The notes under the pieces were generated by a model. That model was not told the DNA's origin, made no database searches, and saw only the letters and a list, made by a program, of their open reading frames with translations. From a virus: a stretch of 64,000 nucleotides of DNA. The DNA lies in the IMG/VR virus record IMGVR_UViG_3300008107_000014, positions 51,208-115,207 of that record. One strand, given 5' to 3'. Shown one piece after another: positions 1 to 64,000 of the stretch. A program made the position numbers and the translations under genes. Within the stretch, counting starts at the first letter, position 1; every line of letters starts with the position of its first letter.

Positions 1-2
1 AT

Positions 3-716
3 ACTAATATTTCTTATAGTACAGCCCCAAAGAAAAAACTGTTCCTTTGTTTTAATCGAAGACATACAGAGCATAGAATTTTATTCTATATTATGATGTC
101 AAAATTGCAATTAATTGATAGGTGTTTTTATAGCATGAGCAAAGAACACCCCGGGTCAGAACAGCCATTTATTGAAAATGCAAAAAATTTAAGTTCTAAG
201 TACAAAGAACTTTACATTCTAGATAATGACATTACGGTTGCAGATGCACAACTTCCATTAATACTTGATACTGGTGATTTTAGTAAGTATCCTATGGAAA
301 TTGGAATAGATGATGTAAAGCCGTTCTATGATAATAGCTATATTAATATTGTAATGGAAACATATTTTTTTAATAACATCATCCACATAACTGAAAAAAC
401 ATATAAGCCAATTGCATTCATGCAACCTTTTATTATGTTTGCCGCACCCAATGGTTTACAGCATATTAAGGATATGGGATTTAAAACATTTAATCAATTC
501 TGGGACGAAAGCTACGATAGCGAAACTGACCACATAATTAGATTTTTAAAAATTGCTCAAGAAATTAGAAAAATATCAAACTGGTCGCAAGAAACACTTG
601 ATCAGTTTGCAAAAGATGTCCGACCTATTCTAGAATTCAATAGGGAACATCTTAAAAATATGAAAGACATTGAAGTAGATCAGTTTGTTGAAAAATACGG
701 AGTAGAAGGACAATGA
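3..716 (+). CDS. GT10 (alpha-1,3-fucosyltransferase)-like 'ITEK' putative glycosyltransferase, 5'-truncated by the window edge
   Basis: Frame is open from position 3 (TNISYSTAPKKKLFLCFNRRH...). INIVMET...ITEKTYKPI...PFIMF resembles the GT10 FENS..DYITEK motif. Paralogue of 1665..2813 and 4086..5321. Confidence 0.55.
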   Translation, partial: TNISYSTAPKKKLFLCFNRRHTEHRILFYIMMSKLQLIDRCFYSMSKEHPGSEQPFIENAKNLSSKYKELYILDNDITVADAQLPLILDTGDFSKYPMEIGIDDVKPFYDNSYINIVMETYFFNNIIHITEKTYKPIAFMQPFIMFAAPNGLQHIKDMGFKTFNQFWDESYDSETDHIIRFLKIAQEIRKISNWSQETLDQFAKDVRPILEFNREHLKNMKDIEVDQFVEKYGVEGQ

Positions 717-1675
717 AAAAAATATTAGTATGTGGCGCTGGGGGATTTATTGGCAGTCATTTAGTAACAAGTTTAAAACAACAAGGGCATTATGTAATTG
801 GTGCTGATTTAAAATATCCCCAATTTAATGAGATTAATGCAGATGAGTTTTATATTAGAGATCTCCGAGATCCTAATACTGTAGCAAATTTAATTACAGA
901 AGATTTAGATGAAGTATATCAACTTGCGGCCGATATGGGCGGCGCCGGATTTATTTCTACAGGCGATAACGATGCTGACATCATGCACAATTCCGCAATG
1001 ATTAATCTTAACATTGCAAGTGAAATGACAAAAAAAGGTGTAAAGAAAGTATTTTATACAAGCAGTGCATGTGTTTATCCAGAGCATAATCAAGAAGACC
1101 CAGATAATCCGTTATGCAGTGAAGATAGTGTATACCCTGCTGATCCCGATAGTGAATATGGATGGGAAAAGTTATTCAGCGAAAGAATTTATCTTGCATA
1201 TGCTAAAAATCATGGTCTTGATATTCGTATTGCCCGCTTACATAATATATATGGTCCGCAGGGTTCGTGGAATGACGGAAGAGAAAAAGCTCCCGCAGCT
1301 CTGTGCAGAAAAGTTGCAATGTGTGCCACTGGTGGAAATATTGAAGTTTGGGGACCAGGTATACAGACACGTAGTTTCTTATACATTGACGAATGTATCA
1401 AAGGTATCCATAAGTTAATGGACAGTGATGTTAAACAGCCAATTAATCTAGGCAGCGAAAGATTAATTAGTATCAATGAGCTAGTTGAGTTAATTTCTAA
1501 AATTGCAGACAAGGAAATTACTGTAGTAAACATTGAAGGTCCGAGGGGGGTTATGGGAAGAAATAGTCATAATAAATTAATTAAAGAATTATTAAATTGG
1601 ACACCAAATGAGGACCTAGAGTATGGTATGGAACAAACATATATCTGGATTAAGGAACAAGTTGATGCTTTATAG
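713..1675 (+). CDS. GDP-mannose 3,5-epimerase-like extended SDR
   Basis: GAGGFIG, LAADMGGAGF, SSACVYP (catalytic Cys), YGWEK, REKAPAALCRK (catalytic Lys) and TRSFLYIDEC all match GME signatures. Confidence 0.85.
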   Translation: MKKILVCGAGGFIGSHLVTSLKQQGHYVIGADLKYPQFNEINADEFYIRDLRDPNTVANLITEDLDEVYQLAADMGGAGFISTGDNDADIMHNSAMINLNIASEMTKKGVKKVFYTSSACVYPEHNQEDPDNPLCSEDSVYPADPDSEYGWEKLFSERIYLAYAKNHGLDIRIARLHNIYGPQGSWNDGREKAPAALCRKVAMCATGGNIEVWGPGIQTRSFLYIDECIKGIHKLMDSDVKQPINLGSERLISINELVELISKIADKEITVVNIEGPRGVMGRNSHNKLIKELLNWTPNEDLEYGMEQTYIWIKEQVDAL

Positions 1676-2813
1676 TAAAACAGGAAAGTTTCATCACATC
1701 AAATATAACTGTGTTGCTACACTAGATAACTGGTCTCCAAACGACCCTGGAATATTCTATCATCATTTTTATGATGATCAACAACACGGTGTTAGATTTG
1801 CCAATTGTCTCGACGAAGTTCATTGGGAATATTTAAGAAATAATCCGTCTGCAAAACTGTTGCACGAAAATTGTGGCGAAACATTTAATATGCTATTTGT
1901 TGATGAGATATCAGAACTAATAGCTAATCACAACATTAATCCTTCTCAAATTTTTATTATTGTAGCCGATGAGTTACATAAATCTTTTTTAGTAACAAAT
2001 TTGATTAGCCGAGACATTAACGGAGTTAATATTGAAATTTATAATTTTCTAATGAGTAAGGTATCAATGGATTCTTTTGATGTGCCTATTATTAAAAAAT
2101 TTAGCGTATTGAGTCGTAACTATCGATCTTCTCGACTGCAACTGTATTGCAAATTGTTAGAGGCAGATTTATTAGACCAATTTTTATATTCGTTCTACAA
2201 TATTCATCCATATGAAAAAACTATATTCTCTGTAAAAGATATGATATTAGATTTGCAGAATGCAACGGTGCCGGTAACTGATAAAATTATAGAGTGGTTA
2301 TACGGTGTGCCTTATTCTATTAGCACCACTGATAATGTTTACGATAAGTGGGCCGATGTTACATATCAAACAGTAGCATCAGCTGATTTTCATATCATTA
2401 TTGAAACATTCTTTGATCCGTTTTTAAGCCACATTAACGGAAAATATAAAAAAGGATATGCTCCTAATTTTATAACAGAAAAATTATATAAACCTATTGC
2501 TTGTAAAAAACCATTTATTGTATTTGGTCCACAGTATATGCTTGAGGATCTACAATCGATGGGCTATAAAACATTCGATAGATTTATAAACGAATCGTAT
2601 GATATAGAAGAATCTCCCGAAAAACGTCTTGATATGATAGTTGACGAAATTAAGAAAATACTAGCTTTGCCAAAAGACGAATATCAAAATATTGTAAATA
2701 GTATGCAGGATATTTGCAATTATAATTATAATGTGTTAGCCGCTCAGAAAAATTACACTATTACAAATCCAGCATTTACTTTTATAAAAGATAATACAGG
2801 ATGGAAATACTAA
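1665..2813 (+). CDS. GT10-like 'ITEK' putative glycosyltransferase
   Basis: FHIIIETF...FITEKLYKPI..KKPFIVFG..GYKTF..INESYD. Likely start is ATG 1665. Confidence 0.55.
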   Translation: MLYSKTGKFHHIKYNCVATLDNWSPNDPGIFYHHFYDDQQHGVRFANCLDEVHWEYLRNNPSAKLLHENCGETFNMLFVDEISELIANHNINPSQIFIIVADELHKSFLVTNLISRDINGVNIEIYNFLMSKVSMDSFDVPIIKKFSVLSRNYRSSRLQLYCKLLEADLLDQFLYSFYNIHPYEKTIFSVKDMILDLQNATVPVTDKIIEWLYGVPYSISTTDNVYDKWADVTYQTVASADFHIIIETFFDPFLSHINGKYKKGYAPNFITEKLYKPIACKKPFIVFGPQYMLEDLQSMGYKTFDRFINESYDIEESPEKRLDMIVDEIKKILALPKDEYQNIVNSMQDICNYNYNVLAAQKNYTITNPAFTFIKDNTGWKY

Positions 2814-3493
2814 ACTTTTTTAAAAATTTATCTAATACTGATAACTTAGCTGCTCAGTATACATCTGCAACTCCGCTGCCTCACGTAATTGTAGATAACT
2901 TCTTGCCGGATGAAATTTTTAAAAATTTATGTACAGACATTCGACAGTATCCTCCTAATAAATGGATTGTTAAACAGTTAAGCGATACTAGCGGAATTCG
3001 AAAAGAAGCAAGAGATTTTAACGATTCATATACTCTGCAAAACATTATGCTTAATCTTACTGGCCATAATTTTGTATCTTGGATGAATAAAATAACCGGC
3101 GCTACTAATATAATTCCCGATCTCCATCATCTTGGCGCAGGATTAACAGCAGCACCTTCTGGTGCAACACTAGGGCTTCATGTTGATTTTAATTGGAACG
3201 ATACTTTAAAATTAAACAGAAAATTTAATTTAATTTTCTACGCAAATGATTCGTGGGAAGATTCGTGGAATGGTGAATTAGAGTTTTGGAATAAAGAAGG
3301 AACAAGTTGCCTTTATACAATTAAGCCAACTCCTAATAGATTGGTATTTTGGGAGTATGAGCAAGAATTAATACACGGATTTACAAAACCGTTAGCTTGT
3401 CCAGCCGGCGTTGAACGATTAAATTTAATGACAATTTACTATACAAGTAATGCATCGCCGACATCGGATCCTCATAAGTCTCGATTTTATTAA
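2801..3493 (+). CDS. 2OG-Fe(II) oxygenase (prolyl-hydroxylase-like)
   Basis: HVD (HxD), RKFNLIFY, GELEFW, distal HG and R (ERLNL). Confidence 0.85.
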   Translation: MEILNFFKNLSNTDNLAAQYTSATPLPHVIVDNFLPDEIFKNLCTDIRQYPPNKWIVKQLSDTSGIRKEARDFNDSYTLQNIMLNLTGHNFVSWMNKITGATNIIPDLHHLGAGLTAAPSGATLGLHVDFNWNDTLKLNRKFNLIFYANDSWEDSWNGELEFWNKEGTSCLYTIKPTPNRLVFWEYEQELIHGFTKPLACPAGVERLNLMTIYYTSNASPTSDPHKSRFY

Positions 3494-3494
3494 T

Positions 3495-4085
3495 ATGGCA
3501 AATTTTCATAAGTATTCTATTCCTCATTTATTATATGCATCGTACAACAAAAGTGACGATATTATTGTAGAAATAGGTAGTGAGCGCGGAGAAGGTTCTA
3601 CTAAATTTTTTGATACCTATTCTAAAGATTTAGGAATTCCGTTTTACAGTATTGATATAGAAGATAATGCAAAGATCCAACTCAGCGAATTAAAGCACAC
3701 TAATTGGATAATTTCCTCAGGCTCGGTTTGGTCTAAAGAACAATTACCGTTATTAAATAAAAAAATCAAAGTGTTATATCTTGATAACTTTGATTGGAAT
3801 CATAATCCAACAATTCCAACAGAAACTGGGTTTGATAAATTATACGAGAAACATAATACTATCTGGACCAACTTAAATTGTGTTGCCGAGCATCTTCACC
3901 AGATGATTAACTGTTTACCGTATATGGCCGAAAAGTCTATTATCATTTGTGACGACACTCCTTATCAAGATCACAGCGGAATCTATATTGGAAAATGTAG
4001 TGCAGTTATTCCGCTGCTTATAATTCACGGTTATACAATTGTTCACTCAGCAAACAACGGCGTAATATTAATTCGAGATTCCTAA
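3495..4085 (+). CDS. putative class I SAM-dependent methyltransferase
   Basis: IVEIGSERGEGST motif I, SIDI, LYLDNFD, ICDDT. Confidence 0.6.
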   Translation: MANFHKYSIPHLLYASYNKSDDIIVEIGSERGEGSTKFFDTYSKDLGIPFYSIDIEDNAKIQLSELKHTNWIISSGSVWSKEQLPLLNKKIKVLYLDNFDWNHNPTIPTETGFDKLYEKHNTIWTNLNCVAEHLHQMINCLPYMAEKSIIICDDTPYQDHSGIYIGKCSAVIPLLIIHGYTIVHSANNGVILIRDS

Positions 4086-5321
4086 GTGAGATGTTATTTT
4101 GATAATCATAGACAACTTAACATTAATTTAGTTAAGCAAATAAACAGCATACGATCGTTTGATGATTTTGAACTTAGGTATTGTCATCCTAATTTAAATT
4201 TTACATATAGCACAAATTATGATTCTCAAGGAATATATCTTGTCGAAGTTAGCACACATGCGCACCTTTGGTGTAGTTCAAACCATCATAGCAATAGTTT
4301 TAATTTAATTGAATCTATTCCTCATCACGTAATAGATGCTGCAAAACTAAAAAAAATACGAATAGTAATTATTGCAGTAGTCGAAGGGGATAGCTACGAA
4401 AACGATGGAGTAGATGCATACGAAGAATTAACTGCATCAATGTGGAAAATTGGACTACCGCAATATAGCGTACTAATTATTAGTGGCAATTTAAATGCAA
4501 ATGCTCAATATTTAGAATGGTGTAATAAAAACGAAGAATTTCCTTGGATTGAATTCTCAGAAGGTATTGATTGGACAGGGCAGCGTAACTGGCCTAAACA
4601 AATAGATCCTATTTTTTCTAAATCTCTAACAACTGCCAAATTTCTTTATAACAGCTTAAATCGTGCTCATCGTAGCCACAGATCTGAGCACTTATATTTT
4701 TTAGCACATAACAATCTATTGACAAACGGATTGGTATCCGGTGGCATATGGTTTAACGACATGCCTGGATACGATAAAAACTTAGACCTAATTTCGTCAC
4801 CAGAATATATTGACGCATATATAGACAACTATCGAACAGTACTAAGAGCAAATTATCCAAAGACAGTCGATTCAAATGTAACTTCTCTACGCAACAATCA
4901 TTTTGCGGGAATAAGCAATTTGAATATTTTTAAGGATTCGTTACTAACAGTATCTACAGAAAGTCATTTTGATGACAATCAAGGTTTGTTTATAACAGAA
5001 AAAACGTTTCGCCCTATAGCAATGGGACATCCGTTTATAGTATTAGGTCAGCCTAATCTTTTAAAAAAATTACAAAGTTTTGGATTTAAGACTGATTTTA
5101 TTGATACTAGTTATGATGAAATTTTAGACAATAAAAAAAGATTCGCAACATTTCACGAATCTTTTTTAAATTGGATCAACGACGATAAAGAAAAATACTT
5201 TGCAAAATGGCAGTTATATGTTGAACATAACTTATACATATATCAACATACAAACTTTAGAAAACTATACATCGGCGATGCAGTAGAACGCACAACTAGA
5301 TATTTTAAAGAATTGTCTTAG
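4086..5321 (+). CDS. GT10-like 'ITEK' putative glycosyltransferase
   Basis: SLNRAHRSHR, TVSTES..FITEKTFRPIAMGHPFIVLG..GFKT..SYD. Confidence 0.55.
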   Translation: MRCYFDNHRQLNINLVKQINSIRSFDDFELRYCHPNLNFTYSTNYDSQGIYLVEVSTHAHLWCSSNHHSNSFNLIESIPHHVIDAAKLKKIRIVIIAVVEGDSYENDGVDAYEELTASMWKIGLPQYSVLIISGNLNANAQYLEWCNKNEEFPWIEFSEGIDWTGQRNWPKQIDPIFSKSLTTAKFLYNSLNRAHRSHRSEHLYFLAHNNLLTNGLVSGGIWFNDMPGYDKNLDLISSPEYIDAYIDNYRTVLRANYPKTVDSNVTSLRNNHFAGISNLNIFKDSLLTVSTESHFDDNQGLFITEKTFRPIAMGHPFIVLGQPNLLKKLQSFGFKTDFIDTSYDEILDNKKRFATFHESFLNWINDDKEKYFAKWQLYVEHNLYIYQHTNFRKLYIGDAVERTTRYFKELS

Positions 5322-5610
5322 TAGATTTTTTAATATCGGTTTTTAGTTTACTAATATCAATGTCAAAGTCAACGCCTTTAATTTCTTCATGATATTCTTT
5401 AAATGTGTCAAGTAATTTAGTTGATAATGCATCGCTGCCTATTTCCTCAACAAGTTCTGCAACATTAATTTCCCATACCCTTCCATCTTCAAATTTAATT
5501 TGCATTACTTTTGTATAATGCAAAGGCATGGTACTCATATACATATCTTCAAAAATTTCAGGCCACTCTTTAATTATTTTACTAGGTGGTCTAAAGAATT
5601 TTTTAGGCAT
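5305..5610 (-). CDS. hypothetical phage protein
   Basis: 101-aa ORF overlapping its neighbours in a tightly packed operon. Confidence 0.6.
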   Translation of the reverse strand: MPKKFFRPPSKIIKEWPEIFEDMYMSTMPLHYTKVMQIKFEDGRVWEINVAELVEEIGSDALSTKLLDTFKEYHEEIKGVDFDIDISKLKTDIKKSTKTIL

Positions 5611-6217
5611 CAGCAGTTTCTTTAGCCTTAGTTGCTTTCTTAACAGGTGGATCTAATTCATCTGCCTGTTTGCGCAACTTTGCAGCTTCCTTATACATGG
5701 CATCTGCTTGGCTACGGAACTGTTTAGCAAGTGCTGAATCGTCAAGTACATCTGGCGCTTTTTCTGTTTCCTGCACTGGCACTTCGTTGACACGAGCAAT
5801 TTCTTTAACTTCGGCGCCCGGTTTAACTCCGATAAATCCTGCTAGCTCATCAATAGCTAGACCTTTTTGCTCGGCAATTAGCGCATTTAGTTCTGACAAC
5901 TGAACTATATTACTAGTATCAGGTGTCATCAATACATCCGATGTACCTACCTTAATAAGTTTACCGTCTGAATGTAATGCTTCCAACATTAAACGCCCGT
6001 CTGGAAAATGTCTAATACCTAGAATATCTCCGAACTCATTTGCATCTTGTGCTTGTGCGCTTTCAACTAATTGAATAATTGCGTTGTGATAGCTATCGGA
6101 CAAACTTGCTGTGCCAACAACTAATCCAAAGTATGGGTCACCGGGTAGTGTACGAAAAACAACAAGCACTTTCGCGTTGTTATTTTTCATTTTCCCAACG
6201 TGTTTAATTTGGGCCAT
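5603..6217 (-). CDS. hypothetical phage protein with C-terminal coiled coil
   Basis: 204-aa ORF, AAGGA upstream. Confidence 0.7.
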   Translation of the reverse strand: MAQIKHVGKMKNNNAKVLVVFRTLPGDPYFGLVVGTASLSDSYHNAIIQLVESAQAQDANEFGDILGIRHFPDGRLMLEALHSDGKLIKVGTSDVLMTPDTSNIVQLSELNALIAEQKGLAIDELAGFIGVKPGAEVKEIARVNEVPVQETEKAPDVLDDSALAKQFRSQADAMYKEAAKLRKQADELDPPVKKATKAKETADA

Positions 6218-6219
6218 GA

Positions 6220-6441
6220 TTATTGTCCTTTAGTAACTTGTGTTAAAAAGTTGTTTAAACGATTATACGTTTTGCCAACAGCTTCTAGTTCGTTGGCTTT
6301 GAATGCACCGCGTCCGCTTGCGACATCGATGATTGCTTTTAATGCCTGTAGATCGCTGATGTTTAATTCAGTTGATTCTGCAGGTGCTTCCTGACCAGTA
6401 GTTTGTTCTTCTGGGACTGGTTGTGTTACTTGCTCTTCCAT
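6220..6441 (-). CDS. hypothetical phage protein
   Basis: 73 aa, AGGAGA SD upstream. Confidence 0.7.
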   Translation of the reverse strand: MEEQVTQPVPEEQTTGQEAPAESTELNISDLQALKAIIDVASGRGAFKANELEAVGKTYNRLNNFLTQVTKGQ

Positions 6442-6717
6442 TTAAGTTCTCCTTATGTTTGGATATGCTAACATAAAAAAAGTAAGTTCTTTTGAATCTT
6501 CAAAAGCTACAAACTTCTTTGTTGTTGTCTTGTTACCGTCCGACGAGTGAGGCAAGTTTACAATTGCGTACCTACCATGTAGTTTAGATTCAATCCAATC
6601 TTCCATGGTATTATCAAACAGAAAATCTTGTTCTGCTACCTGTATCTTTGAAAAATGAACAGGCAGAAAACTAACTTTCCTTTTCTTGCAAACACTCAAA
6701 GGGTTTAATTTTAACAT
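6442..6717 (-). CDS. hypothetical phage protein
   Basis: 91 aa, TAAATA 5 nt before the ATG. Confidence 0.6.
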   Translation of the reverse strand: MLKLNPLSVCKKRKVSFLPVHFSKIQVAEQDFLFDNTMEDWIESKLHGRYAIVNLPHSSDGNKTTTKKFVAFEDSKELTFFMLAYPNIRRT

Positions 6718-6738
6718 ACTTTTATTTAAACTACAGAT

Positions 6739-7140
6739 TCAATCGTGGCTTGATTCTTGAGCGAGTAATTTAGCAAGTGCCTTGCTGGCACCCATCTTCT
6801 TTACATCTCCAGAAAATAAGTACAGCTCAAATGCTGTTTTTTCCGACAATACTGTAATACCTTTCTTGTTTATGAAATATGGTGATTTTATAAAGTTGTC
6901 TAACCATATTAACACCTGCGGTGTAACACTTAGACCTTTTGGAAACTCTATAAAGTAAGATTTTATCTCGGCTTTGGTAGTTACAAACTCTAAGCCTTGT
7001 TCGGTTAATCGCAGCCCGCCCTCATTTTTATTTCTAAAATTTAACCACCAAACAGATTTGTAATCCTTAAGGGCAGTTTCGGTTGGTGTAATGTTAACTG
7101 CTTTTAAAAATACAGCAGTATAGCGATCTTTTACATCCAT
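6739..7140 (-). CDS. hypothetical phage protein
   Basis: 133-aa ORF abutting the upstream gene. Confidence 0.65.
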   Translation of the reverse strand: MDVKDRYTAVFLKAVNITPTETALKDYKSVWWLNFRNKNEGGLRLTEQGLEFVTTKAEIKSYFIEFPKGLSVTPQVLIWLDNFIKSPYFINKKGITVLSEKTAFELYLFSGDVKKMGASKALAKLLAQESSHD

Positions 7141-7141
7141 T

Positions 7142-7429
7142 TTAAATTGTTATTTCTTCACCTGATGTAAGTTTATATACTGCGAAGTCTGAAGTTTTAA
7201 ACAAACGATTTAATTTCTTTGCTAGATTGTGTGCATGTCCGGGATTACTAAATGATACTTTTTTATATTTAGGTCCAGGATAACTAGCCACTAGGCTACC
7301 GCTCTTTAGATTAAAAGGTTGCCCTTTAAAAAACACCGCCCAGATAGCTTCCGACTCTAGGATTTGTTCTAGTTTATAATTATCCTTGCTAGCGTGTTCT
7401 AGAAGGACTTTAGGTTTTGGTCGACTCAT
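7142..7429 (-). CDS. hypothetical phage protein
   Basis: Likely start MSRPKP at 7429. YPGPKYKKVSFSNPGHA core. Confidence 0.65.
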   Translation of the reverse strand: MSRPKPKVLLEHASKDNYKLEQILESEAIWAVFFKGQPFNLKSGSLVASYPGPKYKKVSFSNPGHAHNLAKKLNRLFKTSDFAVYKLTSGEEITI

Positions 7430-7466
7430 ATATGCATATCCGTTATGTACGCATATATTTATCTCT

Positions 7467-7715
7467 CTAGAACGATCCGCCGTCCATCTTAACTTCAACA
7501 ACACCTTGATTTGCTTCTAATTTATGTAGACTTTCACGTATATCTTGCACATGATTAGCCATTTTGGAAGTCAATATAGATAAGTCGGTTATAATCTCTC
7601 GAGCTTCTTGTATTGACATCTTGATTTCTCGTTGATTACTTAATTCAGCACTTTTTAAGCGTTGTACTAGTTTTTCAACACTAGTTAATCGTTCTGGTAG
7701 TTTATCGTGAGACAT
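7467..7715 (-). CDS. hypothetical coiled-coil protein
   Basis: 82-aa ORF in the operon. Confidence 0.6.
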   Translation of the reverse strand: MSHDKLPERLTSVEKLVQRLKSAELSNQREIKMSIQEAREIITDLSILTSKMANHVQDIRESLHKLEANQGVVEVKMDGGSF

Positions 7716-8178
7716 TTGATAGCGCCTGTTTTAAATCGTTTTCTGTTTTATATGGACCACGATATTCGTATCTATCAAGTGTGATAAATTTTGGACAAAA
7801 ACTTTTAACCCAACCTTTATCGAATTTAATGATGTAATGACCTGCACAATATAAACTTTTAGAATCACTGCTTTTGGTAAACAGTGGTAGTCGTCTTTTA
7901 ATGTCAAACATTGCATTATGTGGTTCAACACTTGTAGAGTATCCGTGTACTTCGTTTACTGGTGCGTTGTCTGCTTCTTTAATAATCTTTGCAATAAAAA
8001 AGTCTTTACCAAATTGTTTAGTAACACTTTCTTTATTTTTAAAAATTTTAATTCCAGTTGCATTAGACATTACAAATCTATTTTCTTCGTCTTTTCGTAA
8101 TGTAGCGTATCTACTTCCGTCTTTCTCGACGATCCAGAATTTATTTTCAATTACTGGTTTTGCCTGTAAGTCTGTCAT
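7702..8178 (-). CDS. hypothetical phage protein
   Basis: 158 aa, ATGA overlap with rnh. Confidence 0.7.
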   Translation of the reverse strand: MTDLQAKPVIENKFWIVEKDGSRYATLRKDEENRFVMSNATGIKIFKNKESVTKQFGKDFFIAKIIKEADNAPVNEVHGYSTSVEPHNAMFDIKRRLPLFTKSSDSKSLYCAGHYIIKFDKGWVKSFCPKFITLDRYEYRGPYKTENDLKQALSNVSR

Positions 8179-9161
8179 TGTTTATACCTCGCATTTAATG
8201 GTTCGGCATATGCTTGAGCTTGATCTGCAATTTTCTTTAGGTCATAAAGATTGCAAAACTTTATCAATCTAATACCTACCTGGCTGATATTTTTATCGGC
8301 TGCAATAGCAGTATCGATAGTATCAGTAATTATAGTTCTAATTTCGTCTGGTTGTTTTGTTAGATCAATCAAAGTGCAATTTCGAGTGTAGTCATCTAGT
8401 ACACGATGCTCTACACCTTCATGATCGGTCCAACGTTGCAACATCATGTTGTTCCAGTTGAATCCTTTTGTGTTGCGATCTGCAAATGCTTCTTTTAATC
8501 CAACTTTTTTCTTTGTGCCTTCTTTGCGAACACCTGGATATGCACTAAACACATTATCGCTAGTATCACCTCTCATGCACTTTTCAAATAACAACCATTC
8601 TGGATTTGGAATTTCTTTAGGCAACTGTGTTTTCTTATCGATTACATAATTACCTTTTTCGTCAAAGTATCCTTCGTGTGTAATTGTTGTTTCGCTTACA
8701 CCGTTGTATTGTTTTACATTGGGTGCAATTAATTGAACAAAGTCTGTGTCAGTGCTAATAATTACATGATCATCATTTGGATGACTTTGAATCCATCCAG
8801 CAATTAAATCATCGGCTTCTAACTGCGAATGTTGCAATACTGTGCAATTAGTTTTTTCTGTAATGAAGTCTTTAAATGTATCAAATGCTTCCCAGAACAA
8901 TTTTTCTTCTTCTTGTTCACGTTCGTTATGTGCAGCACGGGCATCACTACGATTTCTTTTATATGGAGCATAATGGTCTTTGCGCCAACTGCGCCCTTCA
9001 AGGCAAAAAATTACATGACTTCCGTTAAAGTCTTTCCATGCTTTCTTGATGGAGTTTAACGTAATGTGAAAAGCCATGCCAAGCTTGATATCAGCGTCAC
9101 CGTTGATAACATGCCTAGCACGGAAAAAAGTATTTGCTGTATCTACTAAAATATATGTCAT
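8175..9161 (-). CDS. rnh: T4-type RNase H / 5'-3' flap exonuclease
   Basis: ILVDTAN, SWRKDHYAPYKRNR, LEADDLIA, STDTDFVQL, GDTSDNV are FEN/5'-exonuclease motifs. Confidence 0.9.
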   Translation of the reverse strand: MTYILVDTANTFFRARHVINGDADIKLGMAFHITLNSIKKAWKDFNGSHVIFCLEGRSWRKDHYAPYKRNRSDARAAHNEREQEEEKLFWEAFDTFKDFITEKTNCTVLQHSQLEADDLIAGWIQSHPNDDHVIISTDTDFVQLIAPNVKQYNGVSETTITHEGYFDEKGNYVIDKKTQLPKEIPNPEWLLFEKCMRGDTSDNVFSAYPGVRKEGTKKKVGLKEAFADRNTKGFNWNNMMLQRWTDHEGVEHRVLDDYTRNCTLIDLTKQPDEIRTIITDTIDTAIAADKNISQVGIRLIKFCNLYDLKKIADQAQAYAEPLNARYKQ

Positions 9162-9613
9162 GAAACTTCTGCTTTACCTGGGGCAATTTTCTTAACGTCA
9201 ACATATCCTGCCCCACGGCGATCCATGCTAACACCTTCCTCTTGTCCAATGTCTCCGCACAATGCACGGAACCATCGATCTGCAATTTCTTCATCTGGAT
9301 CACCATCATAGCCATATCCTTGCAACTTCAATTGTACAATAAACTCATCGTTCCAATCAAGCTCAAAGAATCCATTACGTAGATTGTCTTTGTTAACATG
9401 TGTGTCAAGTACAGCTACCCACGGCTCGCCCTTTTGTGTAGCACGTTCTTTAGGAGTTAACTTAGCTTCTGCTGCTTTTGCTTCAGCTGCAATTGCTTCT
9501 TCTAAATGCTGTTTAGCAATACTCTTTGCAGTCTCTGCTTCTGCTAGTGCGTTTTGTGTTGCATCTTCTAATGCTTGTAAGCCTGTAATCTTTTTAAAGA
9601 ATTGTTTAATCAT
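9158..9613 (-). CDS. hypothetical phage protein
   Basis: Likely start 9613 (TAATG overlap). GFFELDWN core. Confidence 0.65.
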   Translation of the reverse strand: MIKQFFKKITGLQALEDATQNALAEAETAKSIAKQHLEEAIAAEAKAAEAKLTPKERATQKGEPWVAVLDTHVNKDNLRNGFFELDWNDEFIVQLKLQGYGYDGDPDEEIADRWFRALCGDIGQEEGVSMDRRGAGYVDVKKIAPGKAEVS

Positions 9614-10467
9614 TAAGTTCCCCACTCATTTTTAAATAACGGTACTTGTAGTCTGTCGCTATAACGTAAACCGTTTTTCATTGCTAGTAATGCTACATTC
9701 TTATTGTTTAATGCGTAGACACTTTCAACACCACCTACCGGCATTAGATAAACATGTCCTTTAAAGCCTGCTTTGCGATATGCGGCAATAGCACATTCGG
9801 CATCGGTAAAATCTTGTTCTGTGGCAATAACAAATTTCAAATATGCTGTACCGAAATTTTCGTATTCACAAACTACTTCTGGAAGAATTGCTTCTTCCCA
9901 TTTCTCTCCACTACATGGTAGTTTAGCACTTACGCTAAATGTAACTTCTCTAGCAAAATCCATGTTAGGCATTTGCCATTCTACCAGATATTCTTTAAAC
10001 TCTTCTGTTAGCTTTTGAGTGCCATTTGTTTCAAATGTAATCTCTTTCAAGCCTGACATCTTAGGGTGACTCAACAAGTCTGGATAAGCACGTTGCCAAC
10101 CCAGCAATGGTTCACCGCCTGTGATAACAAGATGCTCGTCCTTCCAATGATCTTGCGGAAGTATTTCCATAATTCGATCTACGATAGCATCACTTGTAAG
10201 CATTGGACTAAGATCCTTAAAACTAGGATGCCAGCTAGCATAGCTATCACACCCCGTAGAAACCAAAGGTAGTTCTTCATATTTGTTATATAGATATGCA
10301 ACTTCTGCAATATCTTCAGCTTCGTTGCTTAATTCACCACGACTCATGCCAAAACCTGCACATTTAAAGTTACAACCAAATGTGCGTAAAAACACAGAAG
10401 GCACACCCATGTAGCGACCTTCACCTTGAATGCTGTAAAACAGCTCTGCGATTTTAATTTTACTCAT
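9613..10467 (-). CDS. queE: 7-carboxy-7-deazaguanine synthase (radical SAM QueE)
   Basis: ELFYSIQGEG, FLRTFGCNFKC...GCDS, ITGGEPLL, ETNGT, YLMP, RLQV. Confidence 0.92.
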   Translation of the reverse strand: MSKIKIAELFYSIQGEGRYMGVPSVFLRTFGCNFKCAGFGMSRGELSNEAEDIAEVAYLYNKYEELPLVSTGCDSYASWHPSFKDLSPMLTSDAIVDRIMEILPQDHWKDEHLVITGGEPLLGWQRAYPDLLSHPKMSGLKEITFETNGTQKLTEEFKEYLVEWQMPNMDFAREVTFSVSAKLPCSGEKWEEAILPEVVCEYENFGTAYLKFVIATEQDFTDAECAIAAYRKAGFKGHVYLMPVGGVESVYALNNKNVALLAMKNGLRYSDRLQVPLFKNEWGT

Positions 10468-10473
10468 ACGTTA

Positions 10474-10647
10474 TTATACACTCTTTTTTGTTAAAGTCCA
10501 AGAGCCATCCTTGTTATCTGTCCAAACAAGTGTATCTCCTTCTTTCCAACCTGCTTGTTCTAATAGCTCAGGCGGAAATGTTATTATTGCATCGCCGGTA
10601 TCTGGATCTTCCTCAACCGGTACAGTCCATTTAGATAAGTTGTTCAA
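10474..10647 (-). CDS. AbrB/MazE/SpoVT-like small DNA-binding protein (57 aa, not in ORF track)
   Basis: TTG start after AGGAG. (M)NNLSKWTVPVEEDPDTGDAIITFPPELLEQAGWKEGDTLVWTDNKDGSWTLTKKSV fits the swapped-hairpin pattern. Confidence 0.7.
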   Translation of the reverse strand: MNNLSKWTVPVEEDPDTGDAIITFPPELLEQAGWKEGDTLVWTDNKDGSWTLTKKSV

Positions 10648-11092
10648 CAGTTACTCCTGATTTTTCCAGAAACGTGATACCACTGGTATCCCTATAAGTG
10701 TTCCGATATAAAACACTGCTAATACCACTTTGGTAGATAAGTTTGGCACAGTCCAAACATGGAGCATGGGTAATAAACATAGTAGCACCCAAACCAGATT
10801 CGTTAGATTTAGCCAGTTTGGCAATCGCATTTGTTTCAGCATGTAATACCTCGGGTCTAGTTTTTAACTCACCGGTGTTGACTAACTTACTGCCAACACC
10901 GTATTCGGTTTGAAATTCTGTTACTTCATATTCACAGTTATTATCCCAACCTGCTGGCATACCATTGTAGCCAATAGAGATAATCCTATCATCTTTGGCT
11001 ACGATTGCACCTACATGCAATCGCCGAGCATGACTAAGCTCTGCAAATGTCTCCGCAGTTTTCATGTATGCTTGTTTTAATTTTTGTTTCAT
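10631..11092 (-). CDS. dCMP deaminase
   Basis: VGA..IGYNG, HAETNAI, THAPCLDC zinc motifs. Confidence 0.9.
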   Translation of the reverse strand: MKQKLKQAYMKTAETFAELSHARRLHVGAIVAKDDRIISIGYNGMPAGWDNNCEYEVTEFQTEYGVGSKLVNTGELKTRPEVLHAETNAIAKLAKSNESGLGATMFITHAPCLDCAKLIYQSGISSVLYRNTYRDTSGITFLEKSGVTVEQLI

Positions 11093-11277
11093 TCGGGTAG
11101 GCTTGTAAAGCGTTGTTCAAAACTTTCTATATAGCAACTATATTCTCTAGGCTCAAGAACTTTGTCATCTCGATAATGAACCCATGTATGTCCATCAACT
11201 TCAACTACATGGATTACAATAAATTTTTTATCAGTGCCTGAACCCCAACGACTTCCTGGTAAAATTTCTTTCTTCAT
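11089..11277 (-). CDS. hypothetical protein (small beta domain)
   Basis: ATGA overlaps on both sides. Confidence 0.6.
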   Translation of the reverse strand: MKKEILPGSRWGSGTDKKFIVIHVVEVDGHTWVHYRDDKVLEPREYSCYIESFEQRFTSLPE

Positions 11278-11807
11278 TTTGTCCACCACTCCTCATAAGG
11301 AAATTCAATCCAAACATCTTCTTCGGCTTTGTTTACTTCCATGCCCCAATAATTCATTGGAGCTTTACATTTACTAGATAGATTATCTACAATAACTGCA
11401 AATCGAACATTGTTATTCCAAATTTCTTCCCATCGTTCGTCATTTGGAAAACAACCACTCGGCCAGTCTTCCATAATCCAGTTTAGTGTACTACCTTGAT
11501 CATTGATATCGTCTACAATAAGGATATTTTTTCTACCATCACCTGATGACATTGGGTCGTGATTGATATACCCAAACGCATCTTCTGCCATACCTAGATT
11601 ACTAACGCATTCGCCTCCGTCACGCAGACTAACGTCTAATGATTGCATGGGTACATTTAAGTAATGACTAATCATAACAGCAGGTAGTAGCCCGCCTCTA
11701 GTTAATCCCACAACATAATCAGGTTTCCAGTTGCTTAATGCAATATCTCTACAAATCTTATTGACTAGACCTTTAAAGTCGTCATTGTTAATTACTAACT
11801 TTTTCAT
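11274..11807 (-). CDS. purine (xanthine/guanine-type) phosphoribosyltransferase
   Basis: VVGLTRGGLLPAVMISHYL, ILIVDDINDQGSTL (PRPP loop), WIEFPYE are Gpt-like. Confidence 0.85.
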   Translation of the reverse strand: MKKLVINNDDFKGLVNKICRDIALSNWKPDYVVGLTRGGLLPAVMISHYLNVPMQSLDVSLRDGGECVSNLGMAEDAFGYINHDPMSSGDGRKNILIVDDINDQGSTLNWIMEDWPSGCFPNDERWEEIWNNNVRFAVIVDNLSSKCKAPMNYWGMEVNKAEEDVWIEFPYEEWWTK

Positions 11808-12252
11808 ATCTTTCCTTAAGGTACTGCTCGTGTTGCACCCACTTATTATTAACTAAAAATCCCCATTCTCTTTTTTGAGGACCCGGCATAAACAAAGTCC
11901 AAGCAGTTATTCCAGGAACCAATTCGATACGATGATAGCTGTGAGAACTGCATAAGCGGAAGTGACCAGGACCACGCCAATGCTTTGTTTCTCCAACCAT
12001 TTTGCCATATTCGAAATTAGGAGTGTATTCATAGTAACCACCTTTGAGTATTAGTGTAGCATACGGCCACGGATGATCATGAACATCATCTGGGTCGCCC
12101 TTTAAAAACTTATGTAGGAATATATTAAATGGAAATGTTTTCCTATCTTTTAGAAACAAGTAATAGCGTTCAAGATACGGCTCGTCGCATTGACGATCCA
12201 TAACAATACGCTTACGACCTAGCCGATCTAAAAGATTAAGAAACCATTTCAT
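11788..12252 (-). CDS. cupin-fold (metal-dependent dioxygenase-like) protein
   Basis: HDHPW..TLILKGGYYE ... HRIEL ... WTLF cupin motifs. Confidence 0.7.
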   Translation of the reverse strand: MKWFLNLLDRLGRKRIVMDRQCDEPYLERYYLFLKDRKTFPFNIFLHKFLKGDPDDVHDHPWPYATLILKGGYYEYTPNFEYGKMVGETKHWRGPGHFRLCSSHSYHRIELVPGITAWTLFMPGPQKREWGFLVNNKWVQHEQYLKERYEKVSN

Positions 12253-12467
12253 TCTACATCCTCACTAAACCACTCGTCTACCATATCCTCGGCTTCGTCT
12301 TGTGTTAATGCAGGAACAAATAACCTTGCTGGTTGTCCTACAGTATGTTGAATATTAAAACGAACAATGCCAGTTGGAATTTGATCAAAGTCTCTTTCTA
12401 CAATAAATTCTTGAAGATTCTTTGCACGATAGATTAAATGATCTGTTAGGTCTTTAGCTGTTGTCAT
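12249..12467 (-). CDS. hypothetical protein
   Basis: 72 aa, ATGA overlaps. Confidence 0.6.
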   Translation of the reverse strand: MTTAKDLTDHLIYRAKNLQEFIVERDFDQIPTGIVRFNIQHTVGQPARLFVPALTQDEAEDMVDEWFSEDVE

Positions 12468-13162
12468 CTTGGGGCAAACTCCTGTTGTAGTTTAATGTTG
12501 TCAAAGAATTCCTTCTTTGTATGAGGATCATTTTTAAATGTTCCTTTTAATACTGTAGTCTGTGTTAGACTGCTATGTGCCATGATGCCGCGATTTTCAC
12601 AGCAACCGTGTGTTGCTTGAATGTAAACTGCTACGTTCTCTGAGTCAGTAGCTCGGCTAATCTCGCGGGCGATGTCGTTACAAAGTTCCTCCTGGAGAGT
12701 ACCCCGTCTTGCACACCACTGTGCGATTCTTGTGTACTTGCTAAGTCCGATAAGTTTTTCGGCAGCAATAATACCAATATAAGCAACGCCAGCCACAGGT
12801 TGGTGATGATGACTGCACATACTACGCAGCTCACTACGAACAACCAACATGCCTTCATAACGGTCTTGCGAGTCATTTGGAAACGCTGTTGCATCTGGGG
12901 CTGCTTCATATCTACCTGCCATTATTTCGTTAAAGTACATTTTAGCAAGTCTACGTGCTGTGCCCTTGCTGTTGGGATCGTTTTCACGATCAATAAGGAG
13001 TGCGTCGAGAACGCCTTCGAATGCTACTGTTGCTTCTTCAATAAGATAGTTTTTATCAAACTCATCTTTAACGTATTCGCTGATATTGTCACCAGCCCAA
13101 AAACGTTTGTTATCTCTTTTCATGTTTTCGCGGATAACTTGCGATAGATTTTTTTCTGACAT
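12464..13162 (-). CDS. folE: GTP cyclohydrolase I
   Basis: TARRLAKMY, SMCSHH, GLSKYTRI, LQEEL, HGCCENRG. Confidence 0.95.
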   Translation of the reverse strand: MSEKNLSQVIRENMKRDNKRFWAGDNISEYVKDEFDKNYLIEEATVAFEGVLDALLIDRENDPNSKGTARRLAKMYFNEIMAGRYEAAPDATAFPNDSQDRYEGMLVVRSELRSMCSHHHQPVAGVAYIGIIAAEKLIGLSKYTRIAQWCARRGTLQEELCNDIAREISRATDSENVAVYIQATHGCCENRGIMAHSSLTQTTVLKGTFKNDPHTKKEFFDNIKLQQEFAPR

Positions 13163-13198
13163 ATTTTCTCCGAGTTAATGTCGAGGATGACTTAGTAG

Positions 13199-14293
13199 TT
13201 ATTTTAAGTTGTCTAGTAGTCGACTACAACTGAAAAAGTTCTCTCTTAAAACATCTACCTGTTTATTTAGGCTAGGTAGACGAGATTTATAATTTTCCAT
13301 GTGTGTGACAATTTCTCTACACACGTCCGGACGATACTTGTTATATGAGTTCCAGCTTTCTGTCCACTCACTAGGATACTTAAACACATCCATGGCCATT
13401 TCGCTGTAGCTTAATCTATCCGGAACCATTGGGATTGCATCTACGATTGCACCTTCATACCAGCTAATACCTAAGGTCTCTTGTAAGTTTGCGCTGAACA
13501 CTAACTTAGCTTCGCCTAATAAATTGTGATATTCACGTTTAGTTAATTGCTGTTCTTGACAGATGACAAATTCGTATTGCGGTAAATGTTCTTTTAGGTC
13601 ACGGAAAATTTCAACTTGTTTTTCTGGGGCAATGCGATGTGGAAATAAAATAAGATCACGTTTTTCCATGCCTTTATACATAGACAACGTATCTTCCATG
13701 TATTCCATAGGCCATCCTGTGCGTACTACTTTATTATTGAACACAGTATCTTCTATCACAGTCTTATACATTGTTTGTCTACGATCTGGATCTGCTTGGA
13801 TCAAGTTTTTGTAAAACATATGAATGTGAAAGTCAGTGGCAAAGTAGTTGTGATCAAACGCATAATAGAAACTCTTCTCAGCATGTCTAACCCAAGGTTT
13901 ATCTCCTACAAGCCGTCCTAGGAAGTCTTGAGGATCATAACTGCCCGCATGCCATAGACCGTGAGTAGTTACTGGAATACTCAATAACTCACTCATGTAC
14001 TTTAAGTTTATAATACCTGGATGCCAAGCATCAGTAAAAATAAAGTGATCGCCGGGATGAACGGCTCCGCTACAAAATAAACGGCCCATCTGCTCAACTT
14101 GACTAGCCTTGTATATATTAGTGCCGCCAAAGTTAAGAAACGCTCCCGGAGTGGTAGCACTAGGAATGTCCGTAGGACCTGATATAACGTTGACATTGTG
14201 TCCCGCCTTTCGTAAGAGTGCAGGCAAGTGGGTTTTCCACTCGCCTGTGTACCTTGTTTCAACTGCTTCTAAATCAACAAGGTATATCGACAT
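13199..14293 (-). CDS. GT-B glycosyltransferase, GTDC1/QTMAN-like C-terminal domain
   Basis: ILFPHRIAPEKQ, KREYHNLLGEAKLVFSANLQETLGISWYEG (E-x7-E), PMVPDRLSYSEM. Start MSIYLVD at 14293 (TAATG overlap). Confidence 0.8.
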   Translation of the reverse strand: MSIYLVDLEAVETRYTGEWKTHLPALLRKAGHNVNVISGPTDIPSATTPGAFLNFGGTNIYKASQVEQMGRLFCSGAVHPGDHFIFTDAWHPGIINLKYMSELLSIPVTTHGLWHAGSYDPQDFLGRLVGDKPWVRHAEKSFYYAFDHNYFATDFHIHMFYKNLIQADPDRRQTMYKTVIEDTVFNNKVVRTGWPMEYMEDTLSMYKGMEKRDLILFPHRIAPEKQVEIFRDLKEHLPQYEFVICQEQQLTKREYHNLLGEAKLVFSANLQETLGISWYEGAIVDAIPMVPDRLSYSEMAMDVFKYPSEWTESWNSYNKYRPDVCREIVTHMENYKSRLPSLNKQVDVLRENFFSCSRLLDNLK

Positions 14294-14523
14294 TATGAAC
14301 GTGTCCGATAGTGTTGCTGTCCTCGAGGTTTCCACTCCTTTCGTTCGCCATTACGATCATTACGATCGAAGTGTCGACGAGGGCGTTTAGATGCCTCGTA
14401 AGATTGCCAAACTTTACTCTGGCGGTTATACAAATCTGCCGGATTATAAGGCAGAAGTTCTAATCTGCAAAAATCCAACAGGGCGTCGAGATCGTTAAAA
14501 ATCTTCTCAACTTCAGTTTTCAT
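14293..14523 (-). CDS. hypothetical protein with Arg-rich C-terminus
   Basis: 76 aa, AAGGA SD. Confidence 0.65.
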   Translation of the reverse strand: MKTEVEKIFNDLDALLDFCRLELLPYNPADLYNRQSKVWQSYEASKRPRRHFDRNDRNGERKEWKPRGQQHYRTRS

Positions 14524-14538
14524 CGGTAGTTCCTTTAA

Positions 14539-14928
14539 TTAGTATTTGATGAATGAACCATTTTCTCCGTCTTCGGAGACCTCAATCCAAATCTCTCGAC
14601 CTGGATACTTATTGGAAATGCTGTCATATAAATCACCTGACATCATTTCACAACTCTTGTAATCTAGTTGTAGTGTACCTTCTTTGTAAAGGTTTTCCAA
14701 CCAGCGTTTAAATTGAATAAATTCAATATCGCGATCATCGTGTGTAACACTAATCCATACTTTGAAATGGAATGTGTGACGATGCGGATAACCTAGAAAA
14801 CTTACATCATATTCGTCGCCTGTAGCAAGATTAGGATCTGTAAGTGCTGCTGGATATTTGTGAATACCTTCTTTTTGCAAGGTAACCCAAATCATTTTGT
14901 TAGGACGAGTGTCTTGTCTAATAATCAT
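14539..14928 (-). CDS. dpdL: T-fold QueD paralogue, DpdL-type (predicted CDG decarboxylase)
   Basis: FLGYPHRHTFHF (L-x3-HRH-x-F) instead of the QueD C-x3-HGH motif, plus SCEMM and IEVSEDGENG T-fold motifs. A canonical QueD exists at 60745. Confidence 0.7.
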   Translation of the reverse strand: MIIRQDTRPNKMIWVTLQKEGIHKYPAALTDPNLATGDEYDVSFLGYPHRHTFHFKVWISVTHDDRDIEFIQFKRWLENLYKEGTLQLDYKSCEMMSGDLYDSISNKYPGREIWIEVSEDGENGSFIKY

Positions 14929-15152
14929 GATGCCAACAAACCCTTGCAAAGTTCTCCAATTTCTTCTTTAGTCATAAAGAAGTTATATGTACTTGCATGT
15001 TCTACGTTTCCGTCTTTATCAAGACATTCTTGAATAAAGTCGAGATTGTATAATCCTTTGGGACTAATTACTTCCCAAGTTTCTACACGCACTCTAAATG
15101 CACCATTATCTTTAATGGTAAAATTGTTAATTTTTAAACTTTCATGTAACAT
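14925..15152 (-). CDS. hypothetical protein
   Basis: 75 aa, translationally coupled on both sides. Confidence 0.6.
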   Translation of the reverse strand: MLHESLKINNFTIKDNGAFRVRVETWEVISPKGLYNLDFIQECLDKDGNVEHASTYNFFMTKEEIGELCKGLLAS

Positions 15153-15454
15153 TATCGTAATCCTTCCACTGTAATAATTTTGCTTAGTTCTTCGCCTAAG
15201 TCTTTATCATCCATTATAACATAAATTGCATTCTTATGTCTATCGTTTACGTTATCGTATTTGTTCAATTCAATAATAGTTCCACCAGTTGCCTTGTGTA
15301 CTTTAAAATTAAATCCGTGATTGTCTATAGTACGTTCACTGCTCATAGAGATGCCTTTGCTAAGTCTAGGTCGATTTACATGGATATCTTCTTCACGAAT
15401 TTTATCCCAGTCTTCGCGAACCCAGCGGACAATGATTTTTTTAAACCAGTTCAT
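15152..15454 (-). CDS. hypothetical protein
   Basis: About 100-aa ORF in the operon. Confidence 0.6.
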   Translation of the reverse strand: MNWFKKIIVRWVREDWDKIREEDIHVNRPRLSKGISMSSERTIDNHGFNFKVHKATGGTIIELNKYDNVNDRHKNAIYVIMDDKDLGEELSKIITVEGLR

Positions 15455-15989
15455 TTTCTTCAATACTCCATAGTTTTCCTTCAGATGATTCTTCTACATC
15501 AAACAGGCTGTTAAATTCATTGATCTGCATAGTTCGAATATCTAATCCCCACTTATGAAAAACTTTGTCTGCTAAAAACGAGTGTGAATATTGTTCAGAC
15601 GGTATTCCAAAAGGACAGTTTCCACTATTTGCGGCAGAATATGGTTGTTCTAATTCACATTTAGTAATCAATAAATTTGATGATGTTATTATGTTGTTAA
15701 TTGTGGTTAGTAATTCTTCTTCGGGAATTTTAAACATTTCGGTCTGTGATGAAATGTTATTGAGGTATTTGCCAGATTTATATATCAGGGCTTGTTTAAT
15801 CTTTGATTCCAATCTGCCTATATCTCTAGGTGCTCCGAAATAAACATGATTAAGACTAAACTCCTTAGAACAAAACTTTTGTCTAGCTCTAACAGCAGAA
15901 TACGGCGTCATAGCTACTCCAATCTTTTTCCAATTAGAGTCTCCGTTTAAATCGTCGTGTATGTAAAAGAAAAAACTTTTTTCGTTCAT
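15441..15989 (-). CDS. GIY-YIG / T5orf172-like nuclease
   Basis: FFYI...WKKIG..(P)..R, LESKIK, TEMF pattern typical of T5orf172/MUG113-type GIY-YIG. Confidence 0.6.
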   Translation of the reverse strand: MNEKSFFFYIHDDLNGDSNWKKIGVAMTPYSAVRARQKFCSKEFSLNHVYFGAPRDIGRLESKIKQALIYKSGKYLNNISSQTEMFKIPEEELLTTINNIITSSNLLITKCELEQPYSAANSGNCPFGIPSEQYSHSFLADKVFHKWGLDIRTMQINEFNSLFDVEESSEGKLWSIEENELV

Positions 15990-16537
15990 TTTAAAATCTC
16001 GTCCTTTCTATATTTGTCCCAGCTTGTAAACTTATCTCGTCCGAGCAAGTCGTGTAGGTTGTGACACCATACACCGGGATTAGTTGCATTAAAATCTTTG
16101 TCGTCTAACTTAATTGTAGCATTATACCCTAGCTGTTGCAAATAGGGTAGCTTTACTGAAATTTGCGGAATGAACTGTTGCTTCTCTACAAGTCCGCTTT
16201 CTAACAATCCTTCAACATCTCTCACGTCAAGATCTAATGTACACCAGTATCCTGCTTCAAGACAAACGTATATCATATCTTCCCACGGACGCCATGTGTC
16301 TACATCGTTAGTTCCATTAGGTTTAAAACTTTGATTAGCGCCAAAGTAGATATGTTTAATTTTTTTAGATTCGTCTACATATGACTTTGTATCATCAGCA
16401 ATATGCAATATTGTATACGGATCGTGAACGCCTACAACAAACAGTGTTTCCATTCCGTATGCAGGCGTAGTTTCAATTTCCTTACCTGTGAAGAAGGTAA
16501 TAGATTCGGCTTTGCCGGTATTATAATCTCGTTTCAT
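15986..16537 (-). CDS. conserved-looking hypothetical protein in the deazaguanine cluster
   Basis: 183 aa, alpha/beta pattern (TLFVVG, HIYFGANQSF, WCTLD, KLDDKDF..TNPGVWCH). Confidence 0.7.
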   Translation of the reverse strand: MKRDYNTGKAESITFFTGKEIETTPAYGMETLFVVGVHDPYTILHIADDTKSYVDESKKIKHIYFGANQSFKPNGTNDVDTWRPWEDMIYVCLEAGYWCTLDLDVRDVEGLLESGLVEKQQFIPQISVKLPYLQQLGYNATIKLDDKDFNATNPGVWCHNLHDLLGRDKFTSWDKYRKDEILK

Positions 16538-16704
16538 TTTGTCTTTCTAAAAAGATTTTTAATTGATTGAACTAGATTGTAATATCTAGCTTTATACGGA
16601 TCGCCAATAATTAAATCAATCATTGGCGGGTGGAGTGGACAGCGACCTTGTTTAAAGTCGCAGTCCGGAGTGTACTGCTTATTACAAACGGTACAATGTT
16701 TCAT
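16534..16704 (-). CDS. small Cys/His (zinc-binding?) protein, 56 aa, not in ORF track
   Basis: MKHCTVCNKQYTPDCDFKQGRCPLHPPMI...; fills the gap exactly, ATGA overlap with the next gene. Confidence 0.6.
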   Translation of the reverse strand: MKHCTVCNKQYTPDCDFKQGRCPLHPPMIDLIIGDPYKARYYNLVQSIKNLFRKTK

Positions 16705-16706
16705 AG

Positions 16707-18263
16707 TTAGTCACTGTTAAGTTGTTGTTCTAGTTTACGAAGGTCGTCGTCATCTTGTTGATCAAAAATCGGTTGTCCGTCTTTATCGTATTGCAATTGT
16801 TTGTGTCCATCAACTATAAACAAACTATTAAATTCGTTATCAGCAGGACCGCCTTGTAGTCTAGCACCTTCTAATGCTTTTAAGAAACCTTTGGCATTAA
16901 AAATAAGTTGAAACGCTTCGTCTTTGGTTTTAGTATTAAACAATTCTTCAATGAATGTTGCAAAGTAAAGAATCTTACGAGGTACCCAATCACTGTATTC
17001 AGTTTCTTTCTTACCTTCTAGACTCCACATGCGCCAATCTGGTTTGTACTTAGCACACTCAATGTCCATGTATTGCTGGGCACGTTGTACTGCCTTAATA
17101 TGACACTCAACATTATGACCCATCATTAATGCATAAGCAAAACTATCCCAACTAGTTTTACCTTCTTTTTTAATTTTGTTTAACATGCCTGGTGCATAGT
17201 AACATACATCGCCCATTGCTAATCTACTGCCAACTTCACTTTCGAATGGGAACGGTATATCGGAGCCTGAAAGAGCCTTGGTATCTGGCGCTTTGTCCAT
17301 GATAACTGACCATCGTTTGTTTGTGTGTTGAGCGTTTGTGTAGACAAGTCCATGTGCCGTTGCAATGAACGGTGAGGCGCAATCAAAAGAGATGGTAAGT
17401 TCTTCATTAATGTGCTTTCGTATTTGACGTTGAATTAAAGTTAAGTAGCAAGACCAATCTAATTGAGCAGTGCCCAAGAAGTGGATCCAATTTTTGCCTT
17501 TCAGCAAACCGTCTTCACGCATCGTCATTAGACGTCTAAGCGTAATATCCATTTTACACATGTTAGCACCACCAAAGGCCCAACCTTCTGCGGCTTTATC
17601 ACCCCAGACTTTTTCATCGCTAAATTCTTTAACACCGTTGTACCACGTCTCCGCAGTTTCCCAGTTACTACCTTGTAGCACGTTTAAGAACTTAGTAGTT
17701 TTACCGTCTCGGTTCTCTAAAAAGAACTTATTGTTAAATTTAGTTTTATTCAAACAATCGTCAAAATCTTTTAATCCTGTCTTAGGCGCATGGATGTGAT
17801 CGCAGGCCCAAGTAGGAACGTCTAACATCATTGACCAGTCTGCGGTAAGTTCAAGCCAACGAAGAATGTCTAAGCGTGTTTTGTTTGCACTAGGACCATC
17901 AAAGTTCAGCCAGTCAAACTTAAGAACACCTTTACCAATCTGATACCCACCTGAATCTCCAACAATAACAGTATTGTCTCTGTCACGTTGTTGAATCATT
18001 GCCTCTTGAATAACACTTTTTTCAAGATTAAGTTGTGCATGACCTGCTGAGTACAGACCGTATTTGTATGTAAAGTATCCTTGTTCGGGATTTAAAAAGT
18101 TCATGCCTTCAATGCCTCTATCAAATCCGTCGGGGATTCGATCCGCAGCAATAAATTCTTCTACACGTTGCTTTGCAATGTATGTGCTATAAAAAGAACT
18201 GATAGCTGGCAAGTATACTGCGTAGTCTTTCTGTAATGGTGATAAGTTAACTGGTGGTTTCAT
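16707..18263 (-). CDS. dpdA: TGT-fold DNA deazaguanine transglycosylase (DpdA family)
   Basis: All TGT catalytic motifs in order: GDSGGYQ, MLDVP, NVLQG, GWAFGG, IHFLG, SFDCAS, GHN. Lacks the CxCxxC zinc motif of tRNA TGTs. Clustered with folE and queE. Confidence 0.8.
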   Translation of the reverse strand: MKPPVNLSPLQKDYAVYLPAISSFYSTYIAKQRVEEFIAADRIPDGFDRGIEGMNFLNPEQGYFTYKYGLYSAGHAQLNLEKSVIQEAMIQQRDRDNTVIVGDSGGYQIGKGVLKFDWLNFDGPSANKTRLDILRWLELTADWSMMLDVPTWACDHIHAPKTGLKDFDDCLNKTKFNNKFFLENRDGKTTKFLNVLQGSNWETAETWYNGVKEFSDEKVWGDKAAEGWAFGGANMCKMDITLRRLMTMREDGLLKGKNWIHFLGTAQLDWSCYLTLIQRQIRKHINEELTISFDCASPFIATAHGLVYTNAQHTNKRWSVIMDKAPDTKALSGSDIPFPFESEVGSRLAMGDVCYYAPGMLNKIKKEGKTSWDSFAYALMMGHNVECHIKAVQRAQQYMDIECAKYKPDWRMWSLEGKKETEYSDWVPRKILYFATFIEELFNTKTKDEAFQLIFNAKGFLKALEGARLQGGPADNEFNSLFIVDGHKQLQYDKDGQPIFDQQDDDDLRKLEQQLNSD

Positions 18264-18612
18264 ATTCTCTCGATAATTTTATTGTTACGTCTAATTGACG
18301 TTTTGCCTGTTCTAGATTGTCTAGTGCTATTTTAACAGCTTTGTTCTCAGAAGCCAAGCTTTCCCAAGCCCGTTCTTCGTCACGTTTTTTACGTGCCCAT
18401 TGTATGCTATCTAAAACATCTTGATCCATAGTAACTGTGGCATAACTGCTTGATAGCTGTTGCCAACTACTTCCGTTGAACACTTCAAGTTCTGTCATAT
18501 TAATACGTACCATACCTGTCATTGGATTACTGCTGTTAGGTGGCACATAAGGCAGAGTTGTATTTCCGCCTGATACTGTAATACCGCATGTGCCCATTAG
18601 ACCTTTAATCAT
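18247..18612 (-). CDS. hypothetical protein
   Basis: Start MIKGLMG after AAGGA. C-terminal coiled coil. Confidence 0.65.
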   Translation of the reverse strand: MIKGLMGTCGITVSGGNTTLPYVPPNSSNPMTGMVRINMTELEVFNGSSWQQLSSSYATVTMDQDVLDSIQWARKKRDEERAWESLASENKAVKIALDNLEQAKRQLDVTIKLSREYETTS

Positions 18613-18664
18613 AGTTAAATCCTTTACAAGTAGTGTACAGCCACAGCAAGGTTTTTGCAACCGT

Positions 18665-19432
18665 TTAGAGCAAACATACTTTATTGACTATTTCAGTAGC
18701 CCATGCAGCTATAGTTTTTGGACCCGCATGTAACCCATCGGCGGCTCGATCAGTATACTTGGGTAAACAGTCTGCATCTATCCACCGTGTACTATTAGAG
18801 TTTTCAACAACGGTAAATGTATAAAACGGTACGTGTTGCCAGATATGCGTAATACTAGCCCATTGCAATGCTCCATGTACTTCAGCATTGGGTTCGTGGT
18901 GTATCCAACCTTTATAACAATCATCGATGCCCTCGGGCAATTGTTCTTGATGAGATGTTAACATGCTGGCTAGCCATTGAGAACGCTGTATGGCCTGAGA
19001 CATGTGTACTGTGTTAGTTGGCACCATATGCACAGGTGATGACCATGTAAAATATGCCAATCGTGTAAGCTCTGGTGCAACCAATATAACAGCACGTGGT
19101 CGAATACCTTGTTTTACTAGAGCTAGGCTATTGTACAGTTGCACAGTCATACTACTAGCACAATAGCCTAGATTGATTACAGGACAATTGAGCATATGCT
19201 TTAACTGCCCTGGCAAACTATGCTCTACATTTACACCTACACCTAACACATGGCTACAACCTAAGACTATCACACTGTCGGACCATGTAATACTGTCCCA
19301 TTCATCGGTGCGATAGCCATTGCTGTTAAATTGATAGTTAATCTTGCCTGAGATATCTGTAGTACACTGATTACCTGACTGATAAGGAGAGGGTAATAGT
19401 AAGTGAGACTCGTCCCAGGGCAAGTTTTTCAT
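18665..19432 (-). CDS. SGNH-hydrolase-like protein
   Basis: YQFNSNGYR, VLGCSHVLG (GDS-like block I), INLG, terminal DGLH (DxxH). Confidence 0.55.
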   Translation of the reverse strand: MKNLPWDESHLLLPSPYQSGNQCTTDISGKINYQFNSNGYRTDEWDSITWSDSVIVLGCSHVLGVGVNVEHSLPGQLKHMLNCPVINLGYCASSMTVQLYNSLALVKQGIRPRAVILVAPELTRLAYFTWSSPVHMVPTNTVHMSQAIQRSQWLASMLTSHQEQLPEGIDDCYKGWIHHEPNAEVHGALQWASITHIWQHVPFYTFTVVENSNSTRWIDADCLPKYTDRAADGLHAGPKTIAAWATEIVNKVCLL

Positions 19433-19435
19433 ATT

Positions 19436-20176
19436 TTAGACAGCTTGTGCTGGAATAATATATTTGTAAGTTGCTAAACCGCTATCTAATGTAATTTGAA
19501 TAGCACCTTCATTTGACAAACTCATCTTTGTATTATTAGCATCGGCATTGCTTAGGATGCTCATGATCGGAGCAACCGGCCATGTCCAGCCGCGATCTAA
19601 TTTACCTGCAACATTTGATGCAAATACAAACTCACCACCGTGTGTGCTAGCATCACCAAAGATAAACTTTAAATTGCCGCTGTCGGTCTTAGCCAAGAAT
19701 GTTGGCTGTTCATTATTAGCACCAGCTTGGAATTTAAAACGCTTGACTGCTTCAACAGTTGGCTCAACTTCAACATCCCACTTGACGCCACGGAACTTAA
19801 CAGTCTTCATCTTTTCGTTGATGATTTCTGTGTTCATAAAGCGATAATCATTTTTAAAATCGCTGTCTTTGTTTTCAAAGTGCAATCCTGTTGGAACAGT
19901 TGCTCCGTTGCGTTCTGCTGTAGTAACAGCAATTTTAGCATCGTCTTTGTAGACATCGCCGTCTAACAAATATTTCAATTTGTTAAGCTGTGGCATACCA
20001 AATACACCTAGCATCTGTGGATATGGATTAGCAGTCTCTGCTTCCATAATAACAGAACGATTGTCTGCCATTGCATTTAATACAGTCTTTTCGTCTGTAC
20101 CAGTTACTTTAACTGTAGTAAGCAATCCGCCAATATCATGTGTGTGGCGAACGATGTCTTGTAAAATATCTTTCAT
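19436..20176 (-). CDS. gp45: DNA sliding clamp (gp45/PCNA-like)
   Basis: 246 aa with a two-domain beta/alpha pattern and a PCNA-like C-terminus (YKYIIPA). Lies directly downstream of the DNA polymerase. Confidence 0.7.
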   Translation of the reverse strand: MKDILQDIVRHTHDIGGLLTTVKVTGTDEKTVLNAMADNRSVIMEAETANPYPQMLGVFGMPQLNKLKYLLDGDVYKDDAKIAVTTAERNGATVPTGLHFENKDSDFKNDYRFMNTEIINEKMKTVKFRGVKWDVEVEPTVEAVKRFKFQAGANNEQPTFLAKTDSGNLKFIFGDASTHGGEFVFASNVAGKLDRGWTWPVAPIMSILSNADANNTKMSLSNEGAIQITLDSGLATYKYIIPAQAV

Positions 20177-20236
20177 TGAGAATTCTCCGTTAGTGTTAAG
20201 ATTATATTTAGATCGTTGACAAAGAGCAAATTAATT

Positions 20237-22903
20237 TTACTCAAAATCAAACAATTTTCCGAATGTGTTGTCACTGCGAGTTGAGCTGATGTCCCATTCC
20301 AAGACACCGATCAAGTTTTCTAGCTTTTCGTCGATAACTGCATTTTCCATATCAGCATCGTTAAAAGGCATGTCCTTAAACCACTGAGGTAATCTAAGTT
20401 CATCTACAGGATACGCTACACTAGTATACCCCATTGGATTGTCTTTAATTTTACAAACAATTACTTTTGCACCGTCTGTAATATTCATTGAATACTTGTC
20501 ATCCATCATACGCTTTAAAGTATTCCAATTCAAACTAGCACGGACATGTCCGGGCATATTTGTTTTTCCTGCTTTCTTTTCTTTGTTAGCGTATTCTGTA
20601 ATGTTGTTAGCACGTTTAGGACTACCTTTCTCCCAACCAGGTCTTGTTTTAAACTCAGTTCGAAAATTAGTAATGTATTCAAGCACATCTTCTTGGGTAC
20701 CATTATTTAGGACCATAGTTAGTACTTCACTTAAAAAGTCTTGAATAACAACAGGCGTATCACTACGCTTAAGGTCTAAGCCCATGGCCTTAATCTTACC
20801 AGGCTTGCCGTCTACGTCTGCTCGTTTGCCTTCCTTGTCATAGTAAAGTACTGCATATCGTTTCTTCGTGATGAACAGTCCGCGACTTGCAACAATTTCA
20901 CGACCAGCTTTAATAACTTCGCCACGTGACTTTGGACAATGAAATGCGTCTTGCATAAATTTAGGAAACGTATCGTTGACTTCTTCACCAATTTGATCAT
21001 AGAGTTGAACAACACTTTCTTTGGTCCACGGCAATCGTCCAGCATCGATTTCTTTTCTTAATGTTGGATATGCTGTAAAGTAACATGAGTCAGTGTCACC
21101 GTAGATAATTGCTTTACCAATATGATTATTTTCACCAGTAACAATTTCGTTGACTTTTCCTGCCATATGTTGTGCAATTGCACGACCTGTTAGTGTAGTT
21201 GATTGTCCGATTCGGTTATCAAAAAATCTACAACCAGGGTTAAGAATAGCACCATACAAACTGTTAAGCAAAATCTTTTTAACTAGCTGACGTTTATCCC
21301 AGTATTCTTCTTCAATCTTATTGCCTGCTTTAATACAGTCTTTAAGTTTAGCCTGCATCTCTTTACGTTCGGCATACCAACGCTTTAGTAATCCAGGAAT
21401 AATGCCTTCAATTTCGTAGGTAAAGATTGTGCCGTTGGCACTTAGCATCCAAGGTTGATTGCTGTCAAAGATTAAATCATATACCTGTGCCGCAGACAAC
21501 GTATCGCTGCCTCCGTTTGCCCAATCAATGGTTAACTCACGTCCTACCTCTTTGGCCATGACACTTGTGTATTCTACTGCACCAAACATTCCTTCCCATG
21601 CAGCCGCAAAACTTTTACCTTTTGCAATCTCTGCATCGATATATGCCTTGGTTCCGTCTTGACGTAACTGTCCAATAATAGTTTCTGGACCCATGTTCAA
21701 TGCACGAATTGCTGAGGGATACAGTGAGTTAATGTCAAGTGACCCAATCCATTCGTGAATGCCCTTCTTTGGATATGCAACATACGCACCTGCCGCAGGT
21801 TCACTACCTGGCTCACGTTGTATACGGTTAGGAACAATCATTCCTCGGCGATGTGCCTCGTTAATAATAGCCTGTTCGGTTACAGCTACAGCACCCATTG
21901 TCGTTGCCAACAGCACTGTGTTTTCATGAGCAATGGTATTTGCAAGGTCTAAGAATTTTAATTTTTTATCTAGCTTGTCTAACAGCAATGTATCTTGCCT
22001 GTTGTATTCAATAAACTTACGGAAGTCTTCGTTATACAACTGATCTAGTGTACCTTCGTAGACTGTCTTTGTATCGCCAATTTCCATTTCTGCAATAGCA
22101 TCAAGTCGATAAGTGTGACGTTCTTCATAGGTATACTTACGGTACAGTTCTAAGCTATCTAAGTGTACACGCCCAATAAAGTCATAGGTAACAGCAGCTT
22201 TACCATATTTTTCATATTCTCGTTTCTTTGGAAATTGATTCCATAGACAAAATCTGCGTGTGTCGTCTTTGCTTAGTACTTTAATGACACGATTAACAGT
22301 GTAGGGAATATCAAAGCCTTCACTGTTCCAGCCACTTAATACATCCGCATCGTCAATTAAGTTTAAAAATGTATCGAGCATTTCTGCTTCGTTGTCAAAC
22401 AAAAATGTATTAGGAAAGTCTTTAACTGATTCTTTGGCCTGCACCATTGAAATAGTCTTTGGCGGTATTGCCAAGGTGATTAAACTATCAAGCCATTGTA
22501 AGTATACTGTGATAGCTGTAATTGGCATGAATGCATCGTCTGGTGCCGCATAGCCGCGTTCTGGATCAAAGTCTACTTCGATGTCAAAGAAACAAACGTT
22601 TAGTTTTGGAGCATCAACATTTAAATAGTTTTCTTCAAAACAACGGAATACAGGTTTAATGTCTGATTCGTATAGTTTCTTACCGCTATAAGCTCTTAGT
22701 TCTTTGTGGAGGTCTTTAAGGTTTCTGCAATTAACTCGTGTTAACGGTTCGCCGAAAATTGATTTGTGTTTTCCTCTTGAATCTTGATAATAAAAGAGGT
22801 GTTTTGCGGGGTATTCTTTATAGTGACGTTGCCCTTTTTCGTCACGCTCAACAACGTTGATAATATCATTATCGCGGTCGTAGAAAGCATCTACGTAGCT
22901 CAT
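20237..22903 (-). CDS. gp43: family B DNA polymerase
   Basis: Exonuclease FDIE, WNSEGFDIPY, YNRQD; polymerase DINSLYPS, KKILLNSLYG, YGDTDS, KKRYA. Confidence 0.97.
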   Translation of the reverse strand: MSYVDAFYDRDNDIINVVERDEKGQRHYKEYPAKHLFYYQDSRGKHKSIFGEPLTRVNCRNLKDLHKELRAYSGKKLYESDIKPVFRCFEENYLNVDAPKLNVCFFDIEVDFDPERGYAAPDDAFMPITAITVYLQWLDSLITLAIPPKTISMVQAKESVKDFPNTFLFDNEAEMLDTFLNLIDDADVLSGWNSEGFDIPYTVNRVIKVLSKDDTRRFCLWNQFPKKREYEKYGKAAVTYDFIGRVHLDSLELYRKYTYEERHTYRLDAIAEMEIGDTKTVYEGTLDQLYNEDFRKFIEYNRQDTLLLDKLDKKLKFLDLANTIAHENTVLLATTMGAVAVTEQAIINEAHRRGMIVPNRIQREPGSEPAAGAYVAYPKKGIHEWIGSLDINSLYPSAIRALNMGPETIIGQLRQDGTKAYIDAEIAKGKSFAAAWEGMFGAVEYTSVMAKEVGRELTIDWANGGSDTLSAAQVYDLIFDSNQPWMLSANGTIFTYEIEGIIPGLLKRWYAERKEMQAKLKDCIKAGNKIEEEYWDKRQLVKKILLNSLYGAILNPGCRFFDNRIGQSTTLTGRAIAQHMAGKVNEIVTGENNHIGKAIIYGDTDSCYFTAYPTLRKEIDAGRLPWTKESVVQLYDQIGEEVNDTFPKFMQDAFHCPKSRGEVIKAGREIVASRGLFITKKRYAVLYYDKEGKRADVDGKPGKIKAMGLDLKRSDTPVVIQDFLSEVLTMVLNNGTQEDVLEYITNFRTEFKTRPGWEKGSPKRANNITEYANKEKKAGKTNMPGHVRASLNWNTLKRMMDDKYSMNITDGAKVIVCKIKDNPMGYTSVAYPVDELRLPQWFKDMPFNDADMENAVIDEKLENLIGVLEWDISSTRSDNTFGKLFDFE

Positions 22904-22915
22904 TGTATTCTCCTA

Positions 22916-22963
22916 TGTCATTTACGGCTGACAAACACCAAACATGCGGTTTATGGCCCGCAT
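22916..22963 (-). promoter_or_regulatory. tandem RNA hairpins directly 5' of the DNA polymerase SD (candidate translational operator)
   Basis: AUGCGG-GCCAUAAA-CCGCAU and UGUCA-GCCGUAAA-UGACA, followed by UAGGAGA..AUG. Confidence 0.7.
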
Positions 22964-22970
22964 ACCTTGC

Positions 22971-23264
22971 TTAAAAATTATTTATCATCCTTATATAGGC
23001 AATTAAGTCTATACTGGCAATTAGTGCATAGTTAGCAATCATACCGGTGCTGCCTCTAGTCCAAGCAGCCCATGCAAATATTGTACACTGGAACACGAAT
23101 AACGGATATAGGTATATAAACGGCGGATTGGGCAATGTATATCCCATCCAGATTGTGCAACCTATACTCATTGTCCATGCCAATAGCTCTAATGTGAATC
23201 TTAGAGGATAGCTAGCGTAATCCTCTTTGATCCAAATAATTGTCGGCTTAAGCGAATCTATCAT
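22971..23264 (-). CDS. small multi-pass membrane protein
   Basis: 97 aa with three hydrophobic segments. Confidence 0.7.
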   Translation of the reverse strand: MIDSLKPTIIWIKEDYASYPLRFTLELLAWTMSIGCTIWMGYTLPNPPFIYLYPLFVFQCTIFAWAAWTRGSTGMIANYALIASIDLIAYIRMINNF

Positions 23265-23521
23265 TCAGGCAAATGCTTTGTTACACCTAGAATCATTTCA
23301 ATTTCATCCCACTCTTCTTCGTGCGCTTTCCAGTTATCCTTGTGGGCGATTCTAATTGCTTTGTTGATGATGCTTGGTTTGATTTGCAGTTCTTCTGCTA
23401 CTGCTTTGACGGTTTCTTTGAGACCTTCTTGTAAATCTTCTAGTTCACGTAATACATTAGAACCCTCGTTGATTAAACGTTCTAATTTTGCTTTTTCTTC
23501 GGGACCGTACATTTTAGCCAT
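23261..23521 (-). CDS. T4 DsbA/GapR-like dsDNA-binding protein
   Basis: Helical 86 aa: KLERLINEG...LKETVKAVAEELQIKPSIINKAIRIAHK. Confidence 0.65.
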   Translation of the reverse strand: MAKMYGPEEKAKLERLINEGSNVLRELEDLQEGLKETVKAVAEELQIKPSIINKAIRIAHKDNWKAHEEEWDEIEMILGVTKHLPE

Positions 23522-23541
23522 ATAATTCTCCTTATAAAACT

Positions 23542-23570
23542 ATTATACAGCCAACAAAAAAGCCGGTCAA
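23542..23570 (-). promoter_or_regulatory. sigma70-type promoter for the dsbA-pol-clamp-dpdA block
   Basis: TTGACC-17 nt-TATAAT on the minus strand. Confidence 0.75.
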
Positions 23571-23590
23571 CTAATTGCCGGCTTTTTGTT
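23553..23590 (-). terminator. intrinsic (bidirectional-type) terminator
   Basis: AAAAAGCCGG-CAATTAGTTGA-CCGGCTTTTTT just after the 23605 ORF stop. Confidence 0.8.
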
Positions 23591-23604
23591 ACCAAAGTAT
23601 TAAC

Positions 23605-24525
23605 TTACTTTGTTTCTGATAGTACGTCGAATAGTTGGAATTCGCCACCCATGCGTTCGTAAACAAATGCTGCCATTGCGTCTGCTGACACACCTTCTTG
23701 CACTTTGCTAACTGCAACACGTTGAGCCCACTTCCATAAAGCGCCATCAACTGGATCGATCTGTTGTTGACCACCGCTTTCTTTAACTAACTGTAGGCAT
23801 TGTTTGAATGAATACTTTTGTTGTACGCTTTCTTTAACTGGACGCTTCTTGCCTTTTGGCATCATTGCACTTTCGGTCTTCTTACCAAAATACTTGGCTT
23901 GCTTATCGCTCATGCCTTTCTTTCCGTCTTTCTCTTCACCTGACTCTTCGCTATCATCAGCTTCTGTATCTTTGCCTTTACCGAGATCATTCTTACCCTT
24001 ACCATCGGCTGCAAATGCTGGAACTTTCTTTCCGTTTACTGTGGTCATTGGCAAACCGCCTTCTGCCATTTTCTTTTTCTTAGCGTCTTTCTTCTTGTCA
24101 GCTTCTTCTTTCTTAGCTTCAACCATTGATTGGAACTTAGAACGTGCAGCTTTTTGAGCTGCTGTAGACTCTTCAACACCTTTCTTAGCGGCTTTCTTAG
24201 CAGCTTTTTCGTCTGCTTCGTCGCTGTCTTCTTCTTTATCTTCGTCTGAGCTACCACCGTAGGCCTTGCCTTTTACAGCAGTTCCTGTGTGTGACTTACC
24301 GGACTTGTCTGTCCATGATTTGTCAGCTTTAGTAGCTTCTTTAACTGTTTCATCTTTAGCTTTACGTCCTTCTTCAAGGATTGAGCTAACACCTGCTAAA
24401 ACTCTCATTTGAGCGTCTTCTGCAAGTACAACCTTTGGTTGTTGTGTTGATTGGCTGCTCGCTACCGCTGTCTTTTCGACTGGGTTAATAGAGTCCAATT
24501 TCTGTAGCATTTTGTGAAAGTCCAT
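23605..24525 (-). CDS. highly charged Lys/Glu-rich protein, probable prohead core/internal protein
   Basis: Low complexity, repeated V/L-x-E sites (VKE, VEE, LEE, LSE), TAAATA upstream. Confidence 0.55.
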   Translation of the reverse strand: MDFHKMLQKLDSINPVEKTAVASSQSTQQPKVVLAEDAQMRVLAGVSSILEEGRKAKDETVKEATKADKSWTDKSGKSHTGTAVKGKAYGGSSDEDKEEDSDEADEKAAKKAAKKGVEESTAAQKAARSKFQSMVEAKKEEADKKKDAKKKKMAEGGLPMTTVNGKKVPAFAADGKGKNDLGKGKDTEADDSEESGEEKDGKKGMSDKQAKYFGKKTESAMMPKGKKRPVKESVQQKYSFKQCLQLVKESGGQQQIDPVDGALWKWAQRVAVSKVQEGVSADAMAAFVYERMGGEFQLFDVLSETK

Positions 24526-24563
24526 GTATTTCTCCGATTGTTCTTTACAGGCGTATATGTTAT

Positions 24564-24818
24564 TTATCTTTTGATAGCGTTACTGCCACCAAATAAACTT
24601 GTATTTTGATCTAGGGCACTAACAGCAGTACCGTCTTTGTTCTTTTTTTGCTTGACTTTTGGCTGCGGAGGCGCTTTTGTGCCGGATTTACCCGGACTAC
24701 CTATGTAACTGGTCTTGCCTCTTGCAGTGCCAGGGCTAATGTGCGGATTTTCAACCGTACCAATATTAGCAGTGGATGTTGTACTGGCATCTGTTTCCAA
24801 AAGTTCTCTTATTTTCAT
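24564..24818 (-). CDS. small basic putative internal head protein
   Basis: Starts MKIRELLE, TAAATA 5 nt upstream. Confidence 0.6.
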   Translation of the reverse strand: MKIRELLETDASTTSTANIGTVENPHISPGTARGKTSYIGSPGKSGTKAPPQPKVKQKKNKDGTAVSALDQNTSLFGGSNAIKR

Positions 24819-24822
24819 ACTA

Positions 24823-25611
24823 TTATTTATTATAATTTGAAAGGTATCTGTATAACTCTTTCTTAATCTTATTCCAAGACCCTTCCTTGCTAGTTTTAAG
24901 AAATCGCCCATAATATTCAAGAGCATTCCAAAGAACGTTTAAGTTAGGAACTTGTATGATTTTACTACCAACAACCGCATAATCTTGTCTTTGCGCCTGT
25001 TTAAGAATATTGTCAATTAATCCAATGCCCTTATCCCCCACAGCATTGTGTATGTCGTTGGCTATCTGCGCTACCCAAGCATCTCTTTCCATGTTATTCA
25101 GCATATAGATGTAATACTTGTCGCGTTCGTTGTGTGCCACAGGTGGCTGCTTTTTCCAAACATCTGTTTCGATGTCGTAAACACTATCATCGTCTGTTGC
25201 TTTTTTAATTTGACTTGTTCGCTGACTAGCGTGTGCAAATTCATGCACCATAATAGAACTTAATCTATCAATAAAATTCTTAGCAGTCTTTTCGTCTGTT
25301 GGTGCATGTGCTACATTTACTTCAACTGTAACAGTATGCTCTATTGGAATGCCGCTGATTTCGTGTTCTGCGTTAATAACAGAGTAGGCAACATCCGGAC
25401 GATCAAGCATCTTATGTTTAATTGACAGCTTGCGATCGATGTGTTGTTCTTTCCATGCTGCTAGTTCTCTACTGGCATTTAAATTCTTAAAGAACTTGGT
25501 ATACCATTCGAGGTCGTTTTTATAGTTGCCAATTTTAGCAACCGCAGTGGCAATCCATGGGCGTATCCATGATGTTTCTGTGCGTTCTTTTAGTATTTCG
25601 TATGATCTCAT
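24823..25611 (-). CDS. zincin-like (HExxH) metalloprotease, putative virion-packaged
   Basis: VHEFAHASQ ... YMLNNMERDAW. Starts MRSYEILKE. Confidence 0.65.
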   Translation of the reverse strand: MRSYEILKERTETSWIRPWIATAVAKIGNYKNDLEWYTKFFKNLNASRELAAWKEQHIDRKLSIKHKMLDRPDVAYSVINAEHEISGIPIEHTVTVEVNVAHAPTDEKTAKNFIDRLSSIMVHEFAHASQRTSQIKKATDDDSVYDIETDVWKKQPPVAHNERDKYYIYMLNNMERDAWVAQIANDIHNAVGDKGIGLIDNILKQAQRQDYAVVGSKIIQVPNLNVLWNALEYYGRFLKTSKEGSWNKIKKELYRYLSNYNK

Positions 25612-26768
25612 TTCATTGCTACCTGGAACGCTCGTTGTTTTTCTTGTCGTTTGTCTAGATGTTTCATTCCCGGATTAATCGATTTGGTAACATCTTTGGT
25701 GTCTTTAAAGTTATCAACCCTGGGCGCAACTCGATTTTTCCAATACCATATTGCGGTTTGGGCAGCTATTTCTGGTTTCTCAACAAGTTCGGGATGTTTA
25801 GCCAACGGTAGCCCTAACGCTTGCCCGGCCCTTTCATAATTGTCTTTTCCAGTTAATTGAATGTAACCTCGACCTTTATATTTTTCGCCGTCGCCTACTT
25901 TGTCGTTGCCTAATTTTTTAGCTTTTTTAGGAGCATACTTAATATCGTACTTGCGAAAGTCTAGACTACCACCTAGTTCTTTAAGACTTTTAAAATCCAT
26001 AGTTTCATGAGCACACTGACTTAAAAATGCCACAAGCTCATTACCAGTGATGCCTGCTCTTATTGCGGCCTTTTTAAGAAACTCTTCATGCGGACTTCCA
26101 GTTACTGTATTAGCAGTATTGTCTTTGGGGGATTGATTAGAATTAACTTTTTGTTGAGGTTCTGTTTTTTGTTTAACATCTTGTTTCTTGGCAACGGGCA
26201 TTTCTTTAGCATTGTCTGGAACTTTAACCATCTGCCCCGGTTTTAGTTTGGTGTCTTTATTAAACTGATTTAACTGCATGACAAATTGCGGAGTTACATT
26301 ATTCTGTCTAGCAATAGAATAAACAGTATCACCGGGTTCAACTAGTTGTCGAACAATATTAGCATTTGCACCTAAAGAAGCAGCTCCTAATGCAGCTCCT
26401 GCAACCCAGTCTTTCCAATCTTCTTCTATATTTTCATTTTTTGCACGACCAGCTTTCATGTTGGCCAGCCAGTGTGCCATGCGAGCTTTTTCGCCTGTGC
26501 TGTTTTTAGCAGTTTTTCTTAGATCACTAACACTGGCTTTGGTATTGACACCGCTACGTTTAGCAAGTCCTTTACGTCCGGGCTTCTTTCCATCCGCAAA
26601 GTTTTCATGCTCGATGCTTTCGCCACTACCACCTTCACCACTATTACTAGAGTCTCCGCTATATCCAGCATAATATCCATATCCGCCGTAGGGACCTGGC
26701 CCGTAAGCAGCCCATCGAGATTTACGTTTGCGTTTTTTTGTTTCGCTAATAAACTCGTAGGCTCTCAT
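25608..26768 (-). CDS. LysM + GH19 peptidoglycan hydrolase with N-terminal internal-protein modules
   Basis: LVEPGDTVYSIARQNNV (LysM); FLSQCAHET, YKGRGYIQLTGKDNY (GH19). Starts MRAYEFISE. Confidence 0.85.
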   Translation of the reverse strand: MRAYEFISETKKRKRKSRWAAYGPGPYGGYGYYAGYSGDSSNSGEGGSGESIEHENFADGKKPGRKGLAKRSGVNTKASVSDLRKTAKNSTGEKARMAHWLANMKAGRAKNENIEEDWKDWVAGAALGAASLGANANIVRQLVEPGDTVYSIARQNNVTPQFVMQLNQFNKDTKLKPGQMVKVPDNAKEMPVAKKQDVKQKTEPQQKVNSNQSPKDNTANTVTGSPHEEFLKKAAIRAGITGNELVAFLSQCAHETMDFKSLKELGGSLDFRKYDIKYAPKKAKKLGNDKVGDGEKYKGRGYIQLTGKDNYERAGQALGLPLAKHPELVEKPEIAAQTAIWYWKNRVAPRVDNFKDTKDVTKSINPGMKHLDKRQEKQRAFQVAMK

Positions 26769-26769
26769 A

Positions 26770-27555
26770 TTAGCAATTCCAGCGACGTCTTGCTTTGCAA
26801 ATTGCCTTGTCTGGAGTTTTACTACAACTAATATTGTGCATTTTCTGTTGTCCAGCGGATCTAGAACAATAGCTACTACGGCGTTTGCTGGCCTTACTAC
26901 CTTTCTTTAGTTTACTAGGTTTAGTAGTAACCGCAGTTTTTAGTTTGCTACCTGGATTTTCTCTACGATAGGCATTGACAGCTTTCTTGCTCATGCCGTC
27001 AGTTTTATCTCGCTTATTGGCTTTTTGCCAATCTTCGTTAATGGGTTCTGATGTTACAGCAAACACATATAGTTCGTCGTCTGTGAGACTTGACAAATCT
27101 TCCCATACAAGATCAACATCAATATCATGATGATCTGCAATTTGTTCGATGATGCTTTCAATCATGTCAAACTCTTGCTGTAAGTCTTCCGCCGTACCTT
27201 GCTGACCCATGGCCGCTTTAACTCGCTGCACAACTTCATCTCTATACTCTTGGCGATTAGGAACACTTGTCCAACCATATTCAGCAAAATTAACGATAGT
27301 CTGTGCATCTTTAGGACTTAAATTTGGAAACTCCCCTATTAAGTCTTGGGCGTTATAGTGTCCATATCTATTCCAAATGGCACTGTCATCCATTGAGCCT
27401 TCTACCGCTACATCTTCTTTTTTAATTTTTTCGCAGTCGTTAACACGCTTGCCTTTGTTTTTACCCGTGCCAGGCTGAGTACCGGTTTTTCTATAACCTG
27501 GCCAGCAGTTTTTAGGTCCTGCTACACCTTCTGTTAAAATTTCATAAATTTTCAT
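26770..27555 (-). CDS. modular putative internal head protein
   Basis: Starts [15 protein letters not shown] module and EDWQKAN...[14 protein letters not shown] module separated by x-x-E sites. Confidence 0.6.
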
Positions 27556-27878
27556 ACTGAAAAACTACTCCCACAACCACAGCTGGTCTTAGCATTTGGA
27601 TTACTAATTACAAATTGACTGCCCATTGTTTCCTCTTTGTAATCAATAGTAGCACCTTGTAGATACTGCATACTCATTGCATCTACTAGTACATTAAAGT
27701 TTGTGTCTATTGGAAATTCAAAATCATCCTCATTCTTTTCTTCGTCAAATGTAAATCCATAGCTAAAGCCACTGCATCCACCACCTTGAACAAAGGTACG
27801 TAATGCTAGATTAGGATTATTTTCTTCCAATAATAAATCTAATATTTTAATTTTTGCTGATTCTGAAATTTCAATCAT
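27552..27878 (-). CDS. erpA: A-type Fe-S cluster carrier (ErpA/IscA/HesB)
   Basis: [23 protein letters not shown]. Confidence 0.9.
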
Positions 27879-28134
27879 CTAGTTCCATCCCTCCATCTTC
27901 GATATTCTTAAGTGAGTCAATTACATAATCCCAATAATAACTACCATAAAATTCTTCGTGATCGTTGATAAAGTTTTCTAGTCCCGGATAGTGATCTGTT
28001 AGCCTATTATAATCTTCACCGTCTTGAATGTAAGAAATAATTTCTTCTGCATCCCTTTCGGATAACCCCCAATTATTACCTTTGTTATATTCACTAAGGT
28101 CGGGAGATTCTTTTATAATTTCAAAGATTTTCAT
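27871..28134 (-). CDS. acidic putative internal protein
   Basis: Starts MKIFEIIKE. Confidence 0.6.
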
Positions 28135-28208
28135 ACTGGACTATATGGATTTCTAGGACGATCATAACCGTCGTCTTCCGGATATACTGGGTAATCATTT
28201 GGATTCAT
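28131..28208 (-). CDS. 25-aa microprotein [25 protein letters not shown]
   Basis: Fills the gap exactly, with ATGA overlaps to both neighbours. Confidence 0.55.
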   Translation of the reverse strand: MNPNDYPVYPEDDGYDRPRNPYSPV

Positions 28209-28483
28209 TTTTTCTTTTCTCCAGTCATGTACGGTAAACTAAACCACAATTTAAACCATTCTGGTGTTCCTGGTTTAATATTTAATTCTCGTTGTATACG
28301 ACCGTTTTCGCTGCCGGTAACACTTATATTGCTGCCTTTTAATTCCTGTAATCTTTGTTGACTACCTAGTCCTGCTAATTCCTGTAATGCTTTAATTTCA
28401 TGCACAGGATCGTCCGGAGACAGATAACAATCATCATTGCTGTCTTGATTTAAATTTGCCGTAGTGACCCGATATTGTTTCAT
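28205..28483 (-). CDS. hypothetical protein
   Basis: 92 aa, NIKPGTPEWFKLWF motif. Confidence 0.65.
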   Translation of the reverse strand: MKQYRVTTANLNQDSNDDCYLSPDDPVHEIKALQELAGLGSQQRLQELKGSNISVTGSENGRIQRELNIKPGTPEWFKLWFSLPYMTGEKKK

Positions 28484-29142
28484 TTTTTATTGTGTGCTTT
28501 CCAAGCAGCGCCATAGGCCTTGCTTTTTTCAACTGCTGTTAATTTTCCGTCTTTGGCATATCCTGCTTTAATATGCTTTACCATACGTTCTGCTTTAGCA
28601 CCTGGTGGCGCAACTTCTTCAACGCTAACTGGCTGCTTGTGTTTTTGACCACGTACCTGCTGCACAGATTTTTTTGAATCTTTGTGTTGACCTGAACCAC
28701 TAGTCTTTGCATTCTTTGCAACAAAATTTCTAGGTGTAGTAGCTGGCACAGTATTTGACTTAGTTGCCTCTCCGATACTTTCTTCTGGATAACTACGCTC
28801 TTCAATTTCGTACTCGACGTCTCTGATTGCACTTGCAACTTCTTCTTCGATATAAAAAATTGCAGAGGTTGCTTCCCTTAGTTTCTCAGTGATGTTTCTA
28901 ACATCGTATTCCGATACACCTGCAATTTTAGCAATTTCATCTAGTCCCGATGCTTCGCTTTCGATTTCTTCAATTTGGGCATATAGTTCTCGAGTCTTAG
29001 CTTTGGTCGCAGCATATGCGGTCTCTAATTCACTTAGACGTTTTTGTAATTGTTCATCACTGAATTTCGCCCAACGACTTTCATATTTTTGTTCTTCGTT
29101 GATGGCTTTTTTTCTATTTGTAAATAACTCATTCAGTCTCAT
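28480..29142 (-). CDS. putative internal head protein
   Basis: Likely start MRLNELF. Coiled coil plus EVAPPG..AERMVKHIK module. Confidence 0.6.
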   Translation of the reverse strand: MRLNELFTNRKKAINEEQKYESRWAKFSDEQLQKRLSELETAYAATKAKTRELYAQIEEIESEASGLDEIAKIAGVSEYDVRNITEKLREATSAIFYIEEEVASAIRDVEYEIEERSYPEESIGEATKSNTVPATTPRNFVAKNAKTSGSGQHKDSKKSVQQVRGQKHKQPVSVEEVAPPGAKAERMVKHIKAGYAKDGKLTAVEKSKAYGAAWKAHNKK

Positions 29143-29482
29143 GATGATAATCGCCTTTTTTAATAAACTCCGCCTGCTCTTTAGCAACAGTGTGGGCCAA
29201 CTCTAATAATGCTTCGTCTGTAAAGATCTCATCTTTACTGTGAAGTAGATCGTATTCTTCGCAATATGCTTCACTGCATTTTTTTAACGGTTCGATATAG
29301 ACTTTGTATACATCTTCGTCGTCAAATTGCTGTTTATGTTTTTTAACAGCCGGAAAGAATATCTTAGACAACATTTCGTCATTGTTGCTAATCCAAAATT
29401 TTAAATCATCCAAGTAGTCAACATCCGAATCAAATTTTTGATCCGCATCCTTAACTGGATAAAACAATTCCATTAGTTTCAT
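29129..29482 (-). CDS. hypothetical protein
   Basis: Starts MKLMELF. Confidence 0.65.
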   Translation of the reverse strand: MKLMELFYPVKDADQKFDSDVDYLDDLKFWISNNDEMLSKIFFPAVKKHKQQFDDEDVYKVYIEPLKKCSEAYCEEYDLLHSKDEIFTDEALLELAHTVAKEQAEFIKKGDYHHETE

Positions 29483-29904
29483 AATGAGTCCTGGTTATCT
29501 TTTGATTTCATGTAATCACGGGCGGTGTCTAGATAATCAACAGCCATGGTAATCTTTGATTGAACCCATTCTGGAAGATTTTCGTCAGCATCTAAAATAC
29601 TACGTAATTCTGCTGCGGCAGCTTCTGCGGTGGTAAGTTGACCCTTGGCCATTCCTGCTTCATCATCATATTCTGATGAGTCATCAAACGCTTCTTTTAC
29701 AGATAGGCCGTTTTCTTTGGCTTCTTTGTTAAGATCAGCAAGACGCTGCATAATAGCTTGTTTAATGGTAGGATCGTCGGACGCTGGGTCCGTTTGGAGG
29801 TCTTGTAATGCCTTGCGTTTAGCGGCATAGTCCTCGGCTGGGTTATTAGGATTCAATGCTGTTTCGAACATTGTAACCTGTAATTTTATAATAATATCGC
29901 GCAT
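29479..29904 (-). CDS. hypothetical (head-core-like) protein
   Basis: ENLPEWVQSKITMAVDYL module, TAAATA upstream. Confidence 0.6.
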   Translation of the reverse strand: MRDIIIKLQVTMFETALNPNNPAEDYAAKRKALQDLQTDPASDDPTIKQAIMQRLADLNKEAKENGLSVKEAFDDSSEYDDEAGMAKGQLTTAEAAAAELRSILDADENLPEWVQSKITMAVDYLDTARDYMKSKDNQDSL

Positions 29905-29944
29905 AGTATGTTCCAAAAGGATATACTATATTTATCGCGATTGT

Positions 29945-30610
29945 TTATATGGTTACATATTCGTAGACGGCACCTATAGCGTCACTATTCTTTAATTTAA
30001 GCATTAAAAGCGACTTTTCGTTGTCTACAAACACGTATCTGCGATCCCAATTCCATCTAGTGTTCATAAACCATTCTTCTACTGCGCTAGAAATTCGAAT
30101 AGTGTCTCCGCTGTTTTTAACAAACTCTACAAATTCTGATCGTTTGCTATCGCCAGTTGGCAATTTATGAGGTGTTAGGAATACCTTAAATTGATATTTT
30201 TTATGCGGAAGATGCTTGCATAATACCCGCTTCTGATCACTTAGTAAATGTTCTGTCTGCGGAGTTGGTGCAAATCTACGCCAGGTAAACAATGCAAATT
30301 CTCTGCTAGCTTCTTCAAAGAATAGTTTGTCGTTTGTGTAAATGTCAATTGCATCGCTTTCAATTCGTGTTCCGTATACTTCTTTTGGCCACTTAGACAG
30401 AATGTCTGCTAGTGCATACATATTGCGATTATTGTTGTATGCTTTATCGTAAGTGGCATACATGTTTTGTTTGTCATGTGGCTGCGACAAAAATTCTTTA
30501 ATCTCGTCACAGCTTTTATAGCGAAGAAGCGAAGCCCCCGGGCACCGGAGGCTAAGCTTGTAATGCCATTTATTGTAAAATTTACGTTTAACGGGCCTGG
30601 TCGAAATCAT
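29945..30610 (-). CDS. hypothetical protein
   Basis: 221 aa, ATGA overlap with clpA. Confidence 0.7.
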   Translation of the reverse strand: MISTRPVKRKFYNKWHYKLSLRCPGASLLRYKSCDEIKEFLSQPHDKQNMYATYDKAYNNNRNMYALADILSKWPKEVYGTRIESDAIDIYTNDKLFFEEASREFALFTWRRFAPTPQTEHLLSDQKRVLCKHLPHKKYQFKVFLTPHKLPTGDSKRSEFVEFVKNSGDTIRISSAVEEWFMNTRWNWDRRYVFVDNEKSLLMLKLKNSDAIGAVYEYVTI

Positions 30611-32907
30611 GTAGTGATATTAGTAAAACCAATCTCTGCAACTTCGACGTCTGGCTTAACTAGTTTCTTTTTGTTATCAGCAATATCAAAATCTAGTTTT
30701 CCATCAACAACTGTTATAGTGATCTTGCCACCGCCTTGCAATTCTCCAAATAGAATTTTGCGACTCAGCGGACTTTTAATCTCTGTATCAATAACACGTT
30801 GCAGCGGACGAGCACCCATTTTACTATCAAAGCCCTTTTCTGCTAGATACCTAATAGCATCTTTATTAGCATTAATAGTGATGTTTTTATCTTTTAGTAG
30901 ACCAGACAACTCAGAAACAAACTTTTCAACAATACTATAAACAATATCCTGACCTAGTTTATTGAACTTAATAGTGGCATCTAATCGATTGCGAAACTCT
31001 GGTTTAAAGAATTTCTTAACTGCTTTATCGTCCTCGCCTGTGCGTTCAGCACTGCCAAAACCAATTACACTCTTTTCGCTGTCAGCAGCACCTAGATTAC
31101 TTGTCATAATCAAAATTGTATTGCGACCGTCTGCTACTTTACCGTTGGAACCTGTTACAAATCCATTATCCATAAATTGCAACATAATGTTAGAAACATC
31201 CGGATGTGCTTTTTCAATTTCATCTAGCAATAAAACGCAGTTGGGATTTTCCTGCAATTTAGTAATCAATTGACCTGCATTATCATCAAATCCAACATAG
31301 CCCGGAGGAGCGCCGATCAATTTAGCAACTGAATGCTTTTCCTGGAATTCGCTCATATCGAAACGAATCAAAGGCATTGACATCTTTTCTGCAAGTTGTT
31401 TAGCAGTTTCTGTTTTACCGCAGCCAGTTGGACCAAGGAATAGAAAACTACCGATCGGTTTGTTAGGGCTTTTCATTCCGGCTTGTGCCACAAAAATTTT
31501 ATCTAGCAAATTATCGACCGCACTATCTTGACCAAACACAGCAGCTTTAATATTCTTTTCTAGGTTGCCAAGATTTTTACTTTCTTTTTGTGCAATATTT
31601 TCAACAGGCATATTAATCATCTTACTGACTTCAAACATAATTTGTTCAACATCAACAATATTAATAACATCTGTGGTATCGTCATCACGCAATTTGTAAC
31701 GTGCTGATGCACAGTCGATAACATCGATTGCTTTATCTGGCAACTTTTTATCGGCCATATACTTAATTGATAACTTAACAGCTTGTTCAATAGCAGCATC
31801 AGTAATTTTAACGTTATGGTGTTTTTCGTAATACTTTTTAACACCTTTAACAATTTTAACTGCAAGTTCTGGAGTAGGTTCATCGATTGTGATACGTTGG
31901 AAACGGCGCATTAATGCACGATCACTTTCAAAGTGCTTGCGATATTCTTCCCAAGTAGTTGATGCAATTAGTTTAATAATACCTTTTGTAAGTATTGGTT
32001 TGAGAATATTTGCTAGGTCGTTGGCGCTTTGATTAGCAGCCCCTGCACCCTGCATCATATGTGCTTCGTCGATGAAAAGAATAATATTGCCTTTCTTTTC
32101 CAATGCAGCTAATACAGCCTTAATCCGTTCTTCAAAGTCTCCACGATACTTACTGCCGGCAAGTAGAGCACTGATGTCTAATGTGTATACTTGATGATCC
32201 TGGATAAACTTAGGAACTTTCTTTTCGTGAATTTTACGTGCTAGTCCTTCGGCAATAGCAGTCTTGCCTACACCAGGATCACCAACCATTAGCACGTTAC
32301 ATTTATTACGTCGAGCAAGTACCAATTGAACTTTTTCAAGTTCTTCGTCCCGCCCAATTACAGGATCGATCTTTTTCTGTTTAGCTTGTAGTGACAGATT
32401 GGAACAAAATGAATTAATAATTTTCTCTACCTGATTTGAATTTGTTATTTGATTAGGTTCTTCATTTTCTTCACCGCCAAAGTTTTCTTGGCAATATTTA
32501 ATAAATTTTTCTTTGCTAATCCCACCCTTGGACAAATAGTAATATGCAAACGAATTCTTTTCACTGAGCATACTTACTAATACATCGATTGGTTCAATGG
32601 TTTGCCTTCCACTAAACAGTACTTGTGTAAAGCAGCGATTTAATACACGCTCTACACTGTTTGTTTTTTTAGGTTTATCGCCGTCGGAATTTTTAAGCTC
32701 ATCAAGATTATTTTTAACAAATAATGCTAATTGCTCTTTAATGTATTTTGAATTAGCACCGAATTCTTCTAGAATTTTAAAAGAGTCGTTGTCTAACATA
32801 ATACTGTATAGAACATGTTCTAGAGTTATATACTCATGCGTATTATCTTGAGCGATTTTAATAGCTTTCTCAAAGATTATCTGCAAGGAGTCGCTGGGCT
32901 GAATCAT
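30607..32907 (-). CDS. clpA: ClpA AAA+ unfoldase
   Basis: Clp-N domain (HEYITLEH), GDPGVGKT, GPTGCGKT, FDMSEFQEKHSV, IGF loop, no ClpB M-domain. Start MIQPS at 32907. Confidence 0.9.
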   Translation of the reverse strand: MIQPSDSLQIIFEKAIKIAQDNTHEYITLEHVLYSIMLDNDSFKILEEFGANSKYIKEQLALFVKNNLDELKNSDGDKPKKTNSVERVLNRCFTQVLFSGRQTIEPIDVLVSMLSEKNSFAYYYLSKGGISKEKFIKYCQENFGGEENEEPNQITNSNQVEKIINSFCSNLSLQAKQKKIDPVIGRDEELEKVQLVLARRNKCNVLMVGDPGVGKTAIAEGLARKIHEKKVPKFIQDHQVYTLDISALLAGSKYRGDFEERIKAVLAALEKKGNIILFIDEAHMMQGAGAANQSANDLANILKPILTKGIIKLIASTTWEEYRKHFESDRALMRRFQRITIDEPTPELAVKIVKGVKKYYEKHHNVKITDAAIEQAVKLSIKYMADKKLPDKAIDVIDCASARYKLRDDDTTDVINIVDVEQIMFEVSKMINMPVENIAQKESKNLGNLEKNIKAAVFGQDSAVDNLLDKIFVAQAGMKSPNKPIGSFLFLGPTGCGKTETAKQLAEKMSMPLIRFDMSEFQEKHSVAKLIGAPPGYVGFDDNAGQLITKLQENPNCVLLLDEIEKAHPDVSNIMLQFMDNGFVTGSNGKVADGRNTILIMTSNLGAADSEKSVIGFGSAERTGEDDKAVKKFFKPEFRNRLDATIKFNKLGQDIVYSIVEKFVSELSGLLKDKNITINANKDAIRYLAEKGFDSKMGARPLQRVIDTEIKSPLSRKILFGELQGGGKITITVVDGKLDFDIADNKKKLVKPDVEVAEIGFTNITT

Positions 32908-33401
32908 TATTTGGTCTTCCTTAATTTTTTCATAGCTAATTGTAACTTCATCTGCGACACTTTGTCTACAAAACAAATGCCATCTAAATGATCGTACTCG
33001 TGTTGGAAGCATCTAGCAAGATAGCCGTCTATCTTTACCTCGTGCAAATTACCTTTTGAATCTTGATATTGTGCAACAATCCAGTCCGGACGTTTGATAG
33101 TTAACCATAAGTCTGGATAACTTAAACACCCTTCTTTGAATAATGCTTGCTCAGTACTGTATTCTAAGATGTGTGGATTGAATACTGCAAACGGCTGCGG
33201 GAATCCCGGAACATTATCACTGCCGATTACAAATACTCGCTTGTTCAAGCCAAATTGATTAGCAGCAAGACCAACTCCATGATTTGCAACCATGAACTCG
33301 ATCATTTCTTTTTCAAGTAATTCTGCATCACCGTCTGTTTTAAAATCCCACGCTATACTCGGTGTAGTAAGCGTATCATGAACACCTAATTTAATTTCCA
33401 T
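32907..33401 (-). CDS. def: peptide deformylase
   Basis: GVGLAANQ, EGCLS, QHEYDHLDG. Confidence 0.95.
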   Translation of the reverse strand: MEIKLGVHDTLTTPSIAWDFKTDGDAELLEKEMIEFMVANHGVGLAANQFGLNKRVFVIGSDNVPGFPQPFAVFNPHILEYSTEQALFKEGCLSYPDLWLTIKRPDWIVAQYQDSKGNLHEVKIDGYLARCFQHEYDHLDGICFVDKVSQMKLQLAMKKLRKTK

Positions 33402-34233
33402 GTTTAAGTCTGGTGACAAGTTCTCGTTGCTCTTCTGTTAAATTTTTAGGAATGCCAACTTTAACTTTAACCATTAGTTTACCTTTAATTTTATTATGCA
33501 CATCTGGTAATCCTTCGTTAGAACAACTAAACACTGTGTCAGGCTGTGTTCCTGGTGGAATAGTGATGCTAATTACTCTGTTGTCTAGGGTATGAAGTTC
33601 GATGGCAGTACCTAGCATTGCATCCCATACTGACATTTTCCACTCGCAGGTTAAATTGTTATGCTCTCGTTGAAAGACATCGTGTGGTCGAACTTTAATA
33701 TTTACAATTAAATCACCAGGTGGCGTATTGGGTATACCTGTGTCGCCCATGCCGCCGTATTTAATTTGTTGACCGTGATGTACACCTGCTGGTATATTAA
33801 TAGTTATTAATTTACGTTGCCCGGCAGGCATTCCGATCTCAGCTTCTATGTTTTTTCCGTGGAGCACATCGGCCAATGTAACTTCTACTGTGACTTGAAT
33901 GCTGGAATTTCTACGCTGGCGTTGCTGATGAAATCCACCAAAGGGATTAAACCCAAAGTGATTAAACACATCTTCAAATCCAGGATGCCCGCCAAATCCA
34001 AATCCACCTTGCTGTGGCCCACCGCCTTGTTGTTTAAGCGGATCTACTCCCATATCAACCATTTGTTTTTTCTGCGGATCACTGAGTACATCATATGCTT
34101 CACTGACCTGTTTAAACATCGCTTCGTTGCCTCCGCGATCTGGATGATGTTTCATTGCTGCTTTTTTATAAGCTTTTTTAATTTCGTCTGGAGAAGCTCC
34201 AGGTGTAAGTCCAAGTGTTGAATAATATTCCAT
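33391..34233 (-). CDS. dnaJ: DnaJ/CbpA-type co-chaperone (no zinc finger)
   Basis: J domain with HPD, G/F region, C-terminal domains. Confidence 0.9.
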   Translation of the reverse strand: MEYYSTLGLTPGASPDEIKKAYKKAAMKHHPDRGGNEAMFKQVSEAYDVLSDPQKKQMVDMGVDPLKQQGGGPQQGGFGFGGHPGFEDVFNHFGFNPFGGFHQQRQRRNSSIQVTVEVTLADVLHGKNIEAEIGMPAGQRKLITINIPAGVHHGQQIKYGGMGDTGIPNTPPGDLIVNIKVRPHDVFQREHNNLTCEWKMSVWDAMLGTAIELHTLDNRVISITIPPGTQPDTVFSCSNEGLPDVHNKIKGKLMVKVKVGIPKNLTEEQRELVTRLKHGN

Positions 34234-34240
34234 AGTCTTC

Positions 34241-34269
34241 ATTATACATGTGAAAAAGGACTGTGTCAA
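34241..34269 (-). promoter_or_regulatory. consensus sigma70 promoter for dnaJ-def-clpA
   Basis: TTGACA-17 nt-TATAAT, with the ATG 7 nt downstream. Confidence 0.85.
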
Positions 34270-34280
34270 ACAGTCCTTTT
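34253..34280 (-). terminator. intrinsic terminator ending the lysis block
   Basis: AAAAGGACTG-TTTGACA-CAGTCCTTTTT. Confidence 0.8.
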
Positions 34281-34306
34281 ATTTACTTCAGTATAAGCTG
34301 GATAAA

Positions 34307-34549
34307 TTATTTTTTATCTTTTGTAGCACCTTCTACTTTAGTGCCTTCGTGTTTTTTGTGTACTTTAACTTCTTTACAGCTTTGTTTTACTTTACCGGTC
34401 TTTTTATCCATTTCTGGTTTGCCGTCTTTGCCTTGTACATCAATACATATTTTTTTAGTTTTTGGAGCTTCTTCAGCCATTGCTGGATTATTCCATGACA
34501 AGAAAGAAACGCTTGCTACTACACATAATGCCCAAAATAAATTTTTCAT
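34307..34549 (-). CDS. small secreted protein (signal peptide, one Cys pair)
   Basis: MKNLFWALCVVASVSFLSWNNPAMA signal, Lys-rich. Confidence 0.65.
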   Translation of the reverse strand: MKNLFWALCVVASVSFLSWNNPAMAEEAPKTKKICIDVQGKDGKPEMDKKTGKVKQSCKEVKVHKKHEGTKVEGATKDKK

Positions 34550-34558
34550 ATTTTTTCC

Positions 34559-35035
34559 TTATAGTTCTGGTTCTGCTGGTTGTACAGGCATTGCTTTTCC
34601 TGTACTAGATATTGCCGGCGCTGCTGGAGCAACAGCAGCTGGTGCTATTGGAGTTGTACCCCAACTTGGTGCTGGTGTAAAACTTGTGCTTGGTGCAGCA
34701 ACTGGCATTGGTGCAGGTGCGCTAAAATTGCTTGATGGTACTTGTGCTCCACCATTGTTTGCTCCACCTAATTTTTCTTGTGTGCGACCAAATGCCGCAA
34801 TACCAAGTACCGCACCCATTGCAATGTGGAATAATCCAGCACCTTGCAAGGTCAGTGGATTCCATTGTGTAATTTGTGTATGGGTAAATGTCTGTAATAG
34901 ACTCCATAGAATTGGGAATATAACCATGTCCATGGTACAGACTAGCATGTACATCCAACCCATCATTGGACGCCACTTACTGTTCATCCAATCTTCTTTT
35001 TTACTTTCGCTCGCACTTTTTACTTCTTCTGACAT
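34559..35035 (-). CDS. holin-like membrane protein
   Basis: WMNSKWRPMMGW..TM..LGIAAFGRTQEK resembles the GTA 3TM-holin family. Sits in the lysis cassette. Confidence 0.65.
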   Translation of the reverse strand: MSEEVKSASESKKEDWMNSKWRPMMGWMYMLVCTMDMVIFPILWSLLQTFTHTQITQWNPLTLQGAGLFHIAMGAVLGIAAFGRTQEKLGGANNGGAQVPSSNFSAPAPMPVAAPSTSFTPAPSWGTTPIAPAAVAPAAPAISSTGKAMPVQPAEPEL

Positions 35036-35055
35036 AGTTCGCTCCTATTTGTCTG

Positions 35056-35172
35056 TTACTTCTTGGCAATCATAGTTTGAATTTTTTCTTGTATTGCTTT
35101 AGCCCAAAACGGTTGAGGAAAATTCCATCCTATAAATGCGCCAACTGCTACCCATAATAAAATATCTAACAT
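35056..35172 (-). CDS. 38-aa single-TM protein (not in ORF track)
   Basis: MLDILLWVAVGAFIGWNFPQPFWAKAIQEKIQTMIAKK after an AGGAG SD. Confidence 0.7.
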   Translation of the reverse strand: MLDILLWVAVGAFIGWNFPQPFWAKAIQEKIQTMIAKK

Positions 35173-35199
35173 AGTTCGCTCCTATTGTATACGTATTTA

Positions 35200-35973
35200 T
35201 TATCTTCCGATATATATTTTAGGTTCTGCTTCAGAACGACGTCGTTCTTCATTTTTAGGAAACAGATCATCGCCATATTGCGGATATTTTCTCGAACGAT
35301 CGTAGGCTACCCACATAAACAATGCACCCATAGCAAGGATTATTATCATAATAGCAATCCCTACAATAAATTCACTCTGTAATTGCTTTAATCTAGCATT
35401 CCTGCGTCGATCCTCAATTGCCTGCCTCTTCATCTGTTGGGTTATAAGAACCTTCTGTTCCAACCCCATCTTTTTCATCATAGCATTTACATCAGTCCAT
35501 AATGCGCCTAGTTCTGGTGGACTTTGGTAAATCATGATTTCTTGTAATTCTGTACCCATTTGTTCCAATTGTTTTTTCATTAGAACACGCTGTAAGGCAC
35601 GTTTTGCTAGACTGTCGTCGCCTGTGTAAACCTGAGTCTTGCTACGCTTTTCTTCTTCTTCAAACACTGCCATGCACTTGTAGAAATTATCATAGTATAC
35701 GCCTAGATGATTGCCTATTTCTGTGTAAATGGATGTGGTTTCTTCGCTGCGCTTGTTTAGATCTTTAACACGAGCTTTTTCTTCTTGTAACTGTTTCTTT
35801 GCTTCTGGTGGAACTGGTTTACCATCATACATTTTGTGGAACTGGGAATCAAGGTCTTTTAATACATCCTTGACTTCTCCTGCTGCACCCTTTATGTCCT
35901 TGTATAGTTTACATCCTGCTTTGACAGCAGAAACTGCACCATTAGCAAGGGCAAATAGGGTTAGTGGATCCAC
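35200..35973 (-). CDS. coiled-coil membrane protein
   Basis: 257 aa, C-terminal TM, GTG start with AGGAG. Confidence 0.7.
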   Translation of the reverse strand: MDPLTLFALANGAVSAVKAGCKLYKDIKGAAGEVKDVLKDLDSQFHKMYDGKPVPPEAKKQLQEEKARVKDLNKRSEETTSIYTEIGNHLGVYYDNFYKCMAVFEEEEKRSKTQVYTGDDSLAKRALQRVLMKKQLEQMGTELQEIMIYQSPPELGALWTDVNAMMKKMGLEQKVLITQQMKRQAIEDRRRNARLKQLQSEFIVGIAIMIIILAMGALFMWVAYDRSRKYPQYGDDLFPKNEERRRSEAEPKIYIGR

Positions 35974-35985
35974 ACCCTTGGCTCC

Positions 35986-36549
35986 TTAGAACCAAAGGAA
36001 CAGACCATTTAGACTCAATAGTATACCAAACCCTGCTACTGCAAAACTACCCCAGAACATGGCCATGCTTACTGCTAAAATACTTGCAGATAACACAACA
36101 ATGGCTAACTGGTAAGCTGTACTTGCGTATCCAATCCATGGACTAGACTTTTTAGCTTCTTCACGTAGGGCTTCCATTTCTCTTGCTTTGACAGCAATTT
36201 CTTTCTTGTCAGCATCCATGCGTTCTTTTTCAGCTAGAAATTCTGCTTTAATTTTTGGATCAGCAGTTGTTTTAGCAGCAATTTCGTAGCTAACGCCACG
36301 ACCTGCTTTGGCTTGATACTGTGCCCATGTGTTATTAGCACCCAGTGTATTGTTTAATACTGTACTAGATAACTTGCCACCGTACCATGCGTTAACTGCT
36401 AGTAACAATGCAAATATGGAAATAACCATACCCGCTTTGTCTTTTAGTTTTGCTTCACGCTCTGAACGTGATCCAATCGGAGGCTTTGGTGCGTCCGGAT
36501 CTTTTGGTTGTTTGTTGATTAGATTTAATACGCTGTCTATTAATGCCAT
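35986..36549 (-). CDS. DUF4337-like membrane protein
   Basis: TM, WAQYQAK, coiled coil, YQLAIVVLSASIL TM pair. Confidence 0.65.
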   Translation of the reverse strand: MALIDSVLNLINKQPKDPDAPKPPIGSRSEREAKLKDKAGMVISIFALLLAVNAWYGGKLSSTVLNNTLGANNTWAQYQAKAGRGVSYEIAAKTTADPKIKAEFLAEKERMDADKKEIAVKAREMEALREEAKKSSPWIGYASTAYQLAIVVLSASILAVSMAMFWGSFAVAGFGILLSLNGLFLWF

Positions 36550-36572
36550 GTTCGCTCCTGCTTAATATACTA

Positions 36573-37193
36573 CTATTTAACTGATTCGAAGATTTTCTTC
36601 TGCTCTCTATACCATTCTTGCCATGCACTTAGCTTTTCTCTTACTTCGTTACAGGTTCCGTAGTTTTGGACGACTGTGTCGAGGAGTTCAGAGGCTTTAA
36701 CGGTGCTGGGGGTTCCATCAGTTGACTCGGCACGTCCGGCCACTTCATTACGACTGGCGCTGTCGTGCAAGCTGACAGTAGACTTAGGCAAAGTACACTG
36801 ATTATCAAGCTGCTTGCCTGCAACTTCTTTAATAACTTCTCTGTTGATATAAACATTTTCTTTAATCACCTTAACTTTAGTTACAACTTTGGTTTCGATA
36901 ACAGTGTTAACCTGTTGGCTCTTTTCTTCTGCTATTTTAACTTTTGCTTCTAATTCTTCAACTCTAGCCCGCCACGCCATTTCAGTACCGTAGCTGCCAA
37001 ACAAATATGTACCAACAACTAACACAGCTACGCCAATTAATTCTGCAGGCAACTTATACTGCCCCATTAACGGAATCCATGCAACTAATTTACTGGCAAT
37101 ATACAATCCGACACCCAATGTCATCAGTGCATATGTTATCCAAATAAAAATACTATCCGGAATAAGACTTATCATCCATCCGAGTTGATGCAT
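36573..37193 (-). CDS. Rz-like inner-membrane spanin
   Basis: N-terminal TMs, periplasmic coiled coil, two Cys; directly after the endolysin. Confidence 0.75.
   Translation of the reverse strand: MHQLGWMISLIPDSIFIWITYALMTLGVGLYIASKLVAWIPLMGQYKLPAELIGVAVLVVGTYLFGSYGTEMAWRARVEELEAKVKIAEEKSQQVNTVIETKVVTKVKVIKENVYINREVIKEVAGKQLDNQCTLPKSTVSLHDSASRNEVAGRAESTDGTPSTVKASELLDTVVQNYGTCNEVREKLSAWQEWYREQKKIFESVK
36641..36856 (-). CDS. Rz1-like outer-membrane lipoprotein spanin, embedded out of frame in Rz
   Basis: Hydrophobic signal with lipobox LLSA-C, then Pro-rich (WPDVPSQLMEPPAPLKP). Confidence 0.75.
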   Translation of the reverse strand: MFISTEKLLKKLQASSLIISVLCLSLLSACTTAPVVMKWPDVPSQLMEPPAPLKPLNSSTQSSKTTEPVTK

Positions 37194-37195
37194 AA

Positions 37196-37825
37196 TTAAT
37201 GAGCTCCAAATATATGCAATGCATGTTCATAATGTTTAATACGATCTTCTAGGCCAATGTAACCGCCATTGATTTTTCTTGTCATTGTTTTAATGTCGCC
37301 TGCATCTGCTTCTTTATTCAAACCAGTGCTTTCCCAGAAATAGCAAGCAGACTGGACTGCGCCTTCAAATGTTTGTAGATATTCTGAACATTCTTCAACA
37401 GAAATATCTAAGCTACCGGCAAACAACGTATAGTTGTTTTTACCAGTCAGTTGAATTAACCCCCGCCCACAATAGCGATATCCGTCTCCGCTTTCTTCTG
37501 GACCGTTGCCCATGCGGTTAGCATAGACTCTATTGGCAATCATTTCGCCTTTGTTTGCATAACGTGCCGCAGTTGCATCGTCAGTGAAGTACTTGGGAAA
37601 TACCTTACGTAGACTTGCAGCTTTATAATTTAGATTTTCTTTTAAAAATTTAAAACCGCCAGATTCGTGAGCGCATTGAGCTAAGAATGCTGCTACACGG
37701 TGCGGTGTATTAATTTCATACTCTGGTAAAATATCGCATAGTGCTTCGTACCAGTGATCAACATATTGATTGCCTGGAATTACCTGTGCTAGTTGTTGTT
37801 TTTTAAATTCAAATGTAAAACTCAT
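37196..37825 (-). CDS. GH19 endolysin
   Basis: FLAQCAHESGG, ENLNY, YANRMGNG, GRGLIQLTGKNNY, INGG. Confidence 0.9.
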   Translation of the reverse strand: MSFTFEFKKQQLAQVIPGNQYVDHWYEALCDILPEYEINTPHRVAAFLAQCAHESGGFKFLKENLNYKAASLRKVFPKYFTDDATAARYANKGEMIANRVYANRMGNGPEESGDGYRYCGRGLIQLTGKNNYTLFAGSLDISVEECSEYLQTFEGAVQSACYFWESTGLNKEADAGDIKTMTRKINGGYIGLEDRIKHYEHALHIFGAH

Positions 37826-38580
37826 GTTAGTTTCTCCAATACTAAAGACTCGTTCTTATTCTTTAATAAGAACTGTTCACCAATTTTAGTAATACCATAG
37901 TCGCCTAGAACCTTGGTTAACCAAAATACTTCTCCCATGCTTGCTGAATCGAGTTGAATGTTTACTGCTGTGTTTTCTAAAATGTTTTTTGCTGTATCTT
38001 CTGGAACTAGTTTAAATTTAAGTTGCTGATTAAATGGCTTGTGAATAGTAATAACATTTCCATCTAATGTTAAATCATCCATTAATGTTTTGCTAAAGAA
38101 TTTTTTAATGCCTTCGGTTTTAACTTTGGTCATAAGTCCGTCATATTCTTGAGGATTATTAGGAACAAAGTTTTCTAAGGCTTGCTCGTCAATCTTGTGA
38201 GTGGTAAAGTTTTTGTGATATCTAAAACCCCACTCACTTGTATCTGTTAATCGTTTTAGTCCTTCGATAATTTCTTTAATTTGATCGTGCAATTTATCTT
38301 TACGCTCTAGTTCGACGAATACAGTGTATCCGCCGTCCATGTCTTCTCCGCTGCTAACGTCTGCGTCTAAAACAAAACTGTAGCCTCTCTCAATAAATTC
38401 CATCATGTCTTTTGCTGGCAATCTATCTTTAACAGAGAAGCTTAGTACACAGACATCACGGTCTTCTCCCATCTTACTACGATGGCGATCGATTTCGAAC
38501 ATTGGTTCGATGAGATTGTTTAAATCTCCCGGACGAAGTCCTTCGTTAAGCTGCTGGTGCTGCTGCTTCTGGTTGTGCAT
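37822..38580 (-). CDS. hypothetical (probably structural) protein
   Basis: 252-aa ORF in a late block. Confidence 0.65.
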   Translation of the reverse strand: MHNQKQQHQQLNEGLRPGDLNNLIEPMFEIDRHRSKMGEDRDVCVLSFSVKDRLPAKDMMEFIERGYSFVLDADVSSGEDMDGGYTVFVELERKDKLHDQIKEIIEGLKRLTDTSEWGFRYHKNFTTHKIDEQALENFVPNNPQEYDGLMTKVKTEGIKKFFSKTLMDDLTLDGNVITIHKPFNQQLKFKLVPEDTAKNILENTAVNIQLDSASMGEVFWLTKVLGDYGITKIGEQFLLKNKNESLVLEKLT

Positions 38581-39091
38581 TTTGAATATCCTGTACTTGT
38601 TGTTCTACGTTATCTTGTTCTAATTGCATACCTGCACGTTGGTCTAGTGCATCGTCGATTTTATTCTGATCTAATTCTTTGTAGCCTTGATCAATATCGT
38701 GCATTAATTTTTTCGGCATTGCAATTTCAACAATCCATACCGGCACCTGATCAATTTTTCCCTTGCGTGTACCTGGACGAATATCACCGGGAGTACGAAT
38801 TTTTCGTACTTTAGAAATTGATTCTTCGGAATAGTTAATTCTGCAGCCGTAATCAGTTAGGCGTTTTGCAGCAATAGGGTTTGGCATCTTTTTATGAGGC
38901 CACATAAACTTGCAAGATACCCAATATCTTGACTCTTTAGGACCCTCAACAAGCTCGCCGTCGATCCAGTTTTCATAAACGTAGCAATCCAGTTCGTCAA
39001 CAACACGCTCAAAGTCTTTTAGCATCTTTAAACTGCTATTAGAACCGTATATTGTTTCAATGTTACGGATTACGTCTTTAATATCTAGCAT
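38546..39091 (-). CDS. hypothetical (probably structural) protein
   Basis: 181 aa, TAAATA upstream, GGAGA SD. Confidence 0.7.
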   Translation of the reverse strand: MLDIKDVIRNIETIYGSNSSLKMLKDFERVVDELDCYVYENWIDGELVEGPKESRYWVSCKFMWPHKKMPNPIAAKRLTDYGCRINYSEESISKVRKIRTPGDIRPGTRKGKIDQVPVWIVEIAMPKKLMHDIDQGYKELDQNKIDDALDQRAGMQLEQDNVEQQVQDIQNAQPEAAAPAA

Positions 39092-39235
39092 AGAAATTCT
39101 CCCATTGTATTTATCGACGCAAAAAATTAACGTAACTTATAACTTTCTGTCCAAAACGTTAAATAACTTTGTGTTCGGTCCCGGGCACTACGGTCAGAAG
39201 GTCCGTGCCGAACGCATAAAATAGGAGGCTAACCT

Positions 39236-39973
39236 TTGAGAAAACAGAGAAAAACAGCTAGAAAGCTGGATGTAATGCACGAAGACGACAACAACGTTGT
39301 TCAGTTCAACAAGTATCTTCCAAGAAAGAAGAATCGCGTTTTAATTTCACCCAAGAACCTCAATCAAGAAAACTACCTACTTAAATTACAGGACGAGCAA
39401 AAAAATATTATTTTTGCAGTAGGTCCTGCCGGTACGGGCAAAACCATGATTGCGTGTCAATGGGCAGTAAAAATGCTGCATGAACAACAAATTGAAAGAA
39501 TCATTATAACCAGACCTGCTGTGAGTGTAGATGAGCAGCACGGGTTTTTACCAGGCGACCTAAATGAAAAAATGGCCCCTTGGACAAGACCCCTAATGGA
39601 TGTGTTCGAGGAATACTTCAATGCTAAAGAAATCGAAACTTTTATTCGTGAGGGGGTGATCGAGATTAGCCCTTTAGCATATATGAGGGGAAGGACTTTT
39701 AAGAATGCACTAGTAATTGCAGATGAAATGCAAAATGCCACACCTAGTCAAATGAAGATGCTGCTAACTAGGCTGGGCCAAGACTCTAGGATGATAATTA
39801 CGGGAGATTTGAATCAAGCAGACAGACCAACAACTAACGGCCTGCTAGAGTTTTTGAAATTATACGACAATTTTGATAATCATAGGTATGTTGACTTATG
39901 TCGATTTACAGCTAAAGACGTAGAACGCCACCAGGCGGTTAAGGAGATTTTAGCAATTTACGGCGACTCTTGA
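39236..39973 (+). CDS. phoH: PhoH-family ATPase
   Basis: GPAGTGKT, GFLPGD..EK, AYMRGRTF, DEMQN, TGD..Q.D. Confidence 0.95.
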   Translation: MRKQRKTARKLDVMHEDDNNVVQFNKYLPRKKNRVLISPKNLNQENYLLKLQDEQKNIIFAVGPAGTGKTMIACQWAVKMLHEQQIERIIITRPAVSVDEQHGFLPGDLNEKMAPWTRPLMDVFEEYFNAKEIETFIREGVIEISPLAYMRGRTFKNALVIADEMQNATPSQMKMLLTRLGQDSRMIITGDLNQADRPTTNGLLEFLKLYDNFDNHRYVDLCRFTAKDVERHQAVKEILAIYGDS

Positions 39974-40206
39974 GGTAAGTGGGGGGTCAATTGATCCCCC
40001 AACTGCCGTTTATAAAAATCAAGCATGTCCTCAAACCCTGCTTCAGGGTTTAGTCCATTCTTAACACATGTCTTATTTTTGAAGTCAAGTATAACCTTTG
40101 CTGTTTGTACATGACTGGTCTTAAGACTATTTTTGAACTCCGTTAGTTCATCCCACTTACCATTGGGTTTTTTAATATAGGTTACAATCATATACCGTGC
40201 TGTCAT
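39958..40206 (-). CDS. hypothetical protein
   Basis: 82-aa ORF downstream of the clamp loader. Confidence 0.6.
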   Translation of the reverse strand: MTARYMIVTYIKKPNGKWDELTEFKNSLKTSHVQTAKVILDFKNKTCVKNGLNPEAGFEDMLDFYKRQLGDQLTPHLPQESP

Positions 40207-40207
40207 A

Positions 40208-41122
40208 TTAAATCCTTGACAGCCGAATTAATGTAGCGGCTAGATTAATTTCCGGGTCACTTACTAGTCCGTGATCTGCAAGTCCTGCTTTAATAACCAA
40301 CAATGCAGAATCTTGTTTAGCATCATCACCAAATACTTGAATGTTATCGTACATCCATCGATACATGTCTTCCATTTCTTCTGCACGAAGTTTTCCGCAT
40401 AGCAATTTACGTGCTTCTGCAATACGCCCTGTTTTAAACAGGTCAATCATAGTAAACTTCCAGTCCATGTCAGCAGCATCTGCCTTGTTTGGAGGTACTA
40501 GTTTATCTTCATGAACACTTTGTTGAACTAAATTGATGCATTTACGCAGGTCTGGGTATGTAGAACTTATGTAGATGTCCAGTGTGTCTAAATCAAACTC
40601 AACATTTTCTTCAACAAGGATAGTTGCAACACGAGCAGTGAACTCTGTTTGATCAATTTTCTCAAAGTGAAATTGTTGGCACCGACTCTTAAGTGCATCC
40701 ATGATCATATGCGGCTTGTTGCAGGTTAAAATAAACCTTGCTGTGCTATGAAATTCTTCCATAACACCACGCATACTTGCCTGCGCTTCTTGTGTAAGAT
40801 AATCTGCTTCGTCTAGCAATACAACCTTAAACGGACCAAACGGAATCATTGATACAAAGTTTGTAATTGTATCACGAATAGTATCAATACCACGTTGACG
40901 GCTTGCGTTAATTTCTAATACATCGTAATCTTCAATGCCAATTTCGTGAATTAGCATTTTTGCCATGGTAGTTTTTCCAATGCCAGGCGGTCCACTTAGC
41001 AATAAGTGAGGAATACTTTTATCTTTGACCCAGGACTCAACAGTTTTACGTTGATTGTCATCACGCCATACATATCCGCCTAGTTTATTAGGACGGTATT
41101 TTTCTACCCATAGTTCTTTCAT
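40208..41122 (-). CDS. gp44: clamp loader ATPase (RFC small subunit / gp44)
   Basis: WVEKYRP, GPPGIGKT, EINAS, LDEAD, SRC. Confidence 0.92.
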   Translation of the reverse strand: MKELWVEKYRPNKLGGYVWRDDNQRKTVESWVKDKSIPHLLLSGPPGIGKTTMAKMLIHEIGIEDYDVLEINASRQRGIDTIRDTITNFVSMIPFGPFKVVLLDEADYLTQEAQASMRGVMEEFHSTARFILTCNKPHMIMDALKSRCQQFHFEKIDQTEFTARVATILVEENVEFDLDTLDIYISSTYPDLRKCINLVQQSVHEDKLVPPNKADAADMDWKFTMIDLFKTGRIAEARKLLCGKLRAEEMEDMYRWMYDNIQVFGDDAKQDSALLVIKAGLADHGLVSDPEINLAATLIRLSRI

Positions 41123-41310
41123 TCTTTTGCCTTATTAATAATGTCTTGTGTTATTGTACTATTTCTACTGTCAAAGAGCGAGCATTCATGTAATCTATCA
41201 GCACAGTTTCGGATATCGTCATGTAATTGACCTACGCCAATTTCTTCCGCCACTGTGCGAGCAATTTCGTGTAATGCAATTACTGCATCTACTAATTTAA
41301 GATTTCTCAT
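41119..41310 (-). CDS. hypothetical protein
   Basis: 63-aa ORF in the operon. Confidence 0.55.
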   Translation of the reverse strand: MRNLKLVDAVIALHEIARTVAEEIGVGQLHDDIRNCADRLHECSLFDSRNSTITQDIINKAKE

Positions 41311-42105
41311 TTATTTTCTGTGTTTTTTATTAATCGACTCGACTCGTTGCATTAATTCAAAGTCAAGACCTAGTTCTATGCTTTCCTCTATTATAGCAGC
41401 TATATCTTTAGGAAAGCAAGCACCGCCCCAACCAAATTGCCCATCGGGGCCAGGAACATCCATGTGACTCTTACCAATACGATCTTCATATGTAATCAGA
41501 GTTTTAACATCGTTCCAATCAATTCCCTCGGCATCTGCAAGCAATTTAAAATCATTCATGAACGTTACTTTTGTTGCCAGGTAACTGTTCATCATGTATT
41601 TGTATAGTGCGGCAGTTTTTATATCAGTAATAATAAATCTATCATGTGTAACTGATACACCAAGATGAATAACCTCTCGGGCCCTTACACACCAATCGTA
41701 TTGACCGCCTAGCACAAAATATTCTGTGTTCATGTAGTCGGTGAGGTTATTTGCAGCAGTTAAAAACTCTGGACAATGCACAATGTTAGGATATTCTTTT
41801 TGTAAACGTGCATATACACTAGGTGGAGCAGTTGTTTTACAGATGATTGGAATTTGTTTATTAATTAAAACAAACAATAATTTTTTGAGTGTTTGTTCTA
41901 GTATTGACGTGTCGCACTTACCGTTCTCTAGAGTAGAGTCTACACAGGGACTAGGAACACAGACAAATACTGCATCACAGTCTACAAATTTGTCTAAGTC
42001 AGCGGATGCTTTTAATTTTGGATCTCGAATAATAATATCCTGATCTCTGTGGGCCCAGGCAATTGCACCGCCCACATAACCAAATCCTATAATACCAATT
42101 CGCAT
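41311..42105 (-). CDS. UDP-glucose/GDP-mannose 6-dehydrogenase (lacking the C-terminal domain)
   Basis: GFGYVG, FVCVPSP, PEFL, KYMMNSYLATKVTFMN, GWGGACFPKD. Confidence 0.85.
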   Translation of the reverse strand: MRIGIIGFGYVGGAIAWAHRDQDIIIRDPKLKASADLDKFVDCDAVFVCVPSPCVDSTLENGKCDTSILEQTLKKLLFVLINKQIPIICKTTAPPSVYARLQKEYPNIVHCPEFLTAANNLTDYMNTEYFVLGGQYDWCVRAREVIHLGVSVTHDRFIITDIKTAALYKYMMNSYLATKVTFMNDFKLLADAEGIDWNDVKTLITYEDRIGKSHMDVPGPDGQFGWGGACFPKDIAAIIEESIELGLDFELMQRVESINKKHRK

Positions 42106-42107
42106 AG

Positions 42108-42344
42108 TTAAGACTTTAAAATCTTAATTATACGCTTTTGTTCTTGTTCAGTCAACCATTGTTCTTCGTCTGCAAAGGTGGGGCATTGTTTTAATGCTTC
42201 GTCTAACACAAATTTTAGTTGATACAGATCTTGTTTAGCATACCATTGCGTGTATCCGTCATTATACGGACTAATACAGGTAGCTGCTATTGCTCGGATT
42301 TGGGAGCTAACATCGCTAGCATCCCAGTTCTTTTTAAACCCCAT
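42108..42344 (-). CDS. hypothetical protein
   Basis: 78-aa ORF. Confidence 0.6.
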   Translation of the reverse strand: MGFKKNWDASDVSSQIRAIAATCISPYNDGYTQWYAKQDLYQLKFVLDEALKQCPTFADEEQWLTEQEQKRIIKILKS

Positions 42345-42703
42345 TACTTTTTAAGGAATGGTACCAGATTAGGTGCAACCCACCCAAGTGGTTTAAGAAC
42401 TTTACCGTCTTCACGCTTACGAACTTTGCCAGTATCTTTATCAATCTTAGCAAAATTAGTCTGCATAACTTCTTTCCATGCACCTTCGGCATCGAATCCT
42501 GCACTATGAATAGCACCTATAGTTACAACTAAGATATCAATTAGTGCATCTAGTTCAGCCTCCATGTCAAAGGCTTCTTGAAGTTCTTTAAATTCTTCAT
42601 CGATTAAACTCTTGTACATGTTGTACTGTGCTTCATCGAATGCGTCCACGCTTTGATCACACGCCCGCATGAACTTTTCTTGATCTCTAAAAGGGTTTGT
42701 CAT
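42344..42703 (-). CDS. MazG-like all-alpha NTP pyrophosphohydrolase
   Basis: LIDEEFKEL..ELDALIDILVV; N..K..REDGKVLKP. Confidence 0.85.
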   Translation of the reverse strand: MTNPFRDQEKFMRACDQSVDAFDEAQYNMYKSLIDEEFKELQEAFDMEAELDALIDILVVTIGAIHSAGFDAEGAWKEVMQTNFAKIDKDTGKVRKREDGKVLKPLGWVAPNLVPFLKK

Positions 42704-43092
42704 TTGTTTTCCAATCTATAAGCATCCACAGCCTGCGGAACGTCAAACGTTTTAGCAATATGAACACCGTCTGGTTTTTCTTTAGACCACATTAAAATAC
42801 ATTTAAGGTCCACCATTCGAATTGTTGTTGGTTCTAGATCTTCGTCTTCGGCATAATCAATGCCTCGAGTCCATCGACCGTGTTCAATAAGAATCCAGTC
42901 ACCAACTTCAAAGTCCTCTGTACTAGATGGACCCTTGGCATAAACTTGACCCCAACGAGGATATATACCGCGATCTTTTCCGTCATCGCCCATAATGACG
43001 ATCCCTCCGCTAGAATGCTGTTCGCCAAAGTGCATATTATGCACAATGACCTTGTCATTGATAGCGCGAAGCTTACCTCTAACTTTACCCAT
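42700..43092 (-). CDS. groES: GroES-like co-chaperonin
   Basis: LRAINDKVIV..GGIVI..GQVYAKGP..VGDWIL. Confidence 0.8.
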   Translation of the reverse strand: MGKVRGKLRAINDKVIVHNMHFGEQHSSGGIVIMGDDGKDRGIYPRWGQVYAKGPSSTEDFEVGDWILIEHGRWTRGIDYAEDEDLEPTTIRMVDLKCILMWSKEKPDGVHIAKTFDVPQAVDAYRLENK

Positions 43093-43094
43093 TA

Positions 43095-43322
43095 TTAGCC
43101 TTTCGTGCGTTTGCTGGTTTCTTCTTCGATTGCTCGAGCATTATCTTTATAATAATCTTTGAGAATATCTTCTCTTGTTCTGATAATTTTACCATTATCG
43201 CCAATCTCGTCTCCGCGAGCATTGACTTTCATATTTCCAATTGCAGGAGTTAATTCGTTCTTAATTGAAAGCTTCTCCATGTCAATTACCTTACCTTGCA
43301 TACTTGTATAAACATTACCCAT
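43095..43322 (-). CDS. hypothetical protein
   Basis: 75 aa, GNMKVNARGDEIG. Confidence 0.65.
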   Translation of the reverse strand: MGNVYTSMQGKVIDMEKLSIKNELTPAIGNMKVNARGDEIGDNGKIIRTREDILKDYYKDNARAIEEETSKRTKG

Positions 43323-43323
43323 T

Positions 43324-43803
43324 CTATTCTCCTTTGAAGAACTCGCCTATTGGCAGATTGTATTTAACACTATCTATCTTGTGTACCCCTATCAAATAGA
43401 GTACATAACTTGCTACACTACTTCCCCGCCCAACTCCCCAAACTATATTATTTTCTCTAAGAGTATCTACGATATATTTCATAACGTGTAATACATCGTA
43501 CATTCCGTGTTTTATGAATAACGTTAATTCCATGCTCACGCGATCAGTTTGTTCCGGAGTTGTGCAACACCCGTACAAATATTCTGTTAAGTTTGGATAA
43601 TAGTCATTGGGAATAAACCATTTAGAAATATCTATTTCTGTTACTGGTTTTGGATAATTTAAAAATTTTTCTGTTAGATTTTCAAAATACTGTGAAACAT
43701 CAACATTGTTTGAATCGTAGACGCAGTCATTAAGGACTTCTGGTCCAAAATTTAATACGCCTTCGATTAAGTCTTCGGTTGTGTTTACTGTATTAGTCGA
43801 CAT
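43324..43803 (-). CDS. stand-alone DNA polymerase III alpha (DnaE) fragment
   Basis: RVSMEL..F...IVDTLRENNIVWGVGRGSSVASYVLYLIGVHKIDSVKYNL; ends before the PDxD catalytic motif. Confidence 0.75.
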   Translation of the reverse strand: MSTNTVNTTEDLIEGVLNFGPEVLNDCVYDSNNVDVSQYFENLTEKFLNYPKPVTEIDISKWFIPNDYYPNLTEYLYGCCTTPEQTDRVSMELTLFIKHGMYDVLHVMKYIVDTLRENNIVWGVGRGSSVASYVLYLIGVHKIDSVKYNLPIGEFFKGE

Positions 43804-44029
43804 TAATTAATTGATCCAGGTCTCTATCTTGGCCACTTTGTAATTTGCTTCTAAAGCGATTACTTAGTTCACTTTTGTATATTGTAACAAAAGTAGAGAG
43901 CTGTGTCAACAATTCTTGGTTGCCCGTGCGGGCCGCTATGAAATATTTCTTTGTAAGATCTTGAAGGCGATCTTCAACTTCGTTGTCTTTTAATTGACTA
44001 AGATCGCCTTCAAATGGATGAAAAAACAT
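43793..44029 (-). CDS. hypothetical protein
   Basis: Likely start MFFHPF at 44029. Confidence 0.6.
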   Translation of the reverse strand: MFFHPFEGDLSQLKDNEVEDRLQDLTKKYFIAARTGNQELLTQLSTFVTIYKSELSNRFRSKLQSGQDRDLDQLINVD

Positions 44030-44625
44030 TAGACAAACGTTCCCACGTAGTTCAAAAAGATAGTGTTTGCATTGTTTGACCAAACTTCTATGATTACCGG
44101 ATTGGTTGCTGATGTTACCTTAACTGGATTTGGAAAACTAACAGTTGAATTTGTAGAAGTAGTTACAACACTGCGTTTAAAAGTTGTACCACCTTGAGCA
44201 ATCAGTGTAAGAGTTCTTTCGGTGCCGTCACCGTAGAGTTCTAAAGTAACTTTTCCGCAACCTACAGATGGAAAATTTAAGAATGCAACGTTAACACTAG
44301 CATCAAATCTATAAATTTGGTAATGCCCATTTAAGAAGTCAACGTTAGCAATGCCATCGACGGTAAATTCACTGCCAACAGTGCCGGCATTGTGAGCATA
44401 TTCTAGATTATTCTGTAAAACAGCATTTCTAATTTTAACGCCTGCAAAATCGTTGTCCGTATTTGTTCTAGCGGTATTAGCCTGTAAACTTGTAATTTCG
44501 TCATACGCATCGAGAAAGTTTTGTTTGATGGTATTAAAATTATCTCTAAAAGTTTGAGTATCGTTGTCCTGTCCTGCAATAGGGAAATTTTCGTTTATCC
44601 CTGCATAATTTATGTTACTAGTCAT
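44029..44625 (-). CDS. virion structural (baseplate/fibre) protein
   Basis: FPIAGQDNDTQTFRDNF N-terminus, beta-rich C-terminus. Confidence 0.65.
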   Translation of the reverse strand: MTSNINYAGINENFPIAGQDNDTQTFRDNFNTIKQNFLDAYDEITSLQANTARTNTDNDFAGVKIRNAVLQNNLEYAHNAGTVGSEFTVDGIANVDFLNGHYQIYRFDASVNVAFLNFPSVGCGKVTLELYGDGTERTLTLIAQGGTTFKRSVVTTSTNSTVSFPNPVKVTSATNPVIIEVWSNNANTIFLNYVGTFV

Positions 44626-47114
44626 TTAAGTTTTTCTCCACGCTGCGGAAATGCAATGTATTTATCCCCTACATTTTTGTTGAGATAATCTATGACAATT
44701 CTGTCTGCTTCAAAGTTAATTAGCTTGAAGTCAAATCCGCTGGCTTTAATTTTGGTTACAATTTCTGCTGCTTTGCCAGGTTTAGCATAGCAGAGTACTA
44801 GTGCTCGAGTATATCCTAATTCAACTTGCGCATCTGGCTGTATGCTACGCATCCAAAGTGGCATAAAATCTCTATTGCGTGTTGCAATGGGTTTTAATCT
44901 ATTTCTCATATTTTTAAAACTATTTGGATACACTGTTTGATTATCTGAATCACTGGTTAATAGTATATTACTGTCAACATTAATTTCGTCTTGACTTACT
45001 AGAACTTTACTGGAAATAGTATCTTGTAAATTAACTACATTGCTTATGCTAACTCCCTTAGATTCTAATTCATCTACAATATTAACATACACAACTTCAT
45101 ATTTTACTTCTTGTGTTATTATATCTTTGGCTTGAGCAGTAGCAACAGTGCCAAATCTTATTTTTTTATTGTAAAAGTTTCTACTCATTGCCTGTACAAT
45201 ATTGATAGATTCGGTTTTTTCTAGGCCTGCAAATAATAATACCTGCAAATTAGCCTGTGTAGAAAAACTTGGATCGCCTACCCTGTATAGACTTTTTGGA
45301 TCAAAAATGGCCCCATTGGTAATAAAATTATACCATTCATTTCTTTTATCTTGTGTTTGTAGTGCTCTTAGATATAAGTCGGTATATTGTAAATTGTCTT
45401 CGTTGGTCACTCTAATAAAAAATGTCTTTTCAAATTCAGAAATACTAGCTGGATCTCTAGCCTTGACTGTAAACTTAAAGACCTTGTCAAATGTAGAGGT
45501 ACCATTATCGAATGTAATTCCAAAAGCATTAGAGCTAGGACCACCGTCATAGAATCTTGTTAATCCTGGTAGATTAGCAGTTCCTACTTGATTAACCCTT
45601 CCAATAATTAATCCGTTGTTTAGTAATTCAAGCCCAGGCGGTAGTGTTCCTCCTGTTAACACATAATTTACACTGCCGCCGTAGGTTAGGCTTTCTGCCT
45701 GCACAAACAAATCCGAAGTTTCGTTGGGCTTAACAGATCCGAGATATGCAGTTGACATCCACGAGATACCACTTTCGATATCACCAACAATATCAATAGT
45801 AAATGTTCTTAGTGTGCTAGTTGCACCTTCGTTCCAGAATTCTGTGTTTGACGGGATCCTATTTAAATTGTCTGCTAGACAAACATACAGCGATTCGCCT
45901 ATTCCACTTAATATACTACTGTCATTATAAATTTCAGGATCTATCCATTTAACAACGTCACCAATTTTATAAACTATATCTGGATCCCATGATCCCACAG
46001 ACGTATACTTGCTGGCAAAAGTAGTTGCAGTAAATGATACTGCTCTGACTGTAAATTTGTGTATAACTGAAATTCTAGGCTGGTATGGAATTTTTCCTAC
46101 AAGCTCGCCACGAATACTATCTAATTGAAGACCATTAGGTAGTTGACTAACAGTACCGTCGGGATTGGTAGGATCTAAGAAAAATACAATATTTTGATCT
46201 AGGGTAATTGGATTGTATACATCTAGATAGATAGTTGCATAATTATTTGCTCTTCTCTTACCTAGATTAGGCGGAGTTATCCACAGAGGATTTCTTAGAT
46301 AATTATTATCTGCTCTAAATACATTGTCAGAAGAACGAATAATTGCGTTATCTGCTCTTAAGAATTGTTCGTCAACTACGTAAATTCTAAAATTTCGTTG
46401 TGCTTCTGTAACTCCGTCGGTTACTGCTACAGTAAATGAGTAGTATCTACTAACTTGTCTAAGTGGACTAACGGGTTCCGAATAATCAAAGATTGTGTTA
46501 TCGTAGGTAAATGTATCAAAGCCTGTGGTTGATACCTGTCCGAGATCAAATGGGATAAAATCGTAGGCGCCAGTATCGTAATTACCAGTGCTTTGATTAA
46601 ATTCTAATTTTTCTACAGCAGCAACAAATCCACTAATACGTCCATTTTCAGAAAGTGTCAGTCCCGGCGGAAGTTCTCCACTATTATTTGGAATATAGTA
46701 GTATAATATATCGCCGGCAATTTTGTCATTATCGATGGCTTCTAATTGAAAGTCAACATATGAATCGTCAAGAACAAAATAGGAGTTATTAAATCCAACT
46801 GGTAGGAATCCTTCGGCGGTTCTCCATACAGGAGCATCTGGTCCATTGACTGTAATAAAAAATGTTCTATCACTGACTTCACTGGCAGTTTTTGCTCTTA
46901 CAACAAATTTACTCTGTGTTGTATTTTTTATTTCAACTGGAGTCCCTGTTAGTACTCCTGTGGCGGAATTTAAGATTACACCAACAGGTAACGATCCAGA
47001 AATAACGGAATAGGCTATTGTTGTTGTTGAAGTCGCCGATAAAGGCAAGTTTAAAGGTGCTCTTTCGTTAAACGTGCCTAGAGTACCAGGGGGAGTATTC
47101 CAGGTTATTGCCAT
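44622..47114 (-). CDS. baseplate protein with Ig-like (He_PIG) repeats
   Basis: Repeated GSLPVG / GELPPGLTL / GTLPPGLEL motifs. Confidence 0.7.
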   Translation of the reverse strand: MAITWNTPPGTLGTFNERAPLNLPLSATSTTTIAYSVISGSLPVGVILNSATGVLTGTPVEIKNTTQSKFVVRAKTASEVSDRTFFITVNGPDAPVWRTAEGFLPVGFNNSYFVLDDSYVDFQLEAIDNDKIAGDILYYYIPNNSGELPPGLTLSENGRISGFVAAVEKLEFNQSTGNYDTGAYDFIPFDLGQVSTTGFDTFTYDNTIFDYSEPVSPLRQVSRYYSFTVAVTDGVTEAQRNFRIYVVDEQFLRADNAIIRSSDNVFRADNNYLRNPLWITPPNLGKRRANNYATIYLDVYNPITLDQNIVFFLDPTNPDGTVSQLPNGLQLDSIRGELVGKIPYQPRISVIHKFTVRAVSFTATTFASKYTSVGSWDPDIVYKIGDVVKWIDPEIYNDSSILSGIGESLYVCLADNLNRIPSNTEFWNEGATSTLRTFTIDIVGDIESGISWMSTAYLGSVKPNETSDLFVQAESLTYGGSVNYVLTGGTLPPGLELLNNGLIIGRVNQVGTANLPGLTRFYDGGPSSNAFGITFDNGTSTFDKVFKFTVKARDPASISEFEKTFFIRVTNEDNLQYTDLYLRALQTQDKRNEWYNFITNGAIFDPKSLYRVGDPSFSTQANLQVLLFAGLEKTESINIVQAMSRNFYNKKIRFGTVATAQAKDIITQEVKYEVVYVNIVDELESKGVSISNVVNLQDTISSKVLVSQDEINVDSNILLTSDSDNQTVYPNSFKNMRNRLKPIATRNRDFMPLWMRSIQPDAQVELGYTRALVLCYAKPGKAAEIVTKIKASGFDFKLINFEADRIVIDYLNKNVGDKYIAFPQRGEKLK

Positions 47115-47116
47115 AA

Positions 47117-48238
47117 TTAATTACTTCTAAATAATGTTTGTTTAAGTTTTATTTTATAAACTATTCCAGCCGTTGCAGTAGTATTTGTAACAAACTGAAT
47201 AATAGATTGACTACCGCCCTGCAATCCCACAGTGTTAATAGGTTTAGTTCCTACCCATGTATTTGAAAGCGTGGTAACTTGTCCTGTTCCCGATGAATAC
47301 AAATATAAAAATTCTATTATCTGTGATCCTGCATTAGTTAAAATACTGGCTGTAATTTTAGCGGCATTAATTACGGTGCCGTCAATTGGCGCAAAAGAAA
47401 TAGCTTCAGCAGCATTGTTTACTAGTTGGGTATAATTTCGTTGTTCGGCTCGTTCGGTAATCTGGCCTAGTCCTGCGCCATTATCATAAAAATAGTGAAT
47501 AGACTGAGCAGTACCACCTACATCTTCAATGTGAACTGGATTAACACCACCGATGTTTACATGAGAAGTTGCGTTGATTCGAGCAGTTGCAACTGATCCT
47601 GTTCCTGATGGAGTTAGTGTAATGTCAGCATTTGATTCAGTTGCAGAAACGTTGTTACCAGAAATCATTAATCCTGACGACTTAAACTGATCAGAATACA
47701 CTCCGCTCCATGCTAGATTTGAACTACCTAAATTGCGTTGACCATTTGCATTTGGAATTACATTTGCAGCAACGGTTGTGTTTTGATTTAAAACTAATGT
47801 TGAATTAACGTTGATTGCTGTTGATGCATTAGTATTTGCAATGTTCTGTATATAAACAGTATTCCAGACTTTGTCAGTGGCACCTAAAGTTAATGATGTA
47901 GTATTTGGAAGAATATTTGAATTGATATCAGCACCGAATTGAACATTATCAGTTGCAGCGTTACCTAATACTAAGTCGCCGTTGCCGGTAATTGTTCCGC
48001 TAGCAGTAATTGTTCCGGTAATATTGATATTACCTGTACCGGTAATGTCTCTGCCGTTTAGATCAATGTTTGATCCAACAAGACCACCAATAACACCCGA
48101 TACAACAGGAACACCACCGGCTGTATTGTTTTTACCTACATAGAGTTTATTTTCTGTGGTATCGAATACTAGCTCACCGTCAACTGGTGTAGTTGCTAAA
48201 CGTTGGGTAGTATTTCCTCTCTTAAGTCTTAAAGCCAT
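47117..48238 (-). CDS. tail fibre protein
   Basis: MALRLKRG..GELVFDTTENKLYVG attachment domain, Gly/Thr/Asn-rich. Confidence 0.7.
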   Translation of the reverse strand: MALRLKRGNTTQRLATTPVDGELVFDTTENKLYVGKNNTAGGVPVVSGVIGGLVGSNIDLNGRDITGTGNINITGTITASGTITGNGDLVLGNAATDNVQFGADINSNILPNTTSLTLGATDKVWNTVYIQNIANTNASTAINVNSTLVLNQNTTVAANVIPNANGQRNLGSSNLAWSGVYSDQFKSSGLMISGNNVSATESNADITLTPSGTGSVATARINATSHVNIGGVNPVHIEDVGGTAQSIHYFYDNGAGLGQITERAEQRNYTQLVNNAAEAISFAPIDGTVINAAKITASILTNAGSQIIEFLYLYSSGTGQVTTLSNTWVGTKPINTVGLQGGSQSIIQFVTNTTATAGIVYKIKLKQTLFRSN

Positions 48239-48250
48239 TTTTGTTCTCCG

Positions 48251-48808
48251 TTATAGTGTTCCAGCATCGTATTCGAATGCGGTAGGGCTTTCAAAAGTCC
48301 CAAAATCAATATCTGTAGCCTGCATTAAAAATGTCAGCAAGTTACCTGGGACAGCACCTAGTTGTCCAAAATCTGCATCACTAAAGATTGTTGCTAAATC
48401 TTGTTTGGTTTCTACAGTGATTGTTCTAGCGGTAGCAGTTACGTTTACGTTAGCACCACCTTGAATTGTAATTTGATCGTAGTTTGTTGTTACATTAGCA
48501 GTAATGCTACCGCTGTTTGTGGCAATTGAACTAAAAGAATCTTTCTGTGTTGTACCTACGATAATGGTATCAGCACCGGGAGTCAGTGTTATTTTACCGT
48601 CACTGACCAAGGATTTAAATTGCAGATTGGCACCAACTTTCTGCTTAAAAACGCCAACACCAGTTCCTGCACCTAGATTTGTGCCAGTTACTGTCTGCTG
48701 TACTGCTAATTCAGCAAAGTTTAAATTAACTTTTCGGAAAGCACTACGTAAGTCGTCGCCTAGCCCGTCATTTACTGCATTGCCAATATTAATTGTTTGT
48801 ATAGCCAT
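48251..48808 (-). CDS. baseplate/fibre protein with T4 gp9/gp10-like N-terminus
   Basis: INIG..NDGLGDDLRSAFRKVNLNF. Confidence 0.7.
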   Translation of the reverse strand: MAIQTINIGNAVNDGLGDDLRSAFRKVNLNFAELAVQQTVTGTNLGAGTGVGVFKQKVGANLQFKSLVSDGKITLTPGADTIIVGTTQKDSFSSIATNSGSITANVTTNYDQITIQGGANVNVTATARTITVETKQDLATIFSDADFGQLGAVPGNLLTFLMQATDIDFGTFESPTAFEYDAGTL

Positions 48809-48849
48809 ATCCGCTCTCTTTTATATATTTACCGTTTATTGATATCTAA

Positions 48850-49242
48850 TTATGCAGGAGTTTTGCAAACTAAAAAATTGAATTGATTACTATTTGCAGT
48901 TCCAACATTAGCTCCTGTGAAGAAATTAACCACACGCCCAGATTCTGAAGTCCAAATATTGTAAGCATGACTTGAAAATACCCACCCGTAAACACTTTGA
49001 GCATCAGCATAACTCAGCACTGCTGCAAGACTTTGAATTTCTGCAACAGTGGCCGTTCGCCATGTGCCTGCCGAAAAGCCTAGACCTGTGAAGCCTGCGG
49101 CGTGGGTTTGAGCTGCTGCATAGGTCCCACCAGTGGTCATAGGAGCCCATGTCAACCCAGCTAGAGTAACATATCCCGCTGGCAGTAGTGAGAGGCGTCG
49201 TCGACGACCAAACTTAAATGAACCTGTGAATGAACCCAGCAT
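48850..49242 (-). CDS. small tail-fibre-associated adhesin (C-type-lectin/Lcl-like)
   Basis: LTW..WRTATVAEIQSL..IWTSE..FLVCK. Follows a fibre gene. Confidence 0.5.
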   Translation of the reverse strand: MLGSFTGSFKFGRRRRLSLLPAGYVTLAGLTWAPMTTGGTYAAAQTHAAGFTGLGFSAGTWRTATVAEIQSLAAVLSYADAQSVYGWVFSSHAYNIWTSESGRVVNFFTGANVGTANSNQFNFLVCKTPA

Positions 49243-49243
49243 A

Positions 49244-50713
49244 TTAGAATCCTGTTAGTTGTCCCAGCACGATGTAAGTGCCAGAATTGTTTATGATACT
49301 AAATGTCACCACATCAGTTCTGTTGGTGCTGGGTGTTGGTGTAGCATTGCCCTGCCACTTTATAGTCTGTGCCACACCTGCAATCTGAACTGCACTAGGA
49401 TAGTAACCTGTAGCGCCTTGCGATATGATTAGGGTCACTGAGGTAGCTCTATTCCATGTATCAATTAAATTAGTTAAATTTACAGTCCAGTTGGCATCTG
49501 GGCTTGTATGATAAAATAGATGTCCGTTGGCGCAGTTGTGTGTTACTACACCAGTAGCATCTGCTAAACTACTGAAGAATTCATAGACGCCATTTGCGAC
49601 CTGTAAATCATCAACTACCACATTAGTGCCTCTGGATTTACTACCTAGTACCACTGCCCCTACACCACTGCTGGTGCCTATATTAATCTGTCCATTACTG
49701 GCAGAATCAATAAACACATAATTTTGACCTTCAATGGTCAAGTTTCCAGATATAGTTTTTACCACAGCACCTTCAGGCAATGAGAGTTCACCATCTTCAC
49801 CAAACTGCCAAATGCGTTTGGTTGAATCATCTAAATTGATCTCAATGTTGATATTGCCTTCGCTGCGGATATCGCCGGGTATGGTTAAGCTACCTTCTGT
49901 GCCAAATGTCCAATTTTTTGATCCGCCAGGTGCAAGACCGGAACCGTTTGATATTATGTTAAGGTTGTCCTGTGAAGTAAGTGCAAGACTGCCTGACACT
50001 GTGCTAACTTCAGAACCTTGTATCTGTAATTGATCCCCACCAGTTATAGCAGGAAAAGTAACAAAAGGATTGGCACCACCAATTAAAATAACTTCATCAC
50101 CACTGCTGGTCAGCCTATCAAAACCAGTAGGTATAGTTGGCTTACCTGTGATGTTGGCCCAGGCTGGTGTGCTGCCAACCACTGTGCCGCCTGTGGTTAA
50201 CGCACCATTAGCATCTATTCCTACGGCTGTGCCACCAATGTAGATAGTGTTGTTGCTGACATACAGACTACGCCAAGGTCTAGCCGAACTGCCTAGATCG
50301 CCACCATTAGCCACGCTGGGTAAAACATCGCCGCCCACTGTCAAGTTGCTGCTAACAGTGACCGCTTGATCTATAATAATTGTGCTACTATCAGTTGTTG
50401 ATATTGTACTACCGGTAATTTCAATAGCACCAGCAGTTACCTTGGCTGCATTTACATTGCTGTTAGAGGCATTGACAATAACACCTGAGTCGTTGCCAAC
50501 TACACTACCTTGGATGTCAATCTCAAGTGTTCCGTTGAGCGTTCCACCTGTTGCCAGTGCATATACTTCTGTAAAGTTTGCATCAATGTTATCAATGGCA
50601 TCGTTTAATCTCGCAAAAGAACTACGAAGACTATCGCCGTCTCGAGCATTAGGTGCCGAACCCGTGTTGATAAAGTCATTTGGTTTATTTACATTTATTA
50701 TTTTTTTAGCCAT
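49244..50713 (-). CDS. tail fibre protein
   Basis: gp9/10-like GDSLRSSF N-terminus, LGSSARPWRSLY, W.F..DG.L..P repeats. Confidence 0.75.
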   Translation of the reverse strand: MAKKIINVNKPNDFINTGSAPNARDGDSLRSSFARLNDAIDNIDANFTEVYALATGGTLNGTLEIDIQGSVVGNDSGVIVNASNSNVNAAKVTAGAIEITGSTISTTDSSTIIIDQAVTVSSNLTVGGDVLPSVANGGDLGSSARPWRSLYVSNNTIYIGGTAVGIDANGALTTGGTVVGSTPAWANITGKPTIPTGFDRLTSSGDEVILIGGANPFVTFPAITGGDQLQIQGSEVSTVSGSLALTSQDNLNIISNGSGLAPGGSKNWTFGTEGSLTIPGDIRSEGNINIEINLDDSTKRIWQFGEDGELSLPEGAVVKTISGNLTIEGQNYVFIDSASNGQINIGTSSGVGAVVLGSKSRGTNVVVDDLQVANGVYEFFSSLADATGVVTHNCANGHLFYHTSPDANWTVNLTNLIDTWNRATSVTLIISQGATGYYPSAVQIAGVAQTIKWQGNATPTPSTNRTDVVTFSIINNSGTYIVLGQLTGF

Positions 50714-53700
50714 TATGTTCTTCCTATTGATACTTCAACAACTCCGATATGATCTGAATCGTATGAGCTAATTGCTTTTCCAATCACAGTTCCTACCTTG
50801 ACATCTGCACCTGCAACAACTGCAACACCTGGAATGCTTGATGTTACTAACATGTCGCCTTTCTTAACTTTGCCTACTACCTTAACTGGTACACGACCCT
50901 GTAAGGCAATACAAACTTTAATACCCGGACATTCGAAGTTCATTGAGTATGCTGCTGTATTAGAAACAACACCTGCTACTCTTGTGTCGCCGGCTGTCTT
51001 GGTTGTAGTAACTTCTTTGTCACCACCAAACACCAGCACAGTACCTACTTCGTATTCCTGATCACCTTCGTAATATTCTGCCAAGTCAGCATAGGTTGCT
51101 TCAAACTTAGAAGTGCCTTCTAATGTCCATGCACCATAAATTTTACCAGCCGCACCCTGGTCTAAGTTTTCAGCAGATGCTAGGTTCGGTGTACAAACAT
51201 ATGTTGTTGTTCCGCCGGAAGTGTCAGAGAATACATGTTTGTTGTTAAAATGTCGAGTAATGTCTACTGCTGTACCCGAGTCCGACGTCTGTACTACAAT
51301 CCTTCCCTTTTGAAGAGAACCTGCACCATACATTACTGTGGATTTACCACCAGTAATTGCCAAAATGTCCATGACTGTGTAATCTGCACCGCTGCCTAGA
51401 TTACCAGCACCTCTGCTCATCTTCAACACACCGTCGAGTACAAGTTCGTTTACTCCAACGTTGCCGTTGTTGTCTCGACTTACTATGCTCTTAACAAGGT
51501 CTGCTGTTACTCCGGTTGTATAGGTAGTTGATGTTACTGGTAATACAGTAAGGTCTGCATTGGCAGTTGATCCGCCTACTTTTTGGTATAATACACCAAC
51601 GGAGCTGTACAATGATTTTAATACCGCGCCACCATTAGATACAATGTCGGATAACGATACTTCTTCAACATTATTAGTTGTATTACCACCTACATAACCT
51701 AAAACCTTGTTCTGACTAACCTTGACTAATTTATTAAGTGCTAGACCGTTGTCTTTGACTGCTATATGGCCATTAGTTGAATCAAACTGTCCAATGTTAA
51801 ATGTAGACAACCCACGTTGTGGGGTTATCACGCCACCTGTTACTGCAGGAGTAATAACACCTGGATTTGTAGTTGGAGTATAGGCAAACGATGTACTAGT
51901 AGGTGCAGGGCTGGCATTTACAGCAAATACCCCGTTAAGAGCCGCATTTGCAAAACCGCTGATAACAACTCTCTGACCGGCTGTAACTGGTGCTGTGGCT
52001 GCGCCTGTAACTGAATTACTTTGATTAGTATATGTTAGCGTAGCAATGCCACCAGTTGCAGTAGCACTAACACCTGTTATAGATGCACTAGTAGTTGTGA
52101 TAGAATTAGCAATGGTAAGTTTACTTTGCTCAATTGCCGCTGCTGCGTTTACTTCAGCGTTAGCAATTGCTCCCGAAGCAATCTGAAAGTTAATTGTTCT
52201 AGCACCGGAATCAAGTGTTACACTTAGATCTCCAGTTACCGCAGCATTGGTAAATCCTTCTGTTGCAACAATAGTTTCGTTGAGATCAGCAGTATTAGTT
52301 CCAGTATAAACAAACAAATTACCAGCTGATGGAGCAGAGCCTGCATACCCGCCTAGGTGCGGCACTGACAACCAGCGTTTAGTCGCTGCATCGTCGTTGG
52401 CCGAAGGATTTAACATGTTAATGATTCTACCAGCATTATTCATGTTAAGATTAGCAGTCATCCAGTTCTTGCCAGAAGTATCAATAAATCCAGGACCAAT
52501 TCTATCAGTGTTTAGTCTATCACTGGCGTCATGGCCTAATCTTCTATCGATATATAATTTGGTTGCTAGTTCAGTGGCAACAGCTCTTGAACTTGGACTT
52601 GAAAAATTAGGATCTGCTGAGAACTCACCAATTGGCACACCCTGTGATAATTGCAGAGAAGCAATATTAGATAAAGAAATTCTAGCACTTAATGTTGCTT
52701 CACCAGTGGATTGATTAACACCAAACAACTTACCAACTTTGAAGTTACCTTCTTGGTCAATGGTTGTATAGAAAACACGACCTTTCCCAACCTCGGCAGC
52801 TTCATTGGCTGGTTGATTAGGGTTAACTGGTGATCCAAAGATATTGTTTGGATAGTTTGTATCTGCATAGCTACCAGAACCAATATCTAATAAGTCGAAT
52901 GCAGTGGCCCTAAGTGTAGATATTGCAACAGTAATAGAAGCCTGCTCGCCAACTTTCGGACCAACAAACAATGTAAGCTCACTTTGTAACCCGTCAATTG
53001 CCCTTACCAAAGCCTTGTTGATAGTTATATATGCTGCAACTCCGCTAACTCCTGCGGTGTATGCAGTAACAACATATTCAACACCGTACCATAAAAACGC
53101 ATATCGTCCGCTGTTCAACTTAGCAATATCAAATAAGTCTGTAAGCTCATTGATTGATATACGAGTTGCACCAACAGCACCATAGTACGCAGTTCCTACT
53201 AGTCGTTGTACCGATTTGGCCGTTATCTCTATATATCGATACCCTTCGCGTAGACTTGCTAACGCTTCTTTGTTACCACCGGTTGTTCTATTAACAAGTT
53301 CGTCAGTTGCATAGGTAATAACATCGTTGACATCAAGATCCGGATCGTCTGCATTAAACAACAGTGCAGTTGATGATTTAGCAGCAGAAAAATCTGATAC
53401 ACCATTTAGCCATAGTCTCTTAGATTGTCTAATTGTAATAGGTGTGCCTGTCGGAAGTGCAGCGTATAATCCTGTTTCGCCAGGTTGAGTAGAAAGTGGT
53501 TCTAAGAATAATCTAGCGGTGTTGTTTGGAATACCACCAAAACTCGAACCGTCACCGTAGTTTAGACTGTTAAGTGAATATGTACGTTTAACACCGGTTA
53601 ACACTGCCATGACTGCTAGTGTACCAGCACTGCCGTAAACACCTGGATTTGATACCACAGGGTACGAAATAGAAGTTGGCGTAACAGCAGTAATGTTATA

Positions 53701-56700
53701 TGTGCCGTTATAACCTGTTGATGTTAATATTCCAGAAACTATAACTCGTTGTCCAACAACATACGGGTTAACAGTCTGGTTAGCAAAGGTTACAGTAGCT
53801 ATCCCCCCTGTCCAGCTTGCGCCAGTTACTGCAATATTAAGTGTACCGGAACTAGTCGATACAAAGTCTAAAACAATGGTGTTAGTTGTTACGGAGTCAA
53901 TTCTAAAAGTTGAAATAGTTCTTTGATAGTTAAACAGCGGACTAAAACTACTTCCACTATTAATACCGGTAATTTGAATGTAGTCTCTAGCTGCAAACAA
54001 TGTTTCAGCACTAGCAACGGTTAAATTAGTCTTTGAACCACTTGGAGTAATTGCTGTAATTTGTAGACCAGCAGCAGCGGTTGCATCTCTGTAATGCATG
54101 ACGTCAATAACACTGTCTGGCAGTGGTTCGTAGGTATAGCCTGTTACATACAACTCGTTGTCGCCTCTGGCATTACTATATTGTCCACTTGACAATACAT
54201 TAACAGTCTGTGAAAAATCTCTACCAACGGTAACAGCATTTGGTACTTCTTTAGGATCTGCACCTTCTGCTCTTAGCGCATAGACTCCGTGTGCTGATGA
54301 ACCACCAACTGCACGTATCTCGCCACCGTTGGACGCATAGTACGCATTGTAACAATAGTAAGTAAACATACCAACAGCTTCTGAGATACCACTATTTGTA
54401 ACAAATAGTCCGTAGCCCATGTCGTTGATCTGTGTCCAGTCGTTGCTCAACATACTGCGATAACCAGCAGTGATTAGTTCAAAAGATTCCGCAACTGTAC
54501 CGCCTGTGCCAGCATCTGTTTCCCCACTGGCAAATTCTACATACGTAGTTGTACATGCAGTAACGGTTTGAATACCGTTGTAACCACTGGCATCTCCACC
54601 AAATCCACTAACGTCAATTCTATTTCCAACAACAAAAGGAGCACTAGCTCTAGGCGTTGGAAATGTAATTCTTGCAGTTGATCCAGATCCACTACCGGTG
54701 CATCCGGTAATAATGCCGGCAATTGTGTTAGTATATGGTGTTGAACTATCTAAAACTAATGTAGCACTAGACCCATTTGCTCCTGTACTGAATACATAAT
54801 TTCTTAGATAATTAACTTTATAGGTAATGCCTTCAACTACAAAAGTGCAGGGCAGTTGCGGTCTACGAACTAATTTGTCAACTTCAAAGACATAGTTTGC
54901 TTCGCTGCCAACGGTTGTTTTACTTCTAACTCTATACAGTTGGTTACCGGTATAACCGTCAATGAACATGCCACCGGCAAATCTTTGTTTGTTATTACTT
55001 GCAGAGAAAATAGAACCCTGCTGCGAGTAAGGAGACTTATTAAGGATCTGTCCTTCTGGATCAAGTACCTGCGCAAAGCCTCCGTGGCCTTGTACTGAAA
55101 TTTGTCTAAGGATGTTAGCATCGTTCATCAAGAACACATCCATTTCTCTGTTATCTTTTGGAAAGTTAACATTGGTTGGATTATCTAACATGTTATAGAT
55201 TGTATTAATCAATGCGCTGATTGTACCAACCGCTGTTGATTCTCTAGTCAACGAGAAGTTGATAATTTGAACAGCTTCGACATTAGTATTAGTTCTAGTA
55301 ATTGGTTCGTTTTTAACAACTTTTTCTGCTAGAGTATTGATATAAGCAATAGCAGCCAGCGTACTGGCCTTTTGACTGCCAGTAATAATATTAGTAAATC
55401 CAGCTTCTTGGCTACCAGTTAACCCTAGTGCAATTAGTCCACTGGCACTTTGATAATACTTTAATGCAGCTTCAACTGATCTAGAATACCCACCGTAGAT
55501 TAGGTCGTAGATGATAGCATCTATCATTAGACCAACGTCACGTTTGCAGAGAGCTTCGTTGTAGCCGGTAAAGGTAAGATTAACGTTTGTGATTACTTCT
55601 TCTTGGATGAATAATTTGTTTAATCCGAGAAGAGTTGCAGCATTAATATTGTTACCGCTGTTCTCAATTAATGGATAAATTGGTCTACTTGGATCTGTAA
55701 GATAATGATAACCATACTCATTGACAGTATAGATTTGCCATTGTGATCCGAACATCGATGTTGATGATAAGATATTGCTACCGCGATTTAAACGATATGT
55801 ACCTTGTCCACCGGTAGTTCCAGTAAGTTGAGATATAATGTAGGTACCAATTGCAACAGTAGTTGCTCCCACAGCATTAATTTCCATGCCGTCTACAATG
55901 GTGCCGTTACTAACTCCAGACACAGTTAATGTAGTTCCGGAGATAGTTGCTGTAAATGTTGCACCACTACCAATAGTGGATATACTAGACAATTGGTCGT
56001 GAATTTTAACTCTAAGCTGCGTACTGTTAATAATCTGTGTAATAATACCTTCGCCACGTAGAGCACTGGTCTTCCAGACTTTTCCAAGCCAATTGGTACT
56101 TGTATTACCGCTGCCAAGGGTAACAATAATTATACCACTTCTTGCACTCGGAGTCGCAGTGGTGTTTAACGCTTGATTAATACCAAACAACCCAGTGACT
56201 CTTAGATTGTCAATTACTGGATCACGTCTAAAATAAATTTGTGTATATGGACTTGTACTTACACCTGGCTTTGGACGAATACTTGTTCTACGAAATTCTT
56301 CACCAACGATCGAAATATTTGCCGGAACTCTTAACGGTAAGTTTTCTTCAAACGTGCCAGTTTCAATTTGAACTGTTATGTTTTTATTTTTAATTAATTC
56401 ACCGTAGGCTAATTCTTCCCCTTCAATAAATTGTCCGCTGATAACACCAATATCGAATAATTCGTTCTTACCTGTGCCTAATGGATACCCGCTTGACGAA
56501 TCATCTAATTTTGCATCATGTGCTAGTATTTCGGCAATGGCGCCAGATGTCAATCCTTTGATACCTAGCCCCTCGCGAATATCTCTAGCCAGTGTATCCA
56601 GCGATGACGAAAAATCTGTTCTAGCACCATTTGTGAATACAAATAGTCTAGGTAGATAAACAGAAATGGTCGGTAATGATGTATATCCGTTACCGGTAGA

Positions 56701-57993
56701 TATCAATGTAGTGCCGGTAATTGTACCACTTGATACAATTGCATTGGCCGCTGCACCACTACCACCACCGCCTGTGATGATAATACTAATTGGACCATAT
56801 CCACTACCTGCTTGTGTAATACTAAGTTCTGATACTTTATATGTTAGATTAAATGTTGCACCAGCACCAACAGAGCCAGTAACAGCCACTGATAAAGTTG
56901 TACCAACATCAACAACACCCGGTAATGCTGTATAGTTTCCGCGACCAATAACTTCGTATGAAAGTATTGATCCATTAACGTTACTAACTCTTAAAATTTG
57001 TATGCTAGCTCGGCTACTACCTGTACCTGGGCTAGATGGTAATCCCATTTGCAATACATCACCTGCTTTATAGCCAGTGCCAGGATTTCTCAATGAAAAT
57101 GTGTCAACCGACATTCTTGGAATAATAACACCGCCGGAACCAGAATCTAGTGCTGGTTCAATTTTGGTCAATGTACACGGAATGCCGTCATTGTATACTA
57201 ATCTCTTTTGATATACACTTAACTCATATAAACTATCTGCAATTATTTTCTCGGCTTCTTTTAATGCACGTTCTAGTGTTCTAAACGCATAAGCTGGAGA
57301 TCTACCTTTTTTATCTTCTGGTATATCGTCTCTGTTATCGGCACCTCCAAGATTTACATAAATTGAGGCAGTACTCTTAAAGGTTGATAGATCAACATAA
57401 TTTTTAGTGGCTGCAATTAGCCCTTCGTAGTCAGCATCGTCTGAAGTTCGTGGATTTCTTGAAAGTACCAACGCACCAGACATTGTACCAAATGCGGTAT
57501 TATTAAGTCCAGTCTCTGGATCAATGGCATCAACGCCCGCCAAAGATATTTTTGTATCTGCATAAGTTTTATTAACAGCTTCAGTTGGACCTGCTGGACT
57601 AGGCAAATTAAAAATCTTGTGATTAATACCGTTGAATCTAGCATCTAGGTCACCACCTAATTGAGGTGTTGTATCGCTGGCCACGTCTTGATTTAACGGT
57701 CTTAGAGTAATTGTACCAGCATTTTCGTCAACGTCAATGGCCATTGACGCACCTGATGTTAGGGTTTTAAACGATAGACCGTTTTGTGCTTGATTTACTA
57801 CTAGGAGTTTTCCCTGTTGCCCAAGATAAGAACCCGGTGAGTCGTCAAGATTAATAAACCTTAATCTTTCGCCGAGTCCTAAAGAGCCGTACAGTTCTTG
57901 AAAGTTGTCGTTTACTTTCTTAAACGAATCGCGAATACTATCGCCTGTGCCGTCGTTGTTGGATAGGCCAACGTCAATTACTTTTCTAGTCAT
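50713..57993 (-). CDS. very large tail fibre / baseplate receptor-binding protein (about 2426 aa)
   Basis: NDGTGDSIRDSF N-terminus, A(A/V)TK.Y repeats, beta-helix-like region, C-terminal YADLAEYY..GTVL intramolecular-chaperone-like domain. Confidence 0.8.
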   Translation of the reverse strand: MTRKVIDVGLSNNDGTGDSIRDSFKKVNDNFQELYGSLGLGERLRFINLDDSPGSYLGQQGKLLVVNQAQNGLSFKTLTSGASMAIDVDENAGTITLRPLNQDVASDTTPQLGGDLDARFNGINHKIFNLPSPAGPTEAVNKTYADTKISLAGVDAIDPETGLNNTAFGTMSGALVLSRNPRTSDDADYEGLIAATKNYVDLSTFKSTASIYVNLGGADNRDDIPEDKKGRSPAYAFRTLERALKEAEKIIADSLYELSVYQKRLVYNDGIPCTLTKIEPALDSGSGGVIIPRMSVDTFSLRNPGTGYKAGDVLQMGLPSSPGTGSSRASIQILRVSNVNGSILSYEVIGRGNYTALPGVVDVGTTLSVAVTGSVGAGATFNLTYKVSELSITQAGSGYGPISIIITGGGGSGAAANAIVSSGTITGTTLISTGNGYTSLPTISVYLPRLFVFTNGARTDFSSSLDTLARDIREGLGIKGLTSGAIAEILAHDAKLDDSSSGYPLGTGKNELFDIGVISGQFIEGEELAYGELIKNKNITVQIETGTFEENLPLRVPANISIVGEEFRRTSIRPKPGVSTSPYTQIYFRRDPVIDNLRVTGLFGINQALNTTATPSARSGIIIVTLGSGNTSTNWLGKVWKTSALRGEGIITQIINSTQLRVKIHDQLSSISTIGSGATFTATISGTTLTVSGVSNGTIVDGMEINAVGATTVAIGTYIISQLTGTTGGQGTYRLNRGSNILSSTSMFGSQWQIYTVNEYGYHYLTDPSRPIYPLIENSGNNINAATLLGLNKLFIQEEVITNVNLTFTGYNEALCKRDVGLMIDAIIYDLIYGGYSRSVEAALKYYQSASGLIALGLTGSQEAGFTNIITGSQKASTLAAIAYINTLAEKVVKNEPITRTNTNVEAVQIINFSLTRESTAVGTISALINTIYNMLDNPTNVNFPKDNREMDVFLMNDANILRQISVQGHGGFAQVLDPEGQILNKSPYSQQGSIFSASNNKQRFAGGMFIDGYTGNQLYRVRSKTTVGSEANYVFEVDKLVRRPQLPCTFVVEGITYKVNYLRNYVFSTGANGSSATLVLDSSTPYTNTIAGIITGCTGSGSGSTARITFPTPRASAPFVVGNRIDVSGFGGDASGYNGIQTVTACTTTYVEFASGETDAGTGGTVAESFELITAGYRSMLSNDWTQINDMGYGLFVTNSGISEAVGMFTYYCYNAYYASNGGEIRAVGGSSAHGVYALRAEGADPKEVPNAVTVGRDFSQTVNVLSSGQYSNARGDNELYVTGYTYEPLPDSVIDVMHYRDATAAAGLQITAITPSGSKTNLTVASAETLFAARDYIQITGINSGSSFSPLFNYQRTISTFRIDSVTTNTIVLDFVSTSSGTLNIAVTGASWTGGIATVTFANQTVNPYVVGQRVIVSGILTSTGYNGTYNITAVTPTSISYPVVSNPGVYGSAGTLAVMAVLTGVKRTYSLNSLNYGDGSSFGGIPNNTARLFLEPLSTQPGETGLYAALPTGTPITIRQSKRLWLNGVSDFSAAKSSTALLFNADDPDLDVNDVITYATDELVNRTTGGNKEALASLREGYRYIEITAKSVQRLVGTAYYGAVGATRISINELTDLFDIAKLNSGRYAFLWYGVEYVVTAYTAGVSGVAAYITINKALVRAIDGLQSELTLFVGPKVGEQASITVAISTLRATAFDLLDIGSGSYADTNYPNNIFGSPVNPNQPANEAAEVGKGRVFYTTIDQEGNFKVGKLFGVNQSTGEATLSARISLSNIASLQLSQGVPIGEFSADPNFSSPSSRAVATELATKLYIDRRLGHDASDRLNTDRIGPGFIDTSGKNWMTANLNMNNAGRIINMLNPSANDDAATKRWLSVPHLGGYAGSAPSAGNLFVYTGTNTADLNETIVATEGFTNAAVTGDLSVTLDSGARTINFQIASGAIANAEVNAAAAIEQSKLTIANSITTTSASITGVSATATGGIATLTYTNQSNSVTGAATAPVTAGQRVVISGFANAALNGVFAVNASPAPTSTSFAYTPTTNPGVITPAVTGGVITPQRGLSTFNIGQFDSTNGHIAVKDNGLALNKLVKVSQNKVLGYVGGNTTNNVEEVSLSDIVSNGGAVLKSLYSSVGVLYQKVGGSTANADLTVLPVTSTTYTTGVTADLVKSIVSRDNNGNVGVNELVLDGVLKMSRGAGNLGSGADYTVMDILAITGGKSTVMYGAGSLQKGRIVVQTSDSGTAVDITRHFNNKHVFSDTSGGTTTYVCTPNLASAENLDQGAAGKIYGAWTLEGTSKFEATYADLAEYYEGDQEYEVGTVLVFGGDKEVTTTKTAGDTRVAGVVSNTAAYSMNFECPGIKVCIALQGRVPVKVVGKVKKGDMLVTSSIPGVAVVAGADVKVGTVIGKAISSYDSDHIGVVEVSIGRT

Positions 57994-58063
57994 GTTTCGT
58001 TCCAATAAATGTGGTTACTCTAATATTTATTCAAATTTTTTATAAGCCTAATGTAAATACATA

Positions 58064-58351
58064 ATGTATATTAAGTGCGAAACTAAAATGGTTGTCTACG
58101 AAAGACCTAGTAAATTGGGCACTATTCACGAATATACTAGGACTAAAACCCTAGCATTGTTTATTTGTGACAATTGTGGTACAGAGTTTCAACGAGAGCT
58201 TAAAAAGATCAGCAGTAAGAGATTAAGCAATCATTATTTTCATTGCTGTAGTAACTGTGATAGTAAACAATTTGCTCAACGAAAGAGTGTTGAGCGAAAG
58301 AGTATTTGGGATATGCCAGCCAGTACCGAGTTGCCGGTGGGCAAGTACTAA
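58064..58351 (+). CDS. small zinc-binding protein
   Basis: CDNC ... HCCSNC. Confidence 0.65.
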   Translation: MYIKCETKMVVYERPSKLGTIHEYTRTKTLALFICDNCGTEFQRELKKISSKRLSNHYFHCCSNCDSKQFAQRKSVERKSIWDMPASTELPVGKY

Positions 58352-58378
58352 TAAATAAAAATCTAAGGAGGAACTTAA

Positions 58379-58615
58379 ATGTTCAAAGCAATTAAAGAGT
58401 TTATGTTTGGAAAGCCAGTAGCACCCGCAGCTGAAGTACCATACAAAGTAGAAGCAGTAAATGCAGCACCAGTTGTAGTAGAAGAGGTCAAGCCAGTAGT
58501 GGCAGCAACTCCTGCACCTAAGAAAGCTGCCCCTAAAAAGCAGCAATTTGCAAAAAAACCAGCACCGGCCAAAAAGCCAGCTGGTAAAAAGCCTGCACCT
58601 AAAAAGGCAGTTTAA
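58379..58615 (+). CDS. Ala/Pro/Lys-rich histone-H1-like small protein
   Basis: PAKK/APKK repeats, AGGAGG SD. Confidence 0.7.
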   Translation: MFKAIKEFMFGKPVAPAAEVPYKVEAVNAAPVVVEEVKPVVAATPAPKKAAPKKQQFAKKPAPAKKPAGKKPAPKKAV

Positions 58616-58627
58616 TTTTTTTGCATA

Positions 58628-58660
58628 TAAGAAAGCGGGATTAAACCCGCTTTTCTTTTG
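58628..58660. terminator. bidirectional intrinsic terminator between convergent genes
   Basis: AAGAAAGCGGG-ATTAAA-CCCGCTTTTCTTTT. Confidence 0.8.
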
Positions 58661-58661
58661 A

Positions 58662-59675
58662 TTATTTTAAGCAATCAGCAAAGGCAAAACTAGCTAGATT
58701 TTTGGCCTTGCTTTCACACATAATGTCAAAGTGTTCATTAAACTGAATTGCCCAGTCGTTGACTTCTTTATTCCAATAGAAGTTCGAATGTGCTCTAAGT
58801 TTGCCTTTTTTGTAGCCGGCGTCTAAGAGGGTCTGAAGATCGGGACGGATGATACTGGAATGACCAACGAGTACATCTTCGCGAGAAACACTGTAATGAC
58901 AAGTAGGGCGCACACCGCGCCAACTATCAATAACACGTTGAACACGTTGATCGCTAGGATCAATATATTCGCCCGAGTTAATCCAGTGGTGATGTATGTC
59001 AAGTACGATCGGAACAACGTCAGCAAGTTCCAAACAGGTATTAAGATTGTGTGTGATTTCTTCATTTTCGATTGTTATACAGTTACGTGCTTCGGTGCTC
59101 AAACGAGATAAAACAGCACGTATTCCATCGGGGCCTCGTCGACCCGAGATATGAACGTTGATTTTAAAGTCTTGAAACGTTTGACCAAATCCCATCCAGC
59201 GAACCATGTCTGCATGATATTCAAACTCCTCAATTGATCGTTCTACAATATTGTCAGACTCAGATGCAAGCACAGTAAACTGGCCGGGATGAAAACTAAG
59301 GCGAACGTTATTCTGGCGAGCCAAATCTCCCACCCTTCTAAATTCTCTTTCGCAATAGGCTCGTACATCGGGAAGCCTCCAAAACCAGCTCCAATCTTGC
59401 TGAGTATATACAGGAAGTATATCGCTACTGAGTCGTACCATTCTAAGATTTTCATCAAACGTGCCTACCTTTTCAACAAGCAGGCGACATGCTTCGATAT
59501 TGTGTTTCATCAACTCCCACAATTTTTCTTCAGCAACAGCCCGCGATTGTCTATTTAACCAAGCAACAGTAGTGGTACTGGTATTATATTGTTTGCAGTT
59601 ATCGGTTTGTTTAATGCCATCAATTTGGCTAGGACCGTCGATGAGTTTGCAGGCAAAGCCTATACGCTTAATCAT
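58662..59675 (-). CDS. uvsE: UV damage endonuclease (UVDE)
   Basis: IGFAC, RLSSDILP, RLSFHPGQF..L, IENEE, VLDIHHH, HYS, AHS, DIMCESKAK. Confidence 0.93.
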   Translation of the reverse strand: MIKRIGFACKLIDGPSQIDGIKQTDNCKQYNTSTTTVAWLNRQSRAVAEEKLWELMKHNIEACRLLVEKVGTFDENLRMVRLSSDILPVYTQQDWSWFWRLPDVRAYCEREFRRVGDLARQNNVRLSFHPGQFTVLASESDNIVERSIEEFEYHADMVRWMGFGQTFQDFKINVHISGRRGPDGIRAVLSRLSTEARNCITIENEEITHNLNTCLELADVVPIVLDIHHHWINSGEYIDPSDQRVQRVIDSWRGVRPTCHYSVSREDVLVGHSSIIRPDLQTLLDAGYKKGKLRAHSNFYWNKEVNDWAIQFNEHFDIMCESKAKNLASFAFADCLK

Positions 59676-59842
59676 TAATGCACCGCCGCTTTCTCATTTA
59701 CAGTACATTCAACTATCCAATTATTAAACTCAGTGAATTTGTTGACTTCTATACCTAGTCCAACTGCTTCGTTTACAAAATGCTTTAACAGTGCATTATA
59801 CAACTCGTCGGGCATTGTATCTTTATTAAACTGGATTTTCAT
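59675..59842 (-). CDS. 55-aa hypothetical protein (not in ORF track)
   Basis: MKIQFNKDTMPDELYNALLKHF...; TAATG overlap with uvsE. Confidence 0.6.
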   Translation of the reverse strand: MKIQFNKDTMPDELYNALLKHFVNEAVGLGIEVNKFTEFNNWIVECTVNEKAAVH

Positions 59843-59890
59843 TAGCTAGCCTTAACGGGTGGATTAATATTAAAAGCTAGTATAGCATTG

Positions 59891-60586
59891 TTATTTCCAG
59901 TTGTCAACAATGATGGGATCTTTTACTTCGTGTGGGTTTGGTGTGCCGTGGAACGCTAGTACCGCTGTTGATTTTGGAACCTTTGGATCTGCAACGTCTC
60001 TAAACACATATCCGCTATGCTGTCTAACTAGCTCGTCTTGTTTACGAATTTCCCACTTATAACTTCTAATCCAATCTGCAGGAAAGAACTGTATGTCTTG
60101 TCGACACACATTCCAAATATAGTCTTGATCGCCCTGGAATCTTCTAGTTATTGTTGGATCTGCTTCAATGGTTGCCCAAAGTTTGTCGTAGTCGTCACCT
60201 TGCCAGCGAAGAACAGCACTGCCTAACTTAGGAGGACGATGACCCCATACTCGGCCTACATCTTCCAGTCCTACAAATTGTCCGGGCAAATAATCAACAA
60301 AGTGATTGATGTTACGAACAATGACCATGTCTAGGTCAAAGAACAGATTAACATCTGTTGGACTAAAATGACCACGTTTAAAAATAAAAGGCTTCCACCA
60401 CCATCCTTGAATGTTCATAGGTGGCAGCATTCTTACATTAACGTTTTCATTTAATCCTGCTGAGTCATCAGTAAAACAGATAAAATTATGTGGCACAGTT
60501 AAGTGCCGCTGAATCATGTTATACAGATTGTTTACATATTCCGGTCCATACTTTTGACCGTGTTTTAAGCATATTACATTTAACAT
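59891..60586 (-). CDS. GT-A glycosyltransferase-like protein
   Basis: KYGPEYV..L, FICFTD, WWWKP, FFDLDMVI (DxD), GDQDYI, FHG.P.P. Confidence 0.75.
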   Translation of the reverse strand: MLNVICLKHGQKYGPEYVNNLYNMIQRHLTVPHNFICFTDDSAGLNENVNVRMLPPMNIQGWWWKPFIFKRGHFSPTDVNLFFDLDMVIVRNINHFVDYLPGQFVGLEDVGRVWGHRPPKLGSAVLRWQGDDYDKLWATIEADPTITRRFQGDQDYIWNVCRQDIQFFPADWIRSYKWEIRKQDELVRQHSGYVFRDVADPKVPKSTAVLAFHGTPNPHEVKDPIIVDNWK

Positions 60587-60744
60587 TACCAGTGCCTTAT
60601 AACGCCTGCTATAATAAACAGGTTAGTAATTATATAGCACAATACTATAAGAGTTCGAACAAGTGCTACCATATCAGCTTCCTGATCGGTAGCACCTGCT
60701 TTTTCTCCTAGGGCCTTTGCCCAAATGTGCCACAGTCTACGCAA
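60586..60744 (-). CDS. 52-aa small membrane protein (not in ORF track)
   Basis: (M)RRLWHIWAKALGEKAGATDQEADMVALVRTLIVLCYIITNLFIIAGVIRHW; fills the gap exactly. Confidence 0.65.
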   Translation of the reverse strand: MRRLWHIWAKALGEKAGATDQEADMVALVRTLIVLCYIITNLFIIAGVIRHW

Positions 60745-61311
60745 TTATGCCTCATAACTTGCGGAGTTAGCTTGGTGTTCAAATACTTCCACTGAACGAA
60801 GTTTAACACCCTTGCCTACAGGATAACGGCACTCAAACATTTTACCATTTTCTAAAGTGTAAGATTCTCCGCGTTGGAATGTTTCTAGAATATCTTTCAT
60901 TTTCATAAAAGCAGTTTCACTAAACTTTTCGCAACCAACCGCTTCTACAATACGTAGATCACATATTGCTCCACGTTCATGAGGGGCACCTTCAGGTCCT
61001 GTTCCAGTGCCGCTAGTAGGAGGATCTCCTAAATTGGCCATCTGTTTAAAGAAATTCAAATGTGGGTCATCTTCAGCAATTACCAAAGTATGATCGAACA
61101 TGTATTCGCTCCACTCTTTAAATGCTTTGAGTCCGCCAAAGTCCATGACCCAGTTACGATCGTCTAATGTTTCAGATTCAAATATTAATTTAATTCCGAT
61201 TGAATAGCCGTGTAGTGTTGAACAATGGCTGTGGCGACTACGCCATTGTCTAAAACAACAAGATAAACCCCTGTCGTTGCCGTACGTTTTTGTTGAAAGA
61301 TATTTTGCCAT
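60745..61311 (-). CDS. queD: 6-carboxy-5,6,7,8-tetrahydropterin synthase
   Basis: HCSTLHGYS (C-x3-HG), NWVMDFGGLK, FDHT, GCEKF, VEVFE. Confidence 0.88.
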   Translation of the reverse strand: MAKYLSTKTYGNDRGLSCCFRQWRSRHSHCSTLHGYSIGIKLIFESETLDDRNWVMDFGGLKAFKEWSEYMFDHTLVIAEDDPHLNFFKQMANLGDPPTSGTGTGPEGAPHERGAICDLRIVEAVGCEKFSETAFMKMKDILETFQRGESYTLENGKMFECRYPVGKGVKLRSVEVFEHQANSASYEA

Positions 61312-61417
61312 CTCTAGTCTCCTTTAATGAATGAGCAAGTTTGACGACATGCAGAGTTTATATAGCGGGATGAATGACGTTAAAAGTCCGCTGTGTGTGT
61401 ATTATAAAGAATATTTA

Positions 61418-62029
61418 TTAAGTTTGCAAATCTGCCACAGCCATTGTGAAGTCTGCTATGCTCAATAGATTAACATTTGACAATGTCCATTCTCTCGGCA
61501 TCTGCCATCCGTGAACATTATAAATTGTAAATTGAGTATTAGGAAAGCATTCAAAAACCTTGCCTATTTGATAGACCCAATAGCTAGGATCTACTTTTGG
61601 TTTGTCTGGAGTCAAATAATTAGCAGTGCCTTTGTAGACATTATTGACTAGATGGTCATTGCCATGTAAATCAAATCCTATCATATGCACATCAGTATTT
61701 TCCAGTGCCGCTATTAATACAGCATACGGCCCACTACCCCAATGCCACGGATCGTCTGACCGTCCTTCGCCTGTATACGGAAGACTGGGAACAATGCAAA
61801 CATTTGAACATTTATTGTATTCCTGTATCCAGTTAGTACGTGTGTATATTTTTGAATTGAGTGTTGTTGGATTCTTAAGAGCTTCGTCTACCATACGTGT
61901 GTCAACGCATACAAGATGTTCTACAAAGTAGTCACGGTGAATAGCATTACATCCATACTTGATGCATGATGCTTTTGAAATGTTGACAGAGCCACGGCTT
62001 TCGCCGTTGCCCAAAACTAATGATTGCAT
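61418..62029 (-). CDS. Rossmann-like hypothetical (GT/MptE-DUF115-like)
   Basis: LVLGNGESR, GCNAIHRDY..HLVCVD, WGSG, MIGFDL. Confidence 0.5.
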   Translation of the reverse strand: MQSLVLGNGESRGSVNISKASCIKYGCNAIHRDYFVEHLVCVDTRMVDEALKNPTTLNSKIYTRTNWIQEYNKCSNVCIVPSLPYTGEGRSDDPWHWGSGPYAVLIAALENTDVHMIGFDLHGNDHLVNNVYKGTANYLTPDKPKVDPSYWVYQIGKVFECFPNTQFTIYNVHGWQMPREWTLSNVNLLSIADFTMAVADLQT

Positions 62030-62896
62030 TTATCTTGGCTGTATTTGACCGAATGGTAACCACTGACCAGGAGCGCCTGCTTGAACACATACCCAACCAA
62101 TAAAGCTATTAGTTGATGGTGCAGAGTTCCAAACAATATCGCCTACAGTGTGTGATCCACCACTCGGGGGTTCTGTTCCACTTAGGTGTAACTTATCGTT
62201 AAATTTTACAGCCCCTGCAACATGTAAGTCAACTCTTGTGTCTGGTTGTGATACATTAATACCTAATTTGCCATTAACTGTTACTTTACTAGGACCAGAA
62301 TTTCTATTCCCTAGTTCGATATCACCGCCACCGCTAACAGATATACGTGCAGTATTATCGGTGACAATATCAAAATCGTTTGATGCATATGTTCCAACTG
62401 CACCTCGACTATGCTCTGTTGTTCCTAACATAACCTCAACACCGTTTTCTAAAATGCTAAACATTGCATTTGGTGTATCGGTTCCTAGTCCTAGTCTGTC
62501 TGTTGCAGAATCATAGAACATGTACTGATTAATTTGTAGATCACCGTCTACAATTAAACCACGTAGTCGACCTAGTTCTTTTAGATTACTCTTAGTAACA
62601 CTTGGACCTAATTCTCGTTCGCTGATAACAGGAACATTATTAATTGAGATATTTTTATCTTTGGCAAGATCAATAGTTTCTGAACTATAAATTCTGTCTG
62701 GATTTGTAGTTGTGATAAACTGTTTGGTTGCACCTGCACCTGTCCAGATTAACCCTTTACCTACTAGATTACCATTGCCACTTACTTTAAATTCAATGTG
62801 TGGAATGTTGGCAATGCTTACTTCTTGAAACTGTTCGTCTAGTAAAATTTTTAACGCATCAGTTACCGCTGTGATTTTTTGTTCTACGTTGCTCAT
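62030..62896 (-). CDS. structural beta-rich protein, paralogue of 62893..64000
   Basis: GKGLIW..NPDR..DLAKDK..ELGPSV.KSN..ELGRLRGL; C-terminal GDIVWN..GWVC...G.W. Confidence 0.7.
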   Translation of the reverse strand: MSNVEQKITAVTDALKILLDEQFQEVSIANIPHIEFKVSGNGNLVGKGLIWTGAGATKQFITTTNPDRIYSSETIDLAKDKNISINNVPVISERELGPSVTKSNLKELGRLRGLIVDGDLQINQYMFYDSATDRLGLGTDTPNAMFSILENGVEVMLGTTEHSRGAVGTYASNDFDIVTDNTARISVSGGGDIELGNRNSGPSKVTVNGKLGINVSQPDTRVDLHVAGAVKFNDKLHLSGTEPPSGGSHTVGDIVWNSAPSTNSFIGWVCVQAGAPGQWLPFGQIQPR

Positions 62897-64000
62897 ATAT
62901 TAACTAATGCTCCAAATGCAGCCCAACGACCTGGGTTTCCGCTAATTGTACATATCCAGCCTGCATAAGAACCGACCTGCGGATTTGTATTCCATACTAC
63001 ATCGCCCTTGATAAATTCGCCCGTACTTGGATGAGTGTCGGCATATTGATGTATATGACCGTGATAACGAATAGGACCGTTAACGTGTAGATCAACTTCT
63101 GGATCTGGATTGTTAACTCTAATTGCTAGCTTTCCGTGAATTGAAACTTGAATAGGTGCTTGGGCAATGTTACCTAGTTTAATATTTCCGTTTGACTCTA
63201 CGGAAATTCTAGGACGACTATCTGTGACTATGTCAAAAGGTATACTTGCATATGTGCCAACCATGCCTCTTGTGCTTTCTCTAGTACCTAACACTACTTC
63301 TATAGCATCTTCGGCAACGCTTAGAGCAGCATGTGGTTGATCTGTGCCTAGGCCTAGTCTATCCGATTCTGCACTATAAAACATGTACTGATTAATTTGT
63401 ACGTCACCGTCCACTGTAAGACCGCGTAATCTACCTAGCTCTCTGATATTACTTTTTATAACACTCGGGCCTAGTTCTTTTTCAGATAACACCGAAACAT
63501 TACCTATTGAAAATACTTTATCTTTGGCAATGTCTAGATGCTCAGTTGAAAACAATCTGTCTGGATTTGCTGCTATAACAAGTTGTTTGGTAATGCCAGT
63601 ACCTGTCCATAACAATCCTTTGCCGTAGATTGATTCTTCGCCGGTAGACTTAAATTCCAAAGGACTGTATTTTTCTAACTTTACATCAGCTCTAATTTCG
63701 CTGACTTCTAAAACATTGGCTTTAAGTAGACCTGCAACTTCCATGCTGTCTGCAATGACTTTGCCCTCGACTTTTAAGTTGTCTTTGACAGTTTCTACCT
63801 TTAAATTTGTTATAGATGCTGCATCGTCAGTTAATGTAATTTGAGTTTTACTGGCTTTATCGTCGATGCCTGCGCTTGAAAAGTTTACAATCTTGCCACC
63901 GGAGACATGATCTCCTGATAACGAACGTTTTGGTAAATTTTGTAGGAAATGTGTTACGTCAATGGTAGCTGCTGCCTGCACTTTTATTGCGGCACCCAGC
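62893..64000 (-). CDS. structural beta-rich protein, 5' end probably outside the window
   Basis: Same blocks as 62030..62896; the frame stays open to the window edge. Confidence 0.7.
   Translation of the reverse strand, partial: LGAAIKVQAAATIDVTHFLQNLPKRSLSGDHVSGGKIVNFSSAGIDDKASKTQITLTDDAASITNLKVETVKDNLKVEGKVIADSMEVAGLLKANVLEVSEIRADVKLEKYSPLEFKSTGEESIYGKGLLWTGTGITKQLVIAANPDRLFSTEHLDIAKDKVFSIGNVSVLSEKELGPSVIKSNIRELGRLRGLTVDGDVQINQYMFYSAESDRLGLGTDQPHAALSVAEDAIEVVLGTRESTRGMVGTYASIPFDIVTDSRPRISVESNGNIKLGNIAQAPIQVSIHGKLAIRVNNPDPEVDLHVNGPIRYHGHIHQYADTHPSTGEFIKGDVVWNTNPQVGSYAGWICTISGNPGRWAAFGALVNI

Follow-up and report, generated by a model that had tools for sequence, protein, structure and literature searches.

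What reaction is carried out by a glycosyltransferase (GT) whose gene lies among those for 7-deazaguanine modification of viral DNA? This question is raised by a 64,000 nt stretch of the IMG/VR virus record IMGVR_UViG_3300008107_000014 (positions 51,208 to 115,207), the whole of which is referred to here as the window. Phage 7-deazaguanine DNA modification of the Dpd type reportedly involves DpdA1-4, DpdL, DpdM and DpdN (Hutinet 2019; Cui 2023), and to our knowledge sugars on DNA bases are found only on modified pyrimidines. In tRNA, QTMAN/GTDC1 transfers mannose from GDP-mannose onto queuosine-34, queuosine being a 7-deazaguanine, and the acceptor on queuosine is a hydroxyl of its cyclopentenediol. 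A preliminary description of the locus had remarked upon a resemblance of the GT to this family and had proposed that it may glycosylate a deazaguanine in DNA. Our analysis points the same way, as the GT adjoins genes for DNA 7-deazaguanine and appears to be kin to QTMAN, and so probably makes a sugar-bearing modified guanine that would be new to DNA.

The GT gene was found to be an intact ORF on the minus strand, the translation of which contains both peptides quoted in the preliminary description; the plus strand of the same interval is full of stops. Its ATG at 14293 shares the sequence TAATG with the stop of the upstream 76-aa ORF, and GT homologues begin at the equivalent position. The 76-aa ORF itself has homologues in 75 related loci, almost all of which come from the window's own GT clade. 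Promoter and terminator scans of the window gave signals at chance level.

By itself, the window GT had no Pfam match, PF00534 (Glycos_transf_1) included, and single-sequence searches with it (Pfam, PHROGs, NCBIfam and phmmer against the PDB) returned nothing informative, nor did megablast find a match among GenBank phages. Among 48 homologues, PF00534 matched 34, with a best E value of 1.3e-8, and the ESM Atlas returned nothing but viral clusters of the family itself and PF00534 clusters, QTMAN_N being absent. In the homologue alignment the E-x7-E motif was well kept (E272 at 96%, E280 invariant), as were R220 and K225 (at least 90%) and, at 77%, H219. The AF2 model (pLDDT 94, pTM 0.91) has two Rossmann domains with an inter-domain cleft. 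It matched GT4/GT5 structures across residues 1-364 with Z scores of 20-25 and approximately 300 residues aligned, with Foldseek E values down to 2.5e-10, and the leading matches were the small-molecule GT4 enzymes BshA, MshA, LmbT and sucrose-phosphate synthase. Judged from its sequence and this model, the product is predicted to be an active, nucleotide-sugar-dependent, retaining GT4-type enzyme of the GT-B fold.

Fold searches of the PDB cannot decide the link to QTMAN, as a QTMAN_N profile run against PDB sequences found no QTMAN structure; the GT-family profile found weak GT4 matches there and nothing else. When a bacterial QTMAN_N protein modelled with AF2 was compared with the viral structures of BFVD, the phage GT family appeared only at ranks 6 and 9, and structure comparison thus discriminates less well than the profile comparisons below.

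Kinship was quantified with a family profile built from 48 diverse GT homologues. The reference set comprised 32 bacterial proteins matching the Pfam QTMAN_N model (PF12038) at E values of 1e-39 to 1e-66, with no eukaryotic GTDC1 among them, and 30 ordinary GT4 enzymes, drawn from the genomes that supplied the reference set, served as controls. The profile scored 48-72 bits with 31 of the 32 QTMAN_N proteins, whereas the controls reached at most 18.6 bits. Alignment of the GT family to QTMAN_N by hhalign (99.4%, E 1.9e-21 to 2.9e-21) extended over 255-270 columns and covered both domains, and single-sequence comparison gave a median score of 102 for QTMAN_N as against 26.8 for GT4. Searched against five whole genomes with 113 matches to PF00534, the family profile ranked their six QTMAN_N genes first to sixth (E 1e-16 to 4e-10), and its next-best match was at 1.8e-4. 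The reverse HMM comparison, from QTMAN to the phage family, yielded 20-50 bits, a range that overlaps the GT4 controls at up to 39 bits. On these comparisons, the phage GT family has a specific relationship to the QTMAN/GTDC1-type family that goes beyond the level of ordinary GT4 enzymes. PF12038, which has matches in 102 of 401 Bacteroidota genomes (1e-39 to 1e-66), matched none of the 48 GT-family members at E ≤0.1, and this places the phage proteins as a sister family of QTMAN_N and not as members of it. The resemblance first described therefore stood as a kinship far above the GT4 background, but as that of a sister. A quick tree of three groups showed phage GTs and bacterial QTMAN_N proteins to be reciprocally monophyletic; its groups were clean and its branches long, and the tree alone is not proof of a sister relationship.

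At 33 positions the consensus residue was identical in the phage GT family and QTMAN_N. These include the residues whose spacing the preliminary description had listed by comparison with human GTDC1 (H219/R220/K225, Y255, L259, G275, E280, P288, P291, L294, Y296 and E298) and, in the N-terminal domain, E9, P10, W19, K62, D82, H115, D123, D147 and H156. H219, R220 and K225 align with H200, R201 and K206 of bacterial QTMAN_N proteins, and of the C-terminal motif P-x2-P-x-R/D-L-x-Y-P-E the residues P288, P291, R293, L294, Y296 and E298 are common to both. K225 corresponds to the lysine of the QTMAN motif HRWxxDK. Substitution K296A inactivates human QTMAN, which acts on Q34 of tRNA (bioRxiv 10.64898/2026.06.28.735034), and K296 would be the same lysine as K225, the two being equated by motif and not by alignment. 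Taken together, this evidence suggests the phage GT family as a candidate phage-specific sister of the QTMAN_N family.

The GT gene was confirmed to sit between a DpdL-type T-fold gene and folE (Table 1).

Table 1. Predicted features of the GT-bearing gene cluster, and the distant QueD gene, by position in the window
Feature	Position	Strand	Basis
QueE-like radical SAM enzyme (CDG synthase)	9613..10467	-	QueE models, Radical_SAM match
Phosphoribosyltransferase (PRTase) inside cluster	11274..11807	-	PF00156 E 2.7e-11
Cupin-like protein (phrog_4786)	11788..12252	-	phrog_4786 E 1.6e-37; no Pfam match
FolE, GTP cyclohydrolase I	12464..13162	-	PF01227 E 2.2e-40; phrog_2197
QTMAN-like GT-B glycosyltransferase, 364 aa	13199..14293	-	Translation, AF2 model, family profile
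Conserved 76-aa ORF, stop overlaps GT start (TAATG)	14293..14523	-	Homologues in 75 related loci
DpdL-type QueD paralogue, proposed CDG decarboxylase	14539..14949	-	LGYPHRHTF; phrog_17812
Putative DpdA-like TGT-fold protein, 518 aa, divergent	16707..18263	-	41% identity to EST35_0316; DSGGYQ
Canonical QueD/PTPS, same genome, 46 kb off	60745..61311	-	PF01242 E 1e-12

The DpdL-type ORF (136 aa as delimited, with its true start probably at the ATG at 14895 or 14928) contains LGYPHRHTF, in agreement with the DpdL signature LxxxHRHxF as published (PMC10516641), and is 52-72% identical to the GT-adjacent gene of Phosso, ACP17, PA5oct and BUDD. The QueE-like protein matched QueE models, TIGR03365 among them, at E values of 1e-15 to 1e-10, which fall short of the model cut-offs, and has homologues in BUDD, PA5oct and ACP17 that are annotated as QueE. 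The identity of the DpdA-like protein is weakly suggested by the similarity of its sequence to EST35_0316, the neighbour of the GT in PA5oct, by its DSGGYQ motif and by a match (E 4e-4) to the ACP17 gene that adjoins the GT of that phage. It has no Pfam match itself, and a member of its family (L177:4038-5222) matches the Pfam TGT model at E 2.7e-5. The PRTase has a homologue in PA5oct and was found in 68 loci, and the cluster of BUCT-ZZ01 includes an annotated xanthine-guanine PRTase; salvage of deazapurine bases is a possible function. The cupin-like gene occurs solely in the GT clade to which the window belongs, where 73 of 80 loci have it. No queC was found in the genome record, which is only ~33% complete, and neither queF, queA nor queG was present among the annotated cluster genes of the window. 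The cluster is surrounded by replication genes (PolB, clamp, RNase H and dCMP deaminase), and the window also contains an island of NDP-sugar epimerase/dehydratase genes.

The placement of the GT in a deazaguanine operon, as first described, was seen to recur well beyond this genome. The GT family is large, viral (1051 clusters at 50% identity and >8000 at 90%) and very common in environmental phages; the genomic contexts of its most distant members were drawn from IMG/VR loci only. When GTs from IMG/VR and GenBank were clustered at 60% identity, 35 of the 41 clusters were accompanied by DpdL, for the most part no more than 1.5 kb away, and these loci also carry folE, queD, queE and dpdA-like genes. 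Seven groups of cultured phages have the GT in a deazaguanine cluster. GT and DpdL are adjacent or up to ~1.4 kb apart in Phosso, PA5oct, ACP17, BUDD and BUCT-ZZ01, and ~2.8 kb apart in BCSR5. This adjacency is kept in PolB-type, PolA-type and jumbo phages and in a cyanophage, the gene orders of which otherwise differ. In PolA-type phages a 447-aa radical SAM enzyme adjoins the GT. Candidate helper enzymes, such as this one and the cupin-like protein, differ by clade, and no universal hydroxylating partner is therefore evident. Tandem GT paralogues were observed in some clades. Four phages bear DpdL without a GT, which indicates that the GT is not essential to the pathway; phiST has DpdL, and no GT was found in it.

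We suggest that the GT is an accessory tailoring enzyme of a DpdL-type DNA pathway that lacks QueC, glycosylating a deazaguanine-derived base in phage DNA; together with the enzymatic and family assignments above, this forms the explanation that we favour, by a slender balance of probability. We infer both that the substrate is a deazaguanine and that it is located in DNA. In this scheme, FolE, QueD and QueE would produce 7-carboxy-7-deazaguanine (CDG), which DpdL would then convert, by decarboxylation to 7-deazaguanine of the free base if the published proposal holds (PMC10516641). The DpdA-like transglycosylase would exchange the deazaguanine for guanine in phage DNA, and the GT would subsequently place a sugar on the deazaguanine-derived base, a step that would parallel the mannosylation of queuosine in tRNA by QTMAN. 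The sugar would make the base a bulkier anti-restriction mark. With no queC in the genome record, one would expect CDG or 7-deazaguanine as the base, and neither has an obvious hydroxyl acceptor like the cyclopentenediol of queuosine, which counts against the proposed role, as does the want of a helper enzyme common to all clades. For O-glycosylation, either an atypical acceptor (carboxylate ester, N2 or C-glycoside) or an extra tailoring step would be required.

Other roles can be envisaged for the GT, and each draws upon part of the same evidence. It may act before insertion, upon a free deazapurine base or nucleotide (CDG, 7-deazaguanine or a product of the PRTase) that would then enter DNA by DpdA or by a polymerase route. 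Chemistry at the level of base or nucleotide is suggested by the conservation of the PRTase in several clusters (the window, PA5oct and BUCT-ZZ01), and both the published action of DpdL on a free base and the small-molecule GT4s at the head of the fold matches are in keeping with it. However, the closest sequence relatives modify a base that is already within nucleic acid, a TGT-type pocket would need to admit a sugar-bearing base, and the PRTase is missing from most GT-bearing lineages beyond the window's clade, and we regard this order of events as unlikely. We consider it improbable that the GT works on tRNA as QTMAN does, glycosylating Q34 or its precursor in host or phage tRNAs and so tuning translation, with its place in the cluster reflecting shared deazaguanine metabolism. 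Its nearest characterized relatives do work on Q34, and Bacteroidota commonly encode QTMAN_N proteins of about this size, for which no DNA role is known. Nevertheless, the tight pairing of the GT with DpdL and DpdA-like genes marks DNA, rather than tRNA, modification. Without queC, and with no queF, queA or queG seen among the annotated genes, the clusters do not make Q; no tRNA genes were found in the window, and the beta1-alpha1 loop reads RYT in the phage family as against an invariant GSH in QTMAN_N.

The presence of FolE and of two PTPS-fold proteins (QueD and DpdL) would also accommodate a pterin glycosyltransferase, comparable to cyanobacterial BGluT and with no DNA role, acting upon a pterin from FolE and PTPS-type enzymes. 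The structure of BGluT, a UDP-glucose:tetrahydrobiopterin glucosyltransferase (5zer), matched the GT over its full length at Z 20.1 by structure comparison alone, but it ranked only 24th amid many GT4 enzymes, the family profile favours QTMAN_N proteins over other GT4s by more than 30 bits, and QueE and DpdA-like genes accompany the GT, all of which leave a pterin substrate very improbable. It is also conceivable that the GT serves an unrelated glycan, whether on the virion, on the host envelope or on a different DNA base (a hydroxymethyl-pyrimidine, for example), and that only a shared, conserved replication module ties it to the deazaguanine genes. The replication genes around the cluster and the NDP-sugar island in the window would suit such a role, as would Xanthomonas phage PhiXhv-12, in which a distant GT relative lies beside GlmS and a deacetylase, with no deazaguanine gene among the annotated genes within 7 kb. 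Hitch-hiking within a module is nevertheless hard to invoke when adjacency to DpdL persists across phages with otherwise different gene orders, and we hold a role of this kind to be improbable.

If a deazaguanine-derived base in DNA is the substrate, as we favour, then phages would possess sugar-bearing 7-deazaguanine DNA, made by an enzyme family of common ancestry with the queuosine mannosyltransferases of eukaryotes and bacteria; we place the chance of this a little short of even. Eight deazaguanine DNA bases have been reported and none bears a sugar (PMC10516641), and our search of literature available without subscription found no report of glycosylated deazaguanine in DNA. A purine-type base that carries a sugar would be a first for any genome. 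The shared ancestry would imply that the glycosylation of nucleic-acid deazaguanine is ancient and has been turned to tRNA and DNA alike, and the tandem paralogues and the coupled radical SAM enzyme of some clades may point to further, more elaborate derivatives. The GT may also account for two published observations: PA5oct DNA resists cleavage at G-containing restriction sites, its modified G being chemically undefined (PMC12191111), and a GT product could explain this in PA5oct-like jumbo phages; and E. coli supplied with only dpdL and dpdA of ACP17 made no dDG, for which other enzymes might be needed according to the authors (PMC10516641). In addition, the poorly understood QTMAN/GTDC1 family now has numerous relatives among viruses, and the presence of QTMAN_N genes in approximately a quarter of the sampled Bacteroidota raises the question of their bacterial substrates. 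Hypermodifications of phage DNA shape the outcomes of restriction, CRISPR and type IV defence, and are a source of enzymes for biotechnology.

In comparison with known systems, the generic GT4/GT5 enzymes (BshA, MshA, PimA/B, sucrose-phosphate synthase and glycogen synthase) provide the best matches among solved structures, at Z 21-25, and have the E-x7-E motif in common with the phage GT, yet their sequence identity to it is only 9-15% and the family profile sets them apart. The phage DNA base glycosyltransferases, namely the T4 alpha- and beta-glucosyltransferases and the systems that glycosylate 5-hmC, 5-hmU and 5-hydroxycytosine, have a GT-B fold as here. The T4 AGT-DNA complex (1y6f, Z 18.2, full length) and the GT of phage HY126 (9iqz, Z 18.6) matched the model, both below many metabolic GT4s, and no sequence matches between the T4-type enzymes and the phage GT were detected. 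These enzymes add a sugar after replication to a base that is already modified, as an anti-restriction measure, and the same is predicted for the GT; they use hydroxylated pyrimidines as acceptors, where the GT would use an analogue of a purine. The core of the Dpd pathway (FolE, QueD, QueE, a DpdL bearing LxxxHRHxF and a putative, divergent DpdA of the TGT fold) is common to the window, and queC is absent from phiST and from the genome record of the window alike. None of the described Dpd pathways has a glycosyltransferase; ACP17 and PA5oct have the GT, and phiST, the DNA of which was proven to contain plain dDG (PMC10516641), does not. The bacterial homologues of QTMAN/GTDC1 are similar in length to the GT (about 365-390 aa), are likewise two-domain GT-B proteins with H-R-x4-K and its catalytic lysine, G-x4-E and a P-x2-P-x-R-L-x-Y-x-E tail, and are likewise tied to 7-deazaguanine biology. 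They differ in the beta1-alpha1 loop and in the first acid of E-x7-E, which is Asp in QTMAN_N and Glu in the phage family, and the genomic partners of the GT are the DNA-modification genes for DpdA-like proteins and DpdL, rather than those of the tRNA Q pathway.

Translation bore out the placement of the glycosyltransferase (GT) gene in the preliminary description, with an unbroken 364-aa frame at exactly 13199-14293 holding both of the peptides quoted there, but the coding strand is the minus strand, the plus strand being riddled with stops. Its start codon shares bases with the stop codon of a conserved 76-aa ORF (TAATG), and the alignment gives homologues the same start residue. As also described, the gene sits between dpdL and folE. 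Both lie on its strand, and the DpdL-type ORF fits the published signature LxxxHRHxF (PMC10516641). No QueC was found in the source record, a 115-kb IMG/VR virus whose estimated completeness of ~33% indicates a large phage. The 518-aa protein carries a DSGGYQ motif and is weakly similar to the ACP17 gene in the equivalent position, and one of its relatives has a Pfam TGT match at 2.7e-5; from its sequence it is read as a putative divergent DpdA, the TGT-fold transglycosylase. The 182-aa gene, with homologues in 0/135 related loci, is probably a mobile homing-nuclease insertion; GC content dips there to 0.33 against ~0.40. The epimerase/dehydratase and oxygenase genes, on the opposite strand 10-12 kb from the GT, are a possible source of an unusual sugar donor or a separate glycan island.

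Features of the window and of the loci fetched for comparison (L numbers)
Feature	Coordinates	Strand	Remark
NDP-sugar epimerase/dehydratase	713-1675	+	PF01370 6e-45, GDP_Man_Dehyd 1e-23
2OG-Fe(II) oxygenase	2801-3493	+	
QueE-like radical SAM enzyme	9613-10467	-	
Phosphoribosyltransferase, purine-type	11274-11807	-	recurs at L002:10330-10764 and L162:1459-1932
FolE	12464-13162	-	
Cupin-like protein		-	phrog_4786; same-strand neighbour of GT
dCMP deaminase		-	same-strand neighbour of GT
DpdL-type ORF, 136 aa	14539-14949	-	LGYPHRHTF
182-aa gene	15441-15989	-	between DpdA-like gene and DpdL; faint T5orf172 match, E 0.037
DpdA-like protein, 518 aa	16707-18263	-	41% identity to PA5oct gene adjoining that phage's GT
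Family-B DNA polymerase	20237-22903	-	
Canonical QueD	60745-61311	-	
~447-aa radical SAM enzyme	L195:6661-8004; L188:6595-7989; L172:5102-7324		Pfam Radical_SAM 6e-11
Radical SAM/SPASM protein	L177:673-1560		between DpdL and GT
GT paralogues	L201:1026-4756; L166:2772-3956 and 8001-9095		
Bakedbeans gp176	L160:6212-7363		
PhiXhv-12 locus	L215:4669-7903		

A tblastn search located the GT in 22 phage records of GenBank. It adjoins DpdL, or lies no more than about 1.4 kb from it, in Phosso, PA5oct-like phages, ACP17 and BUDD, where DpdL is 52-72% identical to the window DpdL and FolE, QueE, QueD and a DpdA-type gene are nearby; the distance is about 2.8 kb in BCSR5, and in cyanophage BUCT-ZZ01 a member recognized by the family profile (E 1e-38) lies directly downstream of DpdL. 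Among 130 IMG/VR loci (queried with the window GT and four distant members) and five GenBank loci, clustering the GTs at 60% identity gave 41 clusters; DpdL accompanies the GT in 35 of these, in most cases no more than 1.5 kb away and usually with folE, queE and queD; in several of the remaining six the GT is at a contig edge. In PolA-type phages, QueD-QueE-FolE-DpdL is followed by a radical SAM enzyme distinct from QueE and then by the GT, the stop and start codons overlapping; this second radical SAM enzyme may generate the group to which the GT adds a sugar. Because of this gene linkage, the GT is likely to act in a DpdL-type deazaguanine pathway.

Several further observations were made in these loci. 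A radical SAM/SPASM protein takes the place of the ~447-aa enzyme in L177. Two or three GT paralogues can share a locus (three within 3.7 kb in L201, with a 234-aa ORF ahead of the third), which hints at sequential glycosylation. Two contigs (L006 and L007) in Crocinitomicaceae and Erysipelotrichaceae MAGs, whose GTs share 74% and 67% identity with the window GT, are most likely mis-binned phage contigs.

DpdL does not require the GT. The GT profile had no match in the DpdL-bearing phages RHph_I1_18, Ahp1, Bakedbeans and D479, nor in phiST, in which G is fully replaced by the plain base dDG (PMC10516641). In Vibrio phage Bakedbeans, DpdL forms the C-terminal portion of an annotated 383-aa fusion protein, behind another N-terminal domain. 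In Xanthomonas phage PhiXhv-12, genes for GlmS and for a deacetylase resembling LmbE/BshB precede that of a distant GT relative (25% identity over 65% of the length). No deazaguanine gene is annotated within 7 kb of it, and the locus may represent an amino-sugar modification system on the fringe of the family.

As a single query, the window GT had no match in Pfam, PHROGs, NCBIfam or PDB sequences. Its family comprises 1051 clusters at 50% identity by exhaustive search (E <= 0.001) and, by word-indexed search, at least 8000 clusters at 90% identity, the Atlas clusters being 95-100% viral. An alignment covering 48 diverse members shows E139, E280, P291 and Y306 to be invariant; R220, K225, E272, G275 and Y296 are among the residues conserved at >= 90%, and 34/48 members match Glycos_transf_1 weakly. 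The E-x7-E motif classic for GT4 enzymes is present as E272-x7-E280. An AlphaFold model derived from this alignment (pLDDT 94, pTM 0.91) confidently predicts a two-Rossmann GT-B enzyme, and its full-length matches by Foldseek and VIA-align are retaining GT4/GT5 enzymes: sucrose-phosphate synthase (Z 25), BshA, glycogen synthase, LmbT and PimA/B, with biopterin glucosyltransferase at Z 20, the phage HY126 GT at 18.6 and T4 alpha-glucosyltransferase at 18.2. Since the PDB copy contains no QTMAN structure, the structural comparison suggested in the preliminary description cannot decide a link to that tRNA-queuosine mannosyltransferase; a profile for QTMAN_N (the current name of PF12038) gives weak GT4 matches only there.

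The resemblance to QTMAN/GTDC1 proposed in the preliminary description was upheld as a specific kinship with bacterial QTMAN_N proteins, but not as membership, as Pfam QTMAN_N matched 0/48 aligned members. A PF12038 search of 401 Bacteroidota genomes found one or two full-length genes (~365-400 aa) in each of 102; paired paralogues are frequent, in groups at E about 1e-65 and about 1e-50 (loci L088-L127). The phage-family HMM gave 48-72 bits for 31 of 32 such proteins (26 for the last, a truncated frame), against 18.6 or less for all 30 controls, the strongest PF00534 proteins of five of the genomes. With hhalign, phage and QTMAN_N profiles aligned at 99.4% probability (E 1.9e-21 and 2.9e-21) over 255-270 columns, from the first beta-strand through the C-terminal motif, and median scores of the phage profile against single sequences were 102 for QTMAN_N and 26.8 for controls. 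Across five whole genomes without pre-selection (113 PF00534 matches), the top six matches were all six QTMAN_N genes (E 1.3e-16 to 4.2e-10), followed by one at 1.8e-4. The reverse HMM separated only partially (phage proteins 20-50 bits, controls up to 39), and a structure model of a bacterial QTMAN_N protein found the family no higher than ranks 6 and 9 among viral structures.

Given the predicted fold, motifs and QTMAN kinship, the GT is very likely a working NDP-sugar transferase. By analogy with QTMAN and the T-even glucosyltransferases, the most economical reading is that it would glycosylate a deazaguanine-derived base in DNA after insertion. The acceptor is the weak point, because 7-carboxy-7-deazaguanine (CDG) and 7-deazaguanine have no hydroxyl; the sugar might form an acyl-glycoside on dCDG, be N- or C-linked, or attach to a group made by another, clade-specific enzyme, the cupin in the window clade and radical SAM elsewhere. 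Cui et al. 2023, who defined DpdL and DpdA3, obtained no dDG from ACP17 or phiST dpdL and dpdA in E. coli and considered that further enzymes may be needed (PMC10516641). PA5oct DNA resists restriction at G-containing sites and is targeted by nucleases sensing modified G, the G chemistry being left open there (PMC12191111). No report of glycosylated deazaguanine in DNA was found in the searchable literature.

Action on the free base or a nucleotide, to which the phosphoribosyltransferase present in several GT clusters would point, seems unlikely. This purine-type enzyme recurs in GT-bearing deazaguanine clusters of the window clade, PA5oct and BUCT-ZZ01, suggesting conversion of a deazapurine base into a nucleotide parallel to the DpdA route. 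That the GT acts on queuosine in tRNA is quite improbable, an unrelated glycan role is equally doubtful, and a pterin glycosyltransferase would be a very remote prospect.

In a quick ML tree, phage, QTMAN_N and GT4 proteins formed three clean groups (100% SH-aLRT each), the phage family not nested in bacterial QTMAN_N, with long branches and no independent root; on these sequence comparisons it appears as a sister of QTMAN, not a member. The Pfam QTMAN_N model fails to detect the phage family, whose beta1-alpha1 loop reads RYT against an invariant GSH in QTMAN_N. Of 67 positions conserved at >= 60% in both families, 33 share the consensus residue. These include E9, P10, W19, K62, D82, H115, D123, D147 and H156 in the N-domain, and H219, R220, K225, Y255, L259, G275, E280, P288, P291, R293, L294, Y296, E298 and Y306 in the C-domain. 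K225 lies in the same motif as lysine K296, which human QTMAN needs for activity (bioRxiv 10.64898/2026.06.28.735034).

Follow-up and report, generated by a model that had tools for sequence, protein, structure and literature searches.

A polymerase-like tail peptide in a putative DNA 7-deazaguanine transglycosylase of an uncultured jumbo phage: a probable sliding-clamp tag

How do phages replace guanine in their DNA with 7-deazaguanine bases? The accepted view is that DpdA enzymes put these marks in once the DNA has been replicated, and in some phages replacement is nearly complete. Attempts to get DpdA3 and DpdA4 to function in E. coli did not succeed (PMC10516641). The window analysed here, a stretch of 64,000 nucleotides, comes from an uncultured jumbo phage, a distant relative of Pseudomonas phage PA5oct, and forms a module for replication and DNA modification (Table 1). 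A first-pass annotation had seen one short peptide in the tails of the DNA polymerase, of a protein taken for DpdA and of a nuclease, and had proposed that DpdA rides the phage sliding clamp and modifies nascent phage DNA. Does this peptide join the modifying enzyme to the replication machinery?

Table 1. Features of the window, with positions counted from its first nucleotide
Feature	Position	Strand	Basis or remark
QueE-like radical-SAM enzyme	9613..10467	(-)	phrog_2076, E 5e-50
FolE, GTP cyclohydrolase I, opening step of 7-deazaguanine synthesis	12464..13162	(-)	PF01227, E 2e-40
QueD-fold paralogue within the cluster	14539..14928	(-)	tblastn matches to phages
T5orf172/MUG113-like (GIY-YIG superfamily) protein, 182 aa	15441..15989	(-)	fold/feature likeness
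Polymerase-like motif N-E-F-N-S-L-F-D-V-E, residues 157-166	15492-15521	(-)	182-aa protein; 16 residues follow
TGT-fold, DpdA-like putative DNA 7-deazaguanine transglycosylase, 518 aa	16707..18263	(-)	fold; folded core residues 1-465
Second conserved tail element F-x3-D-D-D-x-L-R-x-L-E, residues 500-512	16728..16766	(-)	DpdA-like protein; predicted short helix
Polymerase-like motif D-N-E-F-N-S-L-F-I-V-D, residues 475-485	16809-16841	(-)	tail of DpdA-like protein
PCNA-fold sliding clamp, 246 aa	19436..20176	(-)	predicted fold
Family-B (T4 gp43-like) DNA polymerase, 888 aa	20237..22903	(-)	Pfam DNA_pol_B, E 1e-34; phrog_262, E 2e-199
Polymerase end motif D-N-T-F-G-K-L-F-D-F-E-stop, last 11 residues	20240-20272	(-)	reference motif N-x-F-x-x-L-F-D-F-E
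gp44/RFC-like clamp-loader ATPase, 304 aa	40208..41122	(-)	phrog_168, E 6e-75; Pfam AAA, DNA_pol3_delta2
PTPS/QueD	60745..61311	(-)	PF01242, E 1e-12

The genes for FolE, the QueE-like enzyme, PTPS and the QueD-fold paralogue lie inside the window together with the DpdA-like gene. The paralogue gave no match in a Pfam search; its tblastn matches are the phiST gene adjoining DpdA3 of that phage, PA5oct, Phosso and others. A DpdA-like gene is linked with 7-deazaguanine synthesis genes also in PA5oct and Vibrio phage 2.275.O. The DNA of PA5oct resists restriction at G sites and is cut by nucleases that sense G modification, and so behaves as G-modified (PMC12191111).

The 518-residue DpdA-like product was modelled by AF2 with a pLDDT of 91.7, and the model has the fold of a TGT. 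The best 50 Foldseek matches were all TGTs (prob 1.0). In a VIA-wide comparison the top five were all TGT-superfamily chains (Z 19.1-14.4), including archaeosine TGT (Z 19.1), TGT (17.9), QTRT2 (17.8) and the bacterial DpdA 7ui4 (16.2), and generic or unrelated barrels stood at 12 or below. All 75 sequences compared have D103, S104 and G106 of a D103-S-G-G motif, a candidate active-site loop, and D294, a candidate for the second conserved Asp of TGTs. Pfam, including PF01702 (TGT), PHROG and a profile search of PDB sequences gave no match, and it is by its predicted fold alone that the protein is placed in the TGT superfamily. The name DpdA comes from context only, and the role of DNA transglycosylase is putative. 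The first-pass identification agrees with a TGT fold among 7-deazaguanine genes, but that fold is no nearer to bacterial DpdA than to the tRNA TGTs, and the Pfam and PHROG searches lend it nothing.

The bacterial DpdA and the phage enzymes DpdA1-DpdA4 (PMC6884629, PMC10516641) share the TGT fold with this protein, and they too are encoded with FolE, QueE and QueD-fold genes. phiST DpdA3 (CGPG_00065) adjoins polymerase genes, as does the gene described here, but at 259 residues it is about half as long, and the similarity between the two proteins is weak (hhalign prob 81% over 83 columns). Among the proteins scanned with Pfam and PHROG no DpdB-like partner was noted. What the 518-residue enzyme adds to the known DpdAs is a tail that appears to be of clamp-binding type; the word "clamp" occurs 0 times in the DpdA paper (PMC6884629/PMC10516641).

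An alignment of six polymerase C-termini, that of T4 included, set the tail of the phage polymerase at the position of the T4 gp43 end (...S-L-D-F-L-F-G), as had been supposed when the peptide was first likened to the gp45-binding tail. The C-terminal tail of T4 gp43 binds the gp45 clamp, and family-B polymerases of T4/RB69, archaea and eukaryotes use the corresponding tails to bind clamps. Clamp structures are held in the PDB as 1czd, 1b77 and 1b8h, the last being the RB69 complex. The polymerase of the window belongs to the same PHROG as gp43, its peptide is likewise extreme C-terminal, and both tails have a hydrophobic x-x-[LM]-F core in acidic surroundings. A glutamine anchor (Q-x-x-[LIM]-x-x-[FY][FY] or Q-L-[SD]-L-F) is absent from all 30 distinct polymerase tails. 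In T4 the tag is common to gp43, gp55 and gp33, and here too one tag is found on several unrelated proteins of one phage. The T4 clients gp55 and gp33 are transcription factors, whereas the tagged proteins here are DNA-modifying or DNA-acting enzymes, with binding predicted.

The gene directly after the polymerase encodes a 246-residue protein which had been called the clamp, and its model (AF2 pLDDT 90.4) points to a fold of PCNA type. The best 50 Foldseek matches were all PCNAs (prob 1.0, E 1e-11), as were the listed fold matches generally. Comparison with PCNA (VIA) gave Z 17-18 with 220+ of 246 residues aligned at an rmsd of 3.1-4.0, and in the monomer model the two-domain processivity fold spans the whole protein. 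Sequence-level searches were without any match, and hhalign against gp45 (prob 1.4%) found no sequence likeness. The protein ends in an invariant Y-x-Y-I-x-P-A that resembles Y-L-A-P-K of the PCNA pocket. Polymerase and clamp genes are paired in every clade examined. In the window the clamp gene does lie between the polymerase and DpdA-like genes, as first described, with two more genes separating it from the latter.

The three peptides first reported are present on the minus strand at the positions in Table 1, and all fit F-x-x-L-F-x-[FVI]-[DE]. Their description as C-terminal holds strictly for the polymerase, where the peptide forms the extreme end, but it is internal in the DpdA-like and 182-residue tails. 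In the DpdA-like protein the F-x-x-L-F core stands 36 residues before the C-terminus. The segment was said to be flexible, and in this protein the model is in accord: the pLDDT is 46-51 over residues 470-490 and below 50 at 473-479 and 483-487, and the motif lies beyond the TGT core rather than folding into it.

Conservation of the motif in DpdA homologues, which the first-pass annotation had put forward as a check, was found in about 80 close relatives and in five distant clades. In 58 distinct tails of the close relatives, L481 and F482 are 93% conserved and their neighbours 34-50%. PA5oct, Vibrio phage 2.275.O and two metagenomic clades also have the motif, often at the extreme C-terminus. 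When homologues were reduced to representatives of clusters at 50% identity, the motif was in the last 50 residues of 41 of 114, compared with 9.0 in shuffled sequences (shuffle maximum 18). About two thirds of the distant homologues, a shorter set of proteins with a median of 461 aa, are without it.

Across the contig, 4 of 116 predicted proteins have F..LF.[FVIWYLM] in their last 50 residues; shuffles gave 0.29, and 0 of 300 reached 4. For the looser pattern F..[LMIF]F the tails showed no enrichment, with 4 found and 2.4 expected. A scoring matrix trained only on the 30 polymerase tails gave 17.9 for the 182-residue protein and 11.1 for the DpdA-like protein, with genome-wide maxima in shuffles of 6.0 (median), 12.0 (95th percentile) and 14.0 (maximum). 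On the window alone the DpdA-like match is borderline, just under the shuffled 95th percentile; it is solid because it is conserved in relatives.

Co-variation with the polymerase tail, a second check proposed at the outset, is seen across clades but not residue by residue within the close clade, where the variant D-L-F-D-W coexists with L-F-D-F-E polymerases. One genome has F-D-S-I-F, with L changed to I, in both the polymerase and the DpdA-like protein, another has F-G-N-L-F-E in both, and in a third (L074) both tails show an L-to-F change. Polymerase and DpdA-like tails of the same genome agree at 5.53 of 10 positions compared with 4.87 when permuted, a value reached in 0 of 5000 permutations that took genomes without regard to relatedness. 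Nor can adjacency account for the likeness in one clade with matching tails, where tens of kb separate the two genes.

The third bearer of the motif had been named a cluster nuclease of the GIY-YIG type. Its features point to T5orf172/MUG113 clusters (ESM Atlas feature score 0.93, 175-176 shared features; TM 0.56-0.74), but the Pfam T5orf172 match scores 15 bits, below the cut-off of 20 (E 0.037), and the nuclease is putative. One of 48 family members matches Pfam MUG113 (E 0.0011), and R34, R36 and E84 are invariant in the family. The gene does not belong to the cluster but is a sporadic insertion found only in this genome, with no homologue in 80 related loci, and the genes that flank it abut in 33 of 34 relatives. 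In the family to which it belongs, 43 of 52 members have the motif in their last 20 residues, compared with 3.0 in shuffles. The linker that precedes F159 and F163 varies in length, and these two residues are conserved in at least 90%. An FkbM-type methyltransferase of the relatives has the tail tag in all 39 complete copies, so that two unrelated families, T5orf172-like and FkbM-type, carry the same tag.

The best reading of these findings is that the tail of the DpdA-like protein probably docks on the clamp. The peptide would enter the pocket for partners on the PCNA-fold clamp that the phage itself encodes, presumably a trimeric ring around DNA, and the phage RFC-like loader would place this clamp at primer ends. 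Such a clamp would offer three pockets and would persist on finished DNA, so that the transglycosylase could travel next to the polymerase or in its wake, search the new duplex by one-dimensional scanning and replace guanine with the 7-deazaguanine base that the phage makes. The peptide would in the same way recruit the T5orf172-like protein here and the FkbM-type methyltransferase in relatives. That this arrangement would also provide self/non-self discrimination and high substitution, as first suggested, we only infer.

Clients of PCNA that bind through a PIP box include DNMT1, FEN1, archaeal RFC-L and polymerase tails. Both systems have a PCNA-fold clamp and a short motif on a disordered tail, and PIP-box clients include modification enzymes or nucleases coupled to replication, as proposed here. 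The motifs themselves differ: F-x-x-L-F is spaced unlike Q-x-x-[LIM]-x-x-[FY]-[FY] and is without its conserved Q, which speaks against calling it a PIP box. We found no published description of a clamp tail for DpdA, in agreement with the first-pass statement, but the idea has a precedent in T4 α-glucosyltransferase, a phage DNA-modification enzyme tied to the phage clamp and proposed to act concomitantly with replication. According to one report, it co-purifies with gp45, the binding being attributed there to Sommer et al. 2004, and the interaction is not the main determinant of the share or level of modification (PMC13216743). That enzyme is of another class and transfers a sugar to hmC, whereas the DpdA-like protein would exchange bases, and the available text mentions no polymerase-like linear motif (PMC13216743).

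The evidence bears on the sharing of the tag and not on its receptor, and the peptide could instead dock on another shared component of the replisome (single-strand-binding protein, helicase or clamp loader, for example) or serve as a signal for localisation or turnover. Neither the methyltransferase nor the T5orf172-like proteins are among the classical clients of clamps, and a hint of further contacts comes from the second conserved element of the DpdA-like tail, an acidic helix. We consider this unlikely in view of the T4 alignment and the known affinity of family-B polymerase tails for clamps, the constant pairing of polymerase and clamp genes, and a hydrophobic core with acidic flank typical of clamp ligands.

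Binding to the host beta clamp (DnaN), by which phage enzymes would be recruited to host-type clamps, seems less probable still. The bacterial beta-clamp consensus is Q-L-[SD]-L-F, and E. coli Pol II, a family-B enzyme, ends in such a motif. The [SD]-L-F core of the phage peptide resembles the end of this consensus, which is often C-terminal, and the Phosso homologue ends in G-L-F with no adjacent clamp homologue. Against this, the Q anchor is missing from every polymerase tail, the phages bring their own PCNA-fold clamp and loader, and the tail is positionally equal to that of gp43, the ligand of a phage clamp. The motif varies among phage clades, and this variation does not separate host-clamp from phage-clamp binding. 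That the likeness is a chance product or a functionless relic of local duplication is very improbable. In its favour are the general abundance of short hydrophobic motifs, the lack of enrichment for the looser pattern and the borderline score of the DpdA-like match by itself. Against it, families at 30-50% identity keep the motif on linkers of differing length and at differing positions, the DpdA-like and 182-residue copies differ at synonymous sites, the motif is present where the genes lie far apart, and shuffles never reach the observed counts.

If clamp docking is accepted, a wider suggestion can be offered tentatively, namely that the PCNA-like clamp may be the hub of a DNA-hypermodification tool belt across a large group of jumbo phages, most of them uncultured. 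The TGT-type enzyme, the FkbM-type methyltransferase and the T5orf172-type protein would all carry the clamp tag of the polymerase, and docking might, still more as conjecture than as expectation, be required for efficient, replication-coupled, processive base exchange. Were this true, it would explain very high replacement of guanine without modified dNTPs, and it might bear on the failure of DpdA3 and DpdA4 in E. coli, with clamp and loader as the missing component for reconstitution. A clamp tag on a transglycosylase would supply a concrete mechanism, recruitment to fresh DNA followed by one-dimensional scanning, and would add an enzyme that swaps bases to the known clients of sliding clamps. 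Such a tag further suggests that phages tie epigenetic-type marks to replication, like eukaryotes with PCNA and DNMT1. PA5oct is cultured and has the same arrangement, which makes experiments feasible.

The second conserved element of the DpdA-like tail is nearly invariant at D505 (97%) and L511 (98%), and residues 506-517 form a helix in the model. An element like it is present in PA5oct and in other representatives.

Every gene in the window from 12.4 to 23 kb is on the minus strand. The family-B DNA polymerase encoded there has the C-terminal end N-T-F-G-K-L-F-D-F-E, and similar peptides occur in the tails of a 518-aa DpdA-like protein and a 182-aa protein, exactly where the first-pass annotation had placed them. 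In the DpdA-like protein the motif core lies 36 residues from the C-terminus, i.e., not at the extreme end. Of the 116 proteins predicted on the 115-kb contig, 4 have the pattern F..LF.[FVIWYLM] within their last 50 residues, compared to 0.29 in shuffled proteins, and four carriers were reached in 0 of 300 shuffles. A position matrix built from 30 distinct polymerase tails only gave scores of 17.9 for the 182-aa protein and 11.1 for the 518-aa protein. In shuffled proteomes, the highest score per genome had its 95th percentile at 12.0. By itself the 518-aa match is therefore borderline, and comparative evidence was required. The 518-aa and 182-aa copies have seven residues in common but differ at synonymous codon positions, and thus are not a recent DNA duplication. 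Megablast of positions 15000-23000 against a phage collection gave no match, nor did Pfam and PHROGs searches with the 518-, 255-, 137-, 183-, 182- and 103-aa proteins.

Locations of the features discussed, in window coordinates unless another record is named (L124, a 353-kb relative; G000:C1, upstream of the window; L002, Sinorhizobium phage Phosso; L001, PA5oct)
Feature	Location	Strand	Details
dCMP/cytidine deaminase-family protein	10631-11092	-	
Phosphoribosyltransferase-domain protein	11274-11807	-	
Glycosyltransferase-like gene, 364 aa	13199-14293		
182-aa protein	15441-15989	-	N-E-F-N-S-L-F-D-V-E at residues 157-166
DpdA-like protein, 518 aa	16707-18263	-	N-E-F-N-S-L-F-I-V-D at residues 476-485
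Second DpdA-like tail element	16728-16766	-	residues 500-512
255-aa gene	18665-19432	-	
Clamp, 246 aa	19436-20176	-	
Family-B polymerase, 888 aa	20237-22903	-	Pfam DNA_pol_B E 1e-34; phrog_262 E 2e-199
306-aa protein	23605-24525	-	
gp44/RFC-like clamp loader	40208-41122		
FkbM-type methyltransferase, 354 aa	L124:16996-18060	-	PF05050 E 1e-20; end F-E-S-L-F-D-F-G
172-aa protein	L124:14496-15014	-	end H-F-N-S-I-F-D-S-E
1141-aa protein	G000:C1:15999-19424	+	Q-E-F-G-S-L-F-E-I 48 residues from end
Phosso DpdA-like homologue	L002:11998-13647		end I-V-E-G-L-F
PA5oct locus	L001, MK797984.1 216595-222648		

The identity of the 518-aa protein was approached through its predicted structure. An AlphaFold2 model built from 75 diverse homologues (pLDDT 91.7, core 1-465) retrieved solely tRNA-guanine transglycosylases (TGTs) with Foldseek (probability 1.0). 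A search independent of Foldseek ranked archaeosine TGT (Z 19.1), bacterial TGT (17.9) and QTRT2 (17.8), then the DNA preQ0 insertase DpdA (7ui4, 16.2) and Cap10 (14.4), with generic barrels at Z <=12. D103-S-G-G and D294 are invariant in 75 sequences, and the window also codes for FolE, a QueE-like enzyme, a PTPS and a QueD-fold paralogue; no QueC was recognised in this gene set. The name DpdA given earlier thus holds as to TGT fold and 7-deazaguanine gene context, but the model is no nearer to bacterial DpdA than to the tRNA enzymes; from fold and context, "DpdA-like" is a reasonable functional name. A profile search of PDB sequences with the family alignment gave noise only, and tblastn to E 10 added only weak TGT-like matches in other jumbo phages. 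Filing the protein under DpdA3 was rejected, the DpdA3 of phiST being weakly alike and at best a distant relative. The deaminase and phosphoribosyltransferase-domain genes, which lie between QueE and FolE, together with the glycosyltransferase-like gene, may point to additional tailoring or to the handling of precursors.

Conservation of the motif in DpdA homologues, which had been suggested as a check, was borne out in IMG/VR loci, in part of the more distant representatives and in cultured relatives. Among 80 IMG/VR loci (72-83% identity), all complete polymerases end N-x-F-x-x-L-F-x-F-[ED], and the DpdA-like tail reads N-[TE]-F-x-x-L-F-x-[FVI]-[ED] or the variant N-K-D-L-F-D-W, followed by a poorly conserved acidic stretch. 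L481 and F482 are conserved at 93%, their neighbours at 34-50%. The family is very large in metagenomes: clustering at 90% yields >7,600 matches, and clustering at 50% yields 900 representatives. Of 114 full-length representatives with 30-50% identity, 41 carry the motif within their last 50 residues, compared to 9.0 after shuffling (maximum 18); it is present in most of the nearer homologues and missing from most of the distant, shorter ones.

The two tails also resemble each other within genomes. The PA5oct polymerase has F-D-S-L-F-G-W at its end, and its DpdA-like counterpart has F-N-S-L-F-D-V-D in the tail; in Vibrio phage 2.275.O the corresponding peptides, T-D-L-F-D-W and N-D-L-F-G-W, are both at the extreme C-end. 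A clade with 36% DpdA-like identity has polymerases ending L-F-D-F and transglycosylases ending L-F-D-F-[DES] or a shorter version of it. Yet another clade has the polymerase and DpdA-like genes tens of kb apart; there, three related genomes show F-D-S-I-F shared by the two proteins, F-G-N-L-F-E likewise shared, and F-D-S-L-F vs. F-E-N-L-F, respectively. In another relative (L074) both tails have changed L to F. For 51 distinct pairs, motif identity between the two proteins of a genome was 5.53 of 10 vs. 4.87 when permuted; 0 of 5000 permutations reached the former value, with the effect of kinship still included. Co-variation is seen in matched changes and in this identity within genomes, but not as strict one-to-one tracking within the close clade.

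Behind the DpdA-like motif lies a second conserved element, F-x3-D-D-D-x-L-R-x-L-E, predicted to form a short helix. It is also found in PA5oct and several representatives of 40-50% identity, and is missing where the motif is the extreme C-end. The Phosso homologue (29% identity) adjoins a primase, DnaB and a DnaE-like fragment, with no PCNA-fold homologue next to it; a 240-aa neighbor was rejected as a clamp homologue on comparison. Phosso may use another clamp system.

The clamp matched no named family in Pfam and PHROGs, its sole match being an unnamed PHROG. Its model (pLDDT 90.4) resembles PCNAs over the whole length (Foldseek E 1e-11; VIA Z 17–18, 220+ residues). A profile search of PDB sequences with the clamp alignment gave noise only, and hhalign of the family against T4 gp45 revealed no sequence kinship (prob 1.4%), so the assignment rests on fold. 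In clamps of five clades, Y-R-F-M ahead of the interdomain connector is invariant, as is Y-x-Y-I-x-P-A at the C-terminus, and we take the latter to recall the PCNA pocket segment. In PA5oct the polymerase is annotated as two pieces flanking a homing-endonuclease gene, and the 248-aa clamp homologue has no annotation other than "structural protein", based on mass spectrometry of virions.

The polymerase tail aligns with the end of T4 gp43 (...S-L-D-F-L-F-G), the C-end of which binds the gp45 clamp. The PDB holds clamp structures 1czd, 1b77 and 1b8h. In the model of the DpdA-like protein the motif segment has pLDDT <50 and is not packed on the TGT core, contrary to the alternative that it folds into that core. 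The tag is common to these proteins, conserved and partly co-varying, and it occurs with a clamp fold, a loader, a TGT fold and a biosynthetic gene context. Docking of the DpdA-like enzyme on the clamp is the best explanation of these observations and, in our judgment, a fairly probable one. The tag peptide would be a ligand of the phage's own PCNA-fold clamp, and the docked enzyme would act co-replicatively with processive scanning; a self/non-self effect and high substitution could be consequences. The original observation holds, and the co-replicative interpretation first put forward has partial support.

The paper defining DpdA3 and DpdA4, in which their reconstitution in E. coli failed, makes no mention of a clamp (PMC10516641). 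A full-text literature search for DpdA with "sliding clamp" yielded nothing related, as judged by titles and abstracts. The deazaguanine system of PA5oct is already known (PMC7824862), as is its G-modified DNA (PMC12191111). There is a precedent for a clamp-bound phage DNA-modification enzyme: according to one report, T4 alpha-glucosyltransferase co-purifies with gp45, and promoter strength outweighed the gp45 interaction there (PMC13216743). In light of this precedent, the novelty here is that the DpdA-like tag, if it binds the clamp, adds a new enzyme class to the clamp clients.

The 182-aa putative nuclease, which had been called the cluster nuclease, probably belongs to the GIY-YIG superfamily as a T5orf172/MUG113-type domain. 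This assignment is suggested by Atlas features (score 0.93) and structure (TM 0.56–0.74), a weak Pfam T5orf172 match (E 0.037) and Arg and Glu residues that are invariant. None of the 80 related loci has a homologue, and its flanking genes abut each other in 33 of 34 relatives; the gene is therefore a sporadic insertion outside the modification cluster. Its family carries the tag: in 43 of 52 homologues (42–61% identity) the motif is within the last 20 residues, vs. 3.0 when shuffled, after a linker of variable length. At the junction of the flanking genes another relative (L071) has a 3.2-kb insertion, and the site resembles an insertion hot spot. The 255-aa gene also has no homologue in the 80 loci.

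Other possible carriers were considered. The 306-aa protein has a conserved C-end, G-G-x-F-x-[LM]-[FY]-D-V-L-[SA]-E-x-x-K, with an L-F-D-V core that resembles the tag; it was rejected as a clamp client on its different spacing and the position of the motif directly behind a strongly conserved segment. The 1141-aa protein, which is followed by a giant protein of 4636 aa, scored 7.8, within shuffles, and its match is probably chance. In the 98%-complete 353-kb relative (IMGVR_UViG_3300044640_001495), the polymerase-trained matrix singles out the FkbM-type methyltransferase, the gene for which is absent from the window's partial contig. All 39 complete homologues from 40 IMG/VR loci end F-x-x-L-F-D-F-G or the shortened L-F-D or L-F-S, making this enzyme, by sequence, a possible second clamp-tagged modification enzyme. 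Two genes away, the 172-aa protein scored 7.6, within the shuffle range.
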